DNA from: Nitrospirota bacterium
Lineage (GTDB): Bacteria > Nitrospirota > Thermodesulfovibrionia > Thermodesulfovibrionales > JdFR-86
DNA length: 64,000 bases
Direction: 5' to 3'
NCBI GenBank assembly: GCA_963721805.1
Contig: CAVRJY010000002.1
Span: 288,001 to 352,000, forward strand
Shown: positions 1 to 64,000 of the stretch, one piece after another
Position numbering within the stretch: position 1 is the first letter of the stretch
How the letters are laid out: every line of letters begins with the position of its first letter
The notes under the pieces: model-generated
Seen by the model: the letters and a program-made list of their open reading frames with translations, nothing else
What the model was told of the DNA's origin: nothing
Database searches by the model: none
Made by a program: the position numbers and the translations under genes

Positions 1-126
1 GAAATCGTCTTCAGACAAGGAACGGCGAGGAAACCGCCCGCAAGTGTACTGGGATGTACTCTGGAGGGCGTGTTTCCGAGCCGTGACGCAGTATCAAGCG
101 ATTTGGCGCGCTTTGGAAAAAGGGAG

Positions 127-2322
127 CTAATACCGCAGAACGCGATATATGCCTTGTATCTGGTTGAGCTTGTGCATCATGGTGCTGAGTTCCGTCCTGT
201 CGTGCACTTCGAGTATGCAGGTGATTCTGGCCTTCCGGTCCTGCCGCGAGGTGACCGCCTCGAGGTGTGTGATGTTGATCCCGGCGGCCGAGACGATGGC
301 GCTGACCTCGGCGAGAATGCCCGGCCGGTCGGTCGTGTCGAGGCGAATGCGGGCGTATGCGTATGTATCCGGGGCGGGGGTCCACTGGACGTCGATCACG
401 CGGGCCTCGTCCACGGCGGTGCTCTGGAAGTTCTGGCAGTCGCGGCGGTGGACGGCCACGCCCTTGCCGCGCGTGATGAACCCGACGAGCTGGTCGCCGG
501 GGATCGGGTAGCAGCACTTCGAGGTGTGGTAGAGCACGCCGTCGATGCCGGTGATGATGATGCCCTTGAGCTCCTTCTCCTTCGCCGGGGGCTTGGGGAG
601 CGCGGCCTCGGCCTCGCGGGCCTGCGGCTCGATGTCCGGCCTGAGTTTTTTGATGACCTGAAGCGGCGTGACCTGGCCGAAGCCTACCGCGGTCAGCAGC
701 TCGTCGGCCGATCCGAGTTTCAGGGCGTGGGCTACGTGTTCCATCTCCGCCCCGTGCGCGAGCGACGGGCTCAGGGAATGCTTGCGGAGGTCCTCCTCCA
801 TCAGGCGGAGGCCGAGCTCGAGGCCCTGCTTGCGCTCCTCGCCCTTGATCCACTGCTTGATGCGCGCCTTGGCGCGCGTCGTGACGACGAACTTCAGCCA
901 GTCGCGGCTGGGCTTGTGGCCCTGCGCGGTCAGGATCTCCACCGTGTTGCCGCTCTCGAGGACGTGGCGCAGCGGGACCATCTTGCCGTTTATGCGCGCG
1001 CCGACGCACTGGTTGCCGACCTGCGTGTGGATGCCGTAGGCGAAGTCCACGGGCGTCGATCCCTGAGGGAGCTCCTTGATGTCGCCCTCGGGGGTGAAGA
1101 CGTAGATCATGTCCGGGAGGACCTCACTCTTGACGGCCTCCATGAACGCTATAGGGTCCTTCTCCTCCATCTGGTGCTGCAGGACGTCTCTGAGCCAGGA
1201 GATGTACTTGTTGTCCTTGTCGCGGAGGCCTCCGGCCTCCTTGTACCGCCAGTGGGCCGCGATGCCCTCCTCGGCTATGGAGTTCATCTCCTCGGTGCGC
1301 ACCTGAAACTCGACGCGTTCGCCTCCGGGGCCTATGACCGTGGTGTGCAGGGACTGGTACATGTTGGCCTTGGGCACGCCGATGTAGTCCTTGAACTTGC
1401 CGGGGATCGGGGTCCAGAGCGAGTGCACCAACCCGATGATCGCGTAGCAGTTGGGGTTCGTGTCGGTGATGATGCGGATGCCGAGGACGTCGTGGACCAT
1501 CTCGAACGGGATGCGCTGGCGCTGCATTTTTTGGTATATGCCGTAGTAGTGCTTGACGCGGCCCATGACCATGCCGGGCAGGACCTCCTCGATCAAACGC
1601 TGCTTGACCGTGGCCACGAGGTCGCGGATGTAGCTCTCCTGCACCTCGCGCCGCTTCTCGACCTTCTCGGCTATCTCCTCGTAGACCTTCGGCATCGCGT
1701 ACTTGAAACTGAGGTCTTCGAGTTCGGTCTTCAGCCAGCCGATGCCGAGGCGGTTGGCGAGCGGGGCGTATATGTCGAGCGTCTCCTGTGCTATTCGTTG
1801 GCGGCGCTCCTCGGAGAGGAACCCCAGCGTGCGCATGTTGTGCAGGCGGTCGGCGAACTTTATGATAACGACGCGGATGTCCTCGGCCATGCTCAGGATC
1901 ATCTTGCGGAAGTACTCGGCCTGCGCGACCTCCTTGCTCTTGAACTCCACGCGGGAGATCTTCGTGAGGCCCTCGACCAGGAACGCGAGCTCGTAGCCGA
2001 AGCGCTTCTTGATGTCCTCGGGTGTGACCGGGGTGTCCTCGACCGTGTCGTGCAGCAGGGCGGCCGCGATCGTGACGACGTCCATCTTCATGTCGGCCAG
2101 GATCGATGCGACCTCCAGCGGGTGGGTCATGTAGGGCTTGCCCTCGCTGCGCTTGGCGAGCCCGTGGGCCTCGCTCGCGAAGTAGTAGGCGCGGCTCAGG
2201 AACTCGGTGTCGGCCCCGGAGTGGTAGGAGCGTACTTTCTTGATAAGGTCGTCGATGCTCCGGACCTTTACGGGCTCGGCCGATGTCTGTCCAGGGATAG
2301 CCGTCAGGGGGATGCCCTCCAT
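127..2322 (-). CDS. relA: Bifunctional (p)ppGpp synthetase/hydrolase (long RSH: HD, SYNTH, TGS, ACT)
   Basis: LLHDTVED HD motif, KFADRLHNMRTL, YQSLHTTV, EFQVRT, AAHWRYK, TGS (VFTPEG..TPVDFAY), C-terminal ACT; ATG at 2322 chosen over upstream TTG. Confidence 0.97.
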   Translation of the reverse strand: MEGIPLTAIPGQTSAEPVKVRSIDDLIKKVRSYHSGADTEFLSRAYYFASEAHGLAKRSEGKPYMTHPLEVASILADMKMDVVTIAAALLHDTVEDTPVTPEDIKKRFGYELAFLVEGLTKISRVEFKSKEVAQAEYFRKMILSMAEDIRVVIIKFADRLHNMRTLGFLSEERRQRIAQETLDIYAPLANRLGIGWLKTELEDLSFKYAMPKVYEEIAEKVEKRREVQESYIRDLVATVKQRLIEEVLPGMVMGRVKHYYGIYQKMQRQRIPFEMVHDVLGIRIITDTNPNCYAIIGLVHSLWTPIPGKFKDYIGVPKANMYQSLHTTVIGPGGERVEFQVRTEEMNSIAEEGIAAHWRYKEAGGLRDKDNKYISWLRDVLQHQMEEKDPIAFMEAVKSEVLPDMIYVFTPEGDIKELPQGSTPVDFAYGIHTQVGNQCVGARINGKMVPLRHVLESGNTVEILTAQGHKPSRDWLKFVVTTRAKARIKQWIKGEERKQGLELGLRLMEEDLRKHSLSPSLAHGAEMEHVAHALKLGSADELLTAVGFGQVTPLQVIKKLRPDIEPQAREAEAALPKPPAKEKELKGIIITGIDGVLYHTSKCCYPIPGDQLVGFITRGKGVAVHRRDCQNFQSTAVDEARVIDVQWTPAPDTYAYARIRLDTTDRPGILAEVSAIVSAAGINITHLEAVTSRQDRKARITCILEVHDRTELSTMMHKLNQIQGIYRVLRY

Positions 2323-2430
2323 CTGTTTATTATAGGCCAACGCATTGGAAATGTGGGGACGCCGGCGGTTTCGCAGCCTATGGCAATGGCGCGGGCGCTG
2401 GGGTATAATCAGATAACAAGGAGGAGCGCC

Positions 2431-3234
2431 ATGTCACTGTCGATCAACACGAATATCCCTTCGGCCGGGAATGCCGCGTCCGAGGCGATGCAGTCGCTGT
2501 TTAAGAAGCTCTCGTCCGGGTCGGGCATCAACTCGGCCGCGGACAACCCGGCCGGGCTCGCGATAGTGCAGGCAATGCGCGCTGACATACTGAGCACGAA
2601 CACGGCGATCAATAACGCGCAGGAAGGCTACGGCATGGCGGAGGTCGCCGGGGGCGCACTTGGGACGATCACCGAGACGCTGACCAGCATGCGCGAGCTT
2701 GCGATGCAGTCGGCCAACGGCACGCTCAGCGCCTCGGATCGCCAGGCCATAAACCAGCAGTTCAGCGAGCTTGCAAGCTCCATCGACGCCACCGCGAACT
2801 CGACCGAGTATAACGGAACGAACCTGCTTGCCAATGGCTCGCAGACGACGCTTCAAGTCGGGACTGGAAGCTCGGCCCAGAGCCAGATGACCATCAATAT
2901 AGCGGCCTCCGGCACCGCGGCCCTCGGCGTCGCCGGGGACGTTTCCACGCAGGGCGCGGCGCAAAAGATGCTCGATATCATAGACGAGGCGATAGGGAAA
3001 GTCAGCGCGAACAACGCCAGCATCGGGGCCGCCCAGAACACGTTAAGCTCCACGCTTGCGGGCCTTGCGTCGTCATATACCAACGAGCAGGCCTCGGTGA
3101 GCGCGATAGGGGATACGGACTACGCGGCCGCGACCGCCGAGCTGGTCAAAAACAGCCTCATGCAGCAGGTTAACGTTGCGGTGCAGGCTCAGGCCAACGT
3201 CCTGCCCGAGCAGGCGCTCAAGCTCTTGCAGTAA
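2431..3234 (+). CDS. fliC: Short flagellin (267 aa, conserved termini only)
   Basis: AGGAGG RBS; SINTN..LSSG.GINSAADNPAGLAI, MRELAMQSANGT, IGAAQN, DTDYA, QANVLPEQALKLLQ. Confidence 0.9.
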   Translation: MSLSINTNIPSAGNAASEAMQSLFKKLSSGSGINSAADNPAGLAIVQAMRADILSTNTAINNAQEGYGMAEVAGGALGTITETLTSMRELAMQSANGTLSASDRQAINQQFSELASSIDATANSTEYNGTNLLANGSQTTLQVGTGSSAQSQMTINIAASGTAALGVAGDVSTQGAAQKMLDIIDEAIGKVSANNASIGAAQNTLSSTLAGLASSYTNEQASVSAIGDTDYAAATAELVKNSLMQQVNVAVQAQANVLPEQALKLLQ

Positions 3235-5815
3235 GCTCCGCGACCTTGCGCTGTACGAGGTCGGCGTACCGCTGGTAGGCACCGTCCATATCCGGTTCGG
3301 CCGCGGGCGGCGGGACCGGATCCCCGATTGTCACGGTTATGCGGCCATGAAGCGCGGGCCATGCCTTATGCCGCGGCCATGCCTCGTATGTCCCGGTGAT
3401 CCGGATCGGCACGACCGGGACGTTTAACCTGTGGCTGAGGATGCCGATGCCCTTCCTGAAGCGCATAATCCTGCCGTCGAACGAGCGTCCGCCCTCCGGG
3501 AATATGAACAGCCCCTGGCCCCGGCGCAGAACGAACGCCGAGGCCTGAAGCGCAGCGCCGAGCGCGCTGTCCGGGTCTATCGGGATGATGTGTCCGAGCC
3601 TCGCGCCGAACGCCCCGAGCCCGGCCTCGAAGTACTTGCTGTCGCCCTGCATGTACATCTCGCGAAACGCCGCGAGTGGCAGCGCCGCGCCGATGACGAA
3701 CCCGTCATAGTAGCTCGAGTGGTTCGCCACGGCTATGAACGGCATCCGGGGCAGGCTGCCGCGAACTTTAAGACCGTATAGCAGCCTGAAGTAGACCTTC
3801 AGACCCGCGAGCACCGGCACCGCGATCAGCGCCCATGCGAGCGCGCCGCGGTCAACGCCGGAGGCGTGCTTGATATCATCGGAGGGTTCGCGGTTCAGTA
3901 TGGTATCGAGCGCGTCAGAGCGCGGCTCCCTTGACGTGGCAGCCGCACCGCCGCTGACGATCAGGCGGATGCGGTCCAGCAGCTCGCTCACGGTATGGAT
4001 CTCGGCCATCATCCCCTCGGGCAGCGATATCCCGAAGGCCGACTCTATGGATACCGCGAGCTCCACGCGCTTGAGCGAATCGATGCCGAGGTCGAGCTCA
4101 AGGTTGTCCGAAGGCCGCACGGAGACGCCGTCCTCGATGAATGACTTGATGCAGCCCAGAAGCAGCCTGCCTTGCGGATCATTGAGCAGCGCGGTCTCGC
4201 CCTCGGCCTCATGCCGCCGCTCGACGGCCTCGGGCTTGATCATGAACCGCCGGAGCTTGCCGAGCGGGGTGCGCGGAAGCGGAGTGGTCGAGACCGAGAA
4301 CCCCATCACGCGCATATGGGGCGGCAGCCCGGAGGAGTGCTGCGTGATCTGCCATTTGATCGCCTCGCTCACGTTGCCGATTTTCTCGGCCTTGGCGTAC
4401 TCCATATCAGGTACTACCACCGCGTGGAGCCTGCCGGCGTGCTGCATCACGCAGAGCTCCTTTATGAGTGGGATCTTCAGGTAATGCGCCTCGACCTCCT
4501 CGGGGTATACGTTTTTGCCCGAGCCAAGGACGATGACCTCCTTGAGCCTCCCGGTGATGAAGACGTATCCTTCCGGGTCGACGTACCCCAGGTCGCCGCT
4601 TCTGAACCATCCGTCTTTGAGGACTTTAGCGGTATCGATAGGCCGCTTGTAGTAGCCGGCCATGACCATCGGCCCCTTGATCGCGATCTCGCCCTCGCCG
4701 CTTTCTGAGGGTTCGAGGACCATTATCTCCGCACCCGGAAGCGCGATGCCTACGGAGCCCGGCTTCCTGCGCCGGGGTGGCGTGAAGCAGACGATAGGGG
4801 AGGTCTCGGTCAGGCCGTAGCCCTCCAGCACGGTGAAGCCTAGCGATTCAAGCGAGGCCATCACCGAGGGGTCGAGCCTCGCGCCGCCCGAGGCGAGGAA
4901 CCTGAACTGCCCTCCGAGCGGACTGAGTATCATAGCCATCAGGTTCAGCCCGCTGGCCTTGCGGATGATTGAGGCGGCGCTTATAAATCCCCGCATCGCG
5001 CGGCTCAGGACGTATGGGAGCGCCCCGATTTTTTCGATCAGCCTTTTATTCAGGAGCTCCAGGAGCAGGGGCACTGCGACGAGCACCGTGCCGCCGGTCT
5101 CCTTAGAGGCCGCGACGATCTCCGGCCCCTTAAGCCCGGCGGGGTAAGTTATACGCGCCCCGAGCAGGGCGGGCAGGACGAACGTGCCCATGAACGCATA
5201 GGTGTGGTGCAGCGGCAGGACCGCGAGAATGTTGTCAGCCGATGATACGATATCGAGCCCGGCCACCGCGCGCGCGTCAGAGAGCAGGTTGCCGTGCGTG
5301 AGCATCACGCCCTTCGGAGCGCCCGTGGTGCCGGAGGTATAGAGGATCGCGGCGAGGTCGTCAGGGCCTTTCGTAATCTCTGTGAGATCCGAAGGCGCGT
5401 CCCAGTCCATCGCGTCCATATCGAGCACCCGAATGCCGCCGTCAAGCTTGGAGACGGCCTCTCTGACCACAGGGAGCGCGTCGCCCGAGGTCACGACTAT
5501 GCGCGCGGAGGAGTCCTCGATGATGTTCCGGATCTCGGGCGCTGTGAGGCGCGCGTCCATCGGCACGAGTATCGAGCCAAGCATGAGCGCGCCCCAGTAC
5601 GACGCCAGCCACTCCGGGCGGTTCGGCGCGATGAGCGCCACGCGCGTACCCTCCGCAGCCCCGGCATCCGCGAGCGACCGTGCGGCCGCCCGCGCCATGT
5701 CATGGAACTCGCGGTAGGTGATCGAGCGCCACTGCCCGCCTCTTATGTGGTTGATCGTGATGCGGTTGGAATTCAGGAGTGCGGCCTCTCTAAGGGCCGC
5801 GTGCAGCGAGTTCAC
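3218..5815 (-). CDS. Long-chain acyl-CoA/ACP synthetase fused to acyl carrier and PlsC-type acyltransferase domains (Aas-like)
   Basis: YTSGTTGAPKG AMP-binding loop, GYGLTE, SGDLG; ACP motif LGIDSL; NHSSYYD and FPEGGRS PlsC motifs; GTG start overlaps upstream TGA. Confidence 0.92.
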   Translation of the reverse strand: MNSLHAALREAALLNSNRITINHIRGGQWRSITYREFHDMARAAARSLADAGAAEGTRVALIAPNRPEWLASYWGALMLGSILVPMDARLTAPEIRNIIEDSSARIVVTSGDALPVVREAVSKLDGGIRVLDMDAMDWDAPSDLTEITKGPDDLAAILYTSGTTGAPKGVMLTHGNLLSDARAVAGLDIVSSADNILAVLPLHHTYAFMGTFVLPALLGARITYPAGLKGPEIVAASKETGGTVLVAVPLLLELLNKRLIEKIGALPYVLSRAMRGFISAASIIRKASGLNLMAMILSPLGGQFRFLASGGARLDPSVMASLESLGFTVLEGYGLTETSPIVCFTPPRRRKPGSVGIALPGAEIMVLEPSESGEGEIAIKGPMVMAGYYKRPIDTAKVLKDGWFRSGDLGYVDPEGYVFITGRLKEVIVLGSGKNVYPEEVEAHYLKIPLIKELCVMQHAGRLHAVVVPDMEYAKAEKIGNVSEAIKWQITQHSSGLPPHMRVMGFSVSTTPLPRTPLGKLRRFMIKPEAVERRHEAEGETALLNDPQGRLLLGCIKSFIEDGVSVRPSDNLELDLGIDSLKRVELAVSIESAFGISLPEGMMAEIHTVSELLDRIRLIVSGGAAATSREPRSDALDTILNREPSDDIKHASGVDRGALAWALIAVPVLAGLKVYFRLLYGLKVRGSLPRMPFIAVANHSSYYDGFVIGAALPLAAFREMYMQGDSKYFEAGLGAFGARLGHIIPIDPDSALGAALQASAFVLRRGQGLFIFPEGGRSFDGRIMRFRKGIGILSHRLNVPVVPIRITGTYEAWPRHKAWPALHGRITVTIGDPVPPPAAEPDMDGAYQRYADLVQRKVAELTARA

Positions 5816-6594
5816 CTGTGAAGAATCCCGAGCGCCTTGTGGTGCAGTGCGGTGTTTGCCGCGGCGAGCACCGAGACGCTGCGCTCGAGCCCGAGCGCGA
5901 CATGTCCGATATCCCGGCCCCCGGCATCCGTGACGATCCCGCCGGCCTCGCGTATTATCAGCCACCCGGCAGCGAAATCCACGCTCCGCGATTTCATGGG
6001 AGTGACGAAGACGCTCACCGTGCCGGAGGCGACATAGGCCAGGTCGAGCGCCAGCGCGCCGAGGCAGCGTGTGCGCCGGGCCGCGCTCAGAAGCGGCGAG
6101 ATCAGCGGCAGGTCGCGGGCCGGGCTTTGGGTCTCGTATGCCGCGAGCCTGAGCGTGTCGTCCTGCTGCATGACACACCTCTCATCGCCCTGATACGCAA
6201 CGCCCGCGCCTTTGGTTGCGTGGAACTCATCGCCGGACACGATATTGAGCACGTATGCGTATTGTATGTCGTCAAGCGTGGGGCCGTTTGCGATGGCTAT
6301 CGATGTGCCGTAGTAGGGCAGGCCCGAGAGCGCGTTTTTGCTCCCGTCTATCGGGTCTACGAGCGCGATCATCCCGCCGCCGTTAAGCTGCACGGTGCCG
6401 GCCTCTTCCGAGATGACCGTGATCGGCACACCGGAAGCGCGCAGCCCTTCGATGATGATCCCCTCGGCCCTGCGGTCGACCTCGAACGTGATGTCCCCGC
6501 CCGCGCCCCGGGCCGTGCCTTCGGTCACGCGCGTGTCCATGCCCCTTATTGATTGAAGCAGACTGTGGCCTATGCCCCTTAGTATGTCGATCAT
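5812..6594 (-). CDS. Inositol monophosphatase / fructose-1,6-bisphosphatase family protein
   Basis: SEE and VDPIDGS motifs, D-F-AAG-W-IIREAGG. Confidence 0.92.
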   Translation of the reverse strand: MIDILRGIGHSLLQSIRGMDTRVTEGTARGAGGDITFEVDRRAEGIIIEGLRASGVPITVISEEAGTVQLNGGGMIALVDPIDGSKNALSGLPYYGTSIAIANGPTLDDIQYAYVLNIVSGDEFHATKGAGVAYQGDERCVMQQDDTLRLAAYETQSPARDLPLISPLLSAARRTRCLGALALDLAYVASGTVSVFVTPMKSRSVDFAAGWLIIREAGGIVTDAGGRDIGHVALGLERSVSVLAAANTALHHKALGILHR

Positions 6595-6656
6595 ATGCCT
6601 GATATTGTACGCGATAATTTGGGTTGACACCAGCGGGACGAGGCATGTTAGGGTAG

Positions 6657-7154
6657 ATGATGAAATTTATGGCTGTCGCCCTGGCATTGTTCGTAATGAC
6701 CGTGCTATCGGGGTGCGAGCACGCCAAGCCGCCGCTGAAGATCGGCGACCCCCTGCCTGCCCTCACGCTGCCCTCAATAGACGGTTTTCAGATGGAGCTC
6801 CCTGCCGCGATCAAGGGCAAGGTAACGGTGATCCTATTTTGGGAGGAGGGCTGCCGCTACTGCGAGCGCGGGATGCCTGACATCGTCTCGGTCTATGACA
6901 AGCTCAAGGACAAGGGGTTTCAGTTCGTAGCCATTCAGATCGGCGGGAGCCCTGGAGCGTCCGAGGAGTTCAAGAAGAGGTTCGGGATAACTTTCCCGAT
7001 GCTGCACGACCCGAAATCCGCTATAATCGATCTATACGGGATCGCCGGCGTGCCGACGATGTTCCTGGTCGATAAGGCCGGGATCGTGCAGGAGAAGATA
7101 CTCGGGGGGCTCGACGGCCCCGGTATAGAGGAACTGGTCAAGCCGAGGCTCTGA
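6657..7154 (+). CDS. TlpA/ResA-like thioredoxin-fold lipoprotein
   Basis: Lipobox LSGC, FWEEGCRYC CxxC, GVPTMFLVD. Confidence 0.9.
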   Translation: MMKFMAVALALFVMTVLSGCEHAKPPLKIGDPLPALTLPSIDGFQMELPAAIKGKVTVILFWEEGCRYCERGMPDIVSVYDKLKDKGFQFVAIQIGGSPGASEEFKKRFGITFPMLHDPKSAIIDLYGIAGVPTMFLVDKAGIVQEKILGGLDGPGIEELVKPRL

Positions 7155-7182
7155 GGGCCGCAACCGCAAGGAGCGTTCAACG

Positions 7183-7650
7183 ATGAAGAAATGCCTTGTA
7201 GCCGTCTGCCTGCTGATCGCGTTTTCAGCGTCCGCGGCGTTGGGGGCCGAGATCAAGCCGTCTAAAAAAGATAAGTGCCCTGTCTGCGGGATGCTCGTCT
7301 ATATGTACCCTGACTGGGCCTCGAAGATCGCGTTCAAGGATGGCGCGACAGTATATTTCGACGGGCCGAAGGACATGATGCGCTATTATCTGGATATGGC
7401 GAAGTACGCCAAGGGGCGCTCCGGGGCCGACGTCGCCGAGATGCTCGTCACAGAGTACTACGACCTCACGCCGGTTGACGCCAGGAGCGCGTGGTTCGTG
7501 GCCGGAAGCGACGTCATGGGCCCGATGGGCCCGGAGCTCGTGCCGTTTAAGACCGAGGCCCAGGCCGCTGACTTCAAGCGCGACCACAAAGGCAGGGCGA
7601 TATATAAATTCAGCGACGTCACCTCTGCGGTGATGAAGGACGTTCAATAG
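7183..7650 (+). CDS. nosL: NosL-family copper chaperone-like exported protein
   Basis: Signal peptide, CPVCGM, FDGPKDM, GSDVMGPMG. Confidence 0.88.
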   Translation: MKKCLVAVCLLIAFSASAALGAEIKPSKKDKCPVCGMLVYMYPDWASKIAFKDGATVYFDGPKDMMRYYLDMAKYAKGRSGADVAEMLVTEYYDLTPVDARSAWFVAGSDVMGPMGPELVPFKTEAQAADFKRDHKGRAIYKFSDVTSAVMKDVQ

Positions 7651-7652
7651 CA

Positions 7653-7961
7653 TTGCGCAAGTCCGGCGTCTTCACCGCATGGGTCGCGGCGTGCGCCCTC
7701 CTTTGGGCCGCGCTATATGCGCACTCGCTCGCAACGCGGGCTGACGGCATCAGGCGGCTCGCGCTGATGGAGCGGCAGGTCGAGGCCTACGGCCTGACCG
7801 ACCTGTGCATCTTCACCGAGGCCCGGTACACGCGCAACCCGGCGGTCGCGGATTTCTGGACCGCGTTTCAGGACCACCCGGCATCGCTTGAGCACTTTCC
7901 CTCCGGCTCGCTGATGGAGCCGCCTCCGCATCTTCTGCACAGGGGGCGAAATGAGCGATGA
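7653..7961 (+). CDS. Small membrane-anchored hypothetical protein in NosL/ABC operon
   Basis: N-terminal hydrophobic helix, tight coupling to both neighbours, host-like codon use. Confidence 0.75.
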   Translation: MRKSGVFTAWVAACALLWAALYAHSLATRADGIRRLALMERQVEAYGLTDLCIFTEARYTRNPAVADFWTAFQDHPASLEHFPSGSLMEPPPHLLHRGRNER

Positions 7962-9171
7962 GCGGACTGAAATTAATATGAGCGATGAGCGGTCTGAAAT
8001 TAAAAAAAACGATGAGCGGTCTGAGATTAACGCGCGCGGTGAGATCGAGCGCCACCGCCACATACTCGACTTCGCGCTTTCGTCGATCTTAAGGCGCAAG
8101 GGCCGCAACGCCGCGCTGCTCGTCGTATACGCGGGCGTGATATTCCTTTTGGCCTCTGCGGTGTTCTTCACGGACGCGATCAGGCGCGAGGCGGCCGCGG
8201 TGCTTCAGGGCTCGCCCGAGCTGCTGGTGCAGCGGCTCGAGGCCGGACGCCACGCCCTGATCCCGGCCTCATACGCCGACACTATCCGCTCGATCCGCGG
8301 CGTAAGCTCTGTCACGCCGCGGCTCTGGGGGTATTACTTCGACCCCGTGGCGGGCGCAAACTATACCGTGGTCGTACCTGCCTCGTTCCCGCACCCGGCC
8401 GGCGAGATCGTCATAGGCTCGGGCCTCGCCCGCGTCAGGCGCGCCGAGCCCGGAGACCTCACCTACATCCGCACGTACGACGGCAAGATGCTCAGGCTCA
8501 AGGTCGCCGGGATACTGAGTTCCGATTCCGAGCTCGTATCGGCCGACATGATCCTGATGGGCGAGGCGGACTTCCGCGCCCTGTTCGGCACGCCGGAGGG
8601 CATGGCCACGGACCTCGCGGTTCTGGCCAGAAACCCGGCCGAGCACGCCACAATCGCCGGGAAGATCAGCGACCTGCTCCCGGATGCGAGGCCGATCCTG
8701 CGCTCCGAGATCCTGCGCACGTACCAAAGCGTCTTCGACTGGCGCGGCGGCGTGATGCTCGCACTGCTGGCCGGGGCGGTACTGGCGTTCATCATATTCG
8801 CGTGGGACCGCGCGGCCGGGCTCAGCGCCGAGGAGCGGCGCGAGATCGGCATACTCAAGGCCATCGGCTGGGAAACCTCCGACGTCCTGCTCCTGAAGTT
8901 CTGGGAGGGAACGGTAATATCCCTTAGCGCGTTTCTGGTCGGAGGGGCGCTGGCATACGTGCACGTCTTCATGGGCTCGGCCTCGCTGTTCGCCCCGGTG
9001 CTCAAGGGCTGGAGCGTGCTGTACCCCGAGTTCAGGCTCGTGCCCCAGATGAACTTCTCGGAGATCGGGACGCTGTTTTTCCTCACGGTCGTGCCGTATA
9101 CCGTCGCGACGGTCGTGCCGTCGTGGAGGGCCGCTACGGTCGACCCCGACTCGGTGATGAGATCGCAATGA
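7951..9171 (+). CDS. FtsX/MacB/LolE-like ABC transporter permease
   Basis: ERREIGILKAIGW motif, PSWRAATVDP C-terminus, one N-terminal and several C-terminal TM helices. Confidence 0.92.
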   Translation: MSDERTEINMSDERSEIKKNDERSEINARGEIERHRHILDFALSSILRRKGRNAALLVVYAGVIFLLASAVFFTDAIRREAAAVLQGSPELLVQRLEAGRHALIPASYADTIRSIRGVSSVTPRLWGYYFDPVAGANYTVVVPASFPHPAGEIVIGSGLARVRRAEPGDLTYIRTYDGKMLRLKVAGILSSDSELVSADMILMGEADFRALFGTPEGMATDLAVLARNPAEHATIAGKISDLLPDARPILRSEILRTYQSVFDWRGGVMLALLAGAVLAFIIFAWDRAAGLSAEERREIGILKAIGWETSDVLLLKFWEGTVISLSAFLVGGALAYVHVFMGSASLFAPVLKGWSVLYPEFRLVPQMNFSEIGTLFFLTVVPYTVATVVPSWRAATVDPDSVMRSQ

Positions 9172-9252
9172 TAGAGCTCGACGGCATAATGATATTCGAA
9201 ACAAATTCTCGCTGTGCTCGAATTTGTTTCGGGATAGGGAACATTTAAATTA

Positions 9253-9924
9253 GTGATTGAACTAGAAGGCATAAGGAAGGTCTTCAATGCCGGGAGGCCA
9301 AACGAGTTCGAGGCCCTGCGCGGCATCACGATGAGGCTTCCATTAGGCGGCGTGACCGTGATCAAGGGGCCGTCCGGCTCGGGCAAGACCACGCTGCTGG
9401 CGGTGCTCGGCTGCATGATGCGCCCGACAGAGGGCCGAGTGCACCTAAACGGCCGCGAGATTACCAGCCTCCCCGAGCGGTTCCTGACCGGGATCAGGCG
9501 CGAGACGTTCGGGTTCGTCTTCCAGCAGTTTCACCTCATGCGCGGCATCACCGCGATAGAGAACGCGATGCTCCCGCTTTACCCCACCGGGCTTTCGCAC
9601 GCAGAGGTCCGCGCGCGCGCAACGGGGCTTTTTAAGATGCTGCACATCGAGGCCAAGGCCTACTCGGACTCCGCATGGCTCTCGGGCGGCGAGGCCCAGC
9701 GCGTGGCCATAGCGCGCGCCCTGATCAACAACCCCTCGGTCCTGATCGCTGACGAGCCTACCGCCCACCTCGACACCGCGCTGTCGCAGGAATGCATCTC
9801 GATATTCGGCGACCTCAAGTCCACCGGCAAGACGATCATCATCTCCAGCCACGACCCCGTGGTCTTCGACTCCCCGATGGTCGACCGCGTCATAGAGGTC
9901 CGCGACGGCAGGCTGATCGAATGA
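9253..9924 (+). CDS. ABC transporter ATP-binding protein (LolD/MacB-like)
   Basis: GPSGSGKT, LSGGEAQRVAIARAL, ADEPTAHLD. Confidence 0.95.
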   Translation: MIELEGIRKVFNAGRPNEFEALRGITMRLPLGGVTVIKGPSGSGKTTLLAVLGCMMRPTEGRVHLNGREITSLPERFLTGIRRETFGFVFQQFHLMRGITAIENAMLPLYPTGLSHAEVRARATGLFKMLHIEAKAYSDSAWLSGGEAQRVAIARALINNPSVLIADEPTAHLDTALSQECISIFGDLKSTGKTIIISSHDPVVFDSPMVDRVIEVRDGRLIE

Positions 9925-10916
9925 CTCTCACGCCGGAGACCGCGGCCCTGACGGTGTCCTCGGCCCTGAGCACGGTGATGATATGCGCCTCGGCCGCGTT
10001 CGGCGTGACGGTGCTCAGGCGGTGGGACCTCAGAAGCGGCAGCGAGCTACAGCTGACCCTGGAGCGCCGGACCTACCTCGTATCGACGATGCTCGCGTAC
10101 GCGTTTTTCTTCGAGTGCATATCCTTGTTTTTTCTCGTCCACACGGCCGAGAAGATGCACCCGCTCTTCGTGGGCGCGATGTGCGCGGTGGGCACGTTCA
10201 GCGCTAGCCGCTTCGGGTTCCCCTCGCTGATAATCCAGTGCATAACTTTTTTGCTGGCTGCCATATGGCTGATCATGAACTACGCAGACAGCCGCGCGAG
10301 CGACTACCCGCTAATCCGGCCCAAGTACGCCCTGCTCCTGCTGATCGCGCCTGTATCGGCCGCTGGCACCGCAACGCTTATCGGATTTTTCTGGACCTTG
10401 GAGCCTCACGTGATAACCTCGTGCTGCGGCGCGCTGTTTGGGAGCGGATCCAACGCCAGCATAGCCGCATCGCTGGGCGCACTTCCGCCCAAGCCCGCTA
10501 TGATCGCGTTTTACGCCTCGATAGCGCTCGTGGCGCTAAGCGGGCTTTACGCCGCTCGAACGGACCGGGGGCATGCCGCGCTCGGCCTGCTGAGCCTCGC
10601 TGCGCTCGTGGTCTCGCTTGCCTCGATCATCTCGTTCGTCTCTTGCTACGTGATGGAGCTGCCCACGCACCACTGCCCGTTTTGCATCCTGCAGGCAGAT
10701 TACGGCTACATAGGCTACCCGATGTACCTTGCGCTCTTCGGGGGCGCGGCCGCCGGGATCGGCGCTGGAGTGCTCGGGGCCTATAAGTCTGTCCCGAGCC
10801 TCGCGGACCCGCGCATCAGGCGCAATCTGGCCTATTGGTCGATGGCGCTGTTTCTGTTATTCGCTGCGATAGTGACATGGAAGATCCTGGGAACGGACTT
10901 CAAGCTCTTCGGCTGA
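9921..10916 (+). CDS. Polytopic membrane protein with Cys/His motifs
   Basis: ATGA overlap with ABC gene; many TM segments; GAMCAVG, ITSCCG, HHCPFC. Confidence 0.85.
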   Translation: MTLTPETAALTVSSALSTVMICASAAFGVTVLRRWDLRSGSELQLTLERRTYLVSTMLAYAFFFECISLFFLVHTAEKMHPLFVGAMCAVGTFSASRFGFPSLIIQCITFLLAAIWLIMNYADSRASDYPLIRPKYALLLLIAPVSAAGTATLIGFFWTLEPHVITSCCGALFGSGSNASIAASLGALPPKPAMIAFYASIALVALSGLYAARTDRGHAALGLLSLAALVVSLASIISFVSCYVMELPTHHCPFCILQADYGYIGYPMYLALFGGAAAGIGAGVLGAYKSVPSLADPRIRRNLAYWSMALFLLFAAIVTWKILGTDFKLFG

Positions 10917-10922
10917 TACGGG

Positions 10923-12128
10923 TCAGGATTTTTTGATCCTCAAAAACTTACGTTTGCCTACCTGAAGAAGCGCGTCGGCCGAGCCTAAAGCCAGATTCGG
11001 GTCGGTGATCTTCACCCCGTCGAGCTTCACCCCGCCTTGCGAGATCAGCCTCCGGGCCTCGCTCATGCTCGATGCGAGCGCGTGCTCCTTCATCACCAGC
11101 GCGGCCGGGGAGCCCTCGGCGATGAACGCCTCGGGGATGTCGTCCGGGAGGCCCTTCTCACCGCCGAACATGCGGTCGAACTCCTCGCGCGCGGCCTTGC
11201 CCTCGATCACTCCCCAGTAGCGGCCGACGATCTCCTCGGCGAGCGAGGCCTTCGCGTCGCGGGGGTGCACGCTCCCGTCCGCCAGGCCGGATTTCAGCGC
11301 TCCCAGCTCCCCAAGCGTGATGTGGCTTAAAAGCTCATAGTAGCGGAGCATCAGCGCGTCCGTGATCGACATGATCTTGCCGAATATCTCTCTCGGGCTA
11401 TCGCTGATGCCGATGTAATTGCCCAGGCTCTTGGACATCTTCTTCACGCCGTCCGTGCCCTCTAATAGCGGCATCATCAGGACGCACTGCGGCTCCTGCC
11501 CGTACTCCTTCTGGAGCTCGCGGCCCATCAGGAGGTTGAACTTCTGGTCAGTGCCGCCAAGCTCGACGTCGCAGCGGAGCGCGACGCTGTCGTAGCCCTG
11601 CACGAGCGGGTACATGAACTCGTGGATATGGATCGGGACCTGCCCCTCGTAGCGTTTTTTGAAGTCGTCGCGCTCGAGCATACGGGCGACGGTATAGTGG
11701 CTCAGCAGCCGCACGATCTCGGCGGGCTTGAGCGGGTCGAGCCACTCGGAGTTGAACTTTACCGTCGTCCGCTCCGGGATCAGGATCTTGAATATCTGCT
11801 CGCGGTAGGTCTCGGCGTTTCTGAGCACGTCCTCGCGCGTCAGCGGCGGCCGCATCTCGTTTTTGCCCGAGGGGTCGCCGATCATGCCCGTGAAGTCCCC
11901 GATCAGGAATATGCACTCGTGGCCGAGCTCCTGAAACTGGCGCATCTTCTCTATCAGGACGGTATGGCCGATGTGGATGTCCGGCGCGGTCGGGTCAAAC
12001 CCGGCCTTGACGCGCAGGGGGCGGTTTTCCTTCACCGAGCGGACGAGCTTGCGCATGAGCTCGGCCTCGCTTATGAGTTCGGCCGCCCCGCGGCGTATCG
12101 CCTCCATCTGTTTTTCGGGTGAGATCAT
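10923..12128 (-). CDS. tyrS: Tyrosyl-tRNA synthetase
   Basis: [27 protein letters not shown]-terminal S4 domain. Confidence 0.98.
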
Positions 12129-12209
12129 CGAATGCGTATGATAAACGTTGCGGTCACATGAGGTCAAATGAAATAAAAAAAAGGCCACGCGAATGGCCGG
12201 GGATTTTTA

Positions 12210-12286
12210 TGGCGGGGCGGACGGGGCTCGAACCCGCGACATCCAGCGTGACAGGCTGGCACTCTAACCAACTGAGCTACCGCCCC
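12210..12286 (-). tRNA. tRNA-Asp(GTC)
   Basis: Reverse complement GGGGCGGTAGCTCAGTTGG..CCAGC-CTGTCAC-GCTGG..GTTCGAG..CCGCCCCGCCA, 77 nt. Confidence 0.97.
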
Positions 12287-12298
12287 AAGGGGTGCACA

Positions 12299-12374
12299 TG
12301 GTAGGCGGAACAGGGATCGAACCTGCGACATCAGCCTTGTAAGGGCTGCGCTCTCCCGGCTGAGCTATCCGCCC
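12299..12374 (-). tRNA. tRNA-Val(TAC)
   Basis: Reverse complement GGGCGGATAGCTCAG..CAGCC-CTTACAA-GGCTG..GTTCGAT..TCCGCCTACCA, 76 nt. Confidence 0.97.
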
Positions 12375-12492
12375 GCGTACGTCCTTAGGAATGCTAATTA
12401 TCCACTACCGGCCCCGAATTTGTCAAATCCCGCGCCGGCAGGGTGCGGCGGCCCGAAACGCCCCGGCGCATCGGCCCCGGGCGGGCATGCTG

Positions 12493-13089
12493 CTATTTGA
12501 TGTGGCATTTAAGGCAGAGGCGGGAATCGTTGTTTGATAAAACGAGGTGACTCTCGTTTCGTTTATACGGGTTATGGCATGACAGGCAGGTCACCTTCCC
12601 GTCCACCATCACTATCCTGCGGTCCGTGAGAGTCCTGAATTTGCCGGGTTCGCCCTTGACGTACAGTACGTCCACCTTGTGGCCGTCACGCGATATGTCC
12701 GGCCCTATAGTGCCGTCATGGCAGCCGAGGCACCCGTTGACAGCCTGATCGTCCAGGTCGTCGCGGTTGCCCATGTGCGCCATCCCCAGCAGGCAGGCCA
12801 TGCCGGTCGTGCAGTCGTGGCAGACGCTGCACAGCTTGCCAGAATCCTTCCGCAGGCCGCAGACGCCTTGCGCGCATTTATGGCATGTGAGGCACACCAT
12901 CTTCCCGTTGGCGTCAAGCGGCAGGGGTTCCTTCATGCCCTGAGGCGTCTTGAGCGTGTGCGTCGGGAGCGCGCGCGGGTGGCACGACAGGCAGTATGTG
13001 CTGTCAATCCCCGCCGGGTCGTGCATCCCGGCTATTGCGACCGATGAGCAGAGTGACAGGAATAAAGCGGCGGTGTAAAGGCGTATCAT
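12493..13089 (-). CDS. Periplasmic multiheme cytochrome c (six CxxCH)
   Basis: Signal peptide; CLSCH, CLTCH, CSVCH, CLGCH, CLSCH, CLKCH. Confidence 0.92.
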   Translation of the reverse strand: MIRLYTAALFLSLCSSVAIAGMHDPAGIDSTYCLSCHPRALPTHTLKTPQGMKEPLPLDANGKMVCLTCHKCAQGVCGLRKDSGKLCSVCHDCTTGMACLLGMAHMGNRDDLDDQAVNGCLGCHDGTIGPDISRDGHKVDVLYVKGEPGKFRTLTDRRIVMVDGKVTCLSCHNPYKRNESHLVLSNNDSRLCLKCHIK

Positions 13090-13379
13090 GTGCTGCCCCC
13101 CATTCTTGACGAAATCGTAGCACCAAACAGCCCTCGGAGCAACTGAATTGCGTGGCAAGCGGGCTTATGCATTGTTTATGCCTGTAGCCCTCCCGCAAGC
13201 CAGTGTTTTGGCGCTTATTTTTCGAGGCATCATGTCAGGCCCAAATGAAGCGGTCAGCGGGAAGCCGGACAAACTCTGCGCCTTTGGATCTCTGAAGCCG
13301 CATCGCGCCGCGCCTCTTGACAGTCTATGACACTCAAGGTTATTCTCTAAATGCCTGATTTCACGAAATTTCCATACCA

Positions 13380-13466
13380 GCCGGAGTGGCGGAATTGGCA
13401 GACGCAAGGGACTTAAAATCCCTCGGGGGCAACCCCATACCGGTTCAATCCCGGTCTCCGGTACCA
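13380..13466 (+). tRNA. tRNA-Leu(TAA), left attachment site of island 1
   Basis: GCCGGAGTGGCGGAATTGG..AGGGA-CTTAAAA-TCCCT, long variable arm, GTTCAAT, CTCCGGTACCA; TTGACA upstream at 13317. Confidence 0.97.
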
Positions 13467-13476
13467 TAATAATAAC

Positions 13477-13508
13477 AAGGGGTTAGACGATTTTCGTCAA
13501 CCCCTTTT
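13477..13508 (+). terminator. Intrinsic terminator after tRNA-Leu
   Basis: AAGGGGTT.GACG-ATTTT-CGTCAACCCCTTTT hairpin with T-run. Confidence 0.75.
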
Positions 13509-13526
13509 GCTTTGTGATTCCAATTC

Positions 13527-13547
13527 TGGGGAAAGTTTGGGGAAAGT
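13527..13547. repeat. Putative integrase arm-type sites, left end of island 1
   Basis: TGGGGAAAGT twice at 11-bp period; matched by TGGGGAAGAT/TGGAGAAAGT at 43897-43917. Confidence 0.75.
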
Positions 13548-14503
13548 CAGATTCGCGTAAACCCCAATAGTCTCAGATACCCCATGGTGGTCGAGATGTT
13601 GCTGTGGCCGAGCCTCTGCATGATTTCCAAGGTGCTCATGCCGCTATTGGCCCATATAGAGGCCCTGCGGTGCCGAAGATTGTGCCATGCCCATGGCCTT
13701 TGTCCGCATAAGCGCACTGCCTTGGTAAGATAGTGCTGATACTCACTGCAAGCCTCCTCCAAACCTTTGAAGTCCGGGCTTATACATGCCGGTCGCGGCA
13801 CATACCGTGGAGTTAGGGTTGAGTTCTTGGCCTTCCTCGTCCAGAGAACTACTTGCTCGCCGATAATTTCCGGTTTATTGAAAAACCGGACGGCTTCGTT
13901 GATGCGACAGCCTGTTTCCTGAACGAAGCCAAAAAGAACTTTTCGGGCCGGAGTTAATCTGCTATAGACCTCCTCGATCTCGGCATCTGTTGGGATGTGT
14001 TTGAGCTTTTGCTCTATGGGATAGAGTCCCAAGCCGTGCGCCGGGTTGCGCATATCAAGATCATGGATTTTGATGCCCCATTCAAAAAGGGCATGGATGA
14101 TCCGCTGCATTTCCCTGAGCCGATGGTTGGTCTGTCCTTTGGCAGCAAACCGCTTGGCTTCATTGGAAAACAGATCGTGAAGCTGTTTTTTGGTTATCTG
14201 CGACACCTCAATGTCGCCGATATAATCCAACAGCTTTTTGAAAAACCGTTTGGTGTTTTTGTAATACTGAAGACTTCTCTTGGCCTGAAGCTCATCAAGC
14301 CGGTCGTTCATTAAGCTCAAGAGCATAATGCTGCTTGTTGGATTCCGTGCCTCCTTGTCCGCCCTGTTGATGTAATCTCTTTCGGCTTTCCGCGCTTCCT
14401 GCTTTGTGAGGTATATGCACTGAGAGCAATACTTGTTGCCCAAATACTGCCCTCTGAATAGCCACCTCACGCCCTTGGCCAGTTTCCGGCTATACACGCC
14501 CAC
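13547..14503 (-). CDS. Tyrosine integrase of island 1
   Basis: TGCRINE, HNLRH, LGHSNISTTMGY catalytic residues; abuts att site. Confidence 0.95.
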   Translation of the reverse strand: MGVYSRKLAKGVRWLFRGQYLGNKYCSQCIYLTKQEARKAERDYINRADKEARNPTSSIMLLSLMNDRLDELQAKRSLQYYKNTKRFFKKLLDYIGDIEVSQITKKQLHDLFSNEAKRFAAKGQTNHRLREMQRIIHALFEWGIKIHDLDMRNPAHGLGLYPIEQKLKHIPTDAEIEEVYSRLTPARKVLFGFVQETGCRINEAVRFFNKPEIIGEQVVLWTRKAKNSTLTPRYVPRPACISPDFKGLEEACSEYQHYLTKAVRLCGQRPWAWHNLRHRRASIWANSGMSTLEIMQRLGHSNISTTMGYLRLLGFTRI

Positions 14504-14666
14504 GCTCTCACCTCCTATCGTCTCGCCTCGTTAAGGCTGTTAAAGTTTTCGTTGAAACTCCGTTTAGCTTTGGATATAATTTAAGAACGGTAAAAGGCTT
14601 ACAGGTAGGGGTAGTCTTTCAAAATTTGGGTTGGTTTAAGGCGGTAAGAGGTAACAGGAGGTGTCT

Positions 14667-14897
14667 ATGGACACCAAGTTCCTCTCCGCCAAGGAGGTCG
14701 CCGCCCTGCTGGGTCGATCCGAAAAATGGGTCTACTCCAACAAGGCGGCAATTCCGGGTATGTTCTACCTCGGTAGATCATACTTTTGGGATCAAGAAGT
14801 CCTCCTTGGAACCCTGAAAGACTTGGCAACCCGTCCTGCCAAGCCGGGAGCAAGAAGCGGCGGCAAGCCTATTGGCGACCGCCACTGCCTGCTCTAA
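14667..14897 (+). CDS. Excisionase/AlpA-like HTH protein
   Basis: AGGAGG RBS; FLSAKEVAALLGRSEKWVY; divergent from integrase. Confidence 0.8.
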   Translation: MDTKFLSAKEVAALLGRSEKWVYSNKAAIPGMFYLGRSYFWDQEVLLGTLKDLATRPAKPGARSGGKPIGDRHCLL

Positions 14898-14917
14898 GTT
14901 CGTGCGGGGTGGGGTTA

Positions 14918-15151
14918 TTACTCCACCCCCATTTTTTGTGTGGCCCCCTGTTCTTGGGCTTCCGGCTTCCCGCCGGTCGATCCGCTCTTTCGTCCTCTCT
15001 TTTTAGGTTCACCTGTTCCGTTGGCGATGGCTGCAAGATATGCCTCCACCCCTTTGATTTCCGCCGTTACCTCGGCAAGCTCTATTTTGAGTTTGATTTC
15101 CGTGGCTCTGAGTTCTTCTAGCCTGTTTGCTGCCTGTTCCCTGAACATCAT
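14918..15151 (-). CDS. Small coiled-coil, basic hypothetical protein
   Basis: AGGAGG RBS on minus strand; heptad-like N-terminus, KKRGRK tail. Confidence 0.65.
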   Translation of the reverse strand: MMFREQAANRLEELRATEIKLKIELAEVTAEIKGVEAYLAAIANGTGEPKKRGRKSGSTGGKPEAQEQGATQKMGVE

Positions 15152-15244
15152 AACGCCTCCTTTTCTTGAGTTTTACGTCTCACCTTTATTGTAGAAAGGC
15201 GCGCGGATGTTGGAAATAGAAACCATCGGAGAATTCAAGATAAT

Positions 15245-16031
15245 TTAGGAACTTACGGGATGCTGCGTTGATTCGCTGTCCTGAGACAGGATAATCCCTA
15301 GGACTTGCTCCGTATCACTAAGCACCCGGAGTGCCGCCGCATACGGCGAAAGCTTTGCCTTCACCGCATAGTGGGTGATATATCGATAGCCGTTGCCGAG
15401 CGCCTTGTCTGGTTCTTTGCCGATGAGCTTGCAAAGCACGATGGCTCCAAGCTCGGCTACGATCTCTTGTCTCCAGTCCTGACCGGGGGTAAGGTTACCC
15501 ATGATCCGATGGTGGGCAGAGTGGCACAGCTCGTGGAAAAACACGCTTTCTTCCGGCGATGCCAGAACGATTTCCTTGCGGCTCTGGGCATATGCGCCAT
15601 AGAAGTAGGAACTTCCGGCCACGGCTTTTACGCTGATGCCCCATTCCGAAGCTCGTTTCAGAAGCGGCAACTCCGGCACGATTAGCTTCTGGTATTCCAC
15701 CGGTTTGCCGTTGGTGTCTTCAATCCGAAATACCGGCACTAGCATGAAGGCGCGAACGACCTTTTCGTCATCCTTTTCGTTATTCTCTTGACGATAGGGG
15801 CAAGGATATGGATCGCTCGACTACCTTTTCTCGGATACCGTCCGATCTTGTTCCACTGCCTGATGCCGCGCGCGTCCTGTGTGCCGCTGGAATAGGCCAA
15901 GAGCCTGTTAAGTAGGGACCACTTGGCCATTGGGATGTCCACCTGCGGATAACACGTCAGAGCCACCGCTTCGGGGATGTCCCCGCTTTCGAACTGCTCC
16001 AGAATCAGTTCAATGTTTCTTTCACCTTCAT
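15245..16031 (-). pseudogene. ardC: ArdC-like antirestriction/ssDNA-binding protein, frameshifted
   Basis: WSLLNRL, DARGIRQWNKIGR..KGSRAI in 15739-16074; VPVF, FFHELCH, EIVAE zincin-like motif in 15245-15745; frame breaks near 16005 and 15770. Confidence 0.75.
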
Positions 16032-16033
16032 GC

Positions 16034-16339
16034 TCAATCTTCTCCTTTCGCTGGATTTGTGCCTGAATAGGCACGATAAGCTCGTATGGTCCTCCTTGAG
16101 TGCTTCAGGCAGAAATAGTCCGGGATAAGGCTCAGCTGGTTTTGGTTAAAGGCCGGAGCCTGTGCTATGACTAGCTCCTGCCCCGTAAGCTCTACCCGGT
16201 ATCCGGCAATGGTTAAGCCGGAAAGGTTATTGGCTCCGAGGTAGACGGTAATTCTTTCCTCCAAGTCTGGAAGTTCATCGACGATTTTACGGCGATGGTA
16301 GAGCTTGCTTACGAGCCGGGATAATTCCGTGCGGTTCAT
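16034..16339 (-). CDS. Hypothetical protein
   Basis: AGGAGG RBS then ATG; 101-aa ORF; family not recognised. Confidence 0.6.
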   Translation of the reverse strand: MNRTELSRLVSKLYHRRKIVDELPDLEERITVYLGANNLSGLTIAGYRVELTGQELVIAQAPAFNQNQLSLIPDYFCLKHSRRTIRAYRAYSGTNPAKGED

Positions 16340-16482
16340 CGCGCGCCTCCTTTGTCTTCTAACCCGGCTTGCGTTGGCAAACAGGGGTTGGATCAGTTAA
16401 TAAAGAACTGATGCCAGTCTATGTGGAGAACAGAAGACGCGAAAGGCGGGAGAACTTGCGCATATAGGCAAATAATCGGAGG

Positions 16483-17760
16483 TTAAGGCGACAACAGCTC
16501 CTTTTCGGCCTGTTTCCGTGGCTTATTGTATTTCGCTCTCGATGCCGCGATAATTTCATCCCTGAATGAAACTCCCATCTCTGGCGGTGCAAGCGTCGCG
16601 GCACTGAAGGCTTTGGAAGTAAACCCGTCGATCAGGAGCTTGAGGTATATGTGGTAATTCGGGAGATTCACTAAATCACTCTCTTTGAAAACAGACATGA
16701 ATTCACGGCTTAAGTAGCTGGCATCTTTGGCTCCGACCCGGAAGGAAATAATCGTTCCGACATTGCCGAAAACCGCCGTCCGTATTTCTTTCTCCAGCTG
16801 CTCAATATACTGATGGGCCAGTATAAGGCATAGGCCGTATTTGCGCGACTCGGATAATATGTCGGCAAACGATTCGGTTAGGAAGTTATGAACCTCATCC
16901 ACATAGAGATAAAAATACTTCCGCTCGCTTTCCGGCAGATTGGCCCGGCTCATGGCCGCTAATTGGATTCGTGTGACAATCATGGCACCTAAGAGGGCGC
17001 AATTGTCCTCTCCGATTTTGCCCTTTGCCAAATTGACGATCAATATCTTGCCTTCATCCATAACCTTACGGAGCTTGAAGGTGTTTTCCCGCTGGCCGAC
17101 GATATTTCGGAGCGGCACACTGGATAAAAACTGACCCATCTTGTTTAAGATGGGAGCGATGGCGCTTGAGCGCATCCAAGCCGAATATTGCTCATATTCC
17201 AGAAACCAGAAATCCCGTAACTGTTGATCGGCTATCTTTGTCAGAACCCTTGACCGGAATGTCTTGTTGGTTAATAGCCGTGGGATGTCCAAAAGAGTGC
17301 TGCCCTGATATGCCAAGAGAGTTAAGATCGAATTCCTAAGAATATGCTCCAGCCTCGGCCCCCAGAAGTCAGCCCAGATTTTCTTAAAAACTGATATGAG
17401 GCCGGAGGCTACCAGATGATGATAGTCCGGGTGGATGGTCTCCAGCGGATTAAAGGCAATGGGATATTCGATGTCAGCCGGATTGAAATATATCACGTCT
17501 TCGATTCGTTCTTTGGGGATATATCCCAAAATGTTTTCGGCTAAGTCCCCGTGGGGATCGATCAAAGCCAGTCCGTTTCCGGCCTTGATGTCAGAGATAA
17601 CCATATTCTCGATCAGCGTGGATTTGCCGGTGCCGGTTTTGCCGATGATATACATATGGCCGCCCCTGTCCTTTTCTTTGATGCCGAACAGCTTATTGGT
17701 ATTGCGGTAATTTGTTGTGGCGAGATATGTGATTTTGGGTTTATCGTTGCTTTGAGTCAT
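16483..17760 (-). CDS. VirD4/TraD-like coupling ATPase (HerA/DUF87-like, no TM anchor)
   Basis: HMYIIGKTGTGKS, IDPHGDLA, LYVDEVHNF, SESRKYGLCLILAHQY, FGNVGTIISFRVG. Confidence 0.92.
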   Translation of the reverse strand: MTQSNDKPKITYLATTNYRNTNKLFGIKEKDRGGHMYIIGKTGTGKSTLIENMVISDIKAGNGLALIDPHGDLAENILGYIPKERIEDVIYFNPADIEYPIAFNPLETIHPDYHHLVASGLISVFKKIWADFWGPRLEHILRNSILTLLAYQGSTLLDIPRLLTNKTFRSRVLTKIADQQLRDFWFLEYEQYSAWMRSSAIAPILNKMGQFLSSVPLRNIVGQRENTFKLRKVMDEGKILIVNLAKGKIGEDNCALLGAMIVTRIQLAAMSRANLPESERKYFYLYVDEVHNFLTESFADILSESRKYGLCLILAHQYIEQLEKEIRTAVFGNVGTIISFRVGAKDASYLSREFMSVFKESDLVNLPNYHIYLKLLIDGFTSKAFSAATLAPPEMGVSFRDEIIAASRAKYNKPRKQAEKELLSP

Positions 17761-17977
17761 AAAGCAATGATAAGCATTCATTCACATAAATCGAAGGCTG
17801 GATTTAATGACTAAGGAGGCAACTTCTGCCTCCTTTTTTGTTTTTCCACCTCTGCTAATCTGCATTTGACAGCGAATTCCTAGGTTCGCTTTCCTCAATA
17901 ATTTCTTAATGCTAAAATGACAATACGGACCAAGCGCGGATCAATTCCGCGCCCCCGTATTGCTCATTAACAAATTA

Positions 17978-18217
17978 ATGGACAATGGTTCAAATGCGGC
18001 TCACGAGCTGAAAGAGTTATCATCGCCAGAAGAACTGGCCGAGTATTTTGGTTATTCCATAGCTACCGTCTATCGGTTCATGGCAAAGAGACAAATACCG
18101 TTTTGCAAGTTAGGGCGTGGTATAAAATTCAAAAGGGATGATGTCTTAAAGTTTATTGACGACAACCGCACTGACACCATTGTTAAGCAATTGTATGAGC
18201 GCAAGAAAAAGATATAA
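17978..18217 (+). CDS. Excisionase-family HTH protein
   Basis: SPEELAEYFGYSIATVYR..IPFCKLGRGIKF; overlaps integrase start. Confidence 0.88.
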   Translation: MDNGSNAAHELKELSSPEELAEYFGYSIATVYRFMAKRQIPFCKLGRGIKFKRDDVLKFIDDNRTDTIVKQLYERKKKI

Positions 18218-19328
18218 CAAATGGTGGGTTGATTTCGGGTTTAATGGAACAAGATATAGAAAACCAAGCCCTGATAACACTGCGGCTGGAGCGAAGGCCT
18301 ATGAAGCCCACCTAAGACAACAATTGGCGCGCGGAGAAAATGTTAACGAGAACTATGATATAGCGAAGAAGGCCTGTCTGCAAAAGCAAACATTTGAAGA
18401 ATTCGCACGGAAATGGTTTGAAATCGATGTGAAGAATAACAATAAGTTCTCTGTAATCAGCAACAAGCGATATACCCTAAACGCCCATCTGATCCCGTAT
18501 TTCGGCAATATGAGTATAGGTGAAATCGGCAACCTTCATGTCGAGGAATATAAAACGGTTAAGCTGAACTCTGGCCTATGCCAGAAGACCATCAATAACC
18601 ATCTTATTGTCTTGGCACGCTGTTTAAATGTAGCTATGGAGTGGAATGTCCTCGAAAAGGTGCCGAAGATAAAGCGAATGAAAGTGGCCCCGCAGAGATA
18701 TGACTTCTTGACGGAGAATGAGAGTCGGCAACTTCTCAATGATTCTGTGGGAACTTTGCGTGAGATGATTCTCGTTGCTCTGAAAACAGGAGTGCGCCTT
18801 GGAGAGCTGCTCGCCATTGAATGGTGTGACATCAATTTGCAGGAGAAGCTTCTGACGGTTAGGCAGGCAATTGTCTATGGTCGCCTTGGAAGCACTAAGA
18901 GCAATAAGATAAGACAGATTCCGTTAACGGATGAAGTCTGCGAGATGCTGACCGCTAGGGCATGCAGTAGTGGATTCATTTTTACCGATAACAAAAATAA
19001 GCCATTGAAGGCCTACTGTTGTTTAAGACGGTTGCACAAAGCTTGTAAGAATGCTGGTGTCAGAAAAGTTGGTTGGCATACTCTCAGGCATACTTTCGCT
19101 TCTCATCTCGCTATTAATAACGCTCCGATGAAAGCCATCCAAGAGCTACTGGGGCATTCCAGCATTGTGACGACAATGCGATATTCACATGTGAACCATG
19201 CTACGTTACAAAACGCTGTCAAAACTCTTGAAAGAAAACAGGTTGGTCATTATGTAGTCACAGGCCCTAATTTAGTCACAATTGAGAATGCATCACAGGA
19301 TCAATTTATTGGCGTTAGCAAGGCATAA
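18195..19328 (+). CDS. Second tyrosine integrase (internal)
   Basis: N-terminal arm-binding WWVDF; TGVRLGEL, HTLRHTFAS, LGHSSIVTTMRY. Confidence 0.95.
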   Translation: MSARKRYNKWWVDFGFNGTRYRKPSPDNTAAGAKAYEAHLRQQLARGENVNENYDIAKKACLQKQTFEEFARKWFEIDVKNNNKFSVISNKRYTLNAHLIPYFGNMSIGEIGNLHVEEYKTVKLNSGLCQKTINNHLIVLARCLNVAMEWNVLEKVPKIKRMKVAPQRYDFLTENESRQLLNDSVGTLREMILVALKTGVRLGELLAIEWCDINLQEKLLTVRQAIVYGRLGSTKSNKIRQIPLTDEVCEMLTARACSSGFIFTDNKNKPLKAYCCLRRLHKACKNAGVRKVGWHTLRHTFASHLAINNAPMKAIQELLGHSSIVTTMRYSHVNHATLQNAVKTLERKQVGHYVVTGPNLVTIENASQDQFIGVSKA

Positions 19329-19370
19329 ACGGCATGTGCAGCATAAGTGTTCGTGCTCCTTATTAGCTCG

Positions 19371-19408
19371 ATGAAAACCTGGTGTCCTGACCACTAGACG
19401 ATGGCGCC
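19371..19408 (-). other. 5' half of a tRNA-Glu(TTC); attP-like core of the second integrase
   Basis: Reverse complement GGCGCCATCGTCTAGTGGTCAGGACACCAGGTTTTCAT ends at the anticodon loop; flanked by GTCACA arm repeats at 19243-19280 and 19551-19572. Confidence 0.8.
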
Positions 19409-19722
19409 ATTGTATTTCAATGTTTTGGAATGAGGTGATGAATAAGCCAAATTATGTGGTATACAAGCCAAATCTATAGAGGATAAACTTCAACTGCCAA
19501 TTCTCACGACCTGATTTTAAATTGCTTAATCTATCAATAGATGATCCCTCTTGGTCACAATATGGTCACAGGTTTTGTGAGCATGAGCAATACAGGGGAG
19601 GTGTCATTACTGTTGATGGCGTTGTGTATCAATCACCCCACATAGGATTGTAGCCTAAGCTATGATTTATGTAAAGCTGGGGTTATTTGACGTTCCCGGC
19701 AAATTGGAAACAGCATAAAATA

Positions 19723-22700
19723 CTATGATTCCGTTGAAGGCTCGGCCGCATTGTCGTCGCCGTAAAAATGTTTCCTGAGTTCGATGCTTTGCTCAACACG
19801 TCTTTTTTCCGACGCAATTTGCCTATTTAACCTTTCAACATAGCCTTCTGCAAAAATACGAACTTTATGTTCATCATCCATAAGCCAGTCTTCAACTTCT
19901 TTCTTCTTACCCTCATAAGCATTTACGAAGCCAAATTCCCCAGATACAACTCCGGTGCTGGACAAAACGATGTCGACATTTGTCAGCAATTCATCCTGCT
20001 CTGGCAAAGCCAATATAATTTCTCTGCAAATATCTTTAAGAAAGTAACCGCCATCGTAACTTCTGAGTATTCCCAAAACAAAAGGAATGCTGTTCTGTTG
20101 CTTTGACCTGACAAGTTCGACTAGTATTTGGTTGAAAGCAGCTGGGAAGCTTGGGAATATGCTCTTAAGCAGTTTGCCCCCTCTAAACCTAAATAATGCT
20201 GGATCAGACTCAAACCACTCTTTTGTAATCGCTACCGCTTCATCGGGAATGGAAGAAAGCGGCTCATGGAGGTTGTGAAACATATAAGGCACAGCGTCAT
20301 AACGTTCAGCTAATGCCGAGGGATTCTCCTTCTTTAATCGTTCGCCAAAAAAACTGATGACTTTTGCAGGCCATTGTTGGGCTATTTGGAATAATATTTC
20401 TTCAGCTTCATGCTGAATTGAATTCACCAACAGAAGGTTTGCCAAAATAATATCTATGCCATTTTCGTCAATCTCGGACATAAATCTTTTCAGGCTTTTC
20501 TGAAACCACATCTGATGTATCCAACCTGTGACTTTAAGCTCGGTTAATTCCGCGATAGCGGGGATAAAAAGCTCTTGCACAAGATGTTTGTGAGCCTCAC
20601 TGTAAGTAGCTATGACAGCTCTTATAACTCCGATAAGCGCCGCTTCGTCCTTCAGCTCTTTAGCCTTAATGTATAGTTTCTTTAATAGGACTTCATCTAA
20701 ATGAGCACTGCTCGATAATACCCAAGAACACAAATAAAGATTTGTGCCTGCGTCTATTTGGCTATTCAAATATTTGATTGCATGTTCTCGGCCCGCCCCT
20801 TTTAATAAACCGCCAAGTATCCCTGCTATAAAACCACCTAGCTTATCTTCATGCTTGTCTATCAAATCAAGACAGAAGTCAGGATTGGTTTGGGCCAAAT
20901 TCTCTAAGAACTGAAAAAACATCGGGAATGTAGCTAAGTCATCCGATCTCGTCTTAGCACACTTAATAATTATTTCCTTCCAGAATACTGCATTGGTATC
21001 ATTTATTGACGCGGCAAATTCTCTGATCTTTTCATTGCGGTAGGTATCGGTTCTTGTGTAATCTCTATCACCAATTTCCCAATCCTCCATAAAAATAGAT
21101 TTGAAGCCTACAAGAGTTTTGTAGATTACATACTCGACATTGGCATTTAACTTATTCCTAAGCTGCATAATATCATCAATCAGAATTTCATTTTGTTTTC
21201 TTATTGACTCGCTGTATTCTTTGGCTTTGATGCCAACGGAACGCTGATATAAAAAGAATACATCTTGTTCGATGTCCTGAAGAATATCGTATTGTTCGCT
21301 GGAAGCGACTTCACTGTAAAACTGGACGATATTGGCGCAGTCTTTCAAGACAATCTCAAGCAATTCGTCTTCATAGCTTCCTTGCCACGGCAATTGCTCA
21401 GCCTTATCCAATACCATGATGATTTTTCTCTTCTCAGTGCCTGAAGTGGTCGTTTTGTATAAATCCTTTAATAACGTTAGCGCATCACTGCGAATAACGC
21501 TAAGCTCATCGCTGCCTAGCAAATTGAGCGTCTTAAATGTAACCTGTTTGTAAGTGCTATAAGTTCCATGTGCTGTGCAGTTCAGAACCTCTGCGCATAC
21601 CCTGATTATTAAGCCTTCAAGTGCGATAATCGCGCTTGGCTCCAAATCCTTAAGCTTGCCAATCAAAGTGCTCTGCACATATATCCCTGCTTGACGCAAT
21701 ACGTCCAGATCGTAGGCTGCCAAGTGGCCCACAACCTCGTTAATCTTTTCTTTCTCCTTCTCAGTATTTGAATGAAGGTATAGTTCCATCAAAGCTGACA
21801 AGGTGGCTTCAATATCAACGTAACGCACATCATTAAGAATGTCCAAGCATTTTTCAATCACCTCTTGAGAAGTCTTCCCCGGATAATTGCCGAAAGGTCC
21901 GCTAATTGGTATTGTCGGTTTTTCCCGCGCGATAGTTGATGCTGTTCTCACAACATCAAGGATTGCATCTAGCACCTTGGGAATTTCATCATAATGCGGA
22001 AGGACATAATCTCTGTATCGTTCAAGGATATTATATAGCTGATTATTATCTGTGCTATTTTGAATTTCAGTAATAATATCTCTGTCAAACAGCTGCTTGC
22101 CAGTTAAAAGCCTTTGATAGTCATGCTGTATTTTCTGAAACTCATATCCAGCGGGAAGTAGATATTGCTCCATAAGCTTCTTTAGGCGGGCATCAATCTT
22201 TTTGAACAGGCTATCTCCAAATCCACTTGTCTCCGTCTTTTTGTAAATCATATCGTGGGCTGTTTCTGACCAAGCGTGATTAAGAATCGTATGCACTTGG
22301 ATTTCACATTTTAGTCCCGCATACTCTGAGTATTCTGGCAATTTAGTGCGCTCTTCTTTCAGTTCAACCACAAAGTGATTAGCTATGTAATATTCATTAG
22401 CTGAAGCAGTCTTATCACTAGGATAATGGATTTTAGTGCTGTCCCAATGAACATTAAAATTGTCGCGGATGGTTCCTGATCCGATTAATTTGTCTACGTC
22501 GTCATTGTAATAAAAGATTATTCGGCATCCTGCCAGATCATTTATATGTTCTTCTATAACATCTGTATGACTCAAGCCTTTAAGTTCGAGCTTTTTGGCC
22601 AATGATTCAACTTCCTTAGCCCTAACTTGTATTTGCTGTAGATGGTATCCTTTGCCTTTGATTGCAGCATTAATAATATCTCTGACGGTCTTCGCCAGCC

Positions 22701-22746
22701 GTTCATACAGCACTCGCTTATGGGCGTTATATTCTTGCAGGTTCAT
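19723..22746 (-). CDS. RelA/SpoT synthetase-domain protein with about 800-aa C-terminal extension
   Basis: RAKEVESLAKKL, DLAGCRII, EIQVHTILNHAWSETAHDMIYK in first ~200 aa; no HD/TGS/ACT recognised; AT-rich. Confidence 0.88.
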   Translation of the reverse strand: MNLQEYNAHKRVLYERLAKTVRDIINAAIKGKGYHLQQIQVRAKEVESLAKKLELKGLSHTDVIEEHINDLAGCRIIFYYNDDVDKLIGSGTIRDNFNVHWDSTKIHYPSDKTASANEYYIANHFVVELKEERTKLPEYSEYAGLKCEIQVHTILNHAWSETAHDMIYKKTETSGFGDSLFKKIDARLKKLMEQYLLPAGYEFQKIQHDYQRLLTGKQLFDRDIITEIQNSTDNNQLYNILERYRDYVLPHYDEIPKVLDAILDVVRTASTIAREKPTIPISGPFGNYPGKTSQEVIEKCLDILNDVRYVDIEATLSALMELYLHSNTEKEKEKINEVVGHLAAYDLDVLRQAGIYVQSTLIGKLKDLEPSAIIALEGLIIRVCAEVLNCTAHGTYSTYKQVTFKTLNLLGSDELSVIRSDALTLLKDLYKTTTSGTEKRKIIMVLDKAEQLPWQGSYEDELLEIVLKDCANIVQFYSEVASSEQYDILQDIEQDVFFLYQRSVGIKAKEYSESIRKQNEILIDDIMQLRNKLNANVEYVIYKTLVGFKSIFMEDWEIGDRDYTRTDTYRNEKIREFAASINDTNAVFWKEIIIKCAKTRSDDLATFPMFFQFLENLAQTNPDFCLDLIDKHEDKLGGFIAGILGGLLKGAGREHAIKYLNSQIDAGTNLYLCSWVLSSSAHLDEVLLKKLYIKAKELKDEAALIGVIRAVIATYSEAHKHLVQELFIPAIAELTELKVTGWIHQMWFQKSLKRFMSEIDENGIDIILANLLLVNSIQHEAEEILFQIAQQWPAKVISFFGERLKKENPSALAERYDAVPYMFHNLHEPLSSIPDEAVAITKEWFESDPALFRFRGGKLLKSIFPSFPAAFNQILVELVRSKQQNSIPFVLGILRSYDGGYFLKDICREIILALPEQDELLTNVDIVLSSTGVVSGEFGFVNAYEGKKKEVEDWLMDDEHKVRIFAEGYVERLNRQIASEKRRVEQSIELRKHFYGDDNAAEPSTES

Positions 22747-22981
22747 ATAATTATATTAGGCCAATGATGCCGTGATGGTCAGATCGTTGTTTCTTCATGC
22801 GCGGTTCCCATTGCATTAATTTAGCACAAAAACAAGAAATCCACCTATGCATGACTTTCCCAGTCTTTCCGTAGAAAAAGCGCCTTTACAAAAATCCATT
22901 TTCCGTCATAATTTACATCAGAATGCGAATACGGGCGAGCGCCCAATTGTATTGTAATTAAAGCCATTAAATTTCAAACAA

Positions 22982-23386
22982 ATGAATGAGGTTAAAACAT
23001 GTAATTTCGGAGAGCATCTTATGATTGATGGCTATGGCGGAGACCCCGAAAGATTAAACGACAAAGACTTGGTAATGCTTTCTTTGGTGGAGTTGCCGCA
23101 TCAGCTCGGCATGAAGAGGTTGAGCGATCCGCATGTCTATGAAGCCCCGGATAATGGGATGAAAGACCCCGGCGGCTGGAGCGGCGTTGTCATCATCGCC
23201 GAAAGCCACATCAGCATTCATACCTTCCCGCTGCGGAAGTTCGTGAGCATCGATGTCTATACCTGTATGAACGGCATAGATCGTGAATTTATCCGCAAGT
23301 ATTTTTCGGAGATATTCAAACTGCAAGATGTCGAGGAAAACTTTGTCAAAAGAGGGACGAGGTATCCGGTTTGCAATGTTTGTTAA
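22982..23386 (+). CDS. speD: SpeD-like pyruvoyl-dependent decarboxylase proenzyme (copy C)
   Basis: GEHLMIDGY, GGWSGVVIIAE-SHISIHTFP, DVYTC. Confidence 0.9.
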   Translation: MNEVKTCNFGEHLMIDGYGGDPERLNDKDLVMLSLVELPHQLGMKRLSDPHVYEAPDNGMKDPGGWSGVVIIAESHISIHTFPLRKFVSIDVYTCMNGIDREFIRKYFSEIFKLQDVEENFVKRGTRYPVCNVC

Positions 23387-23403
23387 ATAGGAAATGTTGG
23401 ATG

Positions 23404-23440
23404 AAAAAAGCGCTGAGGGGTGATACCCTAGCGCTTTTTC
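23404..23440. terminator. Bidirectional intrinsic terminator
   Basis: AAAAAAGCGCT-GAGGG..CCCT-AGCGCTTTTT between convergent genes. Confidence 0.75.
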
Positions 23441-23441
23441 T

Positions 23442-23921
23442 TTAGCCTAATGCCAAAGAGGTGAATACGAGTGTGATGACGATCAGCTCAAGGCCGATCT
23501 CTGTCCATGCGGAGTAGTAAATGAACTTGGGAAGCTTCTTGCCGCCACGGGTCAAGAGATAGCCCGGCGCGATGAACGTCACCGCGCAGTTCATGGCGAA
23601 TCCAGTCCAGCCGATTTTGCCTATGAACTTGAGCTTGGAAACATCCACGGAGTCGATGGCCTTAAAGAACTTGCCGAACTCCAAGTGCTGAAGATGCTCC
23701 AGCACGTTGACTCCCATGGCCGACAGGATCATGATGAGCCCCGTGGTGTAGAAAATCTCCACGACCCCGACGATCATCAGATAGGTGGTGCCGGATACGC
23801 CCATCTCCGCTGTCATTTGCTTCCGTTTCTGAATGACTCGCGCCACAATCACGATGACGATGGCCATAGTGATCATAGTCGTGAAGTTAATCAGCAGGCG
23901 GATTGTGTCGCCCAGATTCAT
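23442..23921 (-). CDS. Small polytopic membrane protein
   Basis: AAGGAGG RBS, ATGA overlap with upstream gene, about 4 hydrophobic segments. Confidence 0.8.
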   Translation of the reverse strand: MNLGDTIRLLINFTTMITMAIVIVIVARVIQKRKQMTAEMGVSGTTYLMIVGVVEIFYTTGLIMILSAMGVNVLEHLQHLEFGKFFKAIDSVDVSKLKFIGKIGWTGFAMNCAVTFIAPGYLLTRGGKKLPKFIYYSAWTEIGLELIVITLVFTSLALG

Positions 23922-24709
23922 GACTTCCTCCTTCCTATGTCTTCCGGCAGTCGCAGGAAAAGCTTCTTCCCGATCCACCGGATTACCGGCTTCAGAAACG
24001 GCAGAGCCTTTGTGACTCTGTAAAGCGGATTATCCCACCTGATCAGAACGCCGTAGTTAAGGCTGTCCGGGTCATCCATGTATTCCGGGATGATCTCCTC
24101 GATCTCGAAGCCGTCCTTCAGGTAGAAGTAAAGTTCCGGGTCGAGCGGCTTTCCGTTTCTCCTCTTGCCATAGACATAGTCCTCGACCTTGATGTCCCGG
24201 TGCTTGTGGTAGCTGGGGATTCGCGAGCCAATATATCCAGCTTTCAATCCCTCTCCTATGATTCCCACCAAGACTGTGGCGAGGACGAGTTTGTCGGATA
24301 CCTTCTTAGGTGCCTCTCTTGTGACAGAGAGATCAACCCCAAAGCCCAGATTGCCAGTTGGCACATGAGTAGTGAGATAGCCATTGCCCGTTTTTTCGAG
24401 CCAAGACTTGTTCTTTCGAAGCTCTTCCTCTGTTGTGAATATGTTATTTAGTGTAGCAACCATCTTCCCATTCGCAAAAGCACAGTAAGTGGTTTGCGGA
24501 CAGATTTTGAAGTGGCTTTTTACCTTGTCCACGGTCCATAAGTATTCGTCTTTCGTTATGGCCCCCCAGACCTCTCTGTTTATGCGCACAAAATCATGCG
24601 CTAGCTGGTCCGCGTCATATCCTCTCTCCAAGAGGTCACTGACTCTGGTTACGACAAAGTCATTTCCAGCCCTTTTTAGGCTGAAGAAAGCCTTTATCTT
24701 GCTAGACAT
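23918..24709 (-). CDS. GNAT-like protein
   Basis: GYLTTHVPTG..FGVDLSV, GSRIPSYH, DPELYFYLKDGFEI..IIPEYMDDPDSLNYGVLIRWDNP resemble a GNAT subfamily; AAGGAGG RBS. Confidence 0.75.
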   Translation of the reverse strand: MSSKIKAFFSLKRAGNDFVVTRVSDLLERGYDADQLAHDFVRINREVWGAITKDEYLWTVDKVKSHFKICPQTTYCAFANGKMVATLNNIFTTEEELRKNKSWLEKTGNGYLTTHVPTGNLGFGVDLSVTREAPKKVSDKLVLATVLVGIIGEGLKAGYIGSRIPSYHKHRDIKVEDYVYGKRRNGKPLDPELYFYLKDGFEIEEIIPEYMDDPDSLNYGVLIRWDNPLYRVTKALPFLKPVIRWIGKKLFLRLPEDIGRRKS

Positions 24710-24750
24710 CGATCCCTCCTTGAGTTCGTTATTTTAAGGTGCAACCAGCC

Positions 24751-24778
24751 ATATTAGCACAAACACGAAATTTGTCAA
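24751..24778 (-). promoter_or_regulatory. sigma70-type promoter for the GNAT/membrane pair
   Basis: Minus strand TTGACA-16 nt-TAATAT with TG extended -10. Confidence 0.55.
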
Positions 24779-24898
24779 ACGCCCGTTAAAGTATTATACT
24801 GACATAAAGGAATCAATCTTTTTTGCGGCTATAGTTATCGCATTTGCGGATTCCCTGATAGCGTCTAATCAAATCATTATTCGCCTAGAAAATAAACA

Positions 24899-26665
24899 AT
24901 GTTTGGTGATGATCTTGTCTTATTCTTAATAGTGCTCACCCTCATTTTGTGCTTGGGTGTTGTTATCTATATTCAGAACCGGAAAAATGCGCTGCATAAA
25001 TCTTTCCTTTATCTTTCTATTGCAATTGCAATCTGGGTATTCGCCAATTACATGGAAGATGCAGTATCGCTCTATAGTTTGAAAGCCGTTCTCACTCAAA
25101 TTGATTTTATCTCTGCTCTATATATGGCATATTTCTTTTTTGATTTCTGCTATGTCTTCTCTAAGGACCAAGTGCAAATACCAAGGATAAGCATTTACAG
25201 GAAAATATTATTTTCCATCTCGATCCTGTTTTCCTTATTGATATTGTTTTCTCAGGCAGTCATCGGGCACGTTCTTTTGTCGAATGGGGTTAGCAATCCG
25301 GTATATGGGAATTTGCACTTTCCGTATATTGCCTATTTAGTTTTAGTTGATCTCATGGGTTTATGGTTTCTCTTGATTAAATATGCAAAAGAAGATTCCT
25401 CTACAAAAAAACAAACTGTCTCAGTATTCCTCGGTTCTTTCTTGGTCGTCATTGCAATGGTAATTGCGAATATAGTTTTGCCTATGATAATGGGATACAG
25501 CTCAAATTTTCTGTTTTTATCGCGCTTAGGGGTTTACAGTGTATTAATCCTCATCGGATTCATGAGCTATTCAATTGCCAAGAGCAATTTCCTGAATATC
25601 AAGATTATTACGGCGCAACTTTTTTCAATCGCAATGGTGCTTGTGTTTTTCTATGAGATACTCTCTTCGCAAAGTAAGCAGGAACTATTCTTGCGGATAA
25701 TCCTTTTCCTTCTGGTTTTGTATTTTGCTTCGATGATCGTTACTTACGTCAAGCTGGAAGTCAAAAGAAAAGAAGAAGTGGAAATGCTCAACAAGGAAAT
25801 CAACGAACGCAAAGAAGAACTGCAAAAGATGTCAGACTCTCTGGCCGTCGCCAACGATCAGATGAAAAAGCTGGATCGCGCCAAATCCGAATTCATTTCC
25901 CGCGCCTCTCATGACTTACGAACACCGCTCACCGGCATCAAAGGCTATGTCTCGATGCTGGCGGAAGGCTCCTATGGGGAAGTGACTGACAAGCAAAAAG
26001 ACATTCTGGGCAAAACCTATTCCATCGGCGAAGGCATGCTGAGTCTGGTTGAAGACCTCCTCAGCGCCTCCAAGCTTGAAGCTCAAGGAATGTCGTATGA
26101 ATTCGGCAAATGGAAAATCGAAGATGTTTGCCAGCAGATTGTCGATACACTCTATCCCAAGGCCAAAGGCATGGGGCTCTACCTCGATTACCAGAAACCG
26201 CAAGAGGTCTTGCCGGAACTGGTCATTGATGGCAGGAGGATCAAAGAGGCCATTTCCAATCTGGTGGATAATGCGGTCAAGTATTCCAAACAGGGAGGCG
26301 TGACGGTGCGTCTGGAGCGCGCAGAGGCCTCCAATTACCAGCCGCCAGTCACCAGCAATCCCAATGAGAAGTTCACGATGATCACTGGGGCGGTGGCGAG
26401 AATCACAATATCCGATACCGGCATCGGCATTCCGAAAGACGAAATCCCATATCTATTCGCCAAATTCTCCCGTGGCAAGGATACGACGCGCCTCAATGCC
26501 GGTGGCACCGGCTTGGGCCTGTATATCTGCAAAGGCTTCATCGAGGGCAACGGCGGCAAGATTTGGGTGGAGTCCGAGGGTGACGGCAAAGGCTCGCGCT
26601 TTATCGTGGAGCTACCGATTGAAACACCCAAGGATATTTTGGAGCAATCAGTGGATAAGAATTAA
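24899..26665 (+). CDS. Sensor histidine kinase with multi-TM N-terminal domain
   Basis: Long hydrophobic N-terminus; SHDLRTPL H-box, NLVDNAVKY, DTGIGI, GTGLGL. Confidence 0.95.
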   Translation: MFGDDLVLFLIVLTLILCLGVVIYIQNRKNALHKSFLYLSIAIAIWVFANYMEDAVSLYSLKAVLTQIDFISALYMAYFFFDFCYVFSKDQVQIPRISIYRKILFSISILFSLLILFSQAVIGHVLLSNGVSNPVYGNLHFPYIAYLVLVDLMGLWFLLIKYAKEDSSTKKQTVSVFLGSFLVVIAMVIANIVLPMIMGYSSNFLFLSRLGVYSVLILIGFMSYSIAKSNFLNIKIITAQLFSIAMVLVFFYEILSSQSKQELFLRIILFLLVLYFASMIVTYVKLEVKRKEEVEMLNKEINERKEELQKMSDSLAVANDQMKKLDRAKSEFISRASHDLRTPLTGIKGYVSMLAEGSYGEVTDKQKDILGKTYSIGEGMLSLVEDLLSASKLEAQGMSYEFGKWKIEDVCQQIVDTLYPKAKGMGLYLDYQKPQEVLPELVIDGRRIKEAISNLVDNAVKYSKQGGVTVRLERAEASNYQPPVTSNPNEKFTMITGAVARITISDTGIGIPKDEIPYLFAKFSRGKDTTRLNAGGTGLGLYICKGFIEGNGGKIWVESEGDGKGSRFIVELPIETPKDILEQSVDKN

Positions 26666-26673
26666 TTATATAC

Positions 26674-27063
26674 ATGAAAGAAATCCTGCTATTACTCAAC
26701 CGTGAACCTGAGAAGTTCTTCATCTATGAGGAACGGTTCAAGCGCGAACGGTGGGCGATGTTTGCCATGTCCAGCTTCAAGAACGTGCTGGATTATGCCG
26801 CACTGGACGATCCCGATCTTATCCTGTTCGATCTGAATTACGCAGGCGAGGCGCAAAAGGGTCTGGACTTCCTCAAAGAGTTCAAAGCCAGCCAGCGCTA
26901 CCGGCACATCCCGATCATTGTTTTGGCTGACGCGGACGATGAGGACTTGAGACGAAAAGTTAAAAAACTCGGCATTGAGGATTACGCGGTGAAATCGCAG
27001 ACGGATACGGAAGAGCTGGTGCGGAGAATCAAGGGCGTGCTACCAACGGAGCCTGAAGCTTAA
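26674..27063 (+). CDS. Stand-alone receiver domain, atypical
   Basis: PDLILFDL, IPIIVL, DYAVK; acidic pocket replaced by LNRE. Confidence 0.8.
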   Translation: MKEILLLLNREPEKFFIYEERFKRERWAMFAMSSFKNVLDYAALDDPDLILFDLNYAGEAQKGLDFLKEFKASQRYRHIPIIVLADADDEDLRRKVKKLGIEDYAVKSQTDTEELVRRIKGVLPTEPEA

Positions 27064-27076
27064 TAATCACAAAACT

Positions 27077-27475
27077 ATGGAAAACAAGAAAACCAAGAAA
27101 ATATTGATGATCGAAGACGGTGAAATCTTCATCGAGATGTTCGGCGACCGCTTGAAGCAGGCCGGATATGAGGTTGAGTTTGCCAATAACGGAGCGTGGG
27201 GCATCAAGGAAGCGCTGAGCAATGACTTTGATCTGTTTATCATCGATATGCTGATGCCAGCGATGACCGGGGAAGAGATGATCACCAAGCTGAAACTGGA
27301 TGACAAGACCAAGAACATCCCGATAATCGTTTTGTCTGCCTCGGTGGACCATGAAACCCAGAAACGGGTGGAGACGATGGGCATCAGCGCGTTTTATCTG
27401 AAAACCCATATCACGCCGAGCGAGTTGGTGAAAAAGGCGGCGGAAATCCTCGGGTATGCCAAGATTCCTGAATAA
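27077..27475 (+). CDS. Stand-alone response regulator receiver (CheY-like)
   Basis: KKILMIEDG, DLFIIDMLMP, IPIIVLSA, FYLK. Confidence 0.92.
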   Translation: MENKKTKKILMIEDGEIFIEMFGDRLKQAGYEVEFANNGAWGIKEALSNDFDLFIIDMLMPAMTGEEMITKLKLDDKTKNIPIIVLSASVDHETQKRVETMGISAFYLKTHITPSELVKKAAEILGYAKIPE

Positions 27476-27513
27476 TCCGGGGGACTCGGCTGGCCAGAGG
27501 CCCTATTTTGCCC

Positions 27514-28053
27514 CTATAGGCCGCTCAGAAGGCCCGTCAGGCTGTCGTAGCCTAGAATATAGAGCTTGGCCCATACGAACATCTGAAAACCGCTTGCAAA
27601 GACGAATAGGCACACCCGGAGCAAATTCGATGGGATTCTTTCCCGAAAGAAGATCAGCAGATGAGCCGAACCATCCCAGAGCAGCAGTCGGATGACAATA
27701 CAGGTCTCGATCAGGATGCCTACAACCTTTGTCCGCTTGGTGATGGCATTACTGAGCTTTCTTAGTGACTGCATGAGGGTAATATCCAGCTTAAACCTAT
27801 CCCCAAATACAATAACGGCACCCGAAACCATAAGATTCAGCCCCCAGAGGATCAACCATATTGGGGTGTCGGTAAGCCCGTAATGTTTGAGAAGCGTAAC
27901 TATGGCGGCAGTTACCGCAACCAGAAACCATTCAGTGGCGTATAAGGACGGCACGAAGATAGCGGTAGCGATACCTTTTCTGCTGAGTTCTCGTTCATCT
28001 CCCGTGCTATCAACTGCCACCCACTCGGAAAGTTTTCTTTGCCATTTTCTCAT
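27514..28053 (-). CDS. Small polytopic membrane protein
   Basis: ATGA overlap with GNAT; 4-5 hydrophobic segments. Confidence 0.8.
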   Translation of the reverse strand: MRKWQRKLSEWVAVDSTGDERELSRKGIATAIFVPSLYATEWFLVAVTAAIVTLLKHYGLTDTPIWLILWGLNLMVSGAVIVFGDRFKLDITLMQSLRKLSNAITKRTKVVGILIETCIVIRLLLWDGSAHLLIFFRERIPSNLLRVCLFVFASGFQMFVWAKLYILGYDSLTGLLSGL

Positions 28054-28607
28054 TCGGGAGTGACCTTCTGGTTTATCTTCGGTGAATTGGTATATGTGCC
28101 TTCGATATAATCAGTTGGTTCGGTTCCGTTATAGTATTTCCAGTTCTCAATCCTTCTTACCAGCGTCACCATGTCTTTATAGTATCTCTGTATAACCTGA
28201 CTCAGCCCATTGTCCACCCTTGAGTGCATGGATACCTTATTGCATCCTCTTGCCATGGATTCTTCGATGAGTTTTGAAAGCATCCGTAAGAAGCCCCGCC
28301 CTTTGCGGAACTCAGGCAGAATGGACATGGTTTCAACGTAATATCGTTGTCCATCCTCTCGCATCAAAGGGTCATCTTCTTTCAGTTCTTCAACGGCTTT
28401 GTTCTGAGGCAAGGCTAATAGGTATCCAACGATTTTGGCATCTTCTTTTAACAGAATAAAAATATTGCTATAATCCTTCATCATTTCTCTATTGTATTGT
28501 TCGTAATCTTCGTCTTGCCATTCATCCGGGAAAGACAAACTATCAACCTGAAGAATCTCCCGCAAAACCTGCTCATCAAACTCTGTGATGACTTCAGCAA
28601 TTTGCAT
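28050..28607 (-). CDS. GNAT N-acyltransferase
   Basis: IVGYLLA, YVETMSILPEFRKGRG acyl-CoA binding motif A. Confidence 0.88.
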   Translation of the reverse strand: MQIAEVITEFDEQVLREILQVDSLSFPDEWQDEDYEQYNREMMKDYSNIFILLKEDAKIVGYLLALPQNKAVEELKEDDPLMREDGQRYYVETMSILPEFRKGRGFLRMLSKLIEESMARGCNKVSMHSRVDNGLSQVIQRYYKDMVTLVRRIENWKYYNGTEPTDYIEGTYTNSPKINQKVTPE

Positions 28608-28609
28608 CG

Positions 28610-29926
28610 TTATTTCAAATAGCCCCATTTTCTCAGCAATGCCTTATCCTTTTCAATAAACTGAAGACCAATGTCATTTCTATAAAACATCTTGGGTATC
28701 AGGATTTTGTCTGTCAATTCATATGCTTTATCTCTTGCCTTTTGAACTGTTTTCCCAACGCCTGTAACACACATAACATACCCGCCATTAGCGGATATGA
28801 CATATTCCTGTTCATCGCTACTATTAACATCCGATGAAACTTCCGAGAAATGTATATGCGTCCATTCTTCGTCAGTTAATTTCTGACGAAAGAATATCCT
28901 CAATCCTTGCGGATTATACTTACCGTTGATAGGAGTGTAAGGAAATGGAGGAACGGCAAGCAGGACTACAATACCGAAGCCTCTTCTCCATTTCAGATCA
29001 AAGGGTTTACCATCAGCTATTGCCTTTAATAATTCACCCGACTTGGACAGATTGAGGACACTTCGCAGATGCACGGCTGGATAGCCAAATCTTGGAGTAG
29101 CCTCTAAGGGGGTGGCCCCTGTTTCGTTGACAATACAATTGATGTCAATATCTCCCCTAAAGTCTATTTTCTGGAGATAGGGTTTCAGTTTTGCAAGAGT
29201 TTCATTAAACAGTTTGTTGTCCTCATTGTCGTCATACCACATGAGCGTTCCCATCTCTGATGTCTTTGGACCAAGATTTCCGGGGAACAATTTCTTGTGC
29301 TCGATATTCATTTCAATGGGGCCGACCCAATCTTTCCCGTTAAAATACCGCGCAACAGCTATCTCAACTCCATTGACCATTTGTTGTAAATCAATGGAGC
29401 GGCACTCCGTGTTATTAAACTTTGCATAATTACTGAGCAGGCTGATTACATCACTGCCGTCGGGCATTCTTCCAACATAAGAAAAACATTTATCAGCATG
29501 ACCATTTTGTTTAACAACCCATTGCCCACGATTTTTCTCAATAAAAGTTATAGCATCCTTAGGTGATACGAAATGCCGTGATTGCACAGTCTTCAACCCG
29601 CATTTCTTGAATATTTGTTGTGCATGGAACCTGTCAAACTCTAAACTATCGCCACCCTCCGAGCCGCCCACTACGGAATATCCCTGCTCCCTGAGCTCAT
29701 CCTGTATTTTCCCAAACCCCGACTGGTCAAAAATTATGAGACCATCCTTGCCGACCCATGGGAGTTCTTTTTCCCAATTTTTCACTTTGGTCAGTCCGAA
29801 GCCATCACCGACCTTTGAAAAAGCTCGTTCTTTGATGAATACCTTTACTTCATGCCCTTCCTGTTTCAGCCTTTGAGCAAGGTCTAATATATCACCATCT
29901 CTGCTTATTATTATTATTATTCTCAT
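28610..29926 (-). CDS. PurD/GARS-like ATP-grasp ligase (divergent)
   Basis: LEFDRFHAQ, WVVKQNG, EHKKLFPGNLGPKTSEMG, LEATPRFGYP, C-terminal YRNDIG; lacks canonical PurD GSGGREHA. Confidence 0.85.
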   Translation of the reverse strand: MRIIIIISRDGDILDLAQRLKQEGHEVKVFIKERAFSKVGDGFGLTKVKNWEKELPWVGKDGLIIFDQSGFGKIQDELREQGYSVVGGSEGGDSLEFDRFHAQQIFKKCGLKTVQSRHFVSPKDAITFIEKNRGQWVVKQNGHADKCFSYVGRMPDGSDVISLLSNYAKFNNTECRSIDLQQMVNGVEIAVARYFNGKDWVGPIEMNIEHKKLFPGNLGPKTSEMGTLMWYDDNEDNKLFNETLAKLKPYLQKIDFRGDIDINCIVNETGATPLEATPRFGYPAVHLRSVLNLSKSGELLKAIADGKPFDLKWRRGFGIVVLLAVPPFPYTPINGKYNPQGLRIFFRQKLTDEEWTHIHFSEVSSDVNSSDEQEYVISANGGYVMCVTGVGKTVQKARDKAYELTDKILIPKMFYRNDIGLQFIEKDKALLRKWGYLK

Positions 29927-29938
29927 GGTTGTTACAGG

Positions 29939-30482
29939 CTAATCCTGTTTCCTCCATCTTTGGATTCGATTAATTTTCTCTTCTAGAAACCACTGAAAGT
30001 AACCTTTATATCTTTTCTGTAGGTCAGGCAGTTTCCAATCATTATCAGTCACATGTGTTCTGCATTGTTTTGCACCACACAGACATTTAATTTTGTATGG
30101 TCTTGTCCCTTTCGTTCTTGAAAGCACCATTCCATAATCAAAAGTCACTTCCGCCCCCCCCCCGTATATTCTTCATCGCCACGAGGAATATCTGCCCTTT
30201 AAAGCCTGCATTCGGGTTACAGCTATGATTTATAAATGTGCCGTCAACTTTCGCCTCAGATATACTTCTTATGCCTATGATAAATTCTTCACTTATTTGC
30301 ATTCCGTAATCTCTTATGGATTCAGGTAATTTTTCCTCTTCTGCGCTCGTCATAATGTATCCACCAAATATGCATAAAAGGGTTCCCTTGCGAATAGCTT
30401 CTTTCGCATAAAGCCCTTTGCCCGTTAACTTAGTAATACGCAGCTGAAGTTTTGGGTTTATCCATGAAAAGGGGTGTTCCAT
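29939..30482 (-). pseudogene. SET-domain methyltransferase with post-SET, frameshifted at a G10 tract
   Basis: GKGLYA and INHSCNPN in 30138-30482; EVTFDY and CLCGAKQCR in 29939-30148; deleting one G at 30154-30163 fuses them into 180 aa. Confidence 0.88.
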
Positions 30483-30486
30483 GATT

Positions 30487-30888
30487 TTATTGCGTAGGTG
30501 AGATAACCCTAAACCCCCGTTTCATCTTTCTTGCCTTGACCCTATCATGCTTGAGGTTGTCCGTAATGTGCTTTACGATGCTGTCCGTCTCGGCTTTCCC
30601 TCCGCATGTGAAGACATCACAGGCGACATATTCATATTCATACCAAGTGTGGAATGATATGTGAGAAGCGGACAGAAGGAAATACCCCGTGAGTCCGTAT
30701 GGGGAAAACTTGTAGAAGTGCTTATTCAGCAGCTTTGCCTCTGTCCCAGCCATGGCTTTCGTCAACAGCTTTTCCCAAAAGGGCTGGGAGTTTAGCTGCC
30801 GCTTGTTGCACCCGAAAAACTCCAACAGGTAATGCACCCCATCGGGCGCACTATTCTTCAGATGCGTCTTGCTTCCCTTATTGGTCAA
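30487..30888 (-). CDS. speD: SpeD-like decarboxylase proenzyme (copy B, variant A-SH cleavage site)
   Basis: GVHYLLEFFGC, FSPYGLTGYFLLSA-SHISFHTW, CDVFTCG. Confidence 0.85.
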   Translation of the reverse strand: MTNKGSKTHLKNSAPDGVHYLLEFFGCNKRQLNSQPFWEKLLTKAMAGTEAKLLNKHFYKFSPYGLTGYFLLSASHISFHTWYEYEYVACDVFTCGGKAETDSIVKHITDNLKHDRVKARKMKRGFRVISPTQ

Positions 30889-30972
30889 GAAGACATCCCC
30901 CTATAAGGCCGTAACATCAGGAATAATTATACATTATTTTCAATTGGCATGCGGGAATTTCTGCTGTAGCCG

Positions 30973-31380
30973 CTACGCAATGTTGCATATGGGATATTTC
31001 GTCCCTCTCTTGATGAAATTGGTTTCGATCTCGTGAAGGGCGAACTTCTCTCTAAAATAGCTTTCAATTATCGCGGGCTCCATTCCGTTTTTGCAGGAAT
31101 AGACATCGGCGCTCAGAAACCTGCGGGCCGGAAAAGTATGGATACTGATATGGCTTTCGGCCACGACCACAAATCCGCTCCAGCCGCCGGGGTCTTTGCC
31201 AAAAGTATCGGGAGCAAAATATACCTGAGGCTCTGCCAGCTTGTTCATGCCGAGGGAATCCGGCAACTCATGAAACACGCTTAAGACCAGCTCTCGGTTA
31301 TTGAGCTTTTCAGGATCGCCGCCGTAACCGTCGATGGTTAAATGTTCGCCAAAATTACAGAATGAACTTTTCGTGTTCAC
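30973..31380 (-). CDS. speD: SpeD-like decarboxylase proenzyme (copy A)
   Basis: AAGGAG RBS and GTG; GEHLTIDGY, GGWSGFVVVAE-SHISIHTFP, DVYSC. Confidence 0.9.
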   Translation of the reverse strand: MNTKSSFCNFGEHLTIDGYGGDPEKLNNRELVLSVFHELPDSLGMNKLAEPQVYFAPDTFGKDPGGWSGFVVVAESHISIHTFPARRFLSADVYSCKNGMEPAIIESYFREKFALHEIETNFIKRGTKYPICNIA

Positions 31381-31400
31381 GTTCTCCTTAACTCGCTGTC

Positions 31401-31428
31401 TTGACAGCCTTATTCTTCGCGTTAGACT
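31401..31428 (+). promoter_or_regulatory. Putative promoter for the recombinase, outside the invertible segment
   Basis: TTGACA-16 nt-TAGACT. Confidence 0.55.
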
Positions 31429-31442
31429 GAATTTGATGCCCT

Positions 31443-31470
31443 TAAGCTCCTCTTTGTAAAGAGGAGCTTA
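31443..31470. repeat. Left serine-recombinase crossover site
   Basis: TAAGCTCCTCTTT-GT-AAAGAGGAGCTTA: perfect 13-bp inverted arms around a 2-bp asymmetric core. Confidence 0.88.
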
Positions 31471-31485
31471 GAGCCCGAAAGAGGT

Positions 31486-32253
31486 ATGAATCATGGGAAA
31501 CAAAGCAAAAAAAAGCAGAAGGTAGTCGCCTACTGCCGGGTATCCACTTTGGAGCAGAAAAAGCGGGGACATGGGATCGATATTCAGATTCGAGACGTTT
31601 CGATATTTGCCGAACGGCACGGGATGATGGTTGAAAAGTTCTACATGGATGAAGCAGTAAGCGGCACTAAGGAAAATAGAAAAGCCCTGAATCAACTGAT
31701 GAGAGATTGCAGGGCCGGAAGGATTGGCATCGTGATCCTCCCCTCGTTAGATCGGCTTTCGAGGGAAGTCAGGATCGCTGAAAACCTGTTTCATGAATTT
31801 GAAAAGCTGCGAATCAAAATTCTCATCGCCGATATGCCGCAGTATAACGGGGAACACAAGGATATTTTGATCAGGCAGATTCTTGAAGCTATTTCAGAGG
31901 AGAACCGCCGGGAGATAATTGAAAGATTGCTGAAAGGACGGCAGGAACGAGTCAGGAAAGGCTTATTCCCCGGCGGCACTCTGCCCTATGGCTACGTTAG
32001 AGAAGATAAGGCCGTCAGAGTTTATCCGCAAGAAGCTGAAATCGTGGCTAGGATTTATGAGCTGGATGCTGACGGACAGGCAGGTAAAGCTATCGCGGAT
32101 GCCCTTAATGAAAGCGGACGGGTGCGGAGAAATGGTAAACCTTGGACTCAAAGGCAAGTTTGCCGAGTCCTCAAGCATGAAAGAATATATCGGGAAGGGA
32201 TGCTGCATTACGGAGATATTATGGTGAACAACAGCGCCTTTGCTGTTCTTTGA
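31486..32253 (+). CDS. Serine recombinase (catalytic plus recombinase domain), probable DNA invertase
   Basis: AYCRVST nucleophile, SLDRLSR, GG.LPYGY, PQEAEIVARIYEL, IADALN; ends with no zinc ribbon or coiled coil. Confidence 0.92.
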   Translation: MNHGKQSKKKQKVVAYCRVSTLEQKKRGHGIDIQIRDVSIFAERHGMMVEKFYMDEAVSGTKENRKALNQLMRDCRAGRIGIVILPSLDRLSREVRIAENLFHEFEKLRIKILIADMPQYNGEHKDILIRQILEAISEENRREIIERLLKGRQERVRKGLFPGGTLPYGYVREDKAVRVYPQEAEIVARIYELDADGQAGKAIADALNESGRVRRNGKPWTQRQVCRVLKHERIYREGMLHYGDIMVNNSAFAVL

Positions 32254-32312
32254 AGTTAGGTGTATATTGGCTCATCTATTTTTAGGCTTTCAATCAATAT
32301 ATTGCAAATCTC

Positions 32313-32345
32313 TTGACAGGCCTGTCTAAATTGAAATACTATAAT
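32313..32345 (+). promoter_or_regulatory. Outward-facing sigma70-type promoter inside the invertible segment
   Basis: TTGACA (32313)-18 nt-TACTAT, overlapping TATAAT (32340); palindrome GACAGGCCTGTC (32315-32326) overlaps -35. Confidence 0.7.
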
Positions 32346-32357
32346 CCAGTTTTGAAA

Positions 32358-32385
32358 TAAGCTCCTCTTTACAAAGCGGAGCTTA
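32358..32385. repeat. Right serine-recombinase crossover site, inverted relative to left
   Basis: TAAGCTCCTCTTT-AC-AAAGCGGAGCTTA; reverse complement matches the left site at 27/28. Confidence 0.88.
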
Positions 32386-32569
32386 AAATAAAATGTGAGG
32401 ATCACAGGTCCTCTTTTTCGTATTATACCCTCTTCCACAATTCGCTTTTTAAGGTCAGTCAGCTTGACAGTCCTTTGATTTTGTGTTTTGATTCTTCGTT
32501 AAATATATTTGCCGAAATAGGCAAATTCTCCCGCCTTTTTTAAATCATTGGCTGCGATAATCTAAAACC

Positions 32570-32846
32570 ATGCGAAAGAAATATTCCCAAGGTTCTATTA
32601 ATAGTCTGCGGAAATACAGGAAAGGCAAGGGGTCTGAAACAGAAAGAGGTAGCGGAGATTCTGGAGATCAATAACAGCATGGTTTCACGCTGGGAAAAGG
32701 GCTCGTGTATACCGGATTCTCTAAACCTGATGGATCTCTCCATGCTTTACCGGACGGCAACTGACGCATTATTCAGCGACTACAGAGCCATGCGCAAAGA
32801 AACAATCCTGCAAAGAGAGGCGCTGGTTATAGCTAATAGAAATTAA
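32570..32846 (+). pseudogene. XRE-family HTH regulator, frameshifted
   Basis: NSLRKYR then shifted frame KARGLKQKEVAEILEINNSMVSRWEKG; one extra base near 32620. Confidence 0.75.
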
Positions 32847-32857
32847 TATACAAAACT

Positions 32858-33265
32858 ATGGAGCATATTGATCACTACCTGAAGACAAGCAAATTTAATG
32901 AGGCCGGGCAATATGATCAGCCCGCGCCGGTTATCCGTAATATGGGGAATGGCGGCTGGTATTGGATAGATAAAAACATCTTAAAGGTCTACGCCAAGAG
33001 CTTAGGGCCTTCAGCTATCGCGGTCTACAATGTCCTTGCGCTGTTTTCAAACGCCAAGACGCAAGCCTGCTATCCTTCCCACAAGACCATAGGCAGAATT
33101 GCCGGGATGAACAAAAAGACAGTCAGCCAGAAGATGCGGCACTTGGAAAGGGCGGGTCTAATTTGCCGGGAATGGCAAAAAGGACAGACCATCTATTACT
33201 TGCTCGATGTCCGGCAGGCGACAATAACGACCAAGGAAGTGGAAGAAAAGCCCCCTGACGGGTGA
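32858..33265 (+). CDS. Winged-HTH replication-initiator-like protein
   Basis: WYWID..LGPSAIAVYNVL..CYPSHKTIGRIAGM..TV...LERAGLI. Confidence 0.8.
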   Translation: MEHIDHYLKTSKFNEAGQYDQPAPVIRNMGNGGWYWIDKNILKVYAKSLGPSAIAVYNVLALFSNAKTQACYPSHKTIGRIAGMNKKTVSQKMRHLERAGLICREWQKGQTIYYLLDVRQATITTKEVEEKPPDG

Positions 33266-33342
33266 CAAAAACGGACCCTAACAATAATAAAGAACAAGAA
33301 TTAATTAACAAAAAGATAGATTAATTATTTAAAACAAAAACT

Positions 33343-33594
33343 ATGATTAAAGGATTCAAACCGCAAACCAAGGAAGAACTGTTGGCACTGTATGTCGCTA
33401 AAGCGTTGGATGATGTAAAGAGCTTGCCGTTCTATTTATCCTGCACAAAACACTTTTCGGAAGATTACGTCAGGGAAGCCCTGCATGCCGTAAGGAAGGA
33501 GGCCATTCAAAAGATAAAGAACAGACGGACCACATTTTTTAAATATTTAATGCAAATAAATGCCAAAGGAACCAAAAAGAATTCTGGCCATTAA
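33343..33594 (+). CDS. Small hypothetical protein
   Basis: 83-aa ORF in operon between HTH and RuvC-like genes. Confidence 0.65.
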   Translation: MIKGFKPQTKEELLALYVAKALDDVKSLPFYLSCTKHFSEDYVREALHAVRKEAIQKIKNRRTTFFKYLMQINAKGTKKNSGH

Positions 33595-34058
33595 TCCGGG
33601 AACCAAATACATTGGCATTGCCTATTTTCAAGATGCCGATCTTAGAGATTGGGGCATCAAGATGATTGCCGGTAAATGGTCCCAAAGCAAAGCTGATAAG
33701 AATGCAGGCGCTCATTACCGACCTTATATCCCGCTATAAGCCGGACATCATGGTCATTAAGATCATCAACCCTTCCCTGCGATCCGGCAATCTGAATATG
33801 CTGATTGCCGAGATACGAAGTATCGCCAAGAGGAAAGGGATCGTTATTGAAGAATACTCGATTGAAGACTTGAGAAACTTCTACTCGCCGAATAAGCGGA
33901 TTAACAAAAGGCAGTTTGCAGAATTAGTGGCCGCCGAATATAATGCTCTTCACCATTCGCTTGATTGGGGCAAGGAGCACAAGAATACATATAGCAGCCG
34001 GATGTTTGAAGCGGTAGCATTAGGTGCATTTGTTTTCGTGTCTAGATGTCGATTATAA
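33560..34058 (+). pseudogene. RuvC/RNase H-fold protein, frameshifted
   Basis: MPKEPKRILAINPGTKYIGIA from 33560; frame break near 33685; continues LISRYKPDIMVI..MFEAVALG. Confidence 0.7.
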
Positions 34059-34164
34059 AAGCTCCAAAAACATATTCCCTTTCTAATCCTATTTAGTTAT
34101 ACTCCTTGAGTGGCAAGGGCCTTCCAGACAGCATATTTCAGATAGCTAATCGGGGGATGGTAAT

Positions 34165-37011
34165 ATGGTCAAGAACATTCTCGCCTGTATAAACAGTCGA
34201 ATTGTCATAAGCCTTTTTAACCTATTTCTGCTATTCTCATTGCCCCTAATTTCTGGGTGTAGTGTTGCCCTTTCGCCACTTTCCAGCAAGGAATATCTAA
34301 TGTATTATGATGGGGATTATGAGAAAACAATACAATACTTTGACAATGGGACAAGCTTACTTTCAGCACACGAAAAGAAAAGAATCCTTGATGAAAACAT
34401 CAAAAGAATAAAAACAAATCAGGAAACAACTTTCGAATTCATCTACTACAGATTCGATCAGGAATATCTGATAAAGTCACTCTTAGCTACGGGTGAATTT
34501 GACCGAGCACTAAAACTCTGTGACGAGGGACTTAAAGAGTGCGAGATGTTCGCGGACCTCTTTAAGCGATACAAATATAGCCCCGAAAGTCCTGTTGAGA
34601 CGAATCATCAGCTTAGATTTGACCTGTTGCGGCTTAAGGGGTATGTCATATGGTTTAAAACTGGAGACGAAGACACCGCTTTCAAATATTTCAATAAGTC
34701 TATGGCGAGTGATCCATCCGACCAGCAATACATCACATTCCTTGATTCATTGGGTAAACAGAAATTAGCATTTCTTATGGACAACGCCTATTTTAATGAC
34801 AAGATTCTTGGCAAGCATCGAGAGGCTCTGGCCTATTTTCAGCAAGTTGTGGGTCTTTGCGATAAGTTAACGCTACTCGACATTGACATGCAATATGGTT
34901 TTAAGGAGATGGCCTACCTACGAATGATGACCATCAAGATGCATCTAGGCGAGCTTGAAGAAGCCAAGAAAGAACTCGACAAATGGAATGACCTGATGAA
35001 CACGTTTGTTATTCGCAGTGCCAGTCTGGTTGTGAAGAATTCTAAGTTATATCGAGGCCCCCTTGCTGAATCCTATTCTTATGCTGGGGCCTTGTATGCT
35101 CTGGAGAGAGATTTCGAAACATCAAAAATATATTTTGATAAGGCGCTTGATGTAATAAAAACGATTGAACCGGATAAGCATAATATGTTTGATCGCATAG
35201 CTTTGGGCACTTACTATACGCTTTACGGGACTTATTACTGCGGTCTGCAATCCGGAAAGCTTGAAGAGGCAATTGAAAATACGGACAAGGGCTTGAATTA
35301 CGTGCCACCCTTTTTCATGGCGGATGCATCATCTGATTTGGACATCGAAACCGCATATAGATATTCAGCCGAACTCTATTTTATAAAGAAGGACTATGCT
35401 ACAGCAAAAGGGCGTGCGCTAAAAGCCTTGGAATATGCGCTAAAGAAACAAAACAAGGTCGCTGCCGCTGCTGCGCATACAATTTTAGGACAAATTTATT
35501 ACGCGAAAAATGAAAAGTCAGCTGCACGGCAGGAATACGAGAAAGCGCTTAGAATAGCTGAACATCATGGAAACGAAAGCACAGATGACTGGAAGCTCTA
35601 TTATGGCCTCGGTCAGGTTTACGAAGACTCCGGTGACAAGACCGGCGCGCTGAAATATTACGGAGACGCAGTCCGCGAGGTTGAGAAACTTTGGAGTGGC
35701 AGATTCAAGGATACAGTCAAGCAAGTTAGCTTTATCGATGACCGGCTCATAGTTTTCGAGCCGATGATCAGAATCCTCCATGCGCAGAAAAATGATAAGG
35801 AAGCCGTTCGTTATATGGAGATGTCAAAAGCCAGAACGTTTTATGAGGCCTCGCCATTTTATCCCGCCGAGGCGGGCAAGAATATAGAAGCATGGTCTCC
35901 TGTTAAGCCCATGAGTATCAATGATCTAAGGGCCTCGGTCTCTGATACAACAGCGATATTGGAATATTATGTGGGAGCCCGTTCTGTCATGGCCGCCATT
36001 ATCACCAAGAAAGAAGTTCATATTGAAGAGCTGAAAATTGATAATTTACAGAAGAAAATAATTGCCTTTAATCTGTATATGGCAAACCCAGATTATGAGT
36101 ATCCGACTGAGAGAGGCATAGAGCTATATGCTGCTTTAGTGGCTCCATTTACAAAATATTTAGCTGGTTATGACTCACTCTGTATCATCCCACATGGGGT
36201 GCTGCATTATCTTCCGTTTCAAGCGCTCATTACCGGAAAAGATACGTCGTCATTTTTAATCGATAAATATAAAGTATTTTACGCTCCGAGTTTGACAATC
36301 CTGAACACGGTCTATAAATCTAACCGGACTAATAAGGTCAAATTGTTAGCGGTTGCGAATTCTCTTGAGGTGGATGTTAAAGACCTAAATCTTGGAAAGG
36401 ATACACTCCCTAGGCTTGCGAATGTTATCAAGGAGGCAAGGGAGGTTGGGCAGCTGTTTGACGATACCAATAAGACCATTATCGTTGACGATAAGGCGAC
36501 AAAGACTACAGTGAGCGATACCGCGAGCGCATACGACATATTATTGTTTTCAACTCATGGCCTCATGGTTAGCAATGAGCCATTAAAATCATGCATTTTT
36601 CTCTCAAAGGATAATGAGAATAACGGGCGGTTATCTGTCGATGATATTGAAAAGTTAAAGCTGAATTCAAACTTGGTAATATTAAGTGCGTGCGAAACAG
36701 GACTTGTTTCGAGCTACGCGGGCAATGGTGATGATAATAATCCTTATGACACTAGATTTCCACTTGGAGATGATCTGGCGGGACTTCAACGAGCGTTTAT
36801 GAAAGCAGGCTCAGCCTCAATTCTTTCAACACTTTGGTCAGTAAATGATACGGCAACAAAATCGTTTATTGTAGATTTTGTGAAGCATTATAAAGGTGGA
36901 GATGATAAAATCTCTGCTTTACAAACAGCTGCGCTTAATATAAAATCAACTGAAAAATGGAAGCATCCATACTACTGGGCGGCATTTATCCTGAGCGGCG
37001 ACTGGAGGTAG
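34165..37011 (+). CDS. TPR plus CHAT (caspase-like protease) domain protein, putative lipoprotein
   Basis: LISGC lipobox; TPR-like repeats; IIPHGVLHYLPF, STHG, LSACETG, LWSVND, HPYYWAAF. Confidence 0.92.
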   Translation: MVKNILACINSRIVISLFNLFLLFSLPLISGCSVALSPLSSKEYLMYYDGDYEKTIQYFDNGTSLLSAHEKKRILDENIKRIKTNQETTFEFIYYRFDQEYLIKSLLATGEFDRALKLCDEGLKECEMFADLFKRYKYSPESPVETNHQLRFDLLRLKGYVIWFKTGDEDTAFKYFNKSMASDPSDQQYITFLDSLGKQKLAFLMDNAYFNDKILGKHREALAYFQQVVGLCDKLTLLDIDMQYGFKEMAYLRMMTIKMHLGELEEAKKELDKWNDLMNTFVIRSASLVVKNSKLYRGPLAESYSYAGALYALERDFETSKIYFDKALDVIKTIEPDKHNMFDRIALGTYYTLYGTYYCGLQSGKLEEAIENTDKGLNYVPPFFMADASSDLDIETAYRYSAELYFIKKDYATAKGRALKALEYALKKQNKVAAAAAHTILGQIYYAKNEKSAARQEYEKALRIAEHHGNESTDDWKLYYGLGQVYEDSGDKTGALKYYGDAVREVEKLWSGRFKDTVKQVSFIDDRLIVFEPMIRILHAQKNDKEAVRYMEMSKARTFYEASPFYPAEAGKNIEAWSPVKPMSINDLRASVSDTTAILEYYVGARSVMAAIITKKEVHIEELKIDNLQKKIIAFNLYMANPDYEYPTERGIELYAALVAPFTKYLAGYDSLCIIPHGVLHYLPFQALITGKDTSSFLIDKYKVFYAPSLTILNTVYKSNRTNKVKLLAVANSLEVDVKDLNLGKDTLPRLANVIKEAREVGQLFDDTNKTIIVDDKATKTTVSDTASAYDILLFSTHGLMVSNEPLKSCIFLSKDNENNGRLSVDDIEKLKLNSNLVILSACETGLVSSYAGNGDDNNPYDTRFPLGDDLAGLQRAFMKAGSASILSTLWSVNDTATKSFIVDFVKHYKGGDDKISALQTAALNIKSTEKWKHPYYWAAFILSGDWR

Positions 37012-37203
37012 ATTTGATAAAATTGCCCATAAGTAATCCTATAAGCAATATAGGATATATCGTGATCTTTCTATTATCGCTCCTTATTTGGATATTTTTT
37101 TATTATATGAATATGCGGCTTTATACAGGATCAACCGCTGTCGTTGTTATAATGTTAGCAATCATCGTCTTTGTTTGGGAAAAACTTTTATTAAGGAAAA
37201 AGC

Positions 37204-37944
37204 ATGAAGAGAAACCTTAAGCTGTTCTCTCTGTTGTTTATTCTTGTTGGCATTATATCTGGGTGCGCCTCTGTTAATCATGAATCTGAGCCTATCCTTA
37301 ATGGAGATGATACTCGTGGTCTGTCTCGTGAGACAGGCAGGGCTTTCTTGGTTGAAGATCAAAAAGAGGCAAAAGGCTATGGCCTTTATAGCTACCTACT
37401 CTTTAGCACACCCCCCACTGACGCTAACAGTCGTGACCAATACCTGCAAGCAATAACAAATTATGTGAACATGATCTCGACCGTGCGAGACTTAGAAAAA
37501 GCCAATATTCCAAAAAAAGAGTTAAATATTGTTTATCTTCCGCTTACTCTTCCGCCGCCGCCTGCCCCATCGGCTGAGTGGCTACTCGATCATTATAATT
37601 ATGCCCGTGCGAGGGCATTGATCAGAACAATTCAAGGTGATCTTCGGGACGGCCCATATATTATATCTACCCTAAAACCTTTGGATGCTCACAACAATGA
37701 GAATAGTAAATATATTCGTCTGGACCTTTCACACGTTCCACCGCCGATTATTTCATTATGGGTAAAGGAATTTATGACTCAAGCAGCCAAAGAACACTAT
37801 TGGGAAGAGGATACGGCAAGGAGATTGGTTCTTAACGTGCGCACGACATTAGAAGCTCTTGCCGTTGGCACCAAAGAAGTTAGTACGGTATTGGCATCAA
37901 ATACGGTTATCGCCCTACTGGAAATGAAAAAGGGGTTCCAGTAG
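37204..37944 (+). CDS. Putative lipoprotein
   Basis: MKRNLK, hydrophobic core, ISGC lipobox. Confidence 0.8.
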   Translation: MKRNLKLFSLLFILVGIISGCASVNHESEPILNGDDTRGLSRETGRAFLVEDQKEAKGYGLYSYLLFSTPPTDANSRDQYLQAITNYVNMISTVRDLEKANIPKKELNIVYLPLTLPPPPAPSAEWLLDHYNYARARALIRTIQGDLRDGPYIISTLKPLDAHNNENSKYIRLDLSHVPPPIISLWVKEFMTQAAKEHYWEEDTARRLVLNVRTTLEALAVGTKEVSTVLASNTVIALLEMKKGFQ

Positions 37945-38044
37945 AATCAGCTCTTTCAAAGTTATGCACAGTTCAGCACTTTGACAGCAAGTATTGATGA
38001 GGTATTATTAAGTCAGATTAGAATAATTAACTAGATAAACTACT

Positions 38045-38572
38045 ATGAATATTGAAGACCCCACCAAAGGAGTGGGAGCCCCGCATAAACCAGAAAGTGG
38101 CTGCGTAGAAAATCCCGAAGATTCAGATTCCAAAAAAGCAGCACCTGAAACCGGTGAGGGAATTGAAGCATCGGGTGATATAACTAAAGAGGATATCGAA
38201 GACAAAAAAGAACAAATGCGAGCGGCAGCCGAAGAATGGATTCAAGGGCAAGAAAAGCTATTGGAAGATCAGATGCGTGGTCGATTACAACAATTTGAAA
38301 ATATTGGGTCTGGGCTGGGTGTGGCTCTTTTCTTAGGTGCTGATATTTTTGTCGCTGGTGACACAAACCCTATTCGTATGCTTATTGGTTCATCAATCGC
38401 CGGCTGGATAGGGAAAGCGCTTGGGAATGTCGCTGGTGAAATTACAAATTACTTCGAGCGCAAAAAGTCGAAGCTGAATGAACAAAAAGCGGAAATCGAA
38501 AGAAAAATACAGGGCAAACCATCAACTTTTGAAGAAGTAAAAGATTCACTGGATCAAATTAATAATAAATAA
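38045..38572 (+). CDS. Hypothetical protein with acidic N-terminus and glycine-rich hydrophobic segment
   Basis: 175-aa ORF, TTGACA/TATTAT promoter-like sequence upstream. Confidence 0.7.
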   Translation: MNIEDPTKGVGAPHKPESGCVENPEDSDSKKAAPETGEGIEASGDITKEDIEDKKEQMRAAAEEWIQGQEKLLEDQMRGRLQQFENIGSGLGVALFLGADIFVAGDTNPIRMLIGSSIAGWIGKALGNVAGEITNYFERKKSKLNEQKAEIERKIQGKPSTFEEVKDSLDQINNK

Positions 38573-38576
38573 GCCT

Positions 38577-38894
38577 ATGGACACTAAGCAACCATTAGAA
38601 AACATAAAAGATTTGAATCTATTCTTCGATGCAATCGGGTTTGACGAAAAAACAAAGGCTAATCATCTTGGACGAATCATGACAATAATATTGGCCTCCG
38701 TGTCTGAAAAACTTGATCGAGTAACTACGAGCAAAGACAGCGTAGAGCTTCCCGCAATGGAATCAATCGACGATTTTTATGATCATTATGCGCAACACGT
38801 TGATCGAGCGACAATCAATAAGATTATCGAAGAGGAAACCTATAAAGCATTCGCGGGCTACTTCGGAGCTATTGCTAATCAGCTGCCAAAATAG
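38577..38894 (+). CDS. Small acidic helical hypothetical protein
   Basis: 105-aa ORF starting 4 bp after the previous stop. Confidence 0.7.
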   Translation: MDTKQPLENIKDLNLFFDAIGFDEKTKANHLGRIMTIILASVSEKLDRVTTSKDSVELPAMESIDDFYDHYAQHVDRATINKIIEEETYKAFAGYFGAIANQLPK

Positions 38895-38962
38895 AAATTA
38901 CTTGCGATAGAGTGTCATCAATATCATCATCACTCGTGATAGGGTGAGCCTGTTTTATATAT

Positions 38963-39388
38963 TTATGAAATCTCAGACAGAAAATCCTTTGCGGTCATTA
39001 CTCGCACTCTGCCTTGCACACTCTCTGCAAAAAAATGGGCATCACCGGTCAGAAAGTAATCCGGCTTGGTCTGGAGCACTGCGGCCAAGATATGGGCATC
39101 CTTCTTGTGACTTATCAGCCCTTGGGCCTCCATTAATTTATGCCTATATTTCGAGCGCGGGATAATTGCCATGTCACTCAGGGCTCGTTCAACTTCAGAT
39201 AGTGCAATTTCGAGAGTTCGGTCTTTAAGGTATTTCAGTTTCCGGCGGACGACCGCTTTCAGCTCATCGACTGCGTCTTCGCAGGTAATTAGATCAATCT
39301 CGACAAGTCCGATGATCTTCGCTTCATTGCCGTCAAAGAAGATACCGGAGAGGAGGACATTGGTATCTAAGAAAACCTTGAGCCTCAT
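38963..39388 (-). CDS. PIN-domain toxin (VapC-like)
   Basis: VFLDTNVLLS, DAHILAA, LTGDAHF. Confidence 0.9.
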   Translation of the reverse strand: MRLKVFLDTNVLLSGIFFDGNEAKIIGLVEIDLITCEDAVDELKAVVRRKLKYLKDRTLEIALSEVERALSDMAIIPRSKYRHKLMEAQGLISHKKDAHILAAVLQTKPDYFLTGDAHFFAESVQGRVRVMTAKDFLSEIS

Positions 39389-39600
39389 TTGCGGAGCCGG
39401 GCAAGCTCCTTAAGCATGTCCGCCTCGCCGATGCCTTCCTTAGCCGCCAGCCATCTTAGGTATGTGCGGCTCTTCTGCGCGTAGGACTTCCTGAGAGCGG
39501 ACGTGATGGCCTCGGAAGTGTCCGAGAATATGCCAAGCTTCACTTCCTCCGAGATGTTCTTGTAAACGCTGTCGGGAATCTCAGCCGTCACCTTAGCCAC
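39385..39600 (-). CDS. Putative ribbon-helix-helix antitoxin
   Basis: GGAGG RBS; KVTAEIPD..G.FSDTSEAI; overlaps PIN gene. Confidence 0.8.
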   Translation of the reverse strand: MAKVTAEIPDSVYKNISEEVKLGIFSDTSEAITSALRKSYAQKSRTYLRWLAAKEGIGEADMLKELARLRK

Positions 39601-39943
39601 GAGACCACCTCCTTCAAGTTCAATGATAAATTATAACATGGCACCGGATTAAGGGGCGAAAGAGCTTTGGCGTGTTGAAATGAAACAGGCTAAATGGATG
39701 GATTTGTAGAATAATAATCAGGCAAAATATGCTGGATTATAATAATCAACTCAGATATAAACAATCCTGAAATATGTTAATTGACTTCCCACCCAGCGAA
39801 CCCACCAACGATGCCGGTATGATAGCCGCAACTCGCCTCAAGGTCAATCAGTGGCAGCAAGAGAATCGGGGTAACAGGAAAATCTTGACCCTGAGACTCG
39901 TAAGCGGCTATCATACCGGACAACGTCCTATATGGAGCTGTAA

Positions 39944-40588
39944 ATGCTATACGGAGAACAATATCCAGAGCTTGAGGCGCTGGTCAAAGGGAGCAGTTAT
40001 CGCCAGTTATTCGATATGTTATATACCCTTGCCCTTGTCAGATACGCCACGCCGGAGCACATGCGGGCTGTAAACTTCAAACTCGGCACCAGTGGAAAAT
40101 TAGAGAAAATAACGGAAAAAGGCTACATCAGCTTTACAGGTGGTACATTCTACACGATAACCGATAAAGGCTTGGTATTACTAGAAAAGAACGGCTACAA
40201 CACTAAAATCATCAAGCGAAAGCTTACAGGTGAGATGAAGGAGCACCAAGCTGTAATCACATCTGTAATCCTCACTCTGATGAAGGACCCGCAGTTTTTC
40301 ACCGTCTTCTACCCGCAGTTCAAACACGAGGGTGAACAGGCTGCGTTCCTCATCCCGGATGCCGCCGTCGTCTTCAAGGACGGTAACAAAGCTAAGCTGG
40401 TGTTTCTTGAGGTCGAGCTGTCGGATAAACCAAATAACTATCTTGATAATAAACGGCGGAATTATTTAGAATTGGGTAGCTTGTATTGGTTTTACGACAA
40501 GTGGTGGAGGAGCTATGCTCAGAAGCTCGGGATTGGTCTGTGTAAACCGGAGGAGTTCTGTTTTTCAACTCAATATGTAACAGAATAA
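39944..40588 (+). CDS. Replication-relaxation-like protein (wHTH plus PD-(D/E)xK)
   Basis: YTITDKG wHTH, EH, LIPDA, VFLEVELS; upstream of a VirD4-like gene. Confidence 0.65.
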   Translation: MLYGEQYPELEALVKGSSYRQLFDMLYTLALVRYATPEHMRAVNFKLGTSGKLEKITEKGYISFTGGTFYTITDKGLVLLEKNGYNTKIIKRKLTGEMKEHQAVITSVILTLMKDPQFFTVFYPQFKHEGEQAAFLIPDAAVVFKDGNKAKLVFLEVELSDKPNNYLDNKRRNYLELGSLYWFYDKWWRSYAQKLGIGLCKPEEFCFSTQYVTE

Positions 40589-40593
40589 CCACC

Positions 40594-41124
40594 ATGGATA
40601 AATTATGGCATACACACAGTTTAAGAGGAATAAATGAAATAGCTCGGCAACCTATTGAGAACCCTCGTGCTTTTCTGCCAATTCTTCTGCCAATTCTTCT
40701 GCCGGATTTTCTGCCGGAAAAAATAGTCAGGGATATAAAAAAAGAAGCTAAAGATCGCAGGTTAGGCATCTTTGAAGCTTATAAATATAGGCAGGGTAGG
40801 TATCATGAAGAAGAAAGGAGACTATACGAAGAATACGGAGAAAAAGTACAAGATAACTTAAAAATGCGATCAATACTTTATAATATAATTTGTCCTCAAT
40901 GTCTTAAATCAGCCCCAATAGAAAAAATTGAAGTGACATGTCCATTTTGTGAGAAGGTGCATACACAACAAGGTGACGGTGGATTTTATATGGCACAAAT
41001 GCTTTATGATCATTGCACATGTGGCAGCATGATTCGATATATTCAATGCATCCATTGCGAAACTGATATTGACTTGTTCGCTTTTTATGATTATGAAGCC
41101 TTGGAGCGGCGCAGATATGAGTAA
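40594..41124 (+). CDS. Cys-rich (zinc ribbon) hypothetical protein
   Basis: CPQC, CPFC, CTC, CIHC. Confidence 0.7.
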   Translation: MDKLWHTHSLRGINEIARQPIENPRAFLPILLPILLPDFLPEKIVRDIKKEAKDRRLGIFEAYKYRQGRYHEEERRLYEEYGEKVQDNLKMRSILYNIICPQCLKSAPIEKIEVTCPFCEKVHTQQGDGGFYMAQMLYDHCTCGSMIRYIQCIHCETDIDLFAFYDYEALERRRYE

Positions 41125-41932
41125 GAAATTTGTTGCAAAAACGACTAAGGTTAAGCATGAGGGTATTGTCCCGCTTGCTTCAAAGATGTCGAAGCATAAT
41201 ATCAAAGCAGCAATCGCGCCTGTTTTTAATCTGGATGAACTTAATGTAGTTGAACTGTGTAATCAGTTGAAAAATGAATTAAATGATCGCTCAGAGCCTT
41301 GGTTTCTATTTACAAGTGCAAGAAGAAATCAAAAGCTTTCGTTAAAGCGGGAACGAATTGAGATACTTCAAAGAACGGTTGAAAGCATGATAAGCGTCAA
41401 TGCATCCTTGGCAAAGGCAAGGGCGGACATGCTTCTTTCACAGGCCGTTACCGAAAGCATTATCAATAACCATTTTATTGAGCAAGCTTTATTGGATGAG
41501 CTAAGGCAGAGAGAGCATGTGGATAAGCTCCAGTCTGTTGATGACACAGCACGCGAAAGGCTTGTGCGGTTAGAATCTATTGAGATAGCTAATTTGCAGG
41601 CCAGAGCTGAAATCAATGCATTAGAAGCCAAGACAAAGGGTGAGCATGCCAAGGCTGATTTAATTAGAAATGTCGTTGATAGTATCAATCTAAAAGACTT
41701 GCCCCAGATTTTACAGACGTATGTTATTACGTCAGTTATAAATCCCAGCGGCAATGCCACAGTCGGAGACTTGGAATTGCAGTCTGAATTGCGGGAATTC
41801 GTAACGAAAGAGGCTGCTGCCAAGGCAAGATTATTAAACGCTCAGGCAGATCAGAGTCAAAGCCAAGCCGCCATAAGCAAGGCCACGGCTGTTGATACAG
41901 TTCGTAAAATGAGATCAAGAAAGCGTGATTGA
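41117..41932 (+). CDS. Coiled-coil hypothetical protein
   Basis: Ala/Glu/Lys-rich helical ORF overlapping both neighbours. Confidence 0.75.
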   Translation: MSKKFVAKTTKVKHEGIVPLASKMSKHNIKAAIAPVFNLDELNVVELCNQLKNELNDRSEPWFLFTSARRNQKLSLKRERIEILQRTVESMISVNASLAKARADMLLSQAVTESIINNHFIEQALLDELRQREHVDKLQSVDDTARERLVRLESIEIANLQARAEINALEAKTKGEHAKADLIRNVVDSINLKDLPQILQTYVITSVINPSGNATVGDLELQSELREFVTKEAAAKARLLNAQADQSQSQAAISKATAVDTVRKMRSRKRD

Positions 41933-43115
41933 TCTTGGCCTTGCCTTGGTAGCCGAGCAAGGCCCATGTTTTCTCTCAATAGATGATCTCTTTAAACATA
42001 CCTATATAGTCGGGAAAACCGGCACCGGCAAGTCCACCTTCATGCTCAACCTTGCCCTGGAGGTTATACACGAGGGCTGGGCCTGCATCTTTATCGAACC
42101 CAAGGGCAGCGTTATCGCCGCGCTTAACAGCCTGACAGATAAAGATCGTGTGGTTAAAGTATCCATAGATCATCCTGTTACGATTAACCCGCTTAGAAAG
42201 AAAGGCCGTCACATTAATGACCTGATTTCCGAGTTCGGGGAAGTGCTCGACATCCTCGTGAAGCAGACAAGCTCCAACCCGGAGTTGACTGTTATGATGA
42301 AGGAAATTGTGACACAGGCGATTCTATGCTTCGATGAGAAGCAACGGAATCTCGATTACCTTTATGAATTTCTGAGAAGCCCGCATATCAGGGAAAAACA
42401 TTTTGAGAATAGGGACCGTCCGCAATACTGGAAGGATGTTGCACTTGATCCGCGCACAAGGAAGCCCAATATGGCGATGTTTCAAGAAAGCGCCACGAGA
42501 CTGGCTACCCGACTTGCGGGTATGGTTTCCGATCCAAGAATAAAGAAGATCGTGTGCGGTGAAAATGAACTGGACATAGGACAGATTGCAGAACAAAAGA
42601 AAGTCCTATTGGCCGACACATCGATGATGACTTTTGATAACAGAGTTTACATTACGTCGCTGATCGCCCATTATGTAAAAAGCTATGTTGAGTTTGAACG
42701 TAGAAAGCATCCGCTCATTGTTTTCATCGACGAATTCCAGACCGCCATCAGCCCAGTCTTCTCGCACTTATTAGCTTTGGCTAGAGGGTATAAGGTGGGG
42801 TTTGTGCTGGCACATCAGGAATTCGGACAGATAGACAAGACTGTATTGAAATCAGTCTTAGGCAATGCCAATACGATAGTGTGTTTCACTGTCGGATATG
42901 ACGAGGCTGACAGGATGCGGCACGAGTATGCCAGTGGCGTGAAGGCAGATGATTTTATTCAATTAGGTGACTATGAAGCACTGATTAAAATAAAGAACAA
43001 GGTCCATAGGGTGATGACGTTCCCGCCGCCTGATATGCCTGAGCCTGCTGAAGAGGAGTTGCCCCCTGAACGCAAAGCATGGAACTTTATGCGAGAGGGC
43101 TGGTTTCAATGTTGA
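41925..43115 (+). CDS. Second VirD4/TraD-like coupling ATPase
   Basis: HTYIVGKTGTGKS, IEPKG, FIDEFQ, ARGYKVGFVLAHQ, LGNANT. Confidence 0.9.
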   Translation: MIDLGLALVAEQGPCFLSIDDLFKHTYIVGKTGTGKSTFMLNLALEVIHEGWACIFIEPKGSVIAALNSLTDKDRVVKVSIDHPVTINPLRKKGRHINDLISEFGEVLDILVKQTSSNPELTVMMKEIVTQAILCFDEKQRNLDYLYEFLRSPHIREKHFENRDRPQYWKDVALDPRTRKPNMAMFQESATRLATRLAGMVSDPRIKKIVCGENELDIGQIAEQKKVLLADTSMMTFDNRVYITSLIAHYVKSYVEFERRKHPLIVFIDEFQTAISPVFSHLLALARGYKVGFVLAHQEFGQIDKTVLKSVLGNANTIVCFTVGYDEADRMRHEYASGVKADDFIQLGDYEALIKIKNKVHRVMTFPPPDMPEPAEEELPPERKAWNFMREGWFQC

Positions 43116-43792
43116 TGCCCATACGTCTTTATCTCTCCTGTTTCGGCATCCTGTCCGATAATTTCCGACCTGCGCATAGCGGTTCCCGGCAGGTAATCGT
43201 CAATGGAATAGAGCGGTTTGAGGGAGTGCGCTGAATACTCTAGGGTCTTGAAGAGGTAGCCGAAGAAAGTCCCCGTATACCGATACCTTCGGATGCACCC
43301 CTCGATGGCCCTGTTTATCTCACTCTCGGCACCGCGCCATCGGTAAAGCAGAAAATAGCGGTCAATCCACTCGTCCACCGTGTAGCGGAGAAAATCGACA
43401 AGCCCCCGCATTGCCAGCACGTTCCCTTTTTGGGCGAGACGGACGAAGGCGACTGTCATCCTGTGTCGCACTTGCTGCTCCTTTTCGTCTGAGACGGCAA
43501 TGAACAAATAGAGCGTGTTACGGTGTTTTTCCATAATCTTCTCAAGTTCGTGTGGGTCTTCGTATTCCTTACGATATTTGCGCCGATAATGCGTCCAGCG
43601 TTTCTGGTAGCGCCGGGGGAGTGCAATCGTAACCCTATCCCAGTCGATCTGTCCGATTTCCGTCCTGACGTTCTTCCGAATAAAGCGATATGCGGCAGGC
43701 GCGTGTTTCGCAACCCATGAGCCGCCGAAAGCTTGAGGGTTTTCCGCGCGCAACTTACGTCTTAGCAGCCTCATACACGCCGAGAAGTCCAT
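43106..43792 (-). CDS. Hypothetical protein, possibly remote sigma-factor region 2-like
   Basis: 228-aa ORF; LAQKGN.LA, IRRYRY..TFFGY. Confidence 0.65.
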   Translation of the reverse strand: MDFSACMRLLRRKLRAENPQAFGGSWVAKHAPAAYRFIRKNVRTEIGQIDWDRVTIALPRRYQKRWTHYRRKYRKEYEDPHELEKIMEKHRNTLYLFIAVSDEKEQQVRHRMTVAFVRLAQKGNVLAMRGLVDFLRYTVDEWIDRYFLLYRWRGAESEINRAIEGCIRRYRYTGTFFGYLFKTLEYSAHSLKPLYSIDDYLPGTAMRRSEIIGQDAETGEIKTYGHQH

Positions 43793-43870
43793 GTCATCAT
43801 CGATAGAAGTTAATGGATTATCTCATATCGTAAATACCGGGTGTATTTTTCAAGTCGAGTAGTAAATTAG

Positions 43871-43917
43871 TCCCCTGCGTTTATCCCCTGCGTTTCTGGG
43901 GAAGATTTGGAGAAAGT
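43871..43917. repeat. Right-end repeats of island 1
   Basis: TCCCCTGCGTTT twice (43871, 43884) then TGGGGAAGAT/TGGAGAAAGT. Confidence 0.7.
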
Positions 43918-44032
43918 TTATCGTATTTTTTGTGGAAAATCGTCTTTTTTTGGGTTTTATCTTCCACCCGTTTTATCTTTAAAAATCAGTAAGTTATTGT
44001 CTTTTTGAAAAAACTTAAAAAATGTGTTTTCC

Positions 44033-44087
44033 GACTTAAAATCCCTCGGGGGCAACCCTGTACCGGTTCGATCCCGGTCTCCGGTAC
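44033..44087 (+). repeat. Right att of island 1: displaced 3' half of tRNA-Leu
   Basis: GACTTAAAATCCCTCGGGGGCAACCCTGTACCGGTTCGATCCCGGTCTCCGGTAC. Confidence 0.95.
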
Positions 44088-44162
44088 TTTCCCTCAAACA
44101 TGCCTGAGACAGCTCATCGCCTTGACAAAACAGGGGGCATTCGGGTTAAATGTTAAGCCCAA

Positions 44163-44234
44163 AGGCGCGTAGCTCAGTGGGAGAGCGCTACCTTGACACG
44201 GTAGAGGTCGGGGGTTCGATACCCCCCGCGCCTA
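44163..44234 (+). tRNA. tRNA-Val(GAC), left att of island 2; CCA not encoded
   Basis: AGGCGCG..CTACC-TTGACAC-GGTAG..GTTCGAT..CGCGCCTA. Confidence 0.95.
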
Positions 44235-44251
44235 TGTTTAAAATCAAGGGG

Positions 44252-45331
44252 TTAGCCATTAACGGCTAACCCTTTTTCATTGGGATTGTATAGTTTTTGT
44301 ATAGTAGGCCGCCCGTTCAAGGTATTGTCCAGCATATCAATAGCCTTGACCTTATGGGCCGGGGCGAGGTGGGAATAGCGGAGGGTCATGGTGAGGGTCT
44401 TATGTCCGAGCAGTTCCTTTACAGTCGTAAGGTCTACCCCGGACATAACGAGGTGTGATGCAAACGTATGCCTCAGGTCGTGAAAATGGAAGTCCTGAAT
44501 CTTTACCCGCTTTAAAGCCGTCTGAAAACTCCTCTTTACCGCCTGATAGGGTTTCCCGGTGTTAGGGTCGTAAAACACATAAGGAACGTCTAACCGCCTT
44601 GTGAGGCCCTGTAGCGTTGCACGGAGAGTGTCGGTTATCGGTATCTCCCGGCGATCCCCGTTTTTGGTTACATCCAGAAGAATAAACCCATGCCTGAGGT
44701 CTACCCTGTCCCATGTGAGCGAAAGGATTTCTCCGCGCCTCATGCCCGTGTTCAAGGCGGTAATGACTATCGGTTGAACATGAACGCTACATGCGCTTAT
44801 AAGCTCCCGGCATTCCTCTACCGATAGATACCTTAGCCGTCTGCTATCATCTCTGAGGAGCTTCACCTTGCGAATGCGCTTCAAGGTCTCGGCTTCAACC
44901 ATCTCCCAATCAACCGCCTTGGAAAACATATGCTTTAGGACATTCAAGACCTTGTTGTTGCTCGATGCTTTAAGGCCCCGGTTGATATTGTCCGTCTGCA
45001 ACTGTTCAACAAGCGATGTGCTGAATCTTCTAAGAGGCAGATTCCCATAAGCCTTAATCAGTTGGCCTATGATGTATCCCTTGATTTTGGCTGACTTCTG
45101 CCTGCCTTGAATCCATGCGTTATACTTCTCGGCAAGTTCGCCAAAAGCATGTTTTGCTATCCTCTTTTCTTCCGGTTGATTGCCGTCCTTTATACCTTGT
45201 TTTCTCTTTAAAAGCAGGGTTTCTGCGTCCCGGACTTTTGGAGAGCCTGAGGACTCATAAACCGTTTTACCATCAAGCCCGGCATAGCGTACCCAGAGGA
45301 CATTGCCGCGCTTATAAATTCCCTTTGCCAC
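44252..45331 (-). CDS. Tyrosine integrase of island 2
   Basis: TGMRRGEI, TKNG, HDLRHTFAS, LGHKTLTMTLRY. Confidence 0.96.
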   Translation of the reverse strand: MAKGIYKRGNVLWVRYAGLDGKTVYESSGSPKVRDAETLLLKRKQGIKDGNQPEEKRIAKHAFGELAEKYNAWIQGRQKSAKIKGYIIGQLIKAYGNLPLRRFSTSLVEQLQTDNINRGLKASSNNKVLNVLKHMFSKAVDWEMVEAETLKRIRKVKLLRDDSRRLRYLSVEECRELISACSVHVQPIVITALNTGMRRGEILSLTWDRVDLRHGFILLDVTKNGDRREIPITDTLRATLQGLTRRLDVPYVFYDPNTGKPYQAVKRSFQTALKRVKIQDFHFHDLRHTFASHLVMSGVDLTTVKELLGHKTLTMTLRYSHLAPAHKVKAIDMLDNTLNGRPTIQKLYNPNEKGLAVNG

Positions 45332-45530
45332 CTTTTACCTTCCTTTCCTTTTCTTTTTCGCGTTCGATGTAGTCAAGCAAAAGACATAAAGTATCGCTCG
45401 GTGTCTTCACCCCCTTTTCAAGCATCCAGACGTAATTGCCAGTTACGCCTATCCGCGCCGCAAAATCTACTTGCGAGAGCCTAAGCCCTTTTCTTAGTGA
45501 TTTAATCTCTTCTGGCTTCCACGTTTCCAT
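45312..45530 (-). CDS. XRE-family HTH protein
   Basis: IKSLRKGLRLSQVDFAARIGV..VWMLEKG. Confidence 0.88.
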   Translation of the reverse strand: METWKPEEIKSLRKGLRLSQVDFAARIGVTGNYVWMLEKGVKTPSDTLCLLLDYIEREKEKERKVKGGKGNL

Positions 45531-45640
45531 TGCCTTAGATTATACTCTAACTGAGTTAGAAAAGCAAATAGTATACAATTCACTATACAGGCCCTTGTAA
45601 CATGTTGATATTACAATTGTTTTCAGGGCTATCACTTCCT

Positions 45641-45928
45641 TTATACAGTAGTGGCCGGTATCTTGTAGCCGGACATCCATTTATCAATATCCTTACGGCT
45701 GAATCGTAACTGGCCCTTTATCTTGTAATGCGGTATCTCCTTGAATTGGACATGCTCATAAATCCACTTCTTTGAAACCTTGAGATACTCAGCAAGGCCC
45801 CGGACATCGAATATTGTATCCCCGGCCTCGTTCACGCCATTGCGGACAAGCGCGGGTCTAAGAATTTCGGCAACCCTTGAGGCTATGGCTTCAATGTCCT
45901 GAGGTTCAAGCTCAGTCTTCACATTCAC
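45641..45928 (-). CDS. Excisionase-family HTH protein
   Basis: FDVRGLAEYLKVSKKWIY..IPHYKI..LRFSRKDIDKW. Confidence 0.9.
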   Translation of the reverse strand: MNVKTELEPQDIEAIASRVAEILRPALVRNGVNEAGDTIFDVRGLAEYLKVSKKWIYEHVQFKEIPHYKIKGQLRFSRKDIDKWMSGYKIPATTV

Positions 45929-46118
45929 TTGGATGCGTCCCCTCTTTGCTCACAAGAACACCTGCCCACGGTTTACCCGGAGGCATGGCTGTGACAGTCA
46001 CATACTTTTGTTTTTCGCCTCCATCGTAAGAGCCAAAATAGCGAGTAATCCTCAAATACATTAGCTCGCCGCCGATGTTGCCTTCAAGCGCTCTTAATCT
46101 TCTCTGTATACCCCTCAT
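45912..46118 (-). CDS. Small hypothetical protein (MRGIQRRL paralog 3)
   Basis: N-terminal motif shared with two upstream ORFs. Confidence 0.7.
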   Translation of the reverse strand: MRGIQRRLRALEGNIGGELMYLRITRYFGSYDGGEKQKYVTVTAMPPGKPWAGVLVSKEGTHPSECED

Positions 46119-46123
46119 TTGAT

Positions 46124-46345
46124 TTAACATTTAAAGCTCTCAAACTCAGATTCGTTGACTATTTCAGTTCTGCCATTGCTGATAATAAGAAACTTCTTAA
46201 TCACCTCATTTGGTATTTCTTGATCTGTGGAATCTTCATTAACTCTGGCACCTCTACGAACTATGGTTCTTACTAAACATATTTTGTATTTCTTGATACC
46301 CGTTCGCTTCTCAAGCTCTTTTAATCGTTTTTCGATGCTTCTCAT
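46124..46345 (-). CDS. Small hypothetical protein (MRSIEKRL paralog 2)
   Basis: Shared motif; ATGA coupling. Confidence 0.75.
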   Translation of the reverse strand: MRSIEKRLKELEKRTGIKKYKICLVRTIVRRGARVNEDSTDQEIPNEVIKKFLIISNGRTEIVNESEFESFKC

Positions 46346-46566
46346 TTGCTGTCACCTTTAGTATCCTGAAACTCAGTTTCACTGATTTGTTCACCCCTAC
46401 CTTTGCGGAAAACATACTCTTTCACAATATGTTCACTCACTTGCAAGGGTTGTCCTGCTGATCTTGCACCTCCACGTACGATTTCAAGCTCTAAAGTGAG
46501 CGTGTACTCCTTGCCGACACCTAAATGCTCCTCAACCTTTTTAAGCCGCTTTTGTATACCCCTCAT
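46342..46566 (-). CDS. Small hypothetical protein (MRGIQKRL paralog 1)
   Basis: Shared motif; ATGA coupling. Confidence 0.75.
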   Translation of the reverse strand: MRGIQKRLKKVEEHLGVGKEYTLTLELEIVRGGARSAGQPLQVSEHIVKEYVFRKGRGEQISETEFQDTKGDSK

Positions 46567-46937
46567 TTGCTTACCCCCTTTTCCAGCTTTAACAGCCGCT
46601 CCTCTATGTCCTCAAGCTCTTTCAGCTTCAAGGTGTTGTCGAGGATCAGCGCTATGGTCTTCAGCCGTATGCTCTCGTTCTCCGTCCCCCTGAGCAATTC
46701 TCCCAGCTTGAGCACGGCATCAGAGGACAGGCCCTTTAGCTCTTTCAGCGCGGTCTCTATTAGGTCGTTCTGTTGGGCGATAAACTCACGCCTGAAAAAG
46801 TCATCCTTCATCCAGTCATAGAAAAGGGTTTTGGAGATACCAGCCTGCTTAACCCCCTCGGTAATAGTCCGGGCAGAAATGATTGCCGGGATGCACTTTT
46901 TCTGCTTGGGAGTCAGGTTTTGTTCAGTTCCGTCCAT
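46563..46937 (-). CDS. HTH protein resembling phage small-terminase N-termini
   Basis: LTPKQKKCI..TITEG..AGISKTLFYDWMKDDFF; GGAGG RBS. Confidence 0.7.
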   Translation of the reverse strand: MDGTEQNLTPKQKKCIPAIISARTITEGVKQAGISKTLFYDWMKDDFFRREFIAQQNDLIETALKELKGLSSDAVLKLGELLRGTENESIRLKTIALILDNTLKLKELEDIEERLLKLEKGVSK

Positions 46938-47313
46938 TATTGGCCTCCATGGGGTAAGGATTCGTCATATCACATAGCTGCCGTGTATCGACAACCTTTG
47001 AGCCGGGGAATGCCGTCTTGGTCGCGTGTACGGCCCTCAGAGCCTCTTTTGACAGCCCCTTGAGCCTCTGCACCTCAGCCGCCGTATATATCGGGTCATC
47101 GATGTCACCAGACGCCATGAGCGCAACAGCCGCCCGGTCATCAGGCACATGCCATAGGTAATCATCAAACAGGGACGAGTATATCCGCCATGCGCCGCGC
47201 TCCGGTCTTGTCGACGTTGTCAATGCTTTTTGTGCTTTGTGAATATCAACAACAGGGGGAATTGCCTCTGTTGGTTTAAGTTCTCTGTTAAGGTATTTCT
47301 CTGCTAATCTCAT
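46924..47313 (-). CDS. Hypothetical protein downstream of primase
   Basis: AGGAG RBS; 129-aa ORF. Confidence 0.7.
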   Translation of the reverse strand: MRLAEKYLNRELKPTEAIPPVVDIHKAQKALTTSTRPERGAWRIYSSLFDDYLWHVPDDRAAVALMASGDIDDPIYTAAEVQRLKGLSKEALRAVHATKTAFPGSKVVDTRQLCDMTNPYPMEANNGRN

Positions 47314-47332
47314 TTTCTAACTCCTAAGATTT

Positions 47333-47389
47333 CATTGACAGCATTGACAACCCCCCATGCCTTAATTAGCTCTGTCAATGTTGTCAATG
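47333..47389. repeat. Iteron-like inverted repeats, candidate origin of island 2
   Basis: CATTGACA-g-CATTGACA, 23 nt, TGTCAATG-t-TGTCAATG. Confidence 0.7.
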
Positions 47390-49786
47390 GTTTTCCTGAT
47401 TTCTGTATTGAGGATTCACAGCATATGCAGCCCCATCAAGAAGCGCGATATAGCTGCGCTCTGTAAGCACCTTCAATCCGGGGTCTACAGCATCCATTGT
47501 TTTGAGTGCGTTTTTATGCCGCATGACATCCCGGCCAGTGAAGCGCTCCGGCTTGTGGCGGTCTATGTATTCCAGAATCAGCCGGGCTGATTCAATGCGC
47601 GGGTCTTCGCCCATGAACCCGAAGACAGCAAGGGCATGAGCCGCGTAATAGCTTGCTATCGAAGTAGCCGCATGTACTGTTTCGGCCTCTATGGGTAAGG
47701 TTGCCCCGCTTTGCCCGTGAATTGCGAAATGCAAAAGCGCCGCTATCCTTGCCGCCGCACCCGGCAGTTTCGAGCCCCATTCCTTAATGCCCTCCATGTC
47801 GCCGCCCTCTTTAAGATCGGCTTCAGCGTCATGGTAAAACTCGGCCCATGCTTCAAGTGCTGATGGGGTTAAATTGAGGTCACAGTTCATAGGGGGTATG
47901 TCCATCAAATCCCAGAGGTGCGCGCGGTATCGGGCGGCTATTTCCGGTGCTATGGGGGTCGTTTGCAGCTTGCGGTGTCCGATGCGGCCCCCATTCATCG
48001 AAAACAAGAACCGTGCGAGGAGTCCGCGTCCTTTGAATTGTCTGTTCTCGCCTATCTCGCGGATTACATCACTCTGGACAGACACGCAAAGGGTTAGCGC
48101 CGGAGCCTCCATATAGCAGGCACCTCGGCTCATTCTGTGCGCGCTCCATGAGTCTCCGGCGTGGGCTTTCAGGAGTATGTCGAAGTTTGCGCCGCCCTTG
48201 CTGTAGAGCCCGGCCATGATTCCGAATATCCCGCCCTCCGCGCTGATAATACTCATGCGTTCCCCGTGGACTGTCATCGTATCGCCTAATTTCTCAGGTG
48301 TTACGTCATCCATTATGAATAGGGGGTATGGAGGGACAGGGTTATCCGTAATCTCCTTCTGTATATCGGCAATCTCTCGTATCAGTCGCTCACGGTCATT
48401 AAGCTCCTTTGCTTTAGATGCCTCTTTTTCCTTTGCCCCCAACTGAGCTTGCCGCACTTTATCTGCCGCTATTGCCTCGCAGATTACGGCCTTCATGCGC
48501 TCGGCTTTATCGTTCTGGTAATCGTATAAGGGGCGGGTCATAACGGATAACGTGGAACTCTTGCGCTCGCCGCTATCGAGGATCGGACAGACATAGATGG
48601 ATAGGGGCTCGCGGTGTGAGGCAAGCGACACCCCGGCCTTGCGTTGCATGGCTGTTGCTAGTGCCGCAAGATACACCCCTGCCGGGAATCCCGCATCTAC
48701 CTGATAGACCTCTGTGACGGCTTTAACCATTTCGCGGCCTATTCCCGGTAACACATCAACTGGAAACTGAGGAAGGTTAGTAAGGCTGTTAAGCGGAATG
48801 ATCGAAGGCCATTCAGCAGAAGCAACGTTTGCAATGTTGCTGGTTACAGCTTTTGCCGCCTTGATACAGTGCTGGACAGCTTCTATGCCCTCTAATTGGT
48901 GAAGATCATTAAAGTCGGTGGGGCCTTTCTTTTCAGCCTTAAACTTAGCAATCTCATTCTCAGACAAATTGAACTCCGGGACTGCAAGGAGCGCCCCGGC
49001 CTCTCGCGCCGCCTCAGTCGCGTTCGTAATGCCGGGGTTTCCGTCTGTCCATTGGTCATTATCGGAACAGACTATCAGACCCGATCCGGTTTCTTCTCGC
49101 GAAGTAGCTTTGTTACTGCGCCGCAGATTTCCGGCATCAAAAGCAACCACTATGGAATGCCCTGTGGCTTCATGCAGGCTTGCCCCTGTAGCGTATCCCT
49201 CGCATATCAGGATAGGGCCTGTCTTGTCTCCGGGTATCCGGCAGAAGTGTCCGACCTTAGCAGTTCCGGTTTTGAACTTCTTGCTTCCATCCCCCGAAAT
49301 GAACTGTAGGCCATGAAGCACCCCGGCGAAGTCCTGTACCGGAATAATGAGAGCGTCCCCTGATTGCTTTATTGCGAAAGGTTTAATCCCTTTGACAGTT
49401 AGATACTGATGTCTCTCATCAGCCTTCAGGCCCTTATCCCAAATTGCTTTAGACTTGGTTCTGCACTCTTCACGTCCCCGCGCCTGCTCCTCGTCGGCCT
49501 GTTTACGGATTCGCTCCATAGTGGCCTTGTATCGTGCGCGCTCTTCTACTGTCATGCTCTGGCTATCTCTTGAGCGCCACTTCTCCTTTATCTGCCGTTT
49601 GTGGCATCCAAAGGCCCCTGCGGCAAAATCTTCGGCTTCATGCAACACATACCAGCCGTTCTTCTTGTGCGGCTTATCTCCGTCTACATGGAAGCGGTGG
49701 AGCTTCCCGTTTGCTATGACTTGCTCATGTGGTTCGATTCCGGCACTTGCAAGTGCTTGTCTAAATTTATCGGTGCTGGTATCCAC
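47384..49786 (-). CDS. Primase (TraC/P4-type Toprim) fused to DUF3987/YfjI-like ATPase
   Basis: GGAGG RBS and GTG; ICEGYATG, AFDAGNL, DND, TDFNDL; SGERKS, DVTPEKL, GLLARFL. Confidence 0.9.
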   Translation of the reverse strand: MDTSTDKFRQALASAGIEPHEQVIANGKLHRFHVDGDKPHKKNGWYVLHEAEDFAAGAFGCHKRQIKEKWRSRDSQSMTVEERARYKATMERIRKQADEEQARGREECRTKSKAIWDKGLKADERHQYLTVKGIKPFAIKQSGDALIIPVQDFAGVLHGLQFISGDGSKKFKTGTAKVGHFCRIPGDKTGPILICEGYATGASLHEATGHSIVVAFDAGNLRRSNKATSREETGSGLIVCSDNDQWTDGNPGITNATEAAREAGALLAVPEFNLSENEIAKFKAEKKGPTDFNDLHQLEGIEAVQHCIKAAKAVTSNIANVASAEWPSIIPLNSLTNLPQFPVDVLPGIGREMVKAVTEVYQVDAGFPAGVYLAALATAMQRKAGVSLASHREPLSIYVCPILDSGERKSSTLSVMTRPLYDYQNDKAERMKAVICEAIAADKVRQAQLGAKEKEASKAKELNDRERLIREIADIQKEITDNPVPPYPLFIMDDVTPEKLGDTMTVHGERMSIISAEGGIFGIMAGLYSKGGANFDILLKAHAGDSWSAHRMSRGACYMEAPALTLCVSVQSDVIREIGENRQFKGRGLLARFLFSMNGGRIGHRKLQTTPIAPEIAARYRAHLWDLMDIPPMNCDLNLTPSALEAWAEFYHDAEADLKEGGDMEGIKEWGSKLPGAAARIAALLHFAIHGQSGATLPIEAETVHAATSIASYYAAHALAVFGFMGEDPRIESARLILEYIDRHKPERFTGRDVMRHKNALKTMDAVDPGLKVLTERSYIALLDGAAYAVNPQYRNQENH

Positions 49787-49891
49787 GTTATACCCCCTCC
49801 AGCTTGAATACTCTGAAGAGAACGTGAACAATTGATTCTGGCAGCAACCCCCAACAAGCGAGGCCGACAATGATAACCTTCAATGTTGCTC

Positions 49892-50137
49892 TCAACCCTT
49901 AACCCTCTCGCGGGCAATACCGACCGCACTTCTTAGTGATTCAAAAGCCATAAGGTACGACTGAACGGGGACATGGGCATTTGCAAAGAAGCTTTCCATT
50001 GCTGCATTTAGCCCGCCCCCGGAAAGCTCAATCTTAATTGTTCCCCCATCGGATACAGCGCGGAAACTAAACCCCATTGCTATTAGGAATGCTGCCAGTT
50101 GGTTACTTGTGGTAAGTACACTCTCGGCCTTCTTCAC
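49892..50137 (-). CDS. Small hypothetical protein, first gene of the primase operon
   Basis: AGGAGG RBS and GTG; LTTSNQLAAFLIAMG. Confidence 0.75.
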   Translation of the reverse strand: MKKAESVLTTSNQLAAFLIAMGFSFRAVSDGGTIKIELSGGGLNAAMESFFANAHVPVQSYLMAFESLRSAVGIARERVKG

Positions 50138-50168
50138 GGGGCCTCCTTTCTTTTCTTGCCCCATGAAA

Positions 50169-50185
50169 TGCAATGCTTGTGCCAG
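50169..50185 (-). promoter_or_regulatory. sigma54 (-24/-12) promoter
   Basis: Minus strand CTGGCACAAGCATTGCA matches TGGCAC-N5-TTGCW. Confidence 0.88.
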
Positions 50186-50200
50186 ATTTGAGCCGTGAGT

Positions 50201-50213
50201 TAACCTATTGATA
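50201..50213 (-). promoter_or_regulatory. IHF binding site
   Basis: TATCAATAGGTTA matches WATCAANNNNTTR, just upstream of the -24 box. Confidence 0.75.
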
Positions 50214-50321
50214 ACAAAGCAAAACAAGTGATTTGAATACCCTTGTTTGACATGCAAATCAATATTAATTATCATAAGTAATAATCAAAACTGAAACTGA
50301 ACAAGAAAAGGAGCCGCTCAA

Positions 50322-51722
50322 ATGTCTGACTTGCCCACCATTCTTAAAATGATGGAGCATCGTCCTACCCCAAACCCTAATGATTTCAACGACCCGGAAA
50401 TATGGAAGAGTGTGTGGGCTGAGCATTTAAGTGAAGAATCAGCGACAAGAAGGTTTAATGAACTCACTGCCGGTCTAAATGCCTACAGGGGCACTATTCC
50501 TGCTGATGACATTGATGGTAGTTTTACTTCCTATTTTATGCGTGCCAGCCAAGAGTTAGATAGGGAAACCAATTGGGACAACTTTAAGAAATTTAAGTTT
50601 AAAAAAAGAACCACCTCGATTGCCAACGCGGCACTTCTAATAGAGGGCATACATGATTTGGTCTTGATTGGGTTATTAGAGAATGCGCGCCACTATGAAA
50701 GTCTGAGGTATATAGCAGCGCATTATAATCCATTTGTTAATGACATACAGCTTAAAGCGGAATTAAACGCCCCTCTGCTAATCACAGGGAATTCAGGTAC
50801 AGGAAAAGAAGCTATGGCATATTGCATCCATATGATAAGTGGTAGGCGTAAGGAGCCATTCAAAAGCATCGACTGTTCAGCATTTTCAGGTGATTTAATA
50901 GCCTCGGAATTATTCGGCACAGTAAAAGGGGCCTTTACTGGTGCAATAGATAAACCCGGACTTCTTGAGTCAGCGAATGGCGGGACAGTATTTCTTGACG
51001 AAATAGCAAATATGCCAAAGCCTCAACAGGCCATGTTACTAAGGGTTATTGAATCTGGGAAGCTTAGGCGTGTTGGGGCGAATGAGGACATAAAGAAGAA
51101 GCTTGACGTTAGATACATTGCGGCAGTACAGCCGAGCAAAGAAAACGAGTTGCTGCCTGATTTGCTTTATAGATTGACCTATCCGTTTTGTATAAGGCTT
51201 CCATCGCTGAAGGAACGGTTTGCAGCATTAGATGACGACCAACAAAAAAGGATAATTAATCATTCATTAAAGCGTCTGACAAGGAGAGAATCGAGCATCC
51301 CATCCGAGGTTGCTTTTACTGTGTCTGCAATTAACCGACTTGTTGCACACGACTATCCCGGCAACTATCGAGAGCTTGAAAACACATTGCTCATAGCAAT
51401 AATAAACGCTCAGAATAAACATAGCTATAACGCTAAGAAACAGTTACGCATTGACACAGAACACCTTCCTACTATAGCGCAACACACAACAGCTAACCCG
51501 GCAGAAAACCTGATAGATATTAGCTCTTGGTCGCTTATGGATTTGGCCATCCCTGATAAAAAGCTCGCCCCGTTCCTCGCGGAGCGAGTTATGGGAATAT
51601 ATAAGGACGGCAGTACTCCAAGCTATGAGCTTTCAAAAGAGGGGGGCAATGATGCGAAATTCGGACGGCACTTTGAGAAAATGGTAGGGGTAAGCCTAAC
51701 GGAATTTAAACGCAACATGTAG
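50322..51722 (+). CDS. sigma54-dependent enhancer-binding protein (AAA+)
   Basis: GNSGTGKE, SELFGTVKGAFTGA, FLDEI, LLRVIE, YPGNYRELEN; N-terminal domain not recognised. Confidence 0.93.
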   Translation: MSDLPTILKMMEHRPTPNPNDFNDPEIWKSVWAEHLSEESATRRFNELTAGLNAYRGTIPADDIDGSFTSYFMRASQELDRETNWDNFKKFKFKKRTTSIANAALLIEGIHDLVLIGLLENARHYESLRYIAAHYNPFVNDIQLKAELNAPLLITGNSGTGKEAMAYCIHMISGRRKEPFKSIDCSAFSGDLIASELFGTVKGAFTGAIDKPGLLESANGGTVFLDEIANMPKPQQAMLLRVIESGKLRRVGANEDIKKKLDVRYIAAVQPSKENELLPDLLYRLTYPFCIRLPSLKERFAALDDDQQKRIINHSLKRLTRRESSIPSEVAFTVSAINRLVAHDYPGNYRELENTLLIAIINAQNKHSYNAKKQLRIDTEHLPTIAQHTTANPAENLIDISSWSLMDLAIPDKKLAPFLAERVMGIYKDGSTPSYELSKEGGNDAKFGRHFEKMVGVSLTEFKRNM

Positions 51723-51734
51723 AGTACGGTTAAA

Positions 51735-52097
51735 CTATTCTGGGCAGTCGTATGGTTCAAACGATCCTTCTTTGAGTTCGCCGGTTAGGTTCTCGATCAG
51801 ATACACTTTGGGTTTCTTATCTTGACCTACAGCTATGAATCCTCGGCAAAAGAAACTGCAAGGTAAATCGGTAGAAAAGCATATTTCTTTTTGTTTCGCC
51901 TGCAACAATTCAATTGGCCATTTATGACAATCATACTTGCCATATTTAGGGCAAATAAGCACTTCAAATTCGCCGCCGTAAATAATAGTTTTCCCCTCCA
52001 TTTTCCCTATCGCATCAAACAGCGAAGCAGCATAGGCATCATTAAATGTAATGGCTATCTGTAGTACGATTATGAATAAAAGAGTTTTTGCCATCAT
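51735..52097 (-). CDS. Exported Cys-rich hypothetical protein
   Basis: Signal peptide ending AYA-A; six Cys. Confidence 0.7.
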   Translation of the reverse strand: MMAKTLLFIIVLQIAITFNDAYAASLFDAIGKMEGKTIIYGGEFEVLICPKYGKYDCHKWPIELLQAKQKEICFSTDLPCSFFCRGFIAVGQDKKPKVYLIENLTGELKEGSFEPYDCPE

Positions 52098-52102
52098 CGA
52101 TT

Positions 52103-52717
52103 CTATTTGCCGACTGGCTCTCCCTTTACACGCCTTACCACATCACCATTTTGGGTAACATGCTCATAATCACTCTCCTTTAATTCTTTTCCAAGAAAAG
52201 GGATTGCACCGGCTACCAGATAAGGGAAAACGTCTCGCATTGAATCCCCAAATTGTTCATCGCTTCTAATGACAGTTTTCCATAATTCGCCTTCTTGTTT
52301 CTCAAGGTAGGTTTTTCTGTCAAAGGCATCAAATGATACATAATACAGCCCCGCGTTTATTCCCGTGACGCTCATGCTCTCAGTATTTCCAGCCGCTTTA
52401 TCTGTAACTGGGATTGTTACATTGCGTGTTTCAGCAGAATACGATAAAACGCTTCCATACGAAACGAGAATTAATATGTCGGCTTTATCTGGATTCGCGG
52501 CTGGTTCAAATCCGGCGAGTTTAAGCCCTCTATCTAAATATGCTCTGTACTCCTTAAACTCTAGCGACGATTCTTTCACCCATGGCTGCGCCGGGCGAAG
52601 CTCATACTTCTTCATAGAATCGTCGGCCATCATCGCATCGATCTTAACACTATAATGCGATGGGCAACCAGCGAGAGCTATCACTATAAGCAGTCCTAAC
52701 ACTATCTTCTTTATCAT
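52103..52717 (-). CDS. Lipoprotein (DUF4136-like)
   Basis: GAGG RBS; LAGC lipobox; ADILILVSYG, LWKT. Confidence 0.75.
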   Translation of the reverse strand: MIKKIVLGLLIVIALAGCPSHYSVKIDAMMADDSMKKYELRPAQPWVKESSLEFKEYRAYLDRGLKLAGFEPAANPDKADILILVSYGSVLSYSAETRNVTIPVTDKAAGNTESMSVTGINAGLYYVSFDAFDRKTYLEKQEGELWKTVIRSDEQFGDSMRDVFPYLVAGAIPFLGKELKESDYEHVTQNGDVVRRVKGEPVGK

Positions 52718-52863
52718 CCTCTCCCCCTCAATAAAGTTGTATTGCAATAGCTTAGCCCCCAACTGATCTAAAGTCAATATAACAACAAGGAAACTTCGTG
52801 ACATTTACCTTAAAACTCTTTATACTTCAAGTTATCAATAGAATCTCAAACGGGGGTAGCCAT

Positions 52864-53169
52864 ATGAAAAGAATAATGCTCTGTCTCGTTATACTCTGTG
52901 CGTTTAGCGGTATCGCTCTTGCCGGGGATGTCAACGTGAACGGCTACTGGCGGGATTCAAACCACGATGGGGTTAAGGATACCTATGTCAGCCCCTATAC
53001 ACGCACCGCGCCTGATGATAGCCGCCTGAATAACTATAGCACTCAAGGGAATACCAACCCTTACACCGGACGGCAGGGAACCGAAAGCCCATACAGCAAT
53101 CCCAGCACCCCGCTTGGCGGCTCGAACTATGGGAGTGGCAGCAATGGAAAATCGCTCTTAGGACAGTAA
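52864..53169 (+). CDS. Small exported protein of a phage-associated type
   Basis: Signal peptide; VNGYWR..YVSPYTRTAPD..NNYSTQGNTNPYTG. Confidence 0.8.
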   Translation: MKRIMLCLVILCAFSGIALAGDVNVNGYWRDSNHDGVKDTYVSPYTRTAPDDSRLNNYSTQGNTNPYTGRQGTESPYSNPSTPLGGSNYGSGSNGKSLLGQ

Positions 53170-53207
53170 GCGCTGGGGCATCGTGTGGCGTGGAAAGAAA
53201 TCAACGA

Positions 53208-53678
53208 ATGAAAACATTAAGCCTTAAAACTAAAAAAGTGATAGCCCGCGAAGGATTGATACTTTTGGGCATTTTGATACTGATTGCGGCAGCGATAAGC
53301 TTCGAATTGATTAACGCAGCCTATTACAAGCATATGACATCAATATTTATAGCCGAGCGTGGCCCATGGAAGGATTACGCTCCTACTAATCCGGATATTG
53401 TCCCGACTTCTGTTCTTCCTGATGAGGTTGTAGCAAAAGAGAGGCGTAGGCTAATTAATGCAGGATTCACACCACAAGAAATAGCTCAATACCAGAGGGT
53501 AGAGCCACCTTCTATATTTAAAACTGGAATAAATCCTCAGGATACCAAAGTAGCGAAGTTTTTTATAATAGCTGCGTATTGCTTATATTTATTTGTCAGA
53601 ATATTTATTGTGGCAATTGGCTACTCCATTAAGTTTACCAAGTGGGCTCGCGCAATCCTCAAACAACAGGAGCCATAA
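53208..53678 (+). CDS. Two-TM membrane protein
   Basis: Hydrophobic helices near both termini. Confidence 0.7.
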   Translation: MKTLSLKTKKVIAREGLILLGILILIAAAISFELINAAYYKHMTSIFIAERGPWKDYAPTNPDIVPTSVLPDEVVAKERRRLINAGFTPQEIAQYQRVEPPSIFKTGINPQDTKVAKFFIIAAYCLYLFVRIFIVAIGYSIKFTKWARAILKQQEP

Positions 53679-53897
53679 AATCATTTCCACTTATCTATTC
53701 ACTTCGCATCCTCTATTGTCTGCCATTGCATATTCTCAGGCTAATCAGGGCAGCGTCACTGTATAGTTTTTGTATAGTGAATGCTCGGTACGATAGGGCA
53801 CAATAGGGGAAAGCCGAAGGGCTTCCCCTGATGCAAAGGGCACGATTTAGCACGAAAAAGCACGATCTGCTAAACCCGGAGAGCAATAGGCATTGCA

Positions 53898-53942
53898 TTG
53901 ACACGGTAGAGGTCAGGGGTTCGATACCCCTCGCGCCTACCA
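53898..53942 (+). repeat. Right att of island 2: displaced 3' half of tRNA-Val including CCA
   Basis: TTGACACGGTAGAGGTCAGGGGTTCGATACCCCTCGCGCCTACCA, followed by a terminator hairpin. Confidence 0.95.
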
Positions 53943-54130
53943 TTAAAAACAAGGGGCTGGCCATTTATGGCTGGCCCCTTATTCTTGCGGATTCAGCAGG
54001 CGGGTAAGCTGTGTTGGGAACAATGGCATAATAACCTTGACTTACAAAGTCCTACCAATTACTCTAACAGGCATAGAGCTAGTTTTTCGGGCTTGCGCGA
54101 AATCCCTTAAAAGGTCGATACCGGAATTAT

Positions 54131-55255
54131 ATGTCAACAGATACATTTTTCAGCCGAGCTTATACGGATACGATCAAAGGGTTCGCTATTACCGGTATTT
54201 TTCTTTGCCACTATTTCGAAAAGGTTTACGGGTCGCAAAGCCTCATACAGTGGACATTTGCCCCAAACGCCATACGGGATTTCTTCTATGCAGTAAACAT
54301 CTCCAAGGTCGATCCTGCTACTCTGTTTTTCCTGTATTTCGGATACGTAGGCGTCTCTATGTTTTTTGTTCTCAGCGGTTATGGCCTGGCCTCTTCGCGT
54401 TTAGGCAATGAGCCACAGCTGTGGAAGGCTTTCTTTATAAGGCGGTGCGTGCGATTAATGCCTCTTTATTATCTTTCAATAGCGGTTTTTTCCCCGATAG
54501 TGGCATTATCGGCCGGCCTGCCAACAGACAAGGTATGGAATGCCGTGATATCTAAGGTGCTGTTTATCCATACATTCAACATAAATACGATGTTTTATAT
54601 TAATTCTTCGCTTTGGTTTGTTGGGGTCATCGTTTGGCTGTACGCATGTTTCCCTTTGATTTTTTCATTTGCCAGAAAAAACGCCAGCCTGACGTTTCTC
54701 ATTTGTTTTGCGGTGTCGTACCTGTCCTCTGCCTGGATAGCTTCCTCGGATTTGGCCAGAGTGCACAGTGCGTTTGCTATGGGAGGGTTTCCGCTGTCCA
54801 GGCTTGGGGAGTTTTCGTTTGGAATCTGTTTTGCGGTCGTAGTGCGGGCTCAGCCTCGCAAGGCGGAGGCGGCCCTCCGCCATCCATTGCTGATCATGTG
54901 TTCGGCAATAATGTTTTCGGCAGGAGTGGGGGGGCTAATTTACCGTCCGTTATATCCATGCCACCAGTTATTCCTCTCGGTGCCGTTAATGCATGTTATT
55001 ACGCTGAGCTACCGTGTAATGGGCAAAGGGGCGGCGACGTTATTCTATCCGTTTAGCTTTGCGGGCAGGCACTCTTACGCGCTATTTGTAATCCACGAGC
55101 CGCTGTTGCTGTTATCTACGTCATTAATGAAATCGTCCTCTTTGTCTTTCATTGCCGTGGCTGGAATTGTATTGCCTCTTTTTGCGGTTTTTTCGGCCGG
55201 GGTAGGGTTGACGGTAGACAGGCTTATGCGCTCAAGGACTTTCGCCAGCCAATGA
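54131..55255 (+). CDS. Acyltransferase-3 (OafA-like) membrane O-acyltransferase
   Basis: DTIKGFAI..H, GVSMFFVLSGY, FFIRRCVRLMPLY, SYALFVIH. Confidence 0.92.
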   Translation: MSTDTFFSRAYTDTIKGFAITGIFLCHYFEKVYGSQSLIQWTFAPNAIRDFFYAVNISKVDPATLFFLYFGYVGVSMFFVLSGYGLASSRLGNEPQLWKAFFIRRCVRLMPLYYLSIAVFSPIVALSAGLPTDKVWNAVISKVLFIHTFNINTMFYINSSLWFVGVIVWLYACFPLIFSFARKNASLTFLICFAVSYLSSAWIASSDLARVHSAFAMGGFPLSRLGEFSFGICFAVVVRAQPRKAEAALRHPLLIMCSAIMFSAGVGGLIYRPLYPCHQLFLSVPLMHVITLSYRVMGKGAATLFYPFSFAGRHSYALFVIHEPLLLLSTSLMKSSSLSFIAVAGIVLPLFAVFSAGVGLTVDRLMRSRTFASQ

Positions 55256-55376
55256 CGCGTTTTCGTATGCTTGAGAATATTGCGTAATCCGTCTGTTGTA
55301 TATGCCTCACAATCCTAATCCCTCTGACATTGCTGATAAGTTGCGCTTGTCTGTGCCGAGGCATCAGGCGGCTGCA

Positions 55377-55901
55377 TTAATGTAATGATGCCATCAGCGC
55401 CGAGCGCGAACATGTCTCGGTCTTGCATAGGATATGCTTGACATGCTGTTTGACCGTCAGCTCGCTGATAAAGAGCTTCTCCGCGATCACCCTGTTTTTG
55501 CAGCCCTCACAGACCAGCCTTAGGACATCGCATTCCCTGTTGGATAACTGAAAAATGTTCCTGACGACCTGGATGTCCACCGACCGCATCTCAACGGCCT
55601 TTTCAAGGAGGACAGTAATGTGTCTGTCCGCCCCAGGGGCATCGGCCTTTCGCAGCGTACACAGCCTGATCGCGATGGCTTGGCGAGGGTCGCCGTCCTG
55701 AAATACGGATGTGTGCTGCACTCCATCAAAGCGTGAGGCAATGGCAACGAGGCTGAGTACCAGATCGTGAAGCGCGGGCATCGAGCCTATCAGCTCCGAG
55801 GCCACATCATTAGAGTAAGTCAAGGAAGAATCCAGGCCGAATATAAGGATTCCGGGTAAGGTGCGTCGTCCTGCCAGGTCATTCATCCGGTTCATGTACA
55901 A
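55377..55901 (-). CDS. LuxR-family HTH regulator
   Basis: LSNRECDVLRLVCEG..IAEKLFISELTVKQHVKHI. Confidence 0.9.
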   Translation of the reverse strand: MYMNRMNDLAGRRTLPGILIFGLDSSLTYSNDVASELIGSMPALHDLVLSLVAIASRFDGVQHTSVFQDGDPRQAIAIRLCTLRKADAPGADRHITVLLEKAVEMRSVDIQVVRNIFQLSNRECDVLRLVCEGCKNRVIAEKLFISELTVKQHVKHILCKTETCSRSALMASLH

Positions 55902-56221
55902 ATTATATCACCTGATCTCTGTTTCACATAATTGGCCTGAAACGGTGAATGCTACTTTGGGGGTATTTACCGCGGGTCAAAGACCCGCTATGCTTTTATT
56001 AGATATAGCTTCAAGCCAGCTATAAACCGTGGCTTTAGTTTGGCTGTGCGCACGACGGACGCATGGCCGGGTGTCTCGGCGCAGGCTGGGGCGGGACGAG
56101 GGTATCCGGTAAGAACACGGAATGATCAAGGAGGCGATCAAATGGCGGATACGCAAAGGAGAACAGGCGTCATGGCGGAATAGCAAGCAGTCCTGAACCT
56201 TAATAGTTACCGGGGGTAAAT

Positions 56222-59200
56222 ATGAAACACACAGGAATCAAAGGAAGCCGAGGAATCCTTTATCTCATCGGGGGGCTATTGGTAATCTGTTGCGCGGTCA
56301 TGGCCGGTCCGGCGCCCGCAATGGCACAAAATGTGCTCACAGGCATCTTCGAGCTCGACGGCAACTCCTATGACGACCCGGCGGTTGCCGGCGAGGACTT
56401 CGACACGATCTGGAACGCGTATAACGGCACGGGGACGACGGATGCCCTGAAGTACGTCTTCATCCCGGACTTTAACACGCCTGACTCAAGCTATTTCGCC
56501 TCGGGGCCCAAGGACACCGACCTGATCAACCCGGTCGCTCCGGCCACGGGGACCCCGCTGCAGTGCGTAACCATAAATAACCCGCTCAACAAAGACGACG
56601 TACTGAGCGCCTATGCGGCCGCATATACAAACACGGGCGGCGACGAGATGGTCGCCTTCGGGGCCGACCGGGGAACGAATAATGGCGACGCCAATTTCGG
56701 GTTCTGGTTTTTCCAGCGGCCCATATCTTGCGACTCATCGGTCAATAACGGCTACTTTAACGGCCACAAGACGGGCGGAGACCTCTTCATCGTAAGCACC
56801 TTCACCCAGGGCGGAGGCGTCTCGACGGTCAGCGTCTATGAATGGACCGACCCCGACGGCATCGCAGAAAACGGGGACGAATGCCTCGCTGACGGGGTCG
56901 ACTGCACGGCGGCCCATAACGGGGTTCCGCTCATCACTGGCAACGACTGCGTGCAATCGGTCGAGACGAGCCAGTACATCTGCGCCACGGTCAATTCACA
57001 GGTTATACAGACCGCATGGCGGCCGAACGTCCTGACCAACATCTTCTACGAAGGGGGGGTGAACCTCACACACCTGATCGGCAATCTGGGATGCTACGCC
57101 TCGTTCATGTCCGAGACGCGCTCTTCGCAGTCCCTGACCGCTACGATCAAGGATTATGCGCTGGGCAAGCTCAGCACGTGCGGCAGCATAACGGCGGTGA
57201 AGACGACGGTCCCTTCCGGTTCGACGCAGGCATTTAACTTCTCCCTGAACCCGGACCCGTATTCCGCTGGCACCCAGTCCCTCTCCGATACACAGCAGTA
57301 CACCTGGGATTCGCTCAAGAAAGGGACATATACCCTTAGTGAGGCTGCGGCTACCGGCTGGGACCTGACCGCTATAGATTGCGGCGACAAGGTTGCCACG
57401 ACCGACCTGACCGCGGGGACCGCGGCCCTGGACCTCGCTCCGAACGAAGACATCGTCTGTACCTTCACCAATACGAAGCGCGGCCAGATCATTATCGAGA
57501 AGAAGACCGTGGGCGCGGACGGAGACTTCGACTTCACAAGCGCAAAGCTCGGAGACTTCAACCTCTCGACGAACAGCAACGATGCGACGCGGACCTTCGG
57601 CAACCTCCTGCCCGGCTCATACGCGGTTGCTGAAAGCGTTCCGGCAGGGTGGGACCTCGCCAACGCGACATGCAGCGACGGCGACGACCCCGGCTCGATT
57701 ACCCTCGTAGCCGGGCAATCCGTCACCTGCACCTTTACGAACGTCAAGAAGCCGCAGATAACCATTACACCGTCCGCGTACAACGAGGTGGGCACTTCGC
57801 ACACCTTCACCGTGACGGTATCGCAGGGGGCAAACGGCCTATCCGGCATCAAGCCGGCCGTCGCCTTCAGCCCTTCGAACCCCGGCTCGGTGACCGACAA
57901 CTGCGCCTCCACCGGCACCAACTCGAGCGGGCAGTGCACCGTCCTGATCAACAGCACGACGGCGGGGACGTTCAGCGCCTCTGCCTCGGCCTCGTTCAGC
58001 ATCAGCGGCGTCAGCTATAGTATCTCCACTAACGGCACCGGCTCCAACAGCGGCCCTGCGGTGAAGACATACGTGGACGGCGGCATCGCGCTGAGCCCGC
58101 TAACGGCCACGAACGCCGTGGGCCGCGTCCATACGATCACCGCTGAGACGTTCATCAACAACGGCACGACCGCTGAAACGCCGGCGGCCGGTGTCACGGT
58201 GAACTTCAGCCTCTCGAACAACACGGCGGGTGCGACCTTTACCGGCAACAACTACTGCGTCTCTAACGCCACCGGCTATTGCTCGGTACAGATCACCTCT
58301 TCTAACCCCGGCACCGTGACGATCAACGCATCCACGACATTAAACGTAGGAGGCGTTACGTTTACCCGCGCGACCAACGGGAATGCCGGGCCCAACGGCA
58401 CCGGGCCGGCAGTGAAGAATTACGTCAATGCGCGTATCAGCATCGGCAACACGGCCACGAACCTGGCGGGCACTCAGCATACCTTCACCGTTACGGTTGA
58501 GGAGGATAACGGCAGCGGGTTTGCGGGCCTCTCCGGCGTTAACCCGGCCGTCGCCTTCAGCCCAACCAACCCGGGCTCGGTGACCGACAACTGCGCCGCG
58601 ACCGGCACGAATTCAAGCGGTCAGTGCACGGTCGTGATAAACAATACGCTGGCCGGGACGTTTTCGGCCTCCGCCTCGCTGACAATCAGCGGCATTAACC
58701 TCACGATCTCCACCAACGGCATCGCGCCCAACAGCGGTCCGGCGGTGAAGACATACGTGGACGGCGGCATAGCGCTCAGCCCGCTTACGGCCACGGACCC
58801 TGTTGGACATGCACATACGATCACGGCCGAGGTCTATGCTGACAACGGCACGACGGTTGAAACGCCGGCGGCTGGCGTCACCGTGACCTTCAGCCTCTCC
58901 AGCAACACTGCTGGCGCCAGCTTTGTCGGCGGCAACAACACCTGCATATCCAACACCAGCGGGTTTTGCTCGGTACAGATCAACTCCACGGCCCCCGGCG
59001 GCGTTGTGATCAACGCCTCGGCGACGCTTACCGTAGGCGGCGTCACGTTCACGCGTGCGACCAACGGCAACGCCGGGCCTAACGGCACCGGACCGGCCTC
59101 GAAGACCTACGTTGCGGGCCAGATCGTCATCCAGAAGGTGACCAACCCGTCCGGCGACCCTCAGCTCTTCACCTTCACGCCGAGCTACGGGAGCCAGTTC

Positions 59201-60184
59201 ACCCTGACGGGCGGAACTTCCGCCAACAGCGGCTATATCGCACCCGGAACCTACTCGGTCAGCGAAACCGCGGTTACGGGCTGGGACCTGACGGGCGCGA
59301 CCTGCGACAACGGAAACAGTCCGGCGTCGATCACCGTCAGCTCGGGCAGCGTCATTACGTGCACCTTCACCAATACCAAGCGCGGTACGGTGAGCGTGAC
59401 CAAAACCCTGTCGGGGACGACGCCCGGTCAGGGGTTCACCTTCGAGATCAGGACCGGGGCGTCTGTTTCATCGCTGGGGACGATACTCGTCTCTGACGTG
59501 ACCGACGCAAGCGGGCTTGCGGATTTCGGCGGCACGCTGTTCGTTCCCGGGACGTATCAGTTCTGTGAAGACAACATGGCGGCCGGCTTCCACTCGTCCC
59601 TCTCGGACGACACCTCGTCGTTCGTACCTGGCGGCACGGACAATAGCGCGGTATGCGTGAACTTCACCCTTGACCCAGGAGAGGCCCAGACCTTTACGGT
59701 CAACGACACGCCGCCTCCTGGCGGGGACGCCCGCACTATCGGATACTGGAAGAACTGGGGCTCGTGCAGCAGCGGAGGGAAGCGCACGACGCTTGACGGC
59801 ACGCTGAGCGGCTTCCCGATCGCGGCCGGACAGACCACGAACGGGGTCTTCGTCGGCAAGCTCTACGTCGATACGTGCCTGGAAGCCGTCGACATCCTGG
59901 CCAAGTCCACCGTGACTTCGCCGCCCAAGAACATGGCCTCGGACGCCGCCTACAACCTCGCAGCACAGCTGCTTGCGGCGGACCTGAACATCCAGGCCGG
60001 GGCGGGCTCGTGCGCTGCCGCGACATCCGCGATCACTCAGGGGCAGGCGCTTCTGACGAGCATCAACTTCAGGGGCACGACGGGTTACCTGCCCGCGAAG
60101 GCGAAGAACAAGGCCGTGCGGAACCATGCGCTGTCGCTTGCAAACACGCTGGATCTGTATAACAACAACGAGCTCTGCCAGTAA
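56222..60184 (+). CDS. Large secreted Thr/Gly-rich protein with prealbumin-like/Ig-like repeats
   Basis: Signal peptide ending AMA-Q; repeated GWDL..C..CTFTN.K units; ~225-aa internal duplication. Confidence 0.88.
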   Translation: MKHTGIKGSRGILYLIGGLLVICCAVMAGPAPAMAQNVLTGIFELDGNSYDDPAVAGEDFDTIWNAYNGTGTTDALKYVFIPDFNTPDSSYFASGPKDTDLINPVAPATGTPLQCVTINNPLNKDDVLSAYAAAYTNTGGDEMVAFGADRGTNNGDANFGFWFFQRPISCDSSVNNGYFNGHKTGGDLFIVSTFTQGGGVSTVSVYEWTDPDGIAENGDECLADGVDCTAAHNGVPLITGNDCVQSVETSQYICATVNSQVIQTAWRPNVLTNIFYEGGVNLTHLIGNLGCYASFMSETRSSQSLTATIKDYALGKLSTCGSITAVKTTVPSGSTQAFNFSLNPDPYSAGTQSLSDTQQYTWDSLKKGTYTLSEAAATGWDLTAIDCGDKVATTDLTAGTAALDLAPNEDIVCTFTNTKRGQIIIEKKTVGADGDFDFTSAKLGDFNLSTNSNDATRTFGNLLPGSYAVAESVPAGWDLANATCSDGDDPGSITLVAGQSVTCTFTNVKKPQITITPSAYNEVGTSHTFTVTVSQGANGLSGIKPAVAFSPSNPGSVTDNCASTGTNSSGQCTVLINSTTAGTFSASASASFSISGVSYSISTNGTGSNSGPAVKTYVDGGIALSPLTATNAVGRVHTITAETFINNGTTAETPAAGVTVNFSLSNNTAGATFTGNNYCVSNATGYCSVQITSSNPGTVTINASTTLNVGGVTFTRATNGNAGPNGTGPAVKNYVNARISIGNTATNLAGTQHTFTVTVEEDNGSGFAGLSGVNPAVAFSPTNPGSVTDNCAATGTNSSGQCTVVINNTLAGTFSASASLTISGINLTISTNGIAPNSGPAVKTYVDGGIALSPLTATDPVGHAHTITAEVYADNGTTVETPAAGVTVTFSLSSNTAGASFVGGNNTCISNTSGFCSVQINSTAPGGVVINASATLTVGGVTFTRATNGNAGPNGTGPASKTYVAGQIVIQKVTNPSGDPQLFTFTPSYGSQFTLTGGTSANSGYIAPGTYSVSETAVTGWDLTGATCDNGNSPASITVSSGSVITCTFTNTKRGTVSVTKTLSGTTPGQGFTFEIRTGASVSSLGTILVSDVTDASGLADFGGTLFVPGTYQFCEDNMAAGFHSSLSDDTSSFVPGGTDNSAVCVNFTLDPGEAQTFTVNDTPPPGGDARTIGYWKNWGSCSSGGKRTTLDGTLSGFPIAAGQTTNGVFVGKLYVDTCLEAVDILAKSTVTSPPKNMASDAAYNLAAQLLAADLNIQAGAGSCAAATSAITQGQALLTSINFRGTTGYLPAKAKNKAVRNHALSLANTLDLYNNNELCQ

Positions 60185-60205
60185 GGGGTTCGGACAGCTT
60201 CAGGG

Positions 60206-60238
60206 AAAGGGGGCCAACGCCGTTGGCCCCCTTTTTTT
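60206..60238 (+). terminator. Intrinsic terminator
   Basis: AAAGGGGGCCAAC-GCC-GTTGGCCCCCTTTTTTT. Confidence 0.88.
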
Positions 60239-60272
60239 GTAGCGTTTGGCTGTCAGGCGTTTCAGGCCTGCG

Positions 60273-61519
60273 TCAGTTTCTGCTGTTGGTACTTTCGCCC
60301 TCGTATTGGAGGAGCCCTTTGTACCGCGTTCCGTCCTCATATTTTGCGAATACCCTGATGCTTCCGGGGCTTATCACGGCATCGCCTTCGAACCGGTCGG
60401 CGACCTTGCGCAAATGAATTTCTCTCCCCCGCTTTCCACGACTATATCCTTCGCACCCGGCGCCCTGAGCTCGAATCTCGTCGCTATGGAAGCCGGGAGA
60501 CCGTAGCTCATGGGGCTGAACAGCCGCACCCTCATCGGAGCGAAGGCGCCAAAGGTCTTCGGCAGGCCATCGCCCGTCCCGGCGTTGCCATCTGACTCGA
60601 TCCGGTACTCGAGCGCCTCGGCGTAGCTGGCGGCCTCGCCGGATTGCTTGGCGAATACGCGCAATGTATATTCGCCCTTAGCGGGCGCAAGGGCGTATAC
60701 GCGCACGACCCCCGCCTCCCGCTGTATGAAGATATCGGACCCCTTTACGGGGCGCCCGCCATCCTGTAAAAGGTCCGCTGTCATGATCGTGCCTTCCGGG
60801 GCGGAAAAATCGACCTTGACCAGACCGTCCGTCCGGATAACGGCCTCGCCGCTGCCCATCACCCGGAGCCCGTTTTTAAAATATGCAGGCAATAGGTTCA
60901 CGAGCTTGCAGAACTCGGCCTTTGAAACTGGCGTTGCAAGGAGCTGCCACTTCGGGTCGTCCGGCAGATGGTCGAAGATAAACTCCTCCGGCGGGGTGAG
61001 GAAGTAATGCTCTTCATAGGCCCTTACGAAGTTCAAGCCGCCGTCCAGATACCCGGCCCCCCATGTCGTATCGAGCAGCATCCACCTGCCATCGATCTTC
61101 ACGGCGTTCCACGCGTGGTTGGGCTTGCTGATGTTGCTTTTGCCAGGGACGTACTCGTAGCCTCTTGAGTACCCCCGGATCCGCACCGCTTCAAGGCCGG
61201 CGGCGTTTGCCATCGCACAAAAGAGACCCGCATACCCTGAGCATACCGCCTGGCGGCCCTGCAGTACACGCCCGGGCGGGAGGTCGCAATACCTGCCGGA
61301 TCTGAGGCCGTCGGCATCATAGTCAATGTTCGCCGTTATCCAGCGGTAGATGGCCAGCGCCTTGGCCCTGTCCCCGTCTAATCCCGCGACGAGGCTCTTT
61401 GCCAGGGCGTCAACCTGCGGATCGTCCGCCGATAGAGCCGTGGACGGTGTCGCCGATATCATGCAGGCGCAAATTATGGCGGTTGCCAGCAATGCCCTGA
61501 GCCGAAACGGTTTCGTCAT
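60273..61519 (-). CDS. Exported transglutaminase-like protein (CYK3/KY type), apparent frameshift near 60415
   Basis: Signal peptide; AVCSGYA, HAWNAV, LDTTW triad; in-frame stop at 60374 but coding-like continuation LRKVADRFEG..LLQYEG to 60273 in another frame. Confidence 0.85.
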
Positions 61520-61752
61520 ATGCGTTCGATATGCTTCAGATGATCGTCCTCCCCAGGAAAATCCATCAGGCAATTGTGCCTTATTTATTGTAAGCGTAGG
61601 GACCGGCCCTAATGCAAATAGGGAAAACTTATAGGCGGGCGTCGAGCTATGGGATTTGCCTGTGTCAGAGCGGCAGGAGACAGATTGCGGCGGCCTGCCT
61701 TGCAAGCGCGCGGTCTATGCATTTTCCCCATCATGCTGTAAAATAACCGAAT

Positions 61753-63141
61753 ATGCCAAAGCCGACTCCAAGCAAAAGGGGTTTGAAGGCCCCTCTCACT
61801 CATGATGCGCCCTCGCGCGCCAAGGCCCCGGCGGAAGACAGCGATAATGCTCTGGGGCCGCAGGCGAGGCTGGCGCGCCTGACGCGGTTTTATTCCGTCT
61901 TAAGCGGGGTCAACGAGGCTATAGTCCGGGTCCGCGATCCCCAGCAGCTCTATACAAAGGTCTGCCGCATCATAGTGGAGCAGGGCGCGTTTACCCTCGC
62001 CTGGATCGGGCTTCTGGAGCCGGAGTCGCGCGAAGTCAGGCAGGCGGCGAGTTACGGCAGGACGGATTATCTCGACGGCATCAGGATCGTAGCAGCGGAC
62101 GTCCCTGAGGGCCGGGGGCCGACCGGCCGCGCCGTCGCCGAGGCCCGGGAGTTCATCTGCAGCGATATCATGGAAGACCCGCTTATGCTGCCCTGGCGGC
62201 AGCGCGCCATTTCCCACGGGCTCCGTTCCTCGGCGTCCTTCCCCCTGCGCATCGGTTCCGAGGCGGTCGGCGCACTGACCATATATTCCGCGATGCCATG
62301 CTTCTTCAGCGACGAGGAGATGGCGCTCCTTTTCTCGCTGGCCGAGGACATCTCCCTGGCGATAGCGTTCATCGAGACCGAGCGCAAGCGCAAGGAGGCG
62401 GAAGACGGCCTCAGGCAGCTAAACGAAGAACTTGAGCGGCGGGTGCTGCAAAGGACGGTCGAGCTTGAGTCCGTCAACAGGGAGCTCGACGCCTTCAGCC
62501 AGTCCGTCGCGCATGACTTGCGCGCACCCCTCCGTTTCATCGACGGCTTCTCGAATATATTGCTGGAAGATCACTCCACGGCCCTGAACGAGGATGGCAG
62601 GAAGCTGCTCTCGTCGATTCGCGGCCATGCCGGCAGGATGGATGAACTCATAAGCGCGCTGCTGTCGCTTGCGCGAGCGGGCCGCCAGGCAATCTCCCTT
62701 TCCCCTCTTGATATGAAATGGCTGGCGGAGTGCGCCTTCGATGAACTGAAGGCTGTTGATCCCTCGAGGGAGGTCCGGTTTATCGCCAAGGCCGTTCCGT
62801 CCGTCAAGGGCGACCTGGTCCTGATCCGGCAGGTTCTTTTCAACCTCATGGGCAATGCCTGGAAGTTCACCTCCAAGCTAAAGGACGCCGTCATAGAATT
62901 CGGGGCCCTTCAGAAGGGCGGCCTGCCCGCCTATTACGTCAGGGACAACGGGGCGGGATTCGACCCCGCGCACGCCGACAGGCTGTTTAAGCCCTTCCAG
63001 CGGTGTCACTCTGACATTGAGTTTGAGGGCACCGGCATAGGCCTGGCTATCGTCGAGCGGATCGTATTGCGTCACGGCGGCAGGGTATGGGCCGAGGGCG
63101 AGACGGGCAGAGGGGCGACCTTCTTTTTCTCATTAGGCTGA
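61753..63141 (+). CDS. GAF-domain sensor histidine kinase
   Basis: GAF (GRGPTGRA, PWRQRA); AHDLRAPL, NLMGNAWKF, DNGAGF, GTGIGL; start uncertain. Confidence 0.93.
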   Translation: MPKPTPSKRGLKAPLTHDAPSRAKAPAEDSDNALGPQARLARLTRFYSVLSGVNEAIVRVRDPQQLYTKVCRIIVEQGAFTLAWIGLLEPESREVRQAASYGRTDYLDGIRIVAADVPEGRGPTGRAVAEAREFICSDIMEDPLMLPWRQRAISHGLRSSASFPLRIGSEAVGALTIYSAMPCFFSDEEMALLFSLAEDISLAIAFIETERKRKEAEDGLRQLNEELERRVLQRTVELESVNRELDAFSQSVAHDLRAPLRFIDGFSNILLEDHSTALNEDGRKLLSSIRGHAGRMDELISALLSLARAGRQAISLSPLDMKWLAECAFDELKAVDPSREVRFIAKAVPSVKGDLVLIRQVLFNLMGNAWKFTSKLKDAVIEFGALQKGGLPAYYVRDNGAGFDPAHADRLFKPFQRCHSDIEFEGTGIGLAIVERIVLRHGGRVWAEGETGRGATFFFSLG

Positions 63142-63389
63142 TAAATACCGGATACCGCGGAATCGGCCGCGTTTGACCGTGGCTTGCCCGCAGGCCGCCT
63201 TACCGCCCCCCGATCCAGCTGTTTTCCCTCTGATTTCGGCTTTTCCTGGTAACCCTAAATTTAGCTATTATATTTTTTTATCTTATGATTTATAATAAGG
63301 AGGTTTTGCCACGGCACGGGGAGGCATCTGAGAGACGGCCCCATGCGGCATTGTATACTAAAATATACGATCTCCATTAAGGAGGAACG

Positions 63390-64000
63390 ATGGGCGGCAA
63401 GGTGCTTGTGGTGGACGACGACGCGGTCGTCTTAAGGAGCTGCGAGAAGATCTTAAAGACCGAGGGCTACGAGGTCCGCCTGACCTCCTCGCCCAAAGAG
63501 GGTCTTGCGATACTGGGCGCTGAGTCCTTCGACGCCCTGATAACCGACATCAAGATGCCCGAGATGGACGGCATAGAGCTGATCCGCAAGGTGCGCTCCC
63601 AGCCGGGCTCCTCGGACGTGGGCATCATCCTCATCACCGGCTTCCCGTCACAGGAAAACATCCGCGAGGCCCTGAAGCTCGGCATCGTGGACTACCTGCC
63701 CAAGCCGTTCTCCCCAGCCCTCCTGCTTGAGGTCGCGGCGCGCGCCATCAAGGGCGCGTCCGCCCAGCCCGAGGAGCCGCAGGAGCAGGACAAGGCCGAG
63801 GCCATGATGGGCGAGATCTCAAAGATCATCCAGCAGTACAAGGGCAGGCCCGGAAGCCTCCTGCCGGTGCTCCATGCGGTCAAGACCCTCGTAGGTGACC
63901 TCACTCCGGTGGTCCAGCGCTACATAGCGCGCGGGATGAACCTGCCGGTGAGCGAGGTCTACGGCGTCGTGTCTTTCTACCCCTCGTTCTCGGGCAAGCG
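63390..64000 (+). CDS. Receiver domain fused to NuoE/HoxE-like subunit (runs off window)
   Basis: AAGGAGG RBS; KVLVVDDD, TDIKMPEMDG, YLPKPF, then GSLLPVLH..YIARGMNLPVSEVYGVVSFY. Confidence 0.88.
   Translation, partial: MGGKVLVVDDDAVVLRSCEKILKTEGYEVRLTSSPKEGLAILGAESFDALITDIKMPEMDGIELIRKVRSQPGSSDVGIILITGFPSQENIREALKLGIVDYLPKPFSPALLLEVAARAIKGASAQPEEPQEQDKAEAMMGEISKIIQQYKGRPGSLLPVLHAVKTLVGDLTPVVQRYIARGMNLPVSEVYGVVSFYPSFSGK

Follow-up and report, generated by a model that had tools for sequence, protein, structure and literature searches.

We propose that the operon described here, which lies in a window of 64,000 nucleotides (the whole stretch of DNA that was analyzed) from a Nitrospirota bacterium, is one elaborate version of a gene module built around LIG, a putative ATP-grasp amidoligase with the fold of PurD. 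On balance we favor a putative modular pathway in which an amine is made, linked as an amide, capped and delivered to the membrane. Literature searches found no published description of the LIG module, in agreement with the first-pass annotation of this DNA, in which the operon was not recognized as a described pathway. That annotation had listed six closely spaced genes on the minus strand, and ORFs are indeed present at the expected coordinates, with Pfam families for all except the membrane protein MEM. The operon and its surroundings comprise:

30973-31380, minus strand: SpeD1, pyruvoyl decarboxylase homologue, group A (PF02675, 87 bits)
30487-30888, minus strand: SpeD2, AdoMetDC-like decarboxylase, group B (PF02675, 107 bits; TIGR03330, 106 bits)
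29939-30482, minus strand: SET-domain methyltransferase, split into ORFs of 114 aa (30138-30482) and 69 aa (29939-30148) (PF00856, 40.6 bits)
30154-30163, minus strand: G10 homopolymer (C10 on the plus strand), the SET frame break
28610-29926, minus strand: LIG, putative PurD-fold ATP-grasp amidoligase, not PurD (GARS_A and GARS_C, Pfam)
28050-28628, minus strand: GNAT acyltransferase (Acetyltransf_1, PF00583, 39 bits)
27514-28053, minus strand: MEM, small polytopic membrane protein (family HMM, 96.5 bits)
26674-27475, plus strand: two single-domain receiver genes, 26674-27063 and 27077-27475 (PF00072)
24899-26665, plus strand: 7TM sensor histidine kinase (HisKA_7TM, HisKA and HATPase_c, Pfam)
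23442-24709, minus strand: orf178 (membrane), 23442-23978, and orf263 (GNAT-like), 23918-24709, by adjacency only, membership uncertain
22982-23386, plus strand: SpeD3, second group A decarboxylase (PF02675, 85.9 bits)
31486-32253: serine recombinase within the integrated element
13380-44087, no strand: integrated element with the cassette (tRNA-Leu and 55-nt direct repeat)

Gaps of 84, 4 and 12 nt separate SpeD1 from SpeD2, SpeD2 from SET and SET from LIG, respectively, LIG and GNAT overlap by 19 nt and GNAT and MEM by 4 nt, and the kinase with its two receiver genes directly adjoins the operon. The mobile island on which the operon had been placed is real: it is low in GC (from about 0.62 down to 0.40-0.50 between about 13 and 56 kb of the window), is flanked by a tRNA-Leu (13380-13466) and a 55-nt direct repeat of the 3' part of this tRNA (44033-44087, 95%), and carries integrases and a T4 coupling-protein-like gene, and the cassette appears to have been horizontally acquired. 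The window had also been said to hold no other pur genes and no spermidine synthase. By Pfam no other pur gene is found among the 51 ORFs that cover 10.9-60.2 kb, and the purD of the host and its only Spermine_synth gene sit on another contig. None of the seven operon ORFs matches a family of the PADLOC 2.0 defence models (E up to 0.01). Neither orf178 nor orf263 has a Pfam family, and homologues of both are absent from related loci; by ESM Atlas features orf263 is similar to GNAT clusters (score 0.96), no more than a lead.

The conserved core of the module is LIG together with a membrane protein and a 7TM histidine kinase; decarboxylases and capping enzymes are optional. This follows from 50 of the 80 genome loci, those where LIG has 4 kb or more on either side, in which the kinase stands beside LIG at 37/50 and a membrane partner of any kind at 42/50, with one or the other present at 49/50. 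An EamA transporter (27/50) takes the place of MEM (11/50) in other genomes, and the two never occur together. A decarboxylase, SpeD-type or PLP, is found at 14/50 and any N-capping enzyme at 21/50, the caps across loci being GNAT, SET, a formyltransferase like Fmt, ArnA or PurN, and PrmA-like and other methyltransferases. The kinase goes with LIG in different phyla as well as on this island, and is missing at several loci outside the candidate phyla radiation (CPR): L005, L008 and L010. Hence the co-occurrence expected by the first-pass annotation stands for the families, which recur around LIG, but not for the six genes as a fixed unit, which are together at none of 146 related loci from cellular genomes and metagenomes, and the six-gene unit itself has to be redrawn, since it left out the kinase of the conserved core.

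LIG is, from its motifs and phylogeny, not PurD. Against TIGR00877 (purD), which has an equivalog cut-off of 288 bits, LIG scores 110.3 bits over model positions 80-423 only, while the true purD of the host scores 563 bits. The PurD motif GSGGREHA, earlier reported to be lacking, is replaced, the N-terminal SRDGDILDL of LIG lying opposite GGGGREHAI of host PurD. In PurD, glycine is contacted by Asp212, Arg287 and Glu292 (excerpt of PMC8880213), and in LIG, with the mapping inferred from motif alignment, the positions of Asp212, Arg287 and Glu292 are occupied by Glu209, R279 (unchanged) and Ala. Other motifs change from DHKR to EHKK, from EFNxRxGDPE to EATPRFGYPA and from GGRVL to NGGYVM, and the Mg-binding Asn of PurD is Thr. 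Residues K139, E188, H210-K211, E275 and R279 are invariant across the LIG family, and this conservation suggests that LIG is catalytic. The AF2 model of LIG (pLDDT 88.5) has PurDs as its best Foldseek matches (TM 0.72-0.77, about 20% identity); the first 14 of the matches listed are PurD structures, followed by biotin carboxylases. The model and the sequence place LIG in the ATP-grasp superfamily with a PurD-like fold: the four-domain architecture is predicted over its full length, LIG retains the lysines of ATP-grasp enzymes, the H-K motif and the Arg by which the substrate carboxylate is held, and the chemistry is presumably formation of an acyl-phosphate and then an amide. A phylogeny against true PurD had been suggested as a check, and in a tree of 133 sequences the 13 PurDs are separated from a clade of LIG and its phage relatives (support 0.906, branch 3.4); phmmer scores against the LIG of the window are 46-75 bits for PurDs and 418 or more within the LIG family. 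Unlike PurD, LIG occurs without the purine pathway, five LIG-bearing CPR genomes, small and possibly incomplete, having neither a purD over cut-off (0/5) nor a purM match (0/5), and its partners are the kinase, transporters, decarboxylases and caps rather than pur genes. Within the phylum of the host LIG is present in 2/151 genomes, this host counted, and the LIG family as a whole is large, without a name, horizontally mobile and widespread.

The amine is proposed to come from the SpeD proteins. SpeD1 (motif AESHISIHTFPARRF...DVYSC, group A), SpeD2 (motif SASHISFHTWYEYEY...FTC, group B) and SpeD3 all match PF02675 and contain the Ser, the His at +5 and the Cys at +20, compared with the processing residues S63, H68 and C83 of T. 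maritima AdoMetDC (PMC10407285), and on this basis we assign all three as class 1b AdoMetDC (SpeD) homologues. With TIGR03330 (AdoMetDC, cut-off 75.65), SpeD1 gives 73.7 bits, just below the cut-off, SpeD2 106 and SpeD3 75.9. True AdoMetDCs are said to have an invariant Pro following H-T-W; it is present in SpeD1, which has FPARRF in place of WPEYGY, and is replaced by Tyr in SpeD2, where relative to the T. maritima enzyme the Glu before the Ser is also changed to Ala. By motif positions, SpeD1 and SpeD3 look like putative amino-acid decarboxylases and SpeD2 looks AdoMet decarboxylase-like; SpeD2-type proteins may be true AdoMet decarboxylases and could feed host polyamine synthesis as well. 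SpeD3 is 62% identical to SpeD1 and inverted relative to it, the two forming a 191-nt inverted repeat (73%), relatives of SpeD1 (57-68% identity) adjoin LIG at other loci, mostly in CPR, and a paralogue of SpeD2 (67%) lies on host contig C5, the host having a classical SpeD in addition. Neofunctionalized SpeD proteins include the ornithine and arginine decarboxylases SpeDC and SpeDA (Li et al., 2023, PMC10407285), and the proteins here resemble them as small class 1b AdoMetDC homologues that occur without spermidine synthase, are common in CPR and Nitrospirota and keep the Ser/His/Cys processing residues; neither "ATP-grasp" nor "PurD" appears anywhere in the text of that paper. The link between decarboxylase and LIG is drawn from two of the five LIG-bearing CPR genomes, in which the only AdoMet_dc homologue found is directly upstream of LIG, taken with a spermidine synthase over cut-off in 0/5, and from three loci (L029, L070 and L154) where a PLP decarboxylase of the Orn/DAP/Arg type occupies the place of SpeD. 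A group B SpeD fused to an aminopropyltransferase beside LIG (L033) likewise links LIG to polyamines. The amine-building and tailoring route first envisaged thus survives in part: SpeD upstream of LIG speaks for it, but decarboxylases and caps are optional.

GNAT homologues adjoin LIG in 10/80 genome loci, and a GNAT-LIG fusion (L030) ties the cap to LIG. MEM, for which Pfam, NCBIfam and PADLOC have no family, is recognized by an HMM constructed on 21 loci, and hhalign finds no significant similarity between MEM and the u179 family (E = 0.12). The full-length kinase scores 440 bits against an HMM of LIG-linked kinases, its N-terminal 300 residues alone match 36 of these kinases, and at several related loci a REC-REC fusion (285-290 aa) follows the kinase. 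A second cassette of the host consists of XRE, a group B SpeD, GNAT and a u179 membrane protein, and since this one works without LIG, SpeD2, GNAT and the membrane protein could form a separate unit. In B. subtilis blt-bltD and systems of the SpeG type, a GNAT and a membrane exporter act on polyamines. These resemble the LIG-free cassette of the host, but are without decarboxylase, ligase, SET or kinase, and the membrane proteins are not homologous.

The split gene, over cut-off for PF00856, is assigned as a SET-domain methyltransferase that is out of frame in this assembly: N-H-S-C-x-P-N, F-D-Y and the Cys-rich post-SET motif of intact homologues are spread over both ORFs, which meet at the G-E-E/TFDY column. 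The break falls inside the G10 run. No other G/C homopolymer reaches 8 in the 64 kb, and no other coding run reaches 10 in the host genome, where base composition predicts 273 G/C runs of 8 or more and 16 are seen. The first half of the split window copy shares 85% identity with an intact relative (P0121), an intact and a frame-shifted protein (P0125 and P0124) share 104/108 residues before the run, and five more database proteins terminate at the Gly run. Other lineages too have runs of G8-G11, in SET or u235 methyltransferase genes at L008/L105, L010, L064, L097 (two), L099 and L100/101/103. SET/methyltransferase genes beside LIG, 1.2% of 1.56 Mb, hold 7/24 runs (binomial P = 8.5e-9, with the class defined post hoc). 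We doubt that the break reflects a misassembly or marks a gene that is dead rather than switched: homopolymers are error-prone and out-of-frame alleles are the majority of those seen, but the runs lie at no fewer than four distinct positions (at least four) in SET/methyltransferase genes of independent assemblies, close relatives show both intact and shifted alleles, the frame offsets vary (one G too many in four cases, one too few in two), and the host genome otherwise avoids such runs. The homopolymer within the ORF and the in-frame and out-of-frame alleles of close relatives indicate that the methylation gene is probably phase-variable, as had been suggested for the operon.

Three other readings give the same genes a different product. 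The first, possible but on the whole improbable, is a circuit of production, export and sensing, in which a small aminoacyl- or acyl-polyamine, made and capped by LIG and the capping enzymes, is exported through EamA or MEM and sensed by the 7TM kinase. The conserved triad of LIG, exporter-type membrane protein and kinase, the movement of the kinase with LIG across phyla and onto the island, output REC-only proteins that have no DNA-binding domain, and tailoring enzymes that differ among loci all fit such a circuit. However, the 7TM sensor may instead read the state of the membrane, several non-CPR loci do without the kinase, and tailoring steps that switch on and off are more usual for surface structures.

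The second reading, amino-lipid head-group chemistry, would have GNAT N-acylate, LIG add an amine to a lipid carboxylate or extend the head group, and SET methylate. We regard it as unlikely. At L014 the same GNAT subfamily (PF00583) has a PlsC-type acyltransferase (PF01553) fused to its N terminus, next to an MFS protein and LIG, in the domain order of the ornithine-lipid synthase OlsF, and there are precedents in the N-methylation of a head group by OlsG and in ATP-dependent transfer of taurine to the ornithine-lipid carboxyl, for which the gene is not known (both from an excerpt of PMC12971839). The fusion is, however, seen in 1/80 loci only, the stand-alone GNAT of the window matches acetyl-type models, and the decarboxylases are left with no clear role. 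Quite unlikely, in our judgement, is a modification of a ribosomal peptide or protein, with LIG joining the carboxylate of a peptide to an amine or amino acid and SET, PrmA-like, GNAT and Fmt-like enzymes capping lysine-like or N-terminal amines. The best-known members of every cap family do use protein or aminoacyl substrates, and SPASM radical-SAM peptide maturases (7/50) and the C39 peptidase family (2/80) occur near LIG, but these genes are rare and perhaps chance neighbors in compact CPR genomes, no conserved precursor-like small ORF lies by LIG at the eight loci where neighbors were inspected and the window operon has no room for one, and the link to pyruvoyl decarboxylases better suits small amines. 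Ordinary metabolism, with LIG a diverged PurD and the SpeD copies feeding host spermidine synthesis, is very improbable: PurD is the nearest relative of LIG in fold and sequence, SpeD2 exceeds the AdoMetDC cut-off and the host has one spermidine-synthase homologue, but LIG falls below the purD cut-off with its motifs lost, forms a separate clade, occurs in genomes without purM, is rare in the phylum of the host and rides on an island, and the host already has both purD and a classical SpeD.

In the capping and delivery pathway that we prefer, the pyruvoyl decarboxylases would supply primary amines, LIG would activate a carboxylate with ATP and couple the amine to it as an amide, as its fold does, SET (methyl) or GNAT (acyl) would cap the remaining free amino group, and MEM would move the product to or across the membrane. 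G-run slippage would switch methylation on and off stochastically, and the 7TM kinase with its two receivers, recurrently associated with LIG, may act as the conserved sensor of the module, although the kinase-LIG link could be regulatory only. With a decarboxylase at only 14/50 and a cap at only 21/50, LIG may draw its amine from another source, and the optional genes may have different functions. Capsule-modification genes of C. jejuni carry phase-variable G runs. In that capsule an ATP-grasp enzyme, the C-terminal part of Cj1438, couples a small amine to a carboxylate of the surface polymer (excerpt of PMC11800379), which is an analogy of mechanism only, and LIG loci, in contrast, have no conserved glycosyltransferase partner. 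Ligases of the glutathionylspermidine-synthetase type also form an ATP-dependent amide bond to a polyamine, but belong to another family. Membrane clusters linked to AdoMetDC were reportedly described by Li and colleagues in 2019. AdoMetDC homologues outside classical polyamine synthesis cluster with membrane proteins (excerpt of PMC11237479); none of the partners PspA, DUF350 and MFS-SpdSyn was seen at the LIG loci here. If the module were the signaling circuit considered above, differing caps would amount to differing "dialects". Our preferred destination for the product is the cell envelope, with a free exported metabolite nearly as likely, and a cap placed there would tune charge or epitope.

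The six genes of the decarboxylase-ligase cluster had been described in the first-pass annotation as closely spaced on the minus strand, and the open reading frames do run head to tail and tightly packed, with gaps of 84, 4, and 12 nt followed by overlaps of 19 and 4 nt, so that they form one operon. Three neighboring features had been missed, namely a third SpeD gene, a 7TM histidine kinase, and a pair of single-domain receiver genes that stop 38 nt short of the operon's end, and so had the position of the SET break inside a G run. The domain assignments below are from Pfam and NCBIfam.

22982-23386, plus strand: SpeD3, the third SpeD gene, inverted relative to SpeD1 (62% identity)
24899-26665: HisKA_7TM histidine kinase
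26674-27063 and 27077-27475: two single-domain receiver genes
27514-28053, minus strand: MEM, a small polytopic membrane protein with no family in Pfam or NCBIfam
28050-28628, minus strand: GNAT
28610-29926, minus strand: LIG, the ATP-grasp ligase, with GARS_A and GARS_C domains
29939-30482, minus strand: SET domain gene (40.6 bits), in two ORFs of 114 and 69 aa
30487-30888, minus strand: SpeD2, with AdoMet_dc (107 bits)
30973-31380, minus strand: SpeD1, with AdoMet_dc (87 bits)

SpeD3 and SpeD1 contain the two arms of a 191-nt inverted repeat (73%, 23090-23280 versus 31079-31269) that encloses the kinase, the receivers, and the operon. Two ORFs beside SpeD3 (orf178 at 23442-23978 and orf263 at 23918-24709, both minus strand) have homologues in none of the related loci and are assigned to the cassette by adjacency only. 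A PADLOC search of the operon gave no matches, and PHROGs matches within it are confined to the SpeD and GNAT families.

LIG is not PurD. On the purD equivalog model it scores 110 bits against a cut-off of 288 and aligns only at model positions 80-423, and the true host purD, on another contig, scores 563 bits. The ligase had been noted as lacking the PurD GSGGREHA motif and this holds, as the LIG family has SRDGDILD in place of the GGGGREHA of the host PurD, together with EHKK for DHKR, EATPRFGYPA for EFNxRxGDPE, and NGGYVM for GGRVL. The glycine contacts of PurD named in the excerpt of PMC8880213 are Asp212, Arg287, and Glu292, and LIG, mapped by motif alignment, has Glu, Arg, and Ala at these positions. 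The AlphaFold model of LIG (pLDDT 88.5) has PurDs as its top structural matches (full length, TM 0.72-0.77, ~20% identity), followed by biotin carboxylases. The notion that the N-terminal domain is a receiver phosphorylated by the kinase was rejected, since the entire protein, N-domain included, superposes on PurD and Pfam shows no Response_reg. In phmmer comparisons with the LIG of the window, three bands are seen, with 13 true PurDs at 46-75 bits, seven phage-contig proteins at 175-296 bits, and the family itself at 418 bits or above. The phylogeny of the ligase against true PurD, which the first-pass annotation had proposed as a check, places the LIG family and its phage relatives in a clade separate from the PurDs (FastTree, 133 sequences, support 0.906, branch 3.4).

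The protein search with LIG gave at least 3452 matches at E ≤0.001 from 8000 candidates scored. The best 120 share 53-91% identity with it, and those with a source name come from Patescibacteria, Nitrospirota, and Deltaproteobacteria and go by PurD or “GARS C domain-containing protein”. The family is sporadic: of 151 genomes sampled from the host's phylum 2 have it (host included), as do 9 of 151 from the phylum of one candidate phyla radiation (CPR) carrier (carrier included). Five LIG-bearing CPR genomes of 0.6-1.0 Mb, which may be incomplete, contain neither a purD over the cut-off nor a purM match (0/5 for each). Distant homologues with 32-38% identity are found on viral contigs (L155-L163) within phage structural and lysis modules, adjoining SU10-type adaptor, Mtd_N/pectate-lyase tail fibre, lysozyme, and Rz genes, and one of them, in L161, is doubled (751 aa). 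Another contig of the viral collection, L154, is a mobile element with Prim-Pol/DUF3987 primase, helicase, and ParB-methylase genes, the cargo of which is LIG (54% identity), a PLP decarboxylase, and EamA.

For comparison of gene neighborhoods, related loci were taken from the best 80 of 218 confirmed relatives in species genomes, with 66 from metagenomes and 14 from viral contigs. For the 80 genome loci, neighboring ORFs up to 5 kb from LIG were clustered, and the well-flanked set consists of the 50 loci whose flanks reach at least 4 kb on each side. Many loci are short contigs. Because CPR genomes share synteny, the loci counted here are not independent.

Table. Genes accompanying LIG in genome loci
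7TM histidine kinase beside LIG: 52/80 loci; 37/50 well-flanked loci
EamA transporter beside LIG: 37/80 loci; 27/50 well-flanked loci
u190, a membrane-anchored Cys-rich protein with an acidic tail, beside LIG: 25/80 loci
MEM beside LIG: 21/80 loci; 11/50 well-flanked loci, none shared with EamA
SpeD beside LIG: 17/80 loci
SET beside LIG: 11/80 loci
Membrane partner, any of four families: 42/50 well-flanked loci
Decarboxylase near LIG: 14/50 well-flanked loci
N-capping enzyme near LIG: 21/50 well-flanked loci
Kinase or membrane partner near LIG: 49/50 well-flanked loci

The capping enzyme varies by locus and is a GNAT, a SET protein, an Fmt/ArnA/PurN-like formyltransferase, a PrmA-like methyltransferase, or a member of two further methyltransferase families. 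The kinase of the window is a full-length match to the HMM of the LIG-linked kinases (440 bits), its 7TM part alone matching 36, and the REC-REC fusion protein found downstream of the kinase in several related loci matches the two receiver genes of the window. In the co-occurrence check proposed in the first-pass annotation, the MEM, SpeD, SET, and GNAT families recur near LIG, as does the kinase, but the six-gene set is found together in none of the related loci from cellular genomes and metagenomes. The window therefore holds an elaborate version of a modular system, the core of which is the ligase, a membrane protein, and the kinase. An hhalign comparison of MEM with the membrane-protein family u179 gave no significant match (probability 0.5%, E = 0.12). 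Farther from LIG, the CPR loci carry housekeeping genes for the most part, plus some glycan genes, and show no decisive pattern. In four non-CPR loci (L005, L008, L010, and L029) the LIG cassette lies amid putative toxin-antitoxin genes and an XRE regulator, the latter called by Pfam and the PIN/VapC-like and RelE/ParE-like genes by eye.

The SpeD homologues were sorted by motif into three provisional groups. Group A contains SpeD1, SpeD3, and LIG-adjacent relatives at 57-68% identity, mostly from CPR, with the motif ESHISIHTFPxRGFxSxDVYTC; group B contains SpeD2, a host paralogue on contig C5, and relatives from the closest LIG loci, with S[AST]SHISxHTW[P/Y/A]E; and group C contains CPR proteins of 129-135 aa with ESGIQIHTLTPKNFISIDIYSC. 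The classical ESHLSIHTWPEFGY SpeD protein of the host is encoded just beyond the window. The Ser, the His at +5, and the Cys at +20, given by Li et al. 2023 (PMC10407285) as the processing and catalytic residues of SpeD, are conserved in every group. According to the same paper, a SpeD homologue found without a spermidine synthase is frequently a decarboxylase of ornithine or arginine, and it names no ATP-grasp partner of SpeD, the terms “ATP-grasp” and “PurD” being absent from its text. The sole AdoMet_dc homologue found in two of the five CPR genomes is directly upstream of LIG, and a spermidine synthase over the cut-off is absent from all five. A PLP decarboxylase of the Orn/DAP/Arg family occupies the place of SpeD in three loci, L029, L070, and the mobile element L154. 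Taken together, these findings link amine formation to the ligase.

Gene fusions provide further couplings. In a Parcubacteria locus (L033:5068-6949), a group B SpeD-aminopropyltransferase fusion followed by a second aminopropyltransferase is directly upstream of LIG, and this arrangement makes it probable that SpeD2-type proteins are genuine AdoMet decarboxylases serving the synthesis of a longer polyamine. SpeD2 itself, however, has Tyr at the Pro position that PMC10407285 calls invariant in true AdoMet decarboxylases. A single 634-aa LIG-GNAT fusion (L030:1489-3393) directly links the ligase and GNAT steps. In L014:5569-6864, a PlsC-type acyltransferase is fused to the GNAT subfamily of the window, with an MFS protein and LIG as neighbors, and this order of PlsC-type and N-acyltransferase domains is that of the ornithine-lipid synthase OlsF in the excerpt of PMC12971839, where the transfer of taurine to the ornithine-lipid carboxyl is described as ATP-dependent and its gene as not known. 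By this analogy the L014 fusion is a single-locus lead to amino-lipids. The host also has a low-GC islet (L179, C5:70209-72198) with an XRE gene, a group B SpeD (67% to SpeD2), a GNAT (37%), and u179 but no ligase, so that the trio of decarboxylase, GNAT, and membrane protein can stand alone. This islet is inserted beside five genes that, from their N-terminal sequences, resemble rodA, pbp2, and mreDCB.

The SET gene of the window is broken inside a run of ten G, the sole G/C homopolymer of at least 8 in the 64 kb, which splits it exactly at the G-E-E/TFDY column of intact homologues. G runs recur in relatives. In L008 and its near-copy L105 a G8 run lies at the same column and likewise breaks the frame. 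The SET runs of other loci are at other positions: L097 has G11 in frame and a second SET copy with G9 out of frame; a G8 breaks the frame in L100, L101, and L103, and another does so in the second SET copy of L064; and L099 has G11 at the contig end. In L010 an out-of-frame G10 is in another methyltransferase gene downstream of LIG. Of the 24 G/C runs of at least 8 in 1.56 Mb of non-redundant related loci, 7 fall in these SET and methyltransferase genes, which account for 1.2% of the sequence (binomial P = 8.5e-9, for a gene class defined after the data were seen). The out-of-frame cases have one G extra in four and one G short in two, and offsets in both directions speak against one programmed frameshift. 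Of the 87 SET homologues compared from the database, P0121 is intact (192 aa, 85% identical to the first half of the window protein) and reads RGGEEVTFDYG, five stop at the glycine run, and P0124 is shifted past the run whereas its near-twin P0125, with 104 of 108 residues the same before it, is intact. The host genome has 16 G/C runs of at least 8 versus 273 expected from base composition, and it has no coding run of at least 10 other than the one in SET. Other long host runs (G11 at C1:16507, C11 at C1:1546358, and C9 at C4:138112) are seemingly in copies of a repeated non-coding element rather than genes. The phase variation that the first-pass annotation had inferred finds support in the recurrent runs and in the paired intact and shifted alleles, with slippage of the run as the presumed mechanism. 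A search for public sequencing runs covering 29700-30700 listed none. To our knowledge there is no precedent for contingency-locus G runs in the SET-domain methyltransferase family.

The first-pass annotation placed the operon on a mobile island, in agreement with the low GC content of the tract at ~13-56 kb (genome ~62%), its tRNA-bounded repeats, and its integrases. Two integrated elements are in tandem, each between a tRNA gene and a direct repeat of the 3' part of that gene.

Element 1: tRNA-Leu(taa) 13380-13466 to a 55-nt repeat of the tRNA 3' part at 44033-44087 (95%)
Element 2: tRNA-Val(gac) 44163-44234 to a 90-nt repeat of the tRNA 3' part at 53898-53987 (82%)

Besides the integrases, a primase and a coupling-protein-like gene are present, as is a 255-aa serine recombinase gene (31486-32253), the divergent neighbor of SpeD1, with a copy of a 29-nt palindrome on either side (31442-31470 and 32358-32386). 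Also present are a 1007-aa protein to the left of SpeD3 (19723-22746, minus strand) that begins with a RelA_SpoT nucleotide-pyrophosphokinase domain at its N-terminus and continues in a long unassigned stretch, a 948-aa TPR and CHAT protease-domain protein (34165-37011, plus strand), and a PIN-domain gene (38963-39388).

Considering the protein families, their couplings and context, and the structure prediction, we lean, if only modestly, toward a modular route from amine to ligase to cap to membrane as the general mechanism. The decarboxylase would generate a primary amine, the ligase would join it to a carboxylate as an amide, the remaining amino group would be capped with a methyl, acyl, or formyl group by the variable enzyme, and EamA or MEM would handle the product at the membrane, with the 7TM kinase and its REC-only outputs attached. 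The lysine-type channel of a SET protein would suit the aminoalkyl tail of an amide-linked diamine. On/off switching, mobile carriage, islands rich in toxin-antitoxin genes, and the Arn-like pairing of formyltransferase with EamA all point to the envelope as a possible destination, and the pairing of exporter and kinase points to a released molecule. A more speculative proposal, which we consider rather unlikely, is that the triad of ligase, exporter, and 7TM kinase is a self-contained chemical communication or surface-identity system of ultra-small CPR bacteria and other uncultured lineages, in which a capped aminoacyl- or acyl-polyamine is made, exported, and sensed, the swappable caps (methyl, acetyl, formyl) define the variant, and the G-run switch in the methyltransferase flips it stochastically in the mobile versions.

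The amidoligase study of Iyer and colleagues reportedly contains no PurD-like module. The pathway had not been recognised as a described one, and our literature search, with the Iyer et al. 2009 amidoligase paper outside its coverage, likewise turned up no description of the LIG family or the module. As an ATP-dependent amine-amide system the module would work like PurD, the glutathionylspermidine-type ligases, and the C. jejuni capsule amidoligase, a TupA-like ATP-grasp enzyme in the excerpt of PMC11800379, but it belongs to none of these systems. Sources name LIG homologues PurD or “GARS C domain protein”, yet the five CPR carriers have no purD over the cut-off and no purM, and this mislabel can skew metabolic reconstructions of CPR bacteria. 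A neofunctionalised SpeD tied to an ATP-dependent ligase, variable N-caps, and membrane proteins would be an unexplored branch of amine metabolism or of envelope chemistry, and the recurrent G-run switches in SET, of which both alleles occur in nature, would extend contingency-locus behavior to uncultured environmental lineages and to a protein family in which it is not known. Heterologous expression should reveal the product, given how small, mobile, and modular the module is.

Follow-up and report, generated by a model that had tools for sequence, protein, structure and literature searches.

A probable site-specific inversion switch encoding a mid-size serine recombinase beside a speD operon in a Nitrospirota bacterium

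Serine invertases, such as Hin with its hix sites and Gin with its gix sites, cut DNA at 2-bp cores and invert the DNA found between inverted sites. In Salmonella, Hin acts on the hix-bounded H segment, a stretch of about 1 kb that harbors both the recombinase gene and an outward promoter and that underlies flagellar phase variation through fljBA. The small invertases, Hin, Gin, Cin, and Pin, are generally around 190 residues in length, end in a small helix-turn-helix, and act on sites of about 26 bp with the help of a Fis-bound recombinational enhancer. Mpi is also a small enzyme, and acts in trans on many short promoter segments. Invertible promoters are known from gut and pathogenic bacteria, in which they are flipped by small Hin- or Mpi-type enzymes or by tyrosine recombinases. 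The large serine integrases, on the other hand, recognize unlike sites of 40-50 bp, and it is a zinc ribbon with an embedded coiled coil that sets their attP/attB directionality.

The locus described here comes from a Nitrospirota bacterium (JdFR-86; GCA_963721805.1, contig CAVRJY010000002.1, forward strand, positions 288,001-352,000). This whole stretch of 64,000 nt is referred to as the window, and all coordinates are counted within it. We consider that 915 bp of the window probably constitute a site-specific inversion switch for the adjoining speD operon. The features concerned are as follows.

27514-31380, minus strand: putative switched operon, annotated with Pfam and NCBIfam; besides the five genes below it contains a 179-aa ORF, also on the minus strand
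28050-28628, minus strand: GNAT gene
28610-29926, minus strand: PurD-like ATP-grasp ligase gene
30138-30482, minus strand: SET-domain gene
30487-30888, minus strand: second speD-like gene
30973-31380, minus strand: speD-like gene
31401-31428, plus strand: P_A, a promoter-like site (TTGACA-16-TAGACT, 10/12) beyond the left site and directed into the segment
31443-31470: left site, TAAGCTCCTCTTT-GT-AAAGAGGAGCTTA, with its core at 31456-31457 and 13-nt arms that are 100% complementary (26/26)
31458-32370: putative invertible segment between the cores, deduced from the sites, with flipped states known in relatives
31486-32253, plus strand: serine recombinase of 255 aa, with a catalytic domain, long helix, and recombinase domain
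32313-32342, plus strand: P_in, a promoter-like site (TTGACA-18-TACTAT, 10/12) inside the right end, pointing out through the right site
32358-32385: right site, TAAGCTCCTCTTT-AC-AAAGCGGAGCTTA, with its core at 32371-32372 and 13-nt arms with one mismatch (25/26)
32397-32423, plus strand: terminator-like hairpin (7-bp stem) and T-run, 12 nt past the right site and facing P_in in the present orientation
32570-32846, plus strand: XRE-type HTH gene, frameshifted, homologous to the right flank of relative L026
32858-33265, plus strand: HTH_36 gene, likewise homologous to the right flank of L026

A first-pass annotation, made from the letters of the DNA, had placed a 255-aa serine recombinase between two inverted 28-bp sites with GT and AC cores in a segment of about 915 bp, and had set a minus-strand speD-speD-SET-ligase-GNAT operon just to the left. 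All of these elements were recovered: the right site is inverted relative to the left, the start-to-start spacing is 915 nt, and the annotated operon begins 62 nt left of the left site. Taken as inverted repeats, the two sites extend over 29 nt with 97% complementarity. A site pattern allowing up to 3 mismatches matches the window twice, at these sites, and has 0 matches in 100 shuffles; a degenerate pattern allowing up to 2 mismatches finds the same two places alone in the 2.78-Mb genome, in which its reversed control has no match. Pattern searches thus returned no further site copies from either the window or the genome. As inverted 28-bp palindromes with GT/AC cores the sites are of the Hin/Gin type. 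The three directly repeated subsites of Tn3 or gamma-delta res are replaced by a single inverted 28-bp site on each side, and the two sites are alike, as attP and attB are not.

Placed as it is between P_A and the start of the recombinase gene, the left site occupies a typical autoregulatory position. There is thus a small chance that the palindromes are operators for a recombinase acting as a repressor, or the relics of an old switch, and that no inversion now occurs in this genome. Against this stand the near perfection of the sites, in which 26/26 and 25/26 arm positions are complementary, and a recombinase ORF that is intact together with its catalytic residues. The recombinase gene is present as a single copy in the genome.

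Membership of the serine recombinase superfamily is evident from the sequence of the 255-aa protein. Pfam assigns residues 13-159 to Resolvase (PF00239, E 8.9e-29) and residues 181-238 to Recombinase (PF07508, E 2e-9), and an 86-sequence alignment, large serine recombinases included, shows no variation at Y16, R18, S20, Q34, R65, R90, and R93. The structure model used was built with an 86-sequence alignment and has a pLDDT of 94.4; an earlier model from 23 sequences (pLDDT 59.9) was discarded. In VIA-align the best whole-length match is 9dxh_A (Z 17.3, rmsd 3.2 A over 243 residues), with model residues 9-255 superposing on residues 11-284 of a 535-residue chain. Residues 145-255 of the model superpose on the recombinase domain of 4kis_D (Z 11.1), and Sin, TP901-1, and gamma-delta resolvase match its catalytic domain with Z of 15-17. 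Gin (3uj3) aligns over the catalytic domain alone, at residues 13-150, and a sequence search of the PDB similarly matched the catalytic domain and nothing beyond it.

The protein ends where the zinc-ribbon/coiled-coil part of the integrase begins, at chain residue 284 of 535. Pfam finds no zinc-ribbon match in it, and its cysteines number three, at positions 17, 75, and 226. A CxxC...CxxC regular expression also gave no match, but it failed on the long relatives as well and is therefore insensitive. The Pfam assignments and the superposition of the model together support an enzyme with catalytic and recombinase domains resembling those of the large serine recombinases, without zinc ribbon or coiled coil, as the first-pass annotation had proposed in preference to a small Hin-type enzyme. 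At 255 aa, and with a recombinase domain at its C-terminus, it differs from the small invertases of about 190 aa with their small helix-turn-helix. Nor is it an Mpi: against a cut-off of 272, the NCBIfam Mpi model NF009949 gives 27.6 bits, with the match confined to residues 13-97.

In several respects the locus mirrors the Hin, Gin, Cin, and Pin systems, in that a segment of about 1 kb carries its own serine recombinase and an outward promoter, is bounded by inverted palindromes with an asymmetric 2-bp core, and has an operon that is read through one site. However, a large-serine-type recombinase domain takes the place of the small helix-turn-helix, and over its whole length the enzyme is structurally closest to a large serine integrase; moreover, the recombinase promoter is found outside the segment, the hosts are environmental, and the switch resides on mobile islands. 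With the large serine recombinases (Bxb1, phiC31, and the Listeria innocua prophage integrase; 9dxh, 9iu2, 4kis) the enzyme shares a catalytic domain, a long helix, a recombinase domain, and crossover at a 2-bp core, but it stops before the zinc ribbon and coiled coil, its 28-bp sites are alike, and the layout is one of inversion rather than integration and excision. The Bacteroides Mpi invertons also turn neighboring operons on and off through promoter inversion by a serine recombinase, whereas here the enzyme is encoded inside its own single segment. The switch logic is a known one, run here by a different branch of serine recombinases that resembles the front half of a phage integrase.

A promoter scan of the whole 2.1 kb returned 4 promoter-like sites where 3.5 are expected from shuffles, so P_A and P_in are not significant on their own and take their weight from conservation in relatives. 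P_in coincides with an outward TTGACA-18-TACTAT promoter noted in the first-pass annotation. No convincing promoter for the speD operon had been seen by eye, and the scan of the minus strand between 31381 and 33000 likewise found none. The hairpin beyond the right site folds at -8.9 kcal/mol, which is modest (z -1.6), and its counterpart in L026 folds at -14.3 kcal/mol (z -3.7).

In the mechanism that we propose, recombinase dimers would bind both 28-bp sites, cut at the GT/AC cores, and rejoin the ends after a 180-degree rotation. As the cores are reverse complements, inversion of 31458-32370 is the only product with matched overhangs. In the present orientation P_A would transcribe the recombinase gene through the left site, and binding of the recombinase there would probably repress this transcription. 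P_in would meanwhile fire through the right site into the terminator-like hairpin, and since it faces this hairpin and the speD operon has no promoter-like site of its own, the operon appears not to be served at present. Transcripts from P_in are predicted to start about 7 nt past 32342 and, in this orientation, to end near 32413-32423. After inversion, P_in would face the speD / SET / ATP-grasp / GNAT operon and transcribe it leftward across the left site, and P_A would read antisense into the recombinase gene. The arrangement thus fits an operon that is OFF in the present orientation and ON once flipped. Inversion as a mechanism is well supported by comparison of related loci, as set out below; the activity of this particular copy, the identity of the ON orientation, and the functions of the promoters and terminator are what we infer from the arrangement.

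Homologues of the recombinase number 640 proteins at E <= 0.001, the best 120 of which share 64-82% identity (the nearest being P0001 at 82% and P0002 at 77%), and 86 loci of this family were surveyed for sites. An upstream site is found about 40 nt before the recombinase start in 69 of the 86 loci, and both sites are found in 44. Another 25 have the upstream site alone, among them 7 with a TC core, for which up to 5 kb of sequence contained no partner. Such single-site relatives are what would be expected of operators or relics, as are decayed copies (L046/L048) and the copies on Ca. Manganitrophus plasmids (52-58% identical), which are frameshifted and all in one state and were for that reason dropped as evidence of flipping.

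The cores themselves point the other way. When downstream partners were sought blind to the core, by arms alone (>=19/26 arm match) in the 68 loci with an upstream site, they were found in 40, and in 40/40 the two cores are reverse complements. The pairs are AC/GT in 38 loci, GT/AC in the window, and TT/AA in L021, so that the window and L021 represent two independent compensatory changes. These suggest selection to keep the crossover cores matched, a constraint that would not apply to an operator. The polarity of the window, with GT upstream and AC downstream, differs from that of all other two-site loci examined and cannot arise by recombination. An assembly artefact was considered as its source and rejected, as both sites have changed together and no orientation state sets GT by the left flank.

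The cores also bear on a further alternative, namely that the cassette is mobile, a small element able to insert either way round, so that seemingly flipped relatives are independent insertions. It is true that the cassette is found among many unrelated genes and that mobile elements carry it. Serine integration, however, leaves direct junction cores where those seen here are inverted throughout, and the conserved unit reaches past the sites to the flank promoters. Moreover, in the flipped pairs described next it is one and the same pair of flank stretches that has changed places, with the breaks at the sites, and we find the idea of independent insertions hardly credible.

Pairwise BLAST identified flipped pairs with breakpoints at the sites for L069 or L057 against L071, L027 against L022, and L062 against L066. 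Between L069 and L071 the segment is 83.6% identical on the same strand, while the flanks are swapped and reverse-complemented (205 nt at 87.8% and 64 nt at 87.5%), and L057 shows the same pattern against L071. The left flank of L027 is the reverse complement of the right flank of L022 over 1637 nt at 73.4%. Flank comparison relied on pairwise BLAST together with direct inspection of the flanks; single-linkage clustering of flank 60-mers was set aside, as it chained two promoter types into one cluster. Flipped states are found in at least three lineages, which again argues against operators or relics. In the flipped loci L071, L066, L055, L083, and L022 the gene behind P_A is co-directional with the recombinase. 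At a contig end, L022 carries the same 84-nt flank on both sides, as could happen if a single sample contained both orientations.

The first-pass annotation had held that the sites allow inversion between them, and had suggested a check of homologous loci for the same sites and the flipped state. Co-varying cores and relatives flipped between the same flanks bear out the former, and support the view that the two sites would act as inverted crossover sites for a serine recombinase. The check delivered the same sites, and flipped states in relatives at large, but among relatives with homologous flanks the nearest (L019/G034, L025, and L026) all share the orientation of the window, a point in favor of a switch that no longer turns.

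The promoter-like elements are conserved in position to differing degrees. A site at the position of P_A is found in 36 of 61 loci, whereas shuffles give 2.0 and the opposite strand 0/61, which accords with the earlier placement of the recombinase promoter at 31401-31428, outside the segment, and P_A likely drives the recombinase gene. An outward-facing TTGACA without mismatch occurs no more than 80 nt inward of the far site in 12 of 50 loci, against 1/50 on the other strand, and keeps 35-52 nt from the far site even where this lies 2.7-5.9 kb from the recombinase gene. This supports a putative outward promoter at the segment's far end within the clade of the window. Under strict promoter criteria P_in is enriched weakly across the family (7/50 versus 3.4 in shuffles), and L026, with its homologous flanks, keeps the geometry as TTGACA-18-TAGTAT. 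There is no room for P_in in short-segment relatives (about 807 bp, with the far site 18 nt past the stop), and in L015, L021, and L030 a terminator-like hairpin takes its place, so the output logic is not uniform across the family.

This variation raises the question of what is being switched. A rather unlikely alternative is that the segment inverts but that its output is the mobile element itself, through the choice of flank promoter for the recombinase or through the right-hand HTH / TPR-CHAT genes, or that the cassette is selfish and has no output at the level of the host. In many relatives, inward promoter-like elements occupy both flanks and the segment itself lacks a promoter, the second flank usually bearing a weaker element termed P_B (10/50 versus 3.8 in shuffles). 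The locus is also part of a 42-kb low-GC mobile island with integrases, coupling-protein-like ATPases, and a primase. The family is patchy, being found in 4/401 genomes of the phylum, and the genes neighboring the switches are very diverse, encompassing small-molecule modification enzymes, methyltransferases, and large surface proteins. Yet in 42 of 51 loci the gene next to P_A is directed away from the segment, and it usually begins 37-120 nt from the site core, too near the site for a promoter of its own, whereas right-hand neighbors have no direction bias (24 plus, 22 minus). The tie between the outward TTGACA and the far site in the clade of the window, and the terminator-like hairpin that would block the path to the right-hand genes in both the window and L026, likewise favor an inversion switch that serves the speD operon.

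The family occurs in hundreds of environmental metagenome sequences, often on mobile elements, and its hosts are environmental Nitrospirota, Desulfobacterota, and similar bacteria. The recombinases found on viral contigs are only 25-27% identical and fall outside it. A broader reading, about as likely as not, is that mid-size serine invertases, with catalytic and recombinase domains but without the zinc ribbon and coiled coil, form an undescribed and widespread class. Such enzymes would use minimal, identical 28-bp sites within a portable cassette carried by the mobile elements of environmental bacteria, the Nitrospirota and Desulfobacterota among them, and would toggle the operon behind the flank promoter. 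The cassette would then comprise, in order, an inward flank promoter, a site, the recombinase, optional cargo and an outward promoter, and a second site. As they lack the directionality module, these enzymes may be naturally bidirectional, accessory-factor-free recombinases of the large serine type. Neither a full-text search of the openly accessible literature nor term look-ups in the inverton surveys PMC9881135 and PMC11602134 brought to light an account of these enzymes acting as invertases.

Should the family prove active, slow-growing and uncultured lineages, the Nitrospirota among them, would join those with phase variation, and a compact, reversible, and possibly factor-independent recombinase with short sites could serve as a tool. 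Its activity would also bear on the origin of directionality in the large serine integrases. If the switch model is true, the speD / SET / ATP-grasp / GNAT pathway would be expressed in only part of the population.

Two minor observations concern the surroundings of the switch. A PADLOC run over both flanking operons returned nothing decisive. The sole contig from one public read run (word share 0.07) is 211 nt long and lies on speD, at 31050-31260, with no coverage of the switch.

The putative switch is a segment of about 915 bp that holds a recombinase gene between two inverted sites, each composed of 13-nt arms around a central 2-bp core, and that lies beside a speD operon. Its features are as follows:

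From 31380, minus strand: operon of two speD-like genes, a SET-domain gene, a PurD-like ATP-grasp ligase, a GNAT and a 179-aa ORF, starting 62 nt from the left site
31401-31428, plus strand: P_A, promoter-like site TTGACA-16-TAGACT (consensus scan), outside the left site and pointing in
31443-31470: left site, TAAGCTCCTCTTT-GT-AAAGAGGAGCTTA, a 13-2-13 palindrome with its core at 31456-31457
31486-32253, plus strand: recombinase of 255 aa, the sole ORF between the sites and single copy in the genome
32313-32342, plus strand: P_in, promoter-like site TTGACA-18-TACTAT (consensus scan), inside the right end and pointing out
32358-32385: right site, TAAGCTCCTCTTT-AC-AAAGCGGAGCTTA, a 13-2-13 palindrome with its core at 32371-32372
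32397-32423, plus strand: terminator-like hairpin and T-run, directly beyond the right site

The inverted palindromic sites, the recombinase between them and the two promoter-like sites had been described in the first-pass annotation, and all are present in the sequence as described. Aligned as a 29-nt inverted repeat, the two sites are 97% complementary. When up to three mismatches are allowed, the site pattern occurs at these two places only in the 64-kb window and nowhere in 100 shuffles, and a degenerate form of it returns the same two places only in the whole genome (2.78 Mb, 9 contigs). The promoter scan as a whole found 4 sites versus 3.5 in shuffles, so that P_A and P_in carry weight only through their conservation in relatives. 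On the minus strand the consensus scan found no promoter-like site between 31381 and 33000; a TATAAT at 32422-32427 in the right flank has no -35 and is absent from the scan's list. The RNA hairpin of the left site is not followed by a U-run.

The recombinase contains a Pfam Resolvase domain (residues 13-159) and the first half of the Recombinase domain PF07508 (181-238), with only sub-threshold matches in NCBIfam (CcrB, XisF, IS607, Mpi). An AlphaFold model based on an 86-sequence alignment has a pLDDT of 94.4, and the top Foldseek ranks are large serine integrases (9dxf, 9iu2 and 9dxh; TM 0.61-0.76 on the query). VIA-align superposes model residues 9-255 on residues 11-284 of the 535 in 9dxh_A (Z 17.3, 3.2 A, 243 residues) and residues 145-255 on 4kis_D, a C-terminal fragment of the Listeria innocua integrase (Z 11.1, 104 residues); gamma-delta resolvase aligns over 178-182 residues (Z 14). 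These alignments indicate a catalytic domain, a long helix and a complete recombinase domain, and in the model the protein stops at the start of the zinc-ribbon and coiled-coil module of the integrases. The earlier likening of the enzyme to a large serine recombinase devoid of that module agrees with both Pfam and VIA-align.

Relatives of the recombinase number 640 at E <= 0.001 in a 90%-clustered collection. The best 120 of these are 241-316 aa long, are 64-82% identical and all share its two Pfam domains; named members are few and come from Nitrospirota, Deltaproteobacteria and Brocadiaceae. Mid-size proteins like this one are common: of the best 150 representatives at 50% clustering, 63 have 230-300 aa and 53 at least 400 aa. 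The distribution of the family is patchy, with members in 4 of 401 sampled genomes of the phylum (E <= 1e-50) and in 2 of 41 close relatives. Frameshifted copies are carried by the Ca. Manganitrophus plasmids CP114562, CP114554 and CP114559 (199-329 kb; loci L107-L109), where repeated breaks in the frame have led to their annotation as 65-aa fragments; an AC site is present upstream and a GT-like site 3.2 kb downstream.

For comparison, 86 loci, each a family member with its surrounding DNA (handles L0xx and L1xx), were assembled from the window, five reference-genome loci and the best 80 of 141 metagenome candidates. They include the near-identical pairs L030/31, L062/63, L064/65, L071/72 and L046/48, and L019 and G034 are one and the same locus. 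A site lies about 40 nt before the recombinase start in 69 of the 86; sites flank the gene on both sides in 44, upstream only in 25, downstream only in 10 and on neither side in 7, many of the incomplete loci being short contigs. Core-to-core distances range from 803 nt to several kb, and the long forms carry extra genes inside the segment. Such cargo occupies 0.5-3.4 kb between the recombinase gene and the far site in L049, L050 and L058 and in L024, L026, L028 and L030; examples are a UbiA-type prenyltransferase, a CHAP/carboxypeptidase-regulatory-domain protein and an MvdD-like ATP-grasp enzyme. In these loci, whole genes would flip together with the promoter.

Pairwise BLAST of the relatives reveals segments on the same strand between flanks that have traded places and are reverse-complemented, the breakpoints falling at the sites. 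Between L069 and L071 the segment aligns over 831 nt (83.6%) and both flanks are swapped (205 nt at 87.8% and 64 nt at 87.5%), as are both flanks between L057 and L071 (157 and 80 nt). In L027 and L022, 1637 nt of the L027 left flank match the reverse complement of the L022 right flank (73.4%), and L062 and L066 differ in this way at one flank (61 nt). The printed flank sequences of L036, L043, L055 and L083, and likewise of L046/48, have the usual upstream-type flank downstream or the reverse, and a cluster of TGGACA-type flanks unites 13 upstream with 3 downstream flanks. At the contig end of L022, an 84-nt promoter flank is identical to the reverse complement of the locus's own other flank (1-98 versus 963-1046), which hints at a sample holding both orientations, from which an assembler could yield such a duplication. 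The first-pass annotation had proposed to look in homologous loci for the sites and the flipped state, and both occur among these relatives; the closest ones with homologous flanks (L019, L025 and L026) have the orientation of the window. The sole public run found covers 211 nt of speD. We regard inversion as very probably the mechanism of the locus.

The cores bear on the same question. Because a first count had admitted only partners with complementary cores, the partner search was redone on the arms alone (26 arm positions, match of at least 19/26), and the core was read afterwards. A downstream partner was found in 40 of the 68 loci that have an upstream site and a stop codon, and the cores are reverse-complementary in all 40: AC/GT in 38, most of which reflect common ancestry and are not independent, GT/AC in the window and TT/AA in L021. 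In a further 8 loci with arm scores of 16-18, a GT adjoins the stop codon. The window and L021 are two separate cases of both cores changing together, as selection for matched 2-nt overhangs would predict; sites serving as an operator would need no such match. On the recombinase sense strand, GT upstream and AC downstream in the window reverse the polarity of the other two-site loci (L015-L099; AC/GT), L021 being TT/AA. Conservative recombination leaves core polarity relative to the gene unchanged, so the reversal must come from mutation at both sites; four transitions, or two in-place palindrome flips by template switching, are our guesses. In a sub-group with a TC core at the upstream site (L033, L034, L036, L037, L039, L042 and L098), no GA partner occurs in the available downstream DNA, which spans 155-4982 nt depending on the locus. 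L046/L048, with a mutated far site and no normal start codon, resemble a flipped representative of this sub-group that has decayed.

In 36 of 61 loci (2.0 in shuffles), a P_A-type site pointing in sits at a constant register, 12-14 nt beyond the upstream site; on the opposite strand none of the 61 has one. This conservation makes P_A the likely recombinase promoter. The left site would then fall in the recombinase 5' leader, a position suited to autorepression. In 42 of 51 loci, the gene directly behind P_A is oriented away from the segment; its start usually lies 37-120 nt from the site core, too close to accommodate a separate promoter. Neighbors on the other side are unbiased (24 plus, 22 minus). 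In the flipped loci L071, L066, L055, L083 and L022, the gene behind P_A is co-directional with the recombinase. With these orientations, transcripts leaving the segment via a site would reach the P_A-side gene only when flipped. The genes in this position vary: speD (window and L019), PEMT-like methyltransferases (5 loci), other methyltransferases, an ATP-grasp ligase, Ig/fn3-type large proteins, CsgG-like proteins, a LuxR regulator and many proteins of unassigned function.

In the window's nearest clade, 12 of 50 loci have an outward exact TTGACA no more than 80 nt inward of the far site, versus 1 of 50 on the other strand. It keeps a distance of 35-52 nt even in L019, L024, L026 and L028, in which 2.7-5.9 kb separate the far site from the recombinase gene. 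L026, homologous to the window in its right flank as L025 is in its left, shares the TTGACA-18-TAnTAT geometry and the hairpin and T-run directly beyond the far site. Under strict promoter criteria, only 7 of 50 loci have P_in (3.4 in shuffles); the 807-bp forms have no space for it, and in some loci a terminator-like hairpin takes its place. The other flank of many loci has a second, weaker inward element of the TTGAC-N-TGATAAA type (strict, 10/50 versus 3.8 in shuffles), which may sustain recombinase expression after flipping; the corresponding flank of the window has only the minus-strand TATAAT at 32422-32427. In the present orientation, transcription from P_in would meet the hairpin at 32397-32423; once inverted, P_in would read out via the left site into the speD operon. 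The earlier proposal that this operon is OFF now and ON when flipped seems to us somewhat better than an even bet.

The closest known system in function and layout is the Hin/hix H segment, which likewise has a recombinase and an outward promoter within a segment of about 1 kb, short palindromic sites and an asymmetric 2-bp core. The window's enzyme falls outside the small-invertase family, since its C-terminal part is not the small helix-turn-helix domain of those enzymes, nor is it a large serine integrase, since the zinc ribbon and coiled coil are absent and the two sites are alike. Among the listings, abstracts and term matches of the full-text literature and inverton surveys, no description of the window's recombinase family as an invertase was found.

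The G+C content from about 14,000 to 56,000 of the window is 41-52%, versus 60-64% outside. This stretch also has excisionase-like HTH_17 genes, and the following mobility genes lie in or beside it:

13547-14503: tyrosine integrase, adjoining tRNA-Leu (13380-13466)
16483-17781 and 41925-43115: coupling-protein-like ATPases
18156-19328: tyrosine integrase
44252-45331: tyrosine integrase, adjoining tRNA-Val (44163-44234)
47384-49870: DUF3987/Toprim primase

The low G+C and the integrases, ATPases and primase indicate that the switch rides on one or more integrated mobile elements, and the island is probably two or more of these in tandem.

Several neighboring genes deserve mention. Right of the switch, an XRE-type HTH gene (32570-32846) is split by a frameshift, with its N-terminus (32570-32674) in one frame and the rest in another; its L026 homologue is intact (93 aa), and the split marks either a pseudogene or a mistake in the assembly. 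The operon on that side encodes a 948-aa TPR-CHAT protein (34165-37011) with a weak, sub-threshold match to the type III-E CRISPR-associated Csx29 (51.9 bits; cut-off 300), and no CRISPR genes are found there. A third speD-like paralogue (22982-23386, plus strand) adjoins a 1007-aa protein with a RelA/SpoT nucleotidyltransferase region (19723-22746), and is followed by a HisKA_7TM histidine kinase (24899-26665) and two receiver-only proteins. In L019, a single operon beside the switch contains speD, two unassigned genes and a HisKA_7TM-type kinase.

Follow-up and report, generated by a model that had tools for sequence, protein, structure and literature searches.

An integrative island of a Nitrospirota bacterium carries, between its replication operon and a divergent gene for an AAA+ bacterial enhancer-binding protein (bEBP), a -24/-12 box and a consensus IHF site, and these parts and their geometry are conserved in related loci. 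Promoters of the sigma54 class are silent until a bEBP activates them, often with looping of the DNA by IHF. The explanation that we consider best, with a confidence somewhat above even, is a default-off sigma54 promoter that would be opened by the island's own bEBP with the help of IHF looping. The arrangement is real, conserved and apparently undescribed, and it is made of known kinds of parts. In what follows, positions refer to the window, i.e., the whole stretch of 64,000 nucleotides (64 kb) that was analysed.

Gene Content of the Island

Taking the tRNA-Val cores as bounds, the element spans 44193-53939 (~9.7 kb), and its GC content is 47%, against ~60% in the host contigs. The integration target is a tRNA-Val(GAC) gene (44163..44234, plus strand; ARAGORN), whose final 42 bp (44193-44234) constitute the left att core; the right core is a 3' copy of tRNA-Val (53898..53939, plus strand), and the two cores, both found by repeat search, are identical at 40 of 42 bp. 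The minus strand codes for a tyrosine integrase of 359 aa (44252..45331; PF00589, E 1.7e-31; phrog_1) and for a 72-aa Xre/HTH_3 protein (45312..45530; Pfam profile match). Immediately 5' of xre, a TTGCTT-17-TATAAT sequence and a palindrome were read by eye, outside the eight sites of the sigma70 scan described below, and xre and int are probably expressed separately, from this sigma70 promoter of their own. Repeats of TGTATAGT at both ends of the element (44287-44305 and 53760-53778) resemble the arm sites of integrases, and a third pair similar to TGTATAGT is found at 45570-45590 in the xre promoter region, with an IHF site next to it (45598-45610). Directly upstream of the island, a second low-GC element (13410-44087, 30.6 kb, with a 55-bp repeat) is inserted in tRNA-Leu(TAA); it codes near its right end for a Replic_Relax protein, a TraG/VirD4-like ATPase and a PIN toxin-antitoxin pair, and is possibly conjugative or mobilisable.

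Eight genes run on the minus strand from 50137 to 45641, the final six of them overlapping, with xre and the integrase next. Their order is DUF5659-like, primase-helicase, 129-aa ORF, TerS-like, three small ORFs and HTH_17 excisionase-like. The first gene (49892..50137, 81 aa) codes for a distant DUF5659-like homologue, as judged by hhalign against the first genes of related loci (70.5%, E 3.9e-5, 72 columns), several of which match PF18903; a search with the gene itself retrieved one relative only, and a literature search for DUF5659 found no paper. The primase-helicase (47384..49786; Toprim_3 and DUF3987 in Pfam and PHROG) likely starts at GTG 49786, preceded by GGAGGGGG, within an open frame that extends to 49870. 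Directly 3' of it are two inverted 17-bp arms, or iterons (47333..47389), 16/17 complementary and with 23 bp between them. Such arms after the primase resemble the PICI origins described in a figure legend (Fig. 2, PMC6092414), and by this analogy we infer a PICI-like origin here. The 129-aa ORF (46924..47313) has no family match in Pfam or PHROG, and a homologue stands after a related primase in locus L006. The following gene codes for a protein of 124 aa similar to terminase small subunits (TerS-like; 46563..46937), which matches phrog_2538 over 95 residues (E 3.7e-8) and four other TerS families, matches of a kind that HTH proteins can also yield; homologues occur in L129, L210, L238 and L245. 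The operon is completed by three overlapping ORFs of 72-74 aa (45912..46566), taken from the ORF list and without family match in Pfam or PHROG, and by the HTH_17 excisionase-like gene (45641..45928; PF12728, E 1.7e-12; TIGR01764 above cut-off), the final one of the predicted sigma54 operon. Beyond the divergent bEBP gene, four cargo ORFs (120, 233, 123, and 162 aa; 51735..53678) are without Pfam match, PHROG having been searched as well.

Among the 15 ORFs of the element, the PHROG search found no phage structural or lysis genes, and Pfam and PHROG gave no match to AlpA, MerR or capsid morphogenesis families, the HTH_17 and HTH_3 proteins being present; a capsid morphogenesis gene is also absent from 80 ORFs of the relatives. 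In PICIs such a gene is described as optional (type B lacks one component), and their size is put at ~9.5-15 kb, without structural or lysis genes. Of the features of PICIs, the 9.7-kb element has the integrase with att repeats, the primase with an iteron origin, the size and the lack of structural genes. Nevertheless, it is called PICI-like here, and not a PICI, because its gene order differs and its type of regulator appears to. The first-pass annotation had spoken of a phage satellite, and the gene content fits this name; on the other hand, the gene order is unlike that of PICIs, and some relatives are without primase or resemble prophage early regions.

The Regulatory Region

The predicted sigma54 promoter (50169..50185, minus strand) reads CTGGCAC-AAGCA-TTGCA from 50185 to 50169, was recognised both by reading the sequence and with a leave-one-out matrix, has its invariant GG and GC 10 bases apart and would start transcription near 50158. 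The first gene of the operon begins 32 bp from it, at GTG 50137 behind AAAGGAGG. The pattern TGGCAC-N5-TTGC has its single strict match of the window here (0.18 expected), is found at least once in 16 of 100 window shuffles and has eight matches in the 2.78-Mb genome, including that of the element; because of these counts the match alone is modest evidence, and its position is what counts. An exact WATCAA-N4-TTR consensus for IHF (50201..50213, minus strand, ~-43 to -55) was found by pattern search and ends 16 bp before the TGG of the box. This pattern has seven matches in the window, versus 2.4 expected, and, given also the shuffle count of the box, the two matches at one locus are weak evidence. 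Both sites had been annotated at first pass, as a consensus box and an IHF consensus just upstream of it, and their coordinates proved correct.

The bEBP gene has a sigma70-type promoter, TTGACA-17-TATCAT (50247..50275, plus strand; score 11 of 12), the best of the eight sites that a scan of the element returned; as 14.5 sites are expected in shuffles, only its score and its place count. A 10-bp inverted repeat with a 13-bp spacer (50229..50261), which overlaps the -35 of this promoter, is a candidate enhancer or operator, and its sequence is not conserved across the family of related bEBPs.

Conservation of the Switch

The family was sought among 1.84 billion representatives, where many proteins match the bEBP beyond its AAA+ core. 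A search with an alignment of the C-terminal region provided the best 80 of 182 confirmed genome loci and the best 80 of 234 metagenome loci. The 71 strongest loci were used, of which 69 were matched and, together with that of the element, gave 46 clusters at 80% identity; after eight loci (fragments or non-members) had been set aside and clusters with <300 bp upstream dropped, 38 loci were left. In 35 of these 38 loci, a -24/-12 box of at least 10 bits points away from the bEBP gene, and one on the opposite strand is found in 4 of 38. Scoring used a leave-one-out matrix whose seed came from these same loci (<80% identity to each other), and per-locus shuffles have means of -1 to 5 bits, single shuffles reaching 14 bits; in L125 the pick of the matrix was replaced by a site chosen by eye, 78 bp nearer. 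The distance from box to bEBP ORF start is mostly 107-172 bp, across different phyla. As for controls, 0 of 17 host bEBP genes have such a box, a lenient comparison in view of their GC-richness, and bEBP loci of viral contigs have it facing away in 6 of 71 cases and toward the gene in 8 of 71. L207 is without box, that of L237 is weak, and L130 has neither box nor mobile gene. The one chromosomal member, L288 (11220-12917), lies among housekeeping genes, has neither GAFTGA nor box, and is possibly domesticated.

An IHF site with at most one mismatch is located 4-5 or 14-17 bp from the box in 17 of the 35 loci, versus 0.55 expected, the spacings having been chosen after looking; in a split-half test, 4.55 of 18 held-out loci had it, versus 0.2. 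The two spacings differ by one helical turn. The box is followed by replication genes from unrelated families (Prim-Pol, AAA_25, D5, DUF3987, DUF3854, CHC2); as this gene is swapped, the regulatory module is the constant part. In the 24 loci with at least 3 kb upstream, an integrase is present in 19, a replication gene in 17, a tRNA in 14, a DUF5659-like gene in 11 and a TerS-like gene in 5, according to profiles built from the same loci; among all 38 loci, one replication match is doubtful, that of L126, whose operon holds only the integrase. Judged by these genes, most of the long-context loci are tRNA-integrated islands. L232 and L251 have exonuclease, Sak4-like and ERCC4 genes, as in prophage early regions. 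There are also minimal loci (L126, L223, and L229), where the box leads to the integrase with no primase between, and in L222 (5523-7236) umuD- and umuC-like genes stand directly 3' of the bEBP gene, on the same strand.

A palindrome search of the family found no family-wide enhancer motif. A palindrome AGTATA-N6/7-TATACT is clear in ~8 of 35 loci (L210, L214, L232, L240, L246, L248, L251, and L254), where its right arm is the -10 of the bEBP promoter, and it is absent at the locus of the element; it is a candidate for both enhancer and autoregulation site. As regards the machinery required, the host has rpoN and four IHF/HU genes, and rpoN is present in 10 of the 11 host genomes tested, with no match in one MAG (G656). 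The conservation of the box, proposed at first pass as a check, has thus been found in related elements, and the conservation of box, orientation, distance and IHF phasing across the 38 loci strongly supports the sigma54 control that had been suggested for the replication operon. On these sequences, the sigma54 promoter is very likely real.

The Enhancer-Binding Protein and Its Family

The bEBP (466 aa; 50322..51722, plus strand; PF00158 and structure model) is composed of a helical N-domain (residues ~1-137), an AAA+ domain (138-365) and a helical C-terminal domain. It had been annotated as a GAFTGA-containing AAA+ protein, divergent from the primase operon and with an unrecognised N-terminus, and this description stands: PF00158 matches residues 138-286 with 149.5 bits, no Pfam family matches before residue 138, and GAFTGA occupies residues 203-208. 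None of the NCBIfam bEBP models reaches its cut-off on the protein. The model has a mean pLDDT of 84, with the AAA+ core and the C-terminal helices confident, and resembles solved bEBPs, among them NtrC1 (Foldseek E 2e-17; VIA Z 21.9, rmsd 2.7 over 241).

The Walker A (K162-E163), Walker B (D226-E227), and sensor II (R350) residues are present, as are R241, E244, D280 and R284. What the first-pass annotation had not described is that the RxDxxxR position reads L278-P-D280-L-L-Y-R284, the first Arg being replaced by L278, and that the switch Asn (PspF N64) is replaced by D184. The first Arg is present in 0 of 36 family members versus 16 of 16 host bEBPs; the switch Asn is kept in 35 of the 36 members, and Asp is also found there in 1 of 16 host bEBPs. 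Three residues after Walker B, 32 of 36 members have Lys, the host bEBPs Asp or Glu, and the copy of the element Asn. Since the closest relative, P0006, keeps both the switch Asn and this Lys, the copy of the element may be impaired or weaker. Otherwise, the Walker A Lys and the equivalents of D280, R284 and R350 are present in 36 of 36 members, and the Walker B DE in 35. The loss of the Arg is accompanied by fixed neighbouring changes (QP for TN, PD, and the Lys after Walker B), and it might be speculated that this Lys replaces the missing arginine finger. In PspF, R162 is reported as the catalytic finger: the R162A change lowers the rate from 39.5 to 0.18 per min and gives an unproductive protein, without remodelling, that still binds sigma54, and R162 variants were complemented in mixed oligomers (PMC3419264, excerpts). 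For NtrC1, the second Arg, R299 (equivalent to PspF R168), has been taken as the finger (PMC7175178, excerpts). It is this second Arg (R284) that is kept in the family, which, because of the missing first Arg, is filed here as a variant subfamily and not as canonical bEBPs.

The C-terminal domain has confident helices at 433-465, conserved in the family, and gave neither an HTH_8 (Fis) match in Pfam nor a sequence match in the PDB; an AraC-type HTH, suspected by eye, was supported by no search. The N-domain can be aligned over 34 members at low identity, and that of L122 is modelled as seven helices (pLDDT 89). No Pfam family matches it in more than 2 of the 34 members, the PDB gave no sequence match under E 0.03, the matches in the atlas were all <0.9, and the viral library gave none under E 1; the best structural match has a Z of 6.1 and an rmsd of 3.1 over 70 residues, and a search with the N-domain alone retrieved only the element's own protein. 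According to the models, it is a conserved helical fold without clear match among the structures compared. By analogy with PspA, which binds PspF, the product of the DUF5659-like first gene may bind the bEBP.

Family members share AxQP, PDLxxRLxYP, GNYRELE and the C-terminal domain, and Nitrospirota, Syntrophaceae, Deltaproteobacteria and Aminicenantes are among the names on their records. In the class of the host, a member is present in 6 of 390 genomes (eight candidates scored per genome). A quick tree built from 85 AAA+ domains has a branch (SH-aLRT 99) that separates 36 members from 16 host and 18 viral bEBPs; this separation is partly circular, as the defining motifs are inside the alignment. 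No member was found in the viral contigs scanned, where three pattern matches were due to chance, nor in the phage and plasmid records searched. Viral contigs (L007-L086) do carry bEBPs of the ordinary type, some of them short (250-360 aa), and PHROG 7998 is an unannotated phage family similar to bEBPs. A GAFTGA-like loop is present in 25 of the 38 loci and degenerate in 13. Intact loops go with stronger boxes (median 16.6 vs 12.7 bits, p 0.007, the loci not being independent), and 8 of the 13 members with degenerate loops keep the GG and GC of the box (Fisher p 0.26). In L125, L210, L229, L237 and L243, loop 1 reads like NYPGFH rather than GAFTGA, and such members occupy two separate places in the tree, which suggests a selected alternative loop.

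Proposed Mechanism and Alternative Explanations

In the mechanism that we propose, the island would be a tRNA-integrated PICI-like element with its lytic-side operon expressed from one sigma54 promoter. The sigma54-polymerase of the host would wait there as a closed complex, and for this reason the element would be silent by default without a repressor. The bEBP, made from its own sigma70 promoter, would bind an enhancer ~70-100 bp upstream, of speculative sequence, and this would be self-limiting by overlap with the bEBP promoter. Its N-terminal domain would hold it off until a signal, of speculative nature, allowed it to oligomerise; IHF would then bend the DNA and GAFTGA would open the promoter, leading to excision, replication from the iterons and packaging in helper capsids. 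Silence, looping, activation, excision and packaging are what we infer from bEBP and PICI biology. That the divergent bEBP is the cognate regulator of the box seems likely from the sequences, with good confidence. Direct activation by the bEBP is, for the family, probable; it is less sure because the subfamily is without the finger Arg of PspF, and the copy of the element also without the switch Asn and the candidate Lys. Of the earlier claim that the island's own bEBP activates the operon, the cognate relation is supported by linkage and by L288, which lost GAFTGA and box together, and working activation is uncertain in view of the missing R162 finger.

Several other explanations can be considered. 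That box and IHF site match by chance, in AT-rich DNA between genes, is hardly credible: the shuffles do yield boxes and the IHF consensus is common, but strand, distance and IHF phase are conserved in 35 of 38 loci, which comes close to refuting this idea. The host might also open the box with a bEBP of its own, the island protein being a passenger or controlling only itself. There are 17 or more other bEBPs in the host (18 other tblastn matches to the island's protein), and no shared enhancer was found; however, in most loci, across different phyla, the gene is divergent and 107-172 bp away from the box, and the family, set apart from host and viral bEBPs in the quick tree, travels with the island (6/390 genomes), so that such control is very unlikely. 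The main rival, though itself rather unlikely, is that the bEBP is poor as an ATPase and acts as a lock, which binds to the enhancer and to sigma54 without being able to open the complex by itself; it would be either a master repressor, in the place of Stl, or a half-activator that fires only when an AAA+ subunit of host or phage supplies the missing arginine. This would be in accordance with the family-wide loss of the R162 equivalent (0/36), with the binding of sigma54 by unproductive PspF R162A and its complementation in mixed oligomers (PMC3419264, excerpts), with the loss of GAFTGA in 13 of 38 members that mostly keep the box, and with the repression of mobile-element genes by a GAFTGA-less NtrC in Caulobacter (10.1101/2023.06.06.543975, excerpts). 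On the other hand, Walker A, Walker B, the R168 equivalent and sensor II hardly vary and two thirds of the members retain GAFTGA, none of which a pure repressor needs; the phasing of the IHF site implies that the DNA loops to the polymerase; and the Arg loss, with its fixed neighbouring changes, has the appearance of a rebuilt site.

The nature of the signal is a separate matter. Known bEBPs mostly read host signals, and it is a serious contender, though short of even, that the promoter is sigma54-dependent and activated by the protein while the N-domain reads the state of the host (stress, DNA damage or a metabolite) in what would be a general integrative element. The loci without primase (L126, L223, and L229), the TerS-like genes in just 5 of 24 long loci, the prophage-early-like genes of L232 and L251 and the umuDC-like genes of L222 favour this explanation; the TerS-like gene, iterons, PICI size and lack of structural genes of the element speak against it, as does the coupling of induction to the helper in both known PICI types (PMC6092414, excerpts). 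It bears on the signal alone and would fit the mechanism of the explanation considered best, and host state is at least as likely a signal as a helper phage, whose infection, according to the first-pass annotation, the N-domain may sense. More tentatively, and as a possibility clearly below even, the sigma54 closed complex could be a repressor-free lock, with a bEBP that has a new sensor domain and an incomplete ATPase site and that would fire only once a protein of the helper phage bound this sensor or completed the site; satellite-like islands of Nitrospirota and deltaproteobacterial lineages would then have, with the same tentativeness, a third coupling beside Stl de-repression and AlpA activation. 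A Mu-like head and tail cluster of the host was considered as helper, and nothing links it to the island. This cluster (L290, 78-14383; G000:C1, ~133-147 kb) contains Mu-like genes for terminase, portal, protease, head and tail, with the GC content of the host; no transposase or integrase was evident by eye in the preceding 20 kb, and it is a possible remnant or domesticated particle cluster.

Biological Significance

Described satellites and prophages stay quiet by means of repressors, or of small activators acting on housekeeping-type promoters. A switch of sigma54, bEBP and IHF, if true, would be off by default, leak-free, gated by ATP and tied to one sensor domain, and the recurrence of the layout in dozens of distantly related islands points to a way of turning on such elements that has not been described. 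It bears on how Gram-negative satellites sense their moment, a question left open in the parts of PMC6092414 consulted. The family would also be a natural subfamily of bEBPs lacking the arginine which, in work on PspF, was termed essential in all bEBPs, and its N-domain would be a new signalling domain, which could serve as an orthogonal sigma54 switch.

Comparison with Known Systems

The island resembles PICIs of the EcCICFT073 type and SaPIs, as described in excerpts of PMC6092414 and 10.1101/2022.09.14.508007, in its size of ~10 kb, its integrase at a tRNA, its excisionase-like HTH protein, primase-helicase, iteron origin and TerS-like gene, and its lack of structural genes. According to the same excerpts, Gram-negative PICIs are activated by AlpA and SaPIs repressed by Stl (PMC6092414; 10.1101/2022.09.14.508007); the island would share positive control, as proposed here, with the former and a divergent master regulator with the latter. 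Unlike both, it has for a regulator an AAA+ bEBP of 466 aa, which faces a sigma54 promoter accompanied by an IHF site. Gene order differs as well: it is described for PICIs as int - regulator - xis - pri - ori - terS, read away from int, whereas that of the island is bEBP / pri - ori - terS - xis - xre - int, read towards int, with the bEBP at the far end.

Among the nearest works in the literature searched is a study of RtcR and Gifsy-1 (PMC9879122). Another example is Htm (Gp204), an AAA+ protein that phage AV110 encodes and that has been compared to bEBPs; unlike the island's bEBP, it is without GAFTGA and without DNA-binding domain and acts broadly on the host; the excerpts of its description report no cognate sigma54 promoter on the phage (10.64898/2026.10.06.757011). 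The NtrC of Caulobacter, like the island's bEBP, controls genes of an excisable element, including the integrase, but it is encoded by the host, is without GAFTGA and represses sigma70 promoters (10.1101/2023.06.06.543975, excerpts). A survey of sigma54 regulons mentions, in the parts consulted, transposases and not an element-encoded bEBP switch (PMC12316311). No description of an element-encoded bEBP that drives its own element was found in the literature searched, most subscription journals lying outside it.

Finally, the arrangement resembles that of pspF-pspABCDE and other divergent bEBP loci, where the bEBP gene is divergent from a sigma54 operon and an IHF site lies between them. At the pspF locus, the enhancer overlaps the bEBP's own sigma70 promoter, and cooperation of PspF with IHF has reportedly been the subject of an earlier study. 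The AAA+ core of the island's protein is 33-38% identical to those of PspF and other bEBPs and has the same fold; in contrast to PspF, it is accompanied by an apparently new N-domain and a non-Fis C-terminal domain, and has LPDxxxR for RxDxxxR. Moreover, unlike that of the pspF locus, the switch of the island targets the life cycle of a mobile element. By analogy, it would work like pspF-pspA grafted onto a PICI-like replicon.
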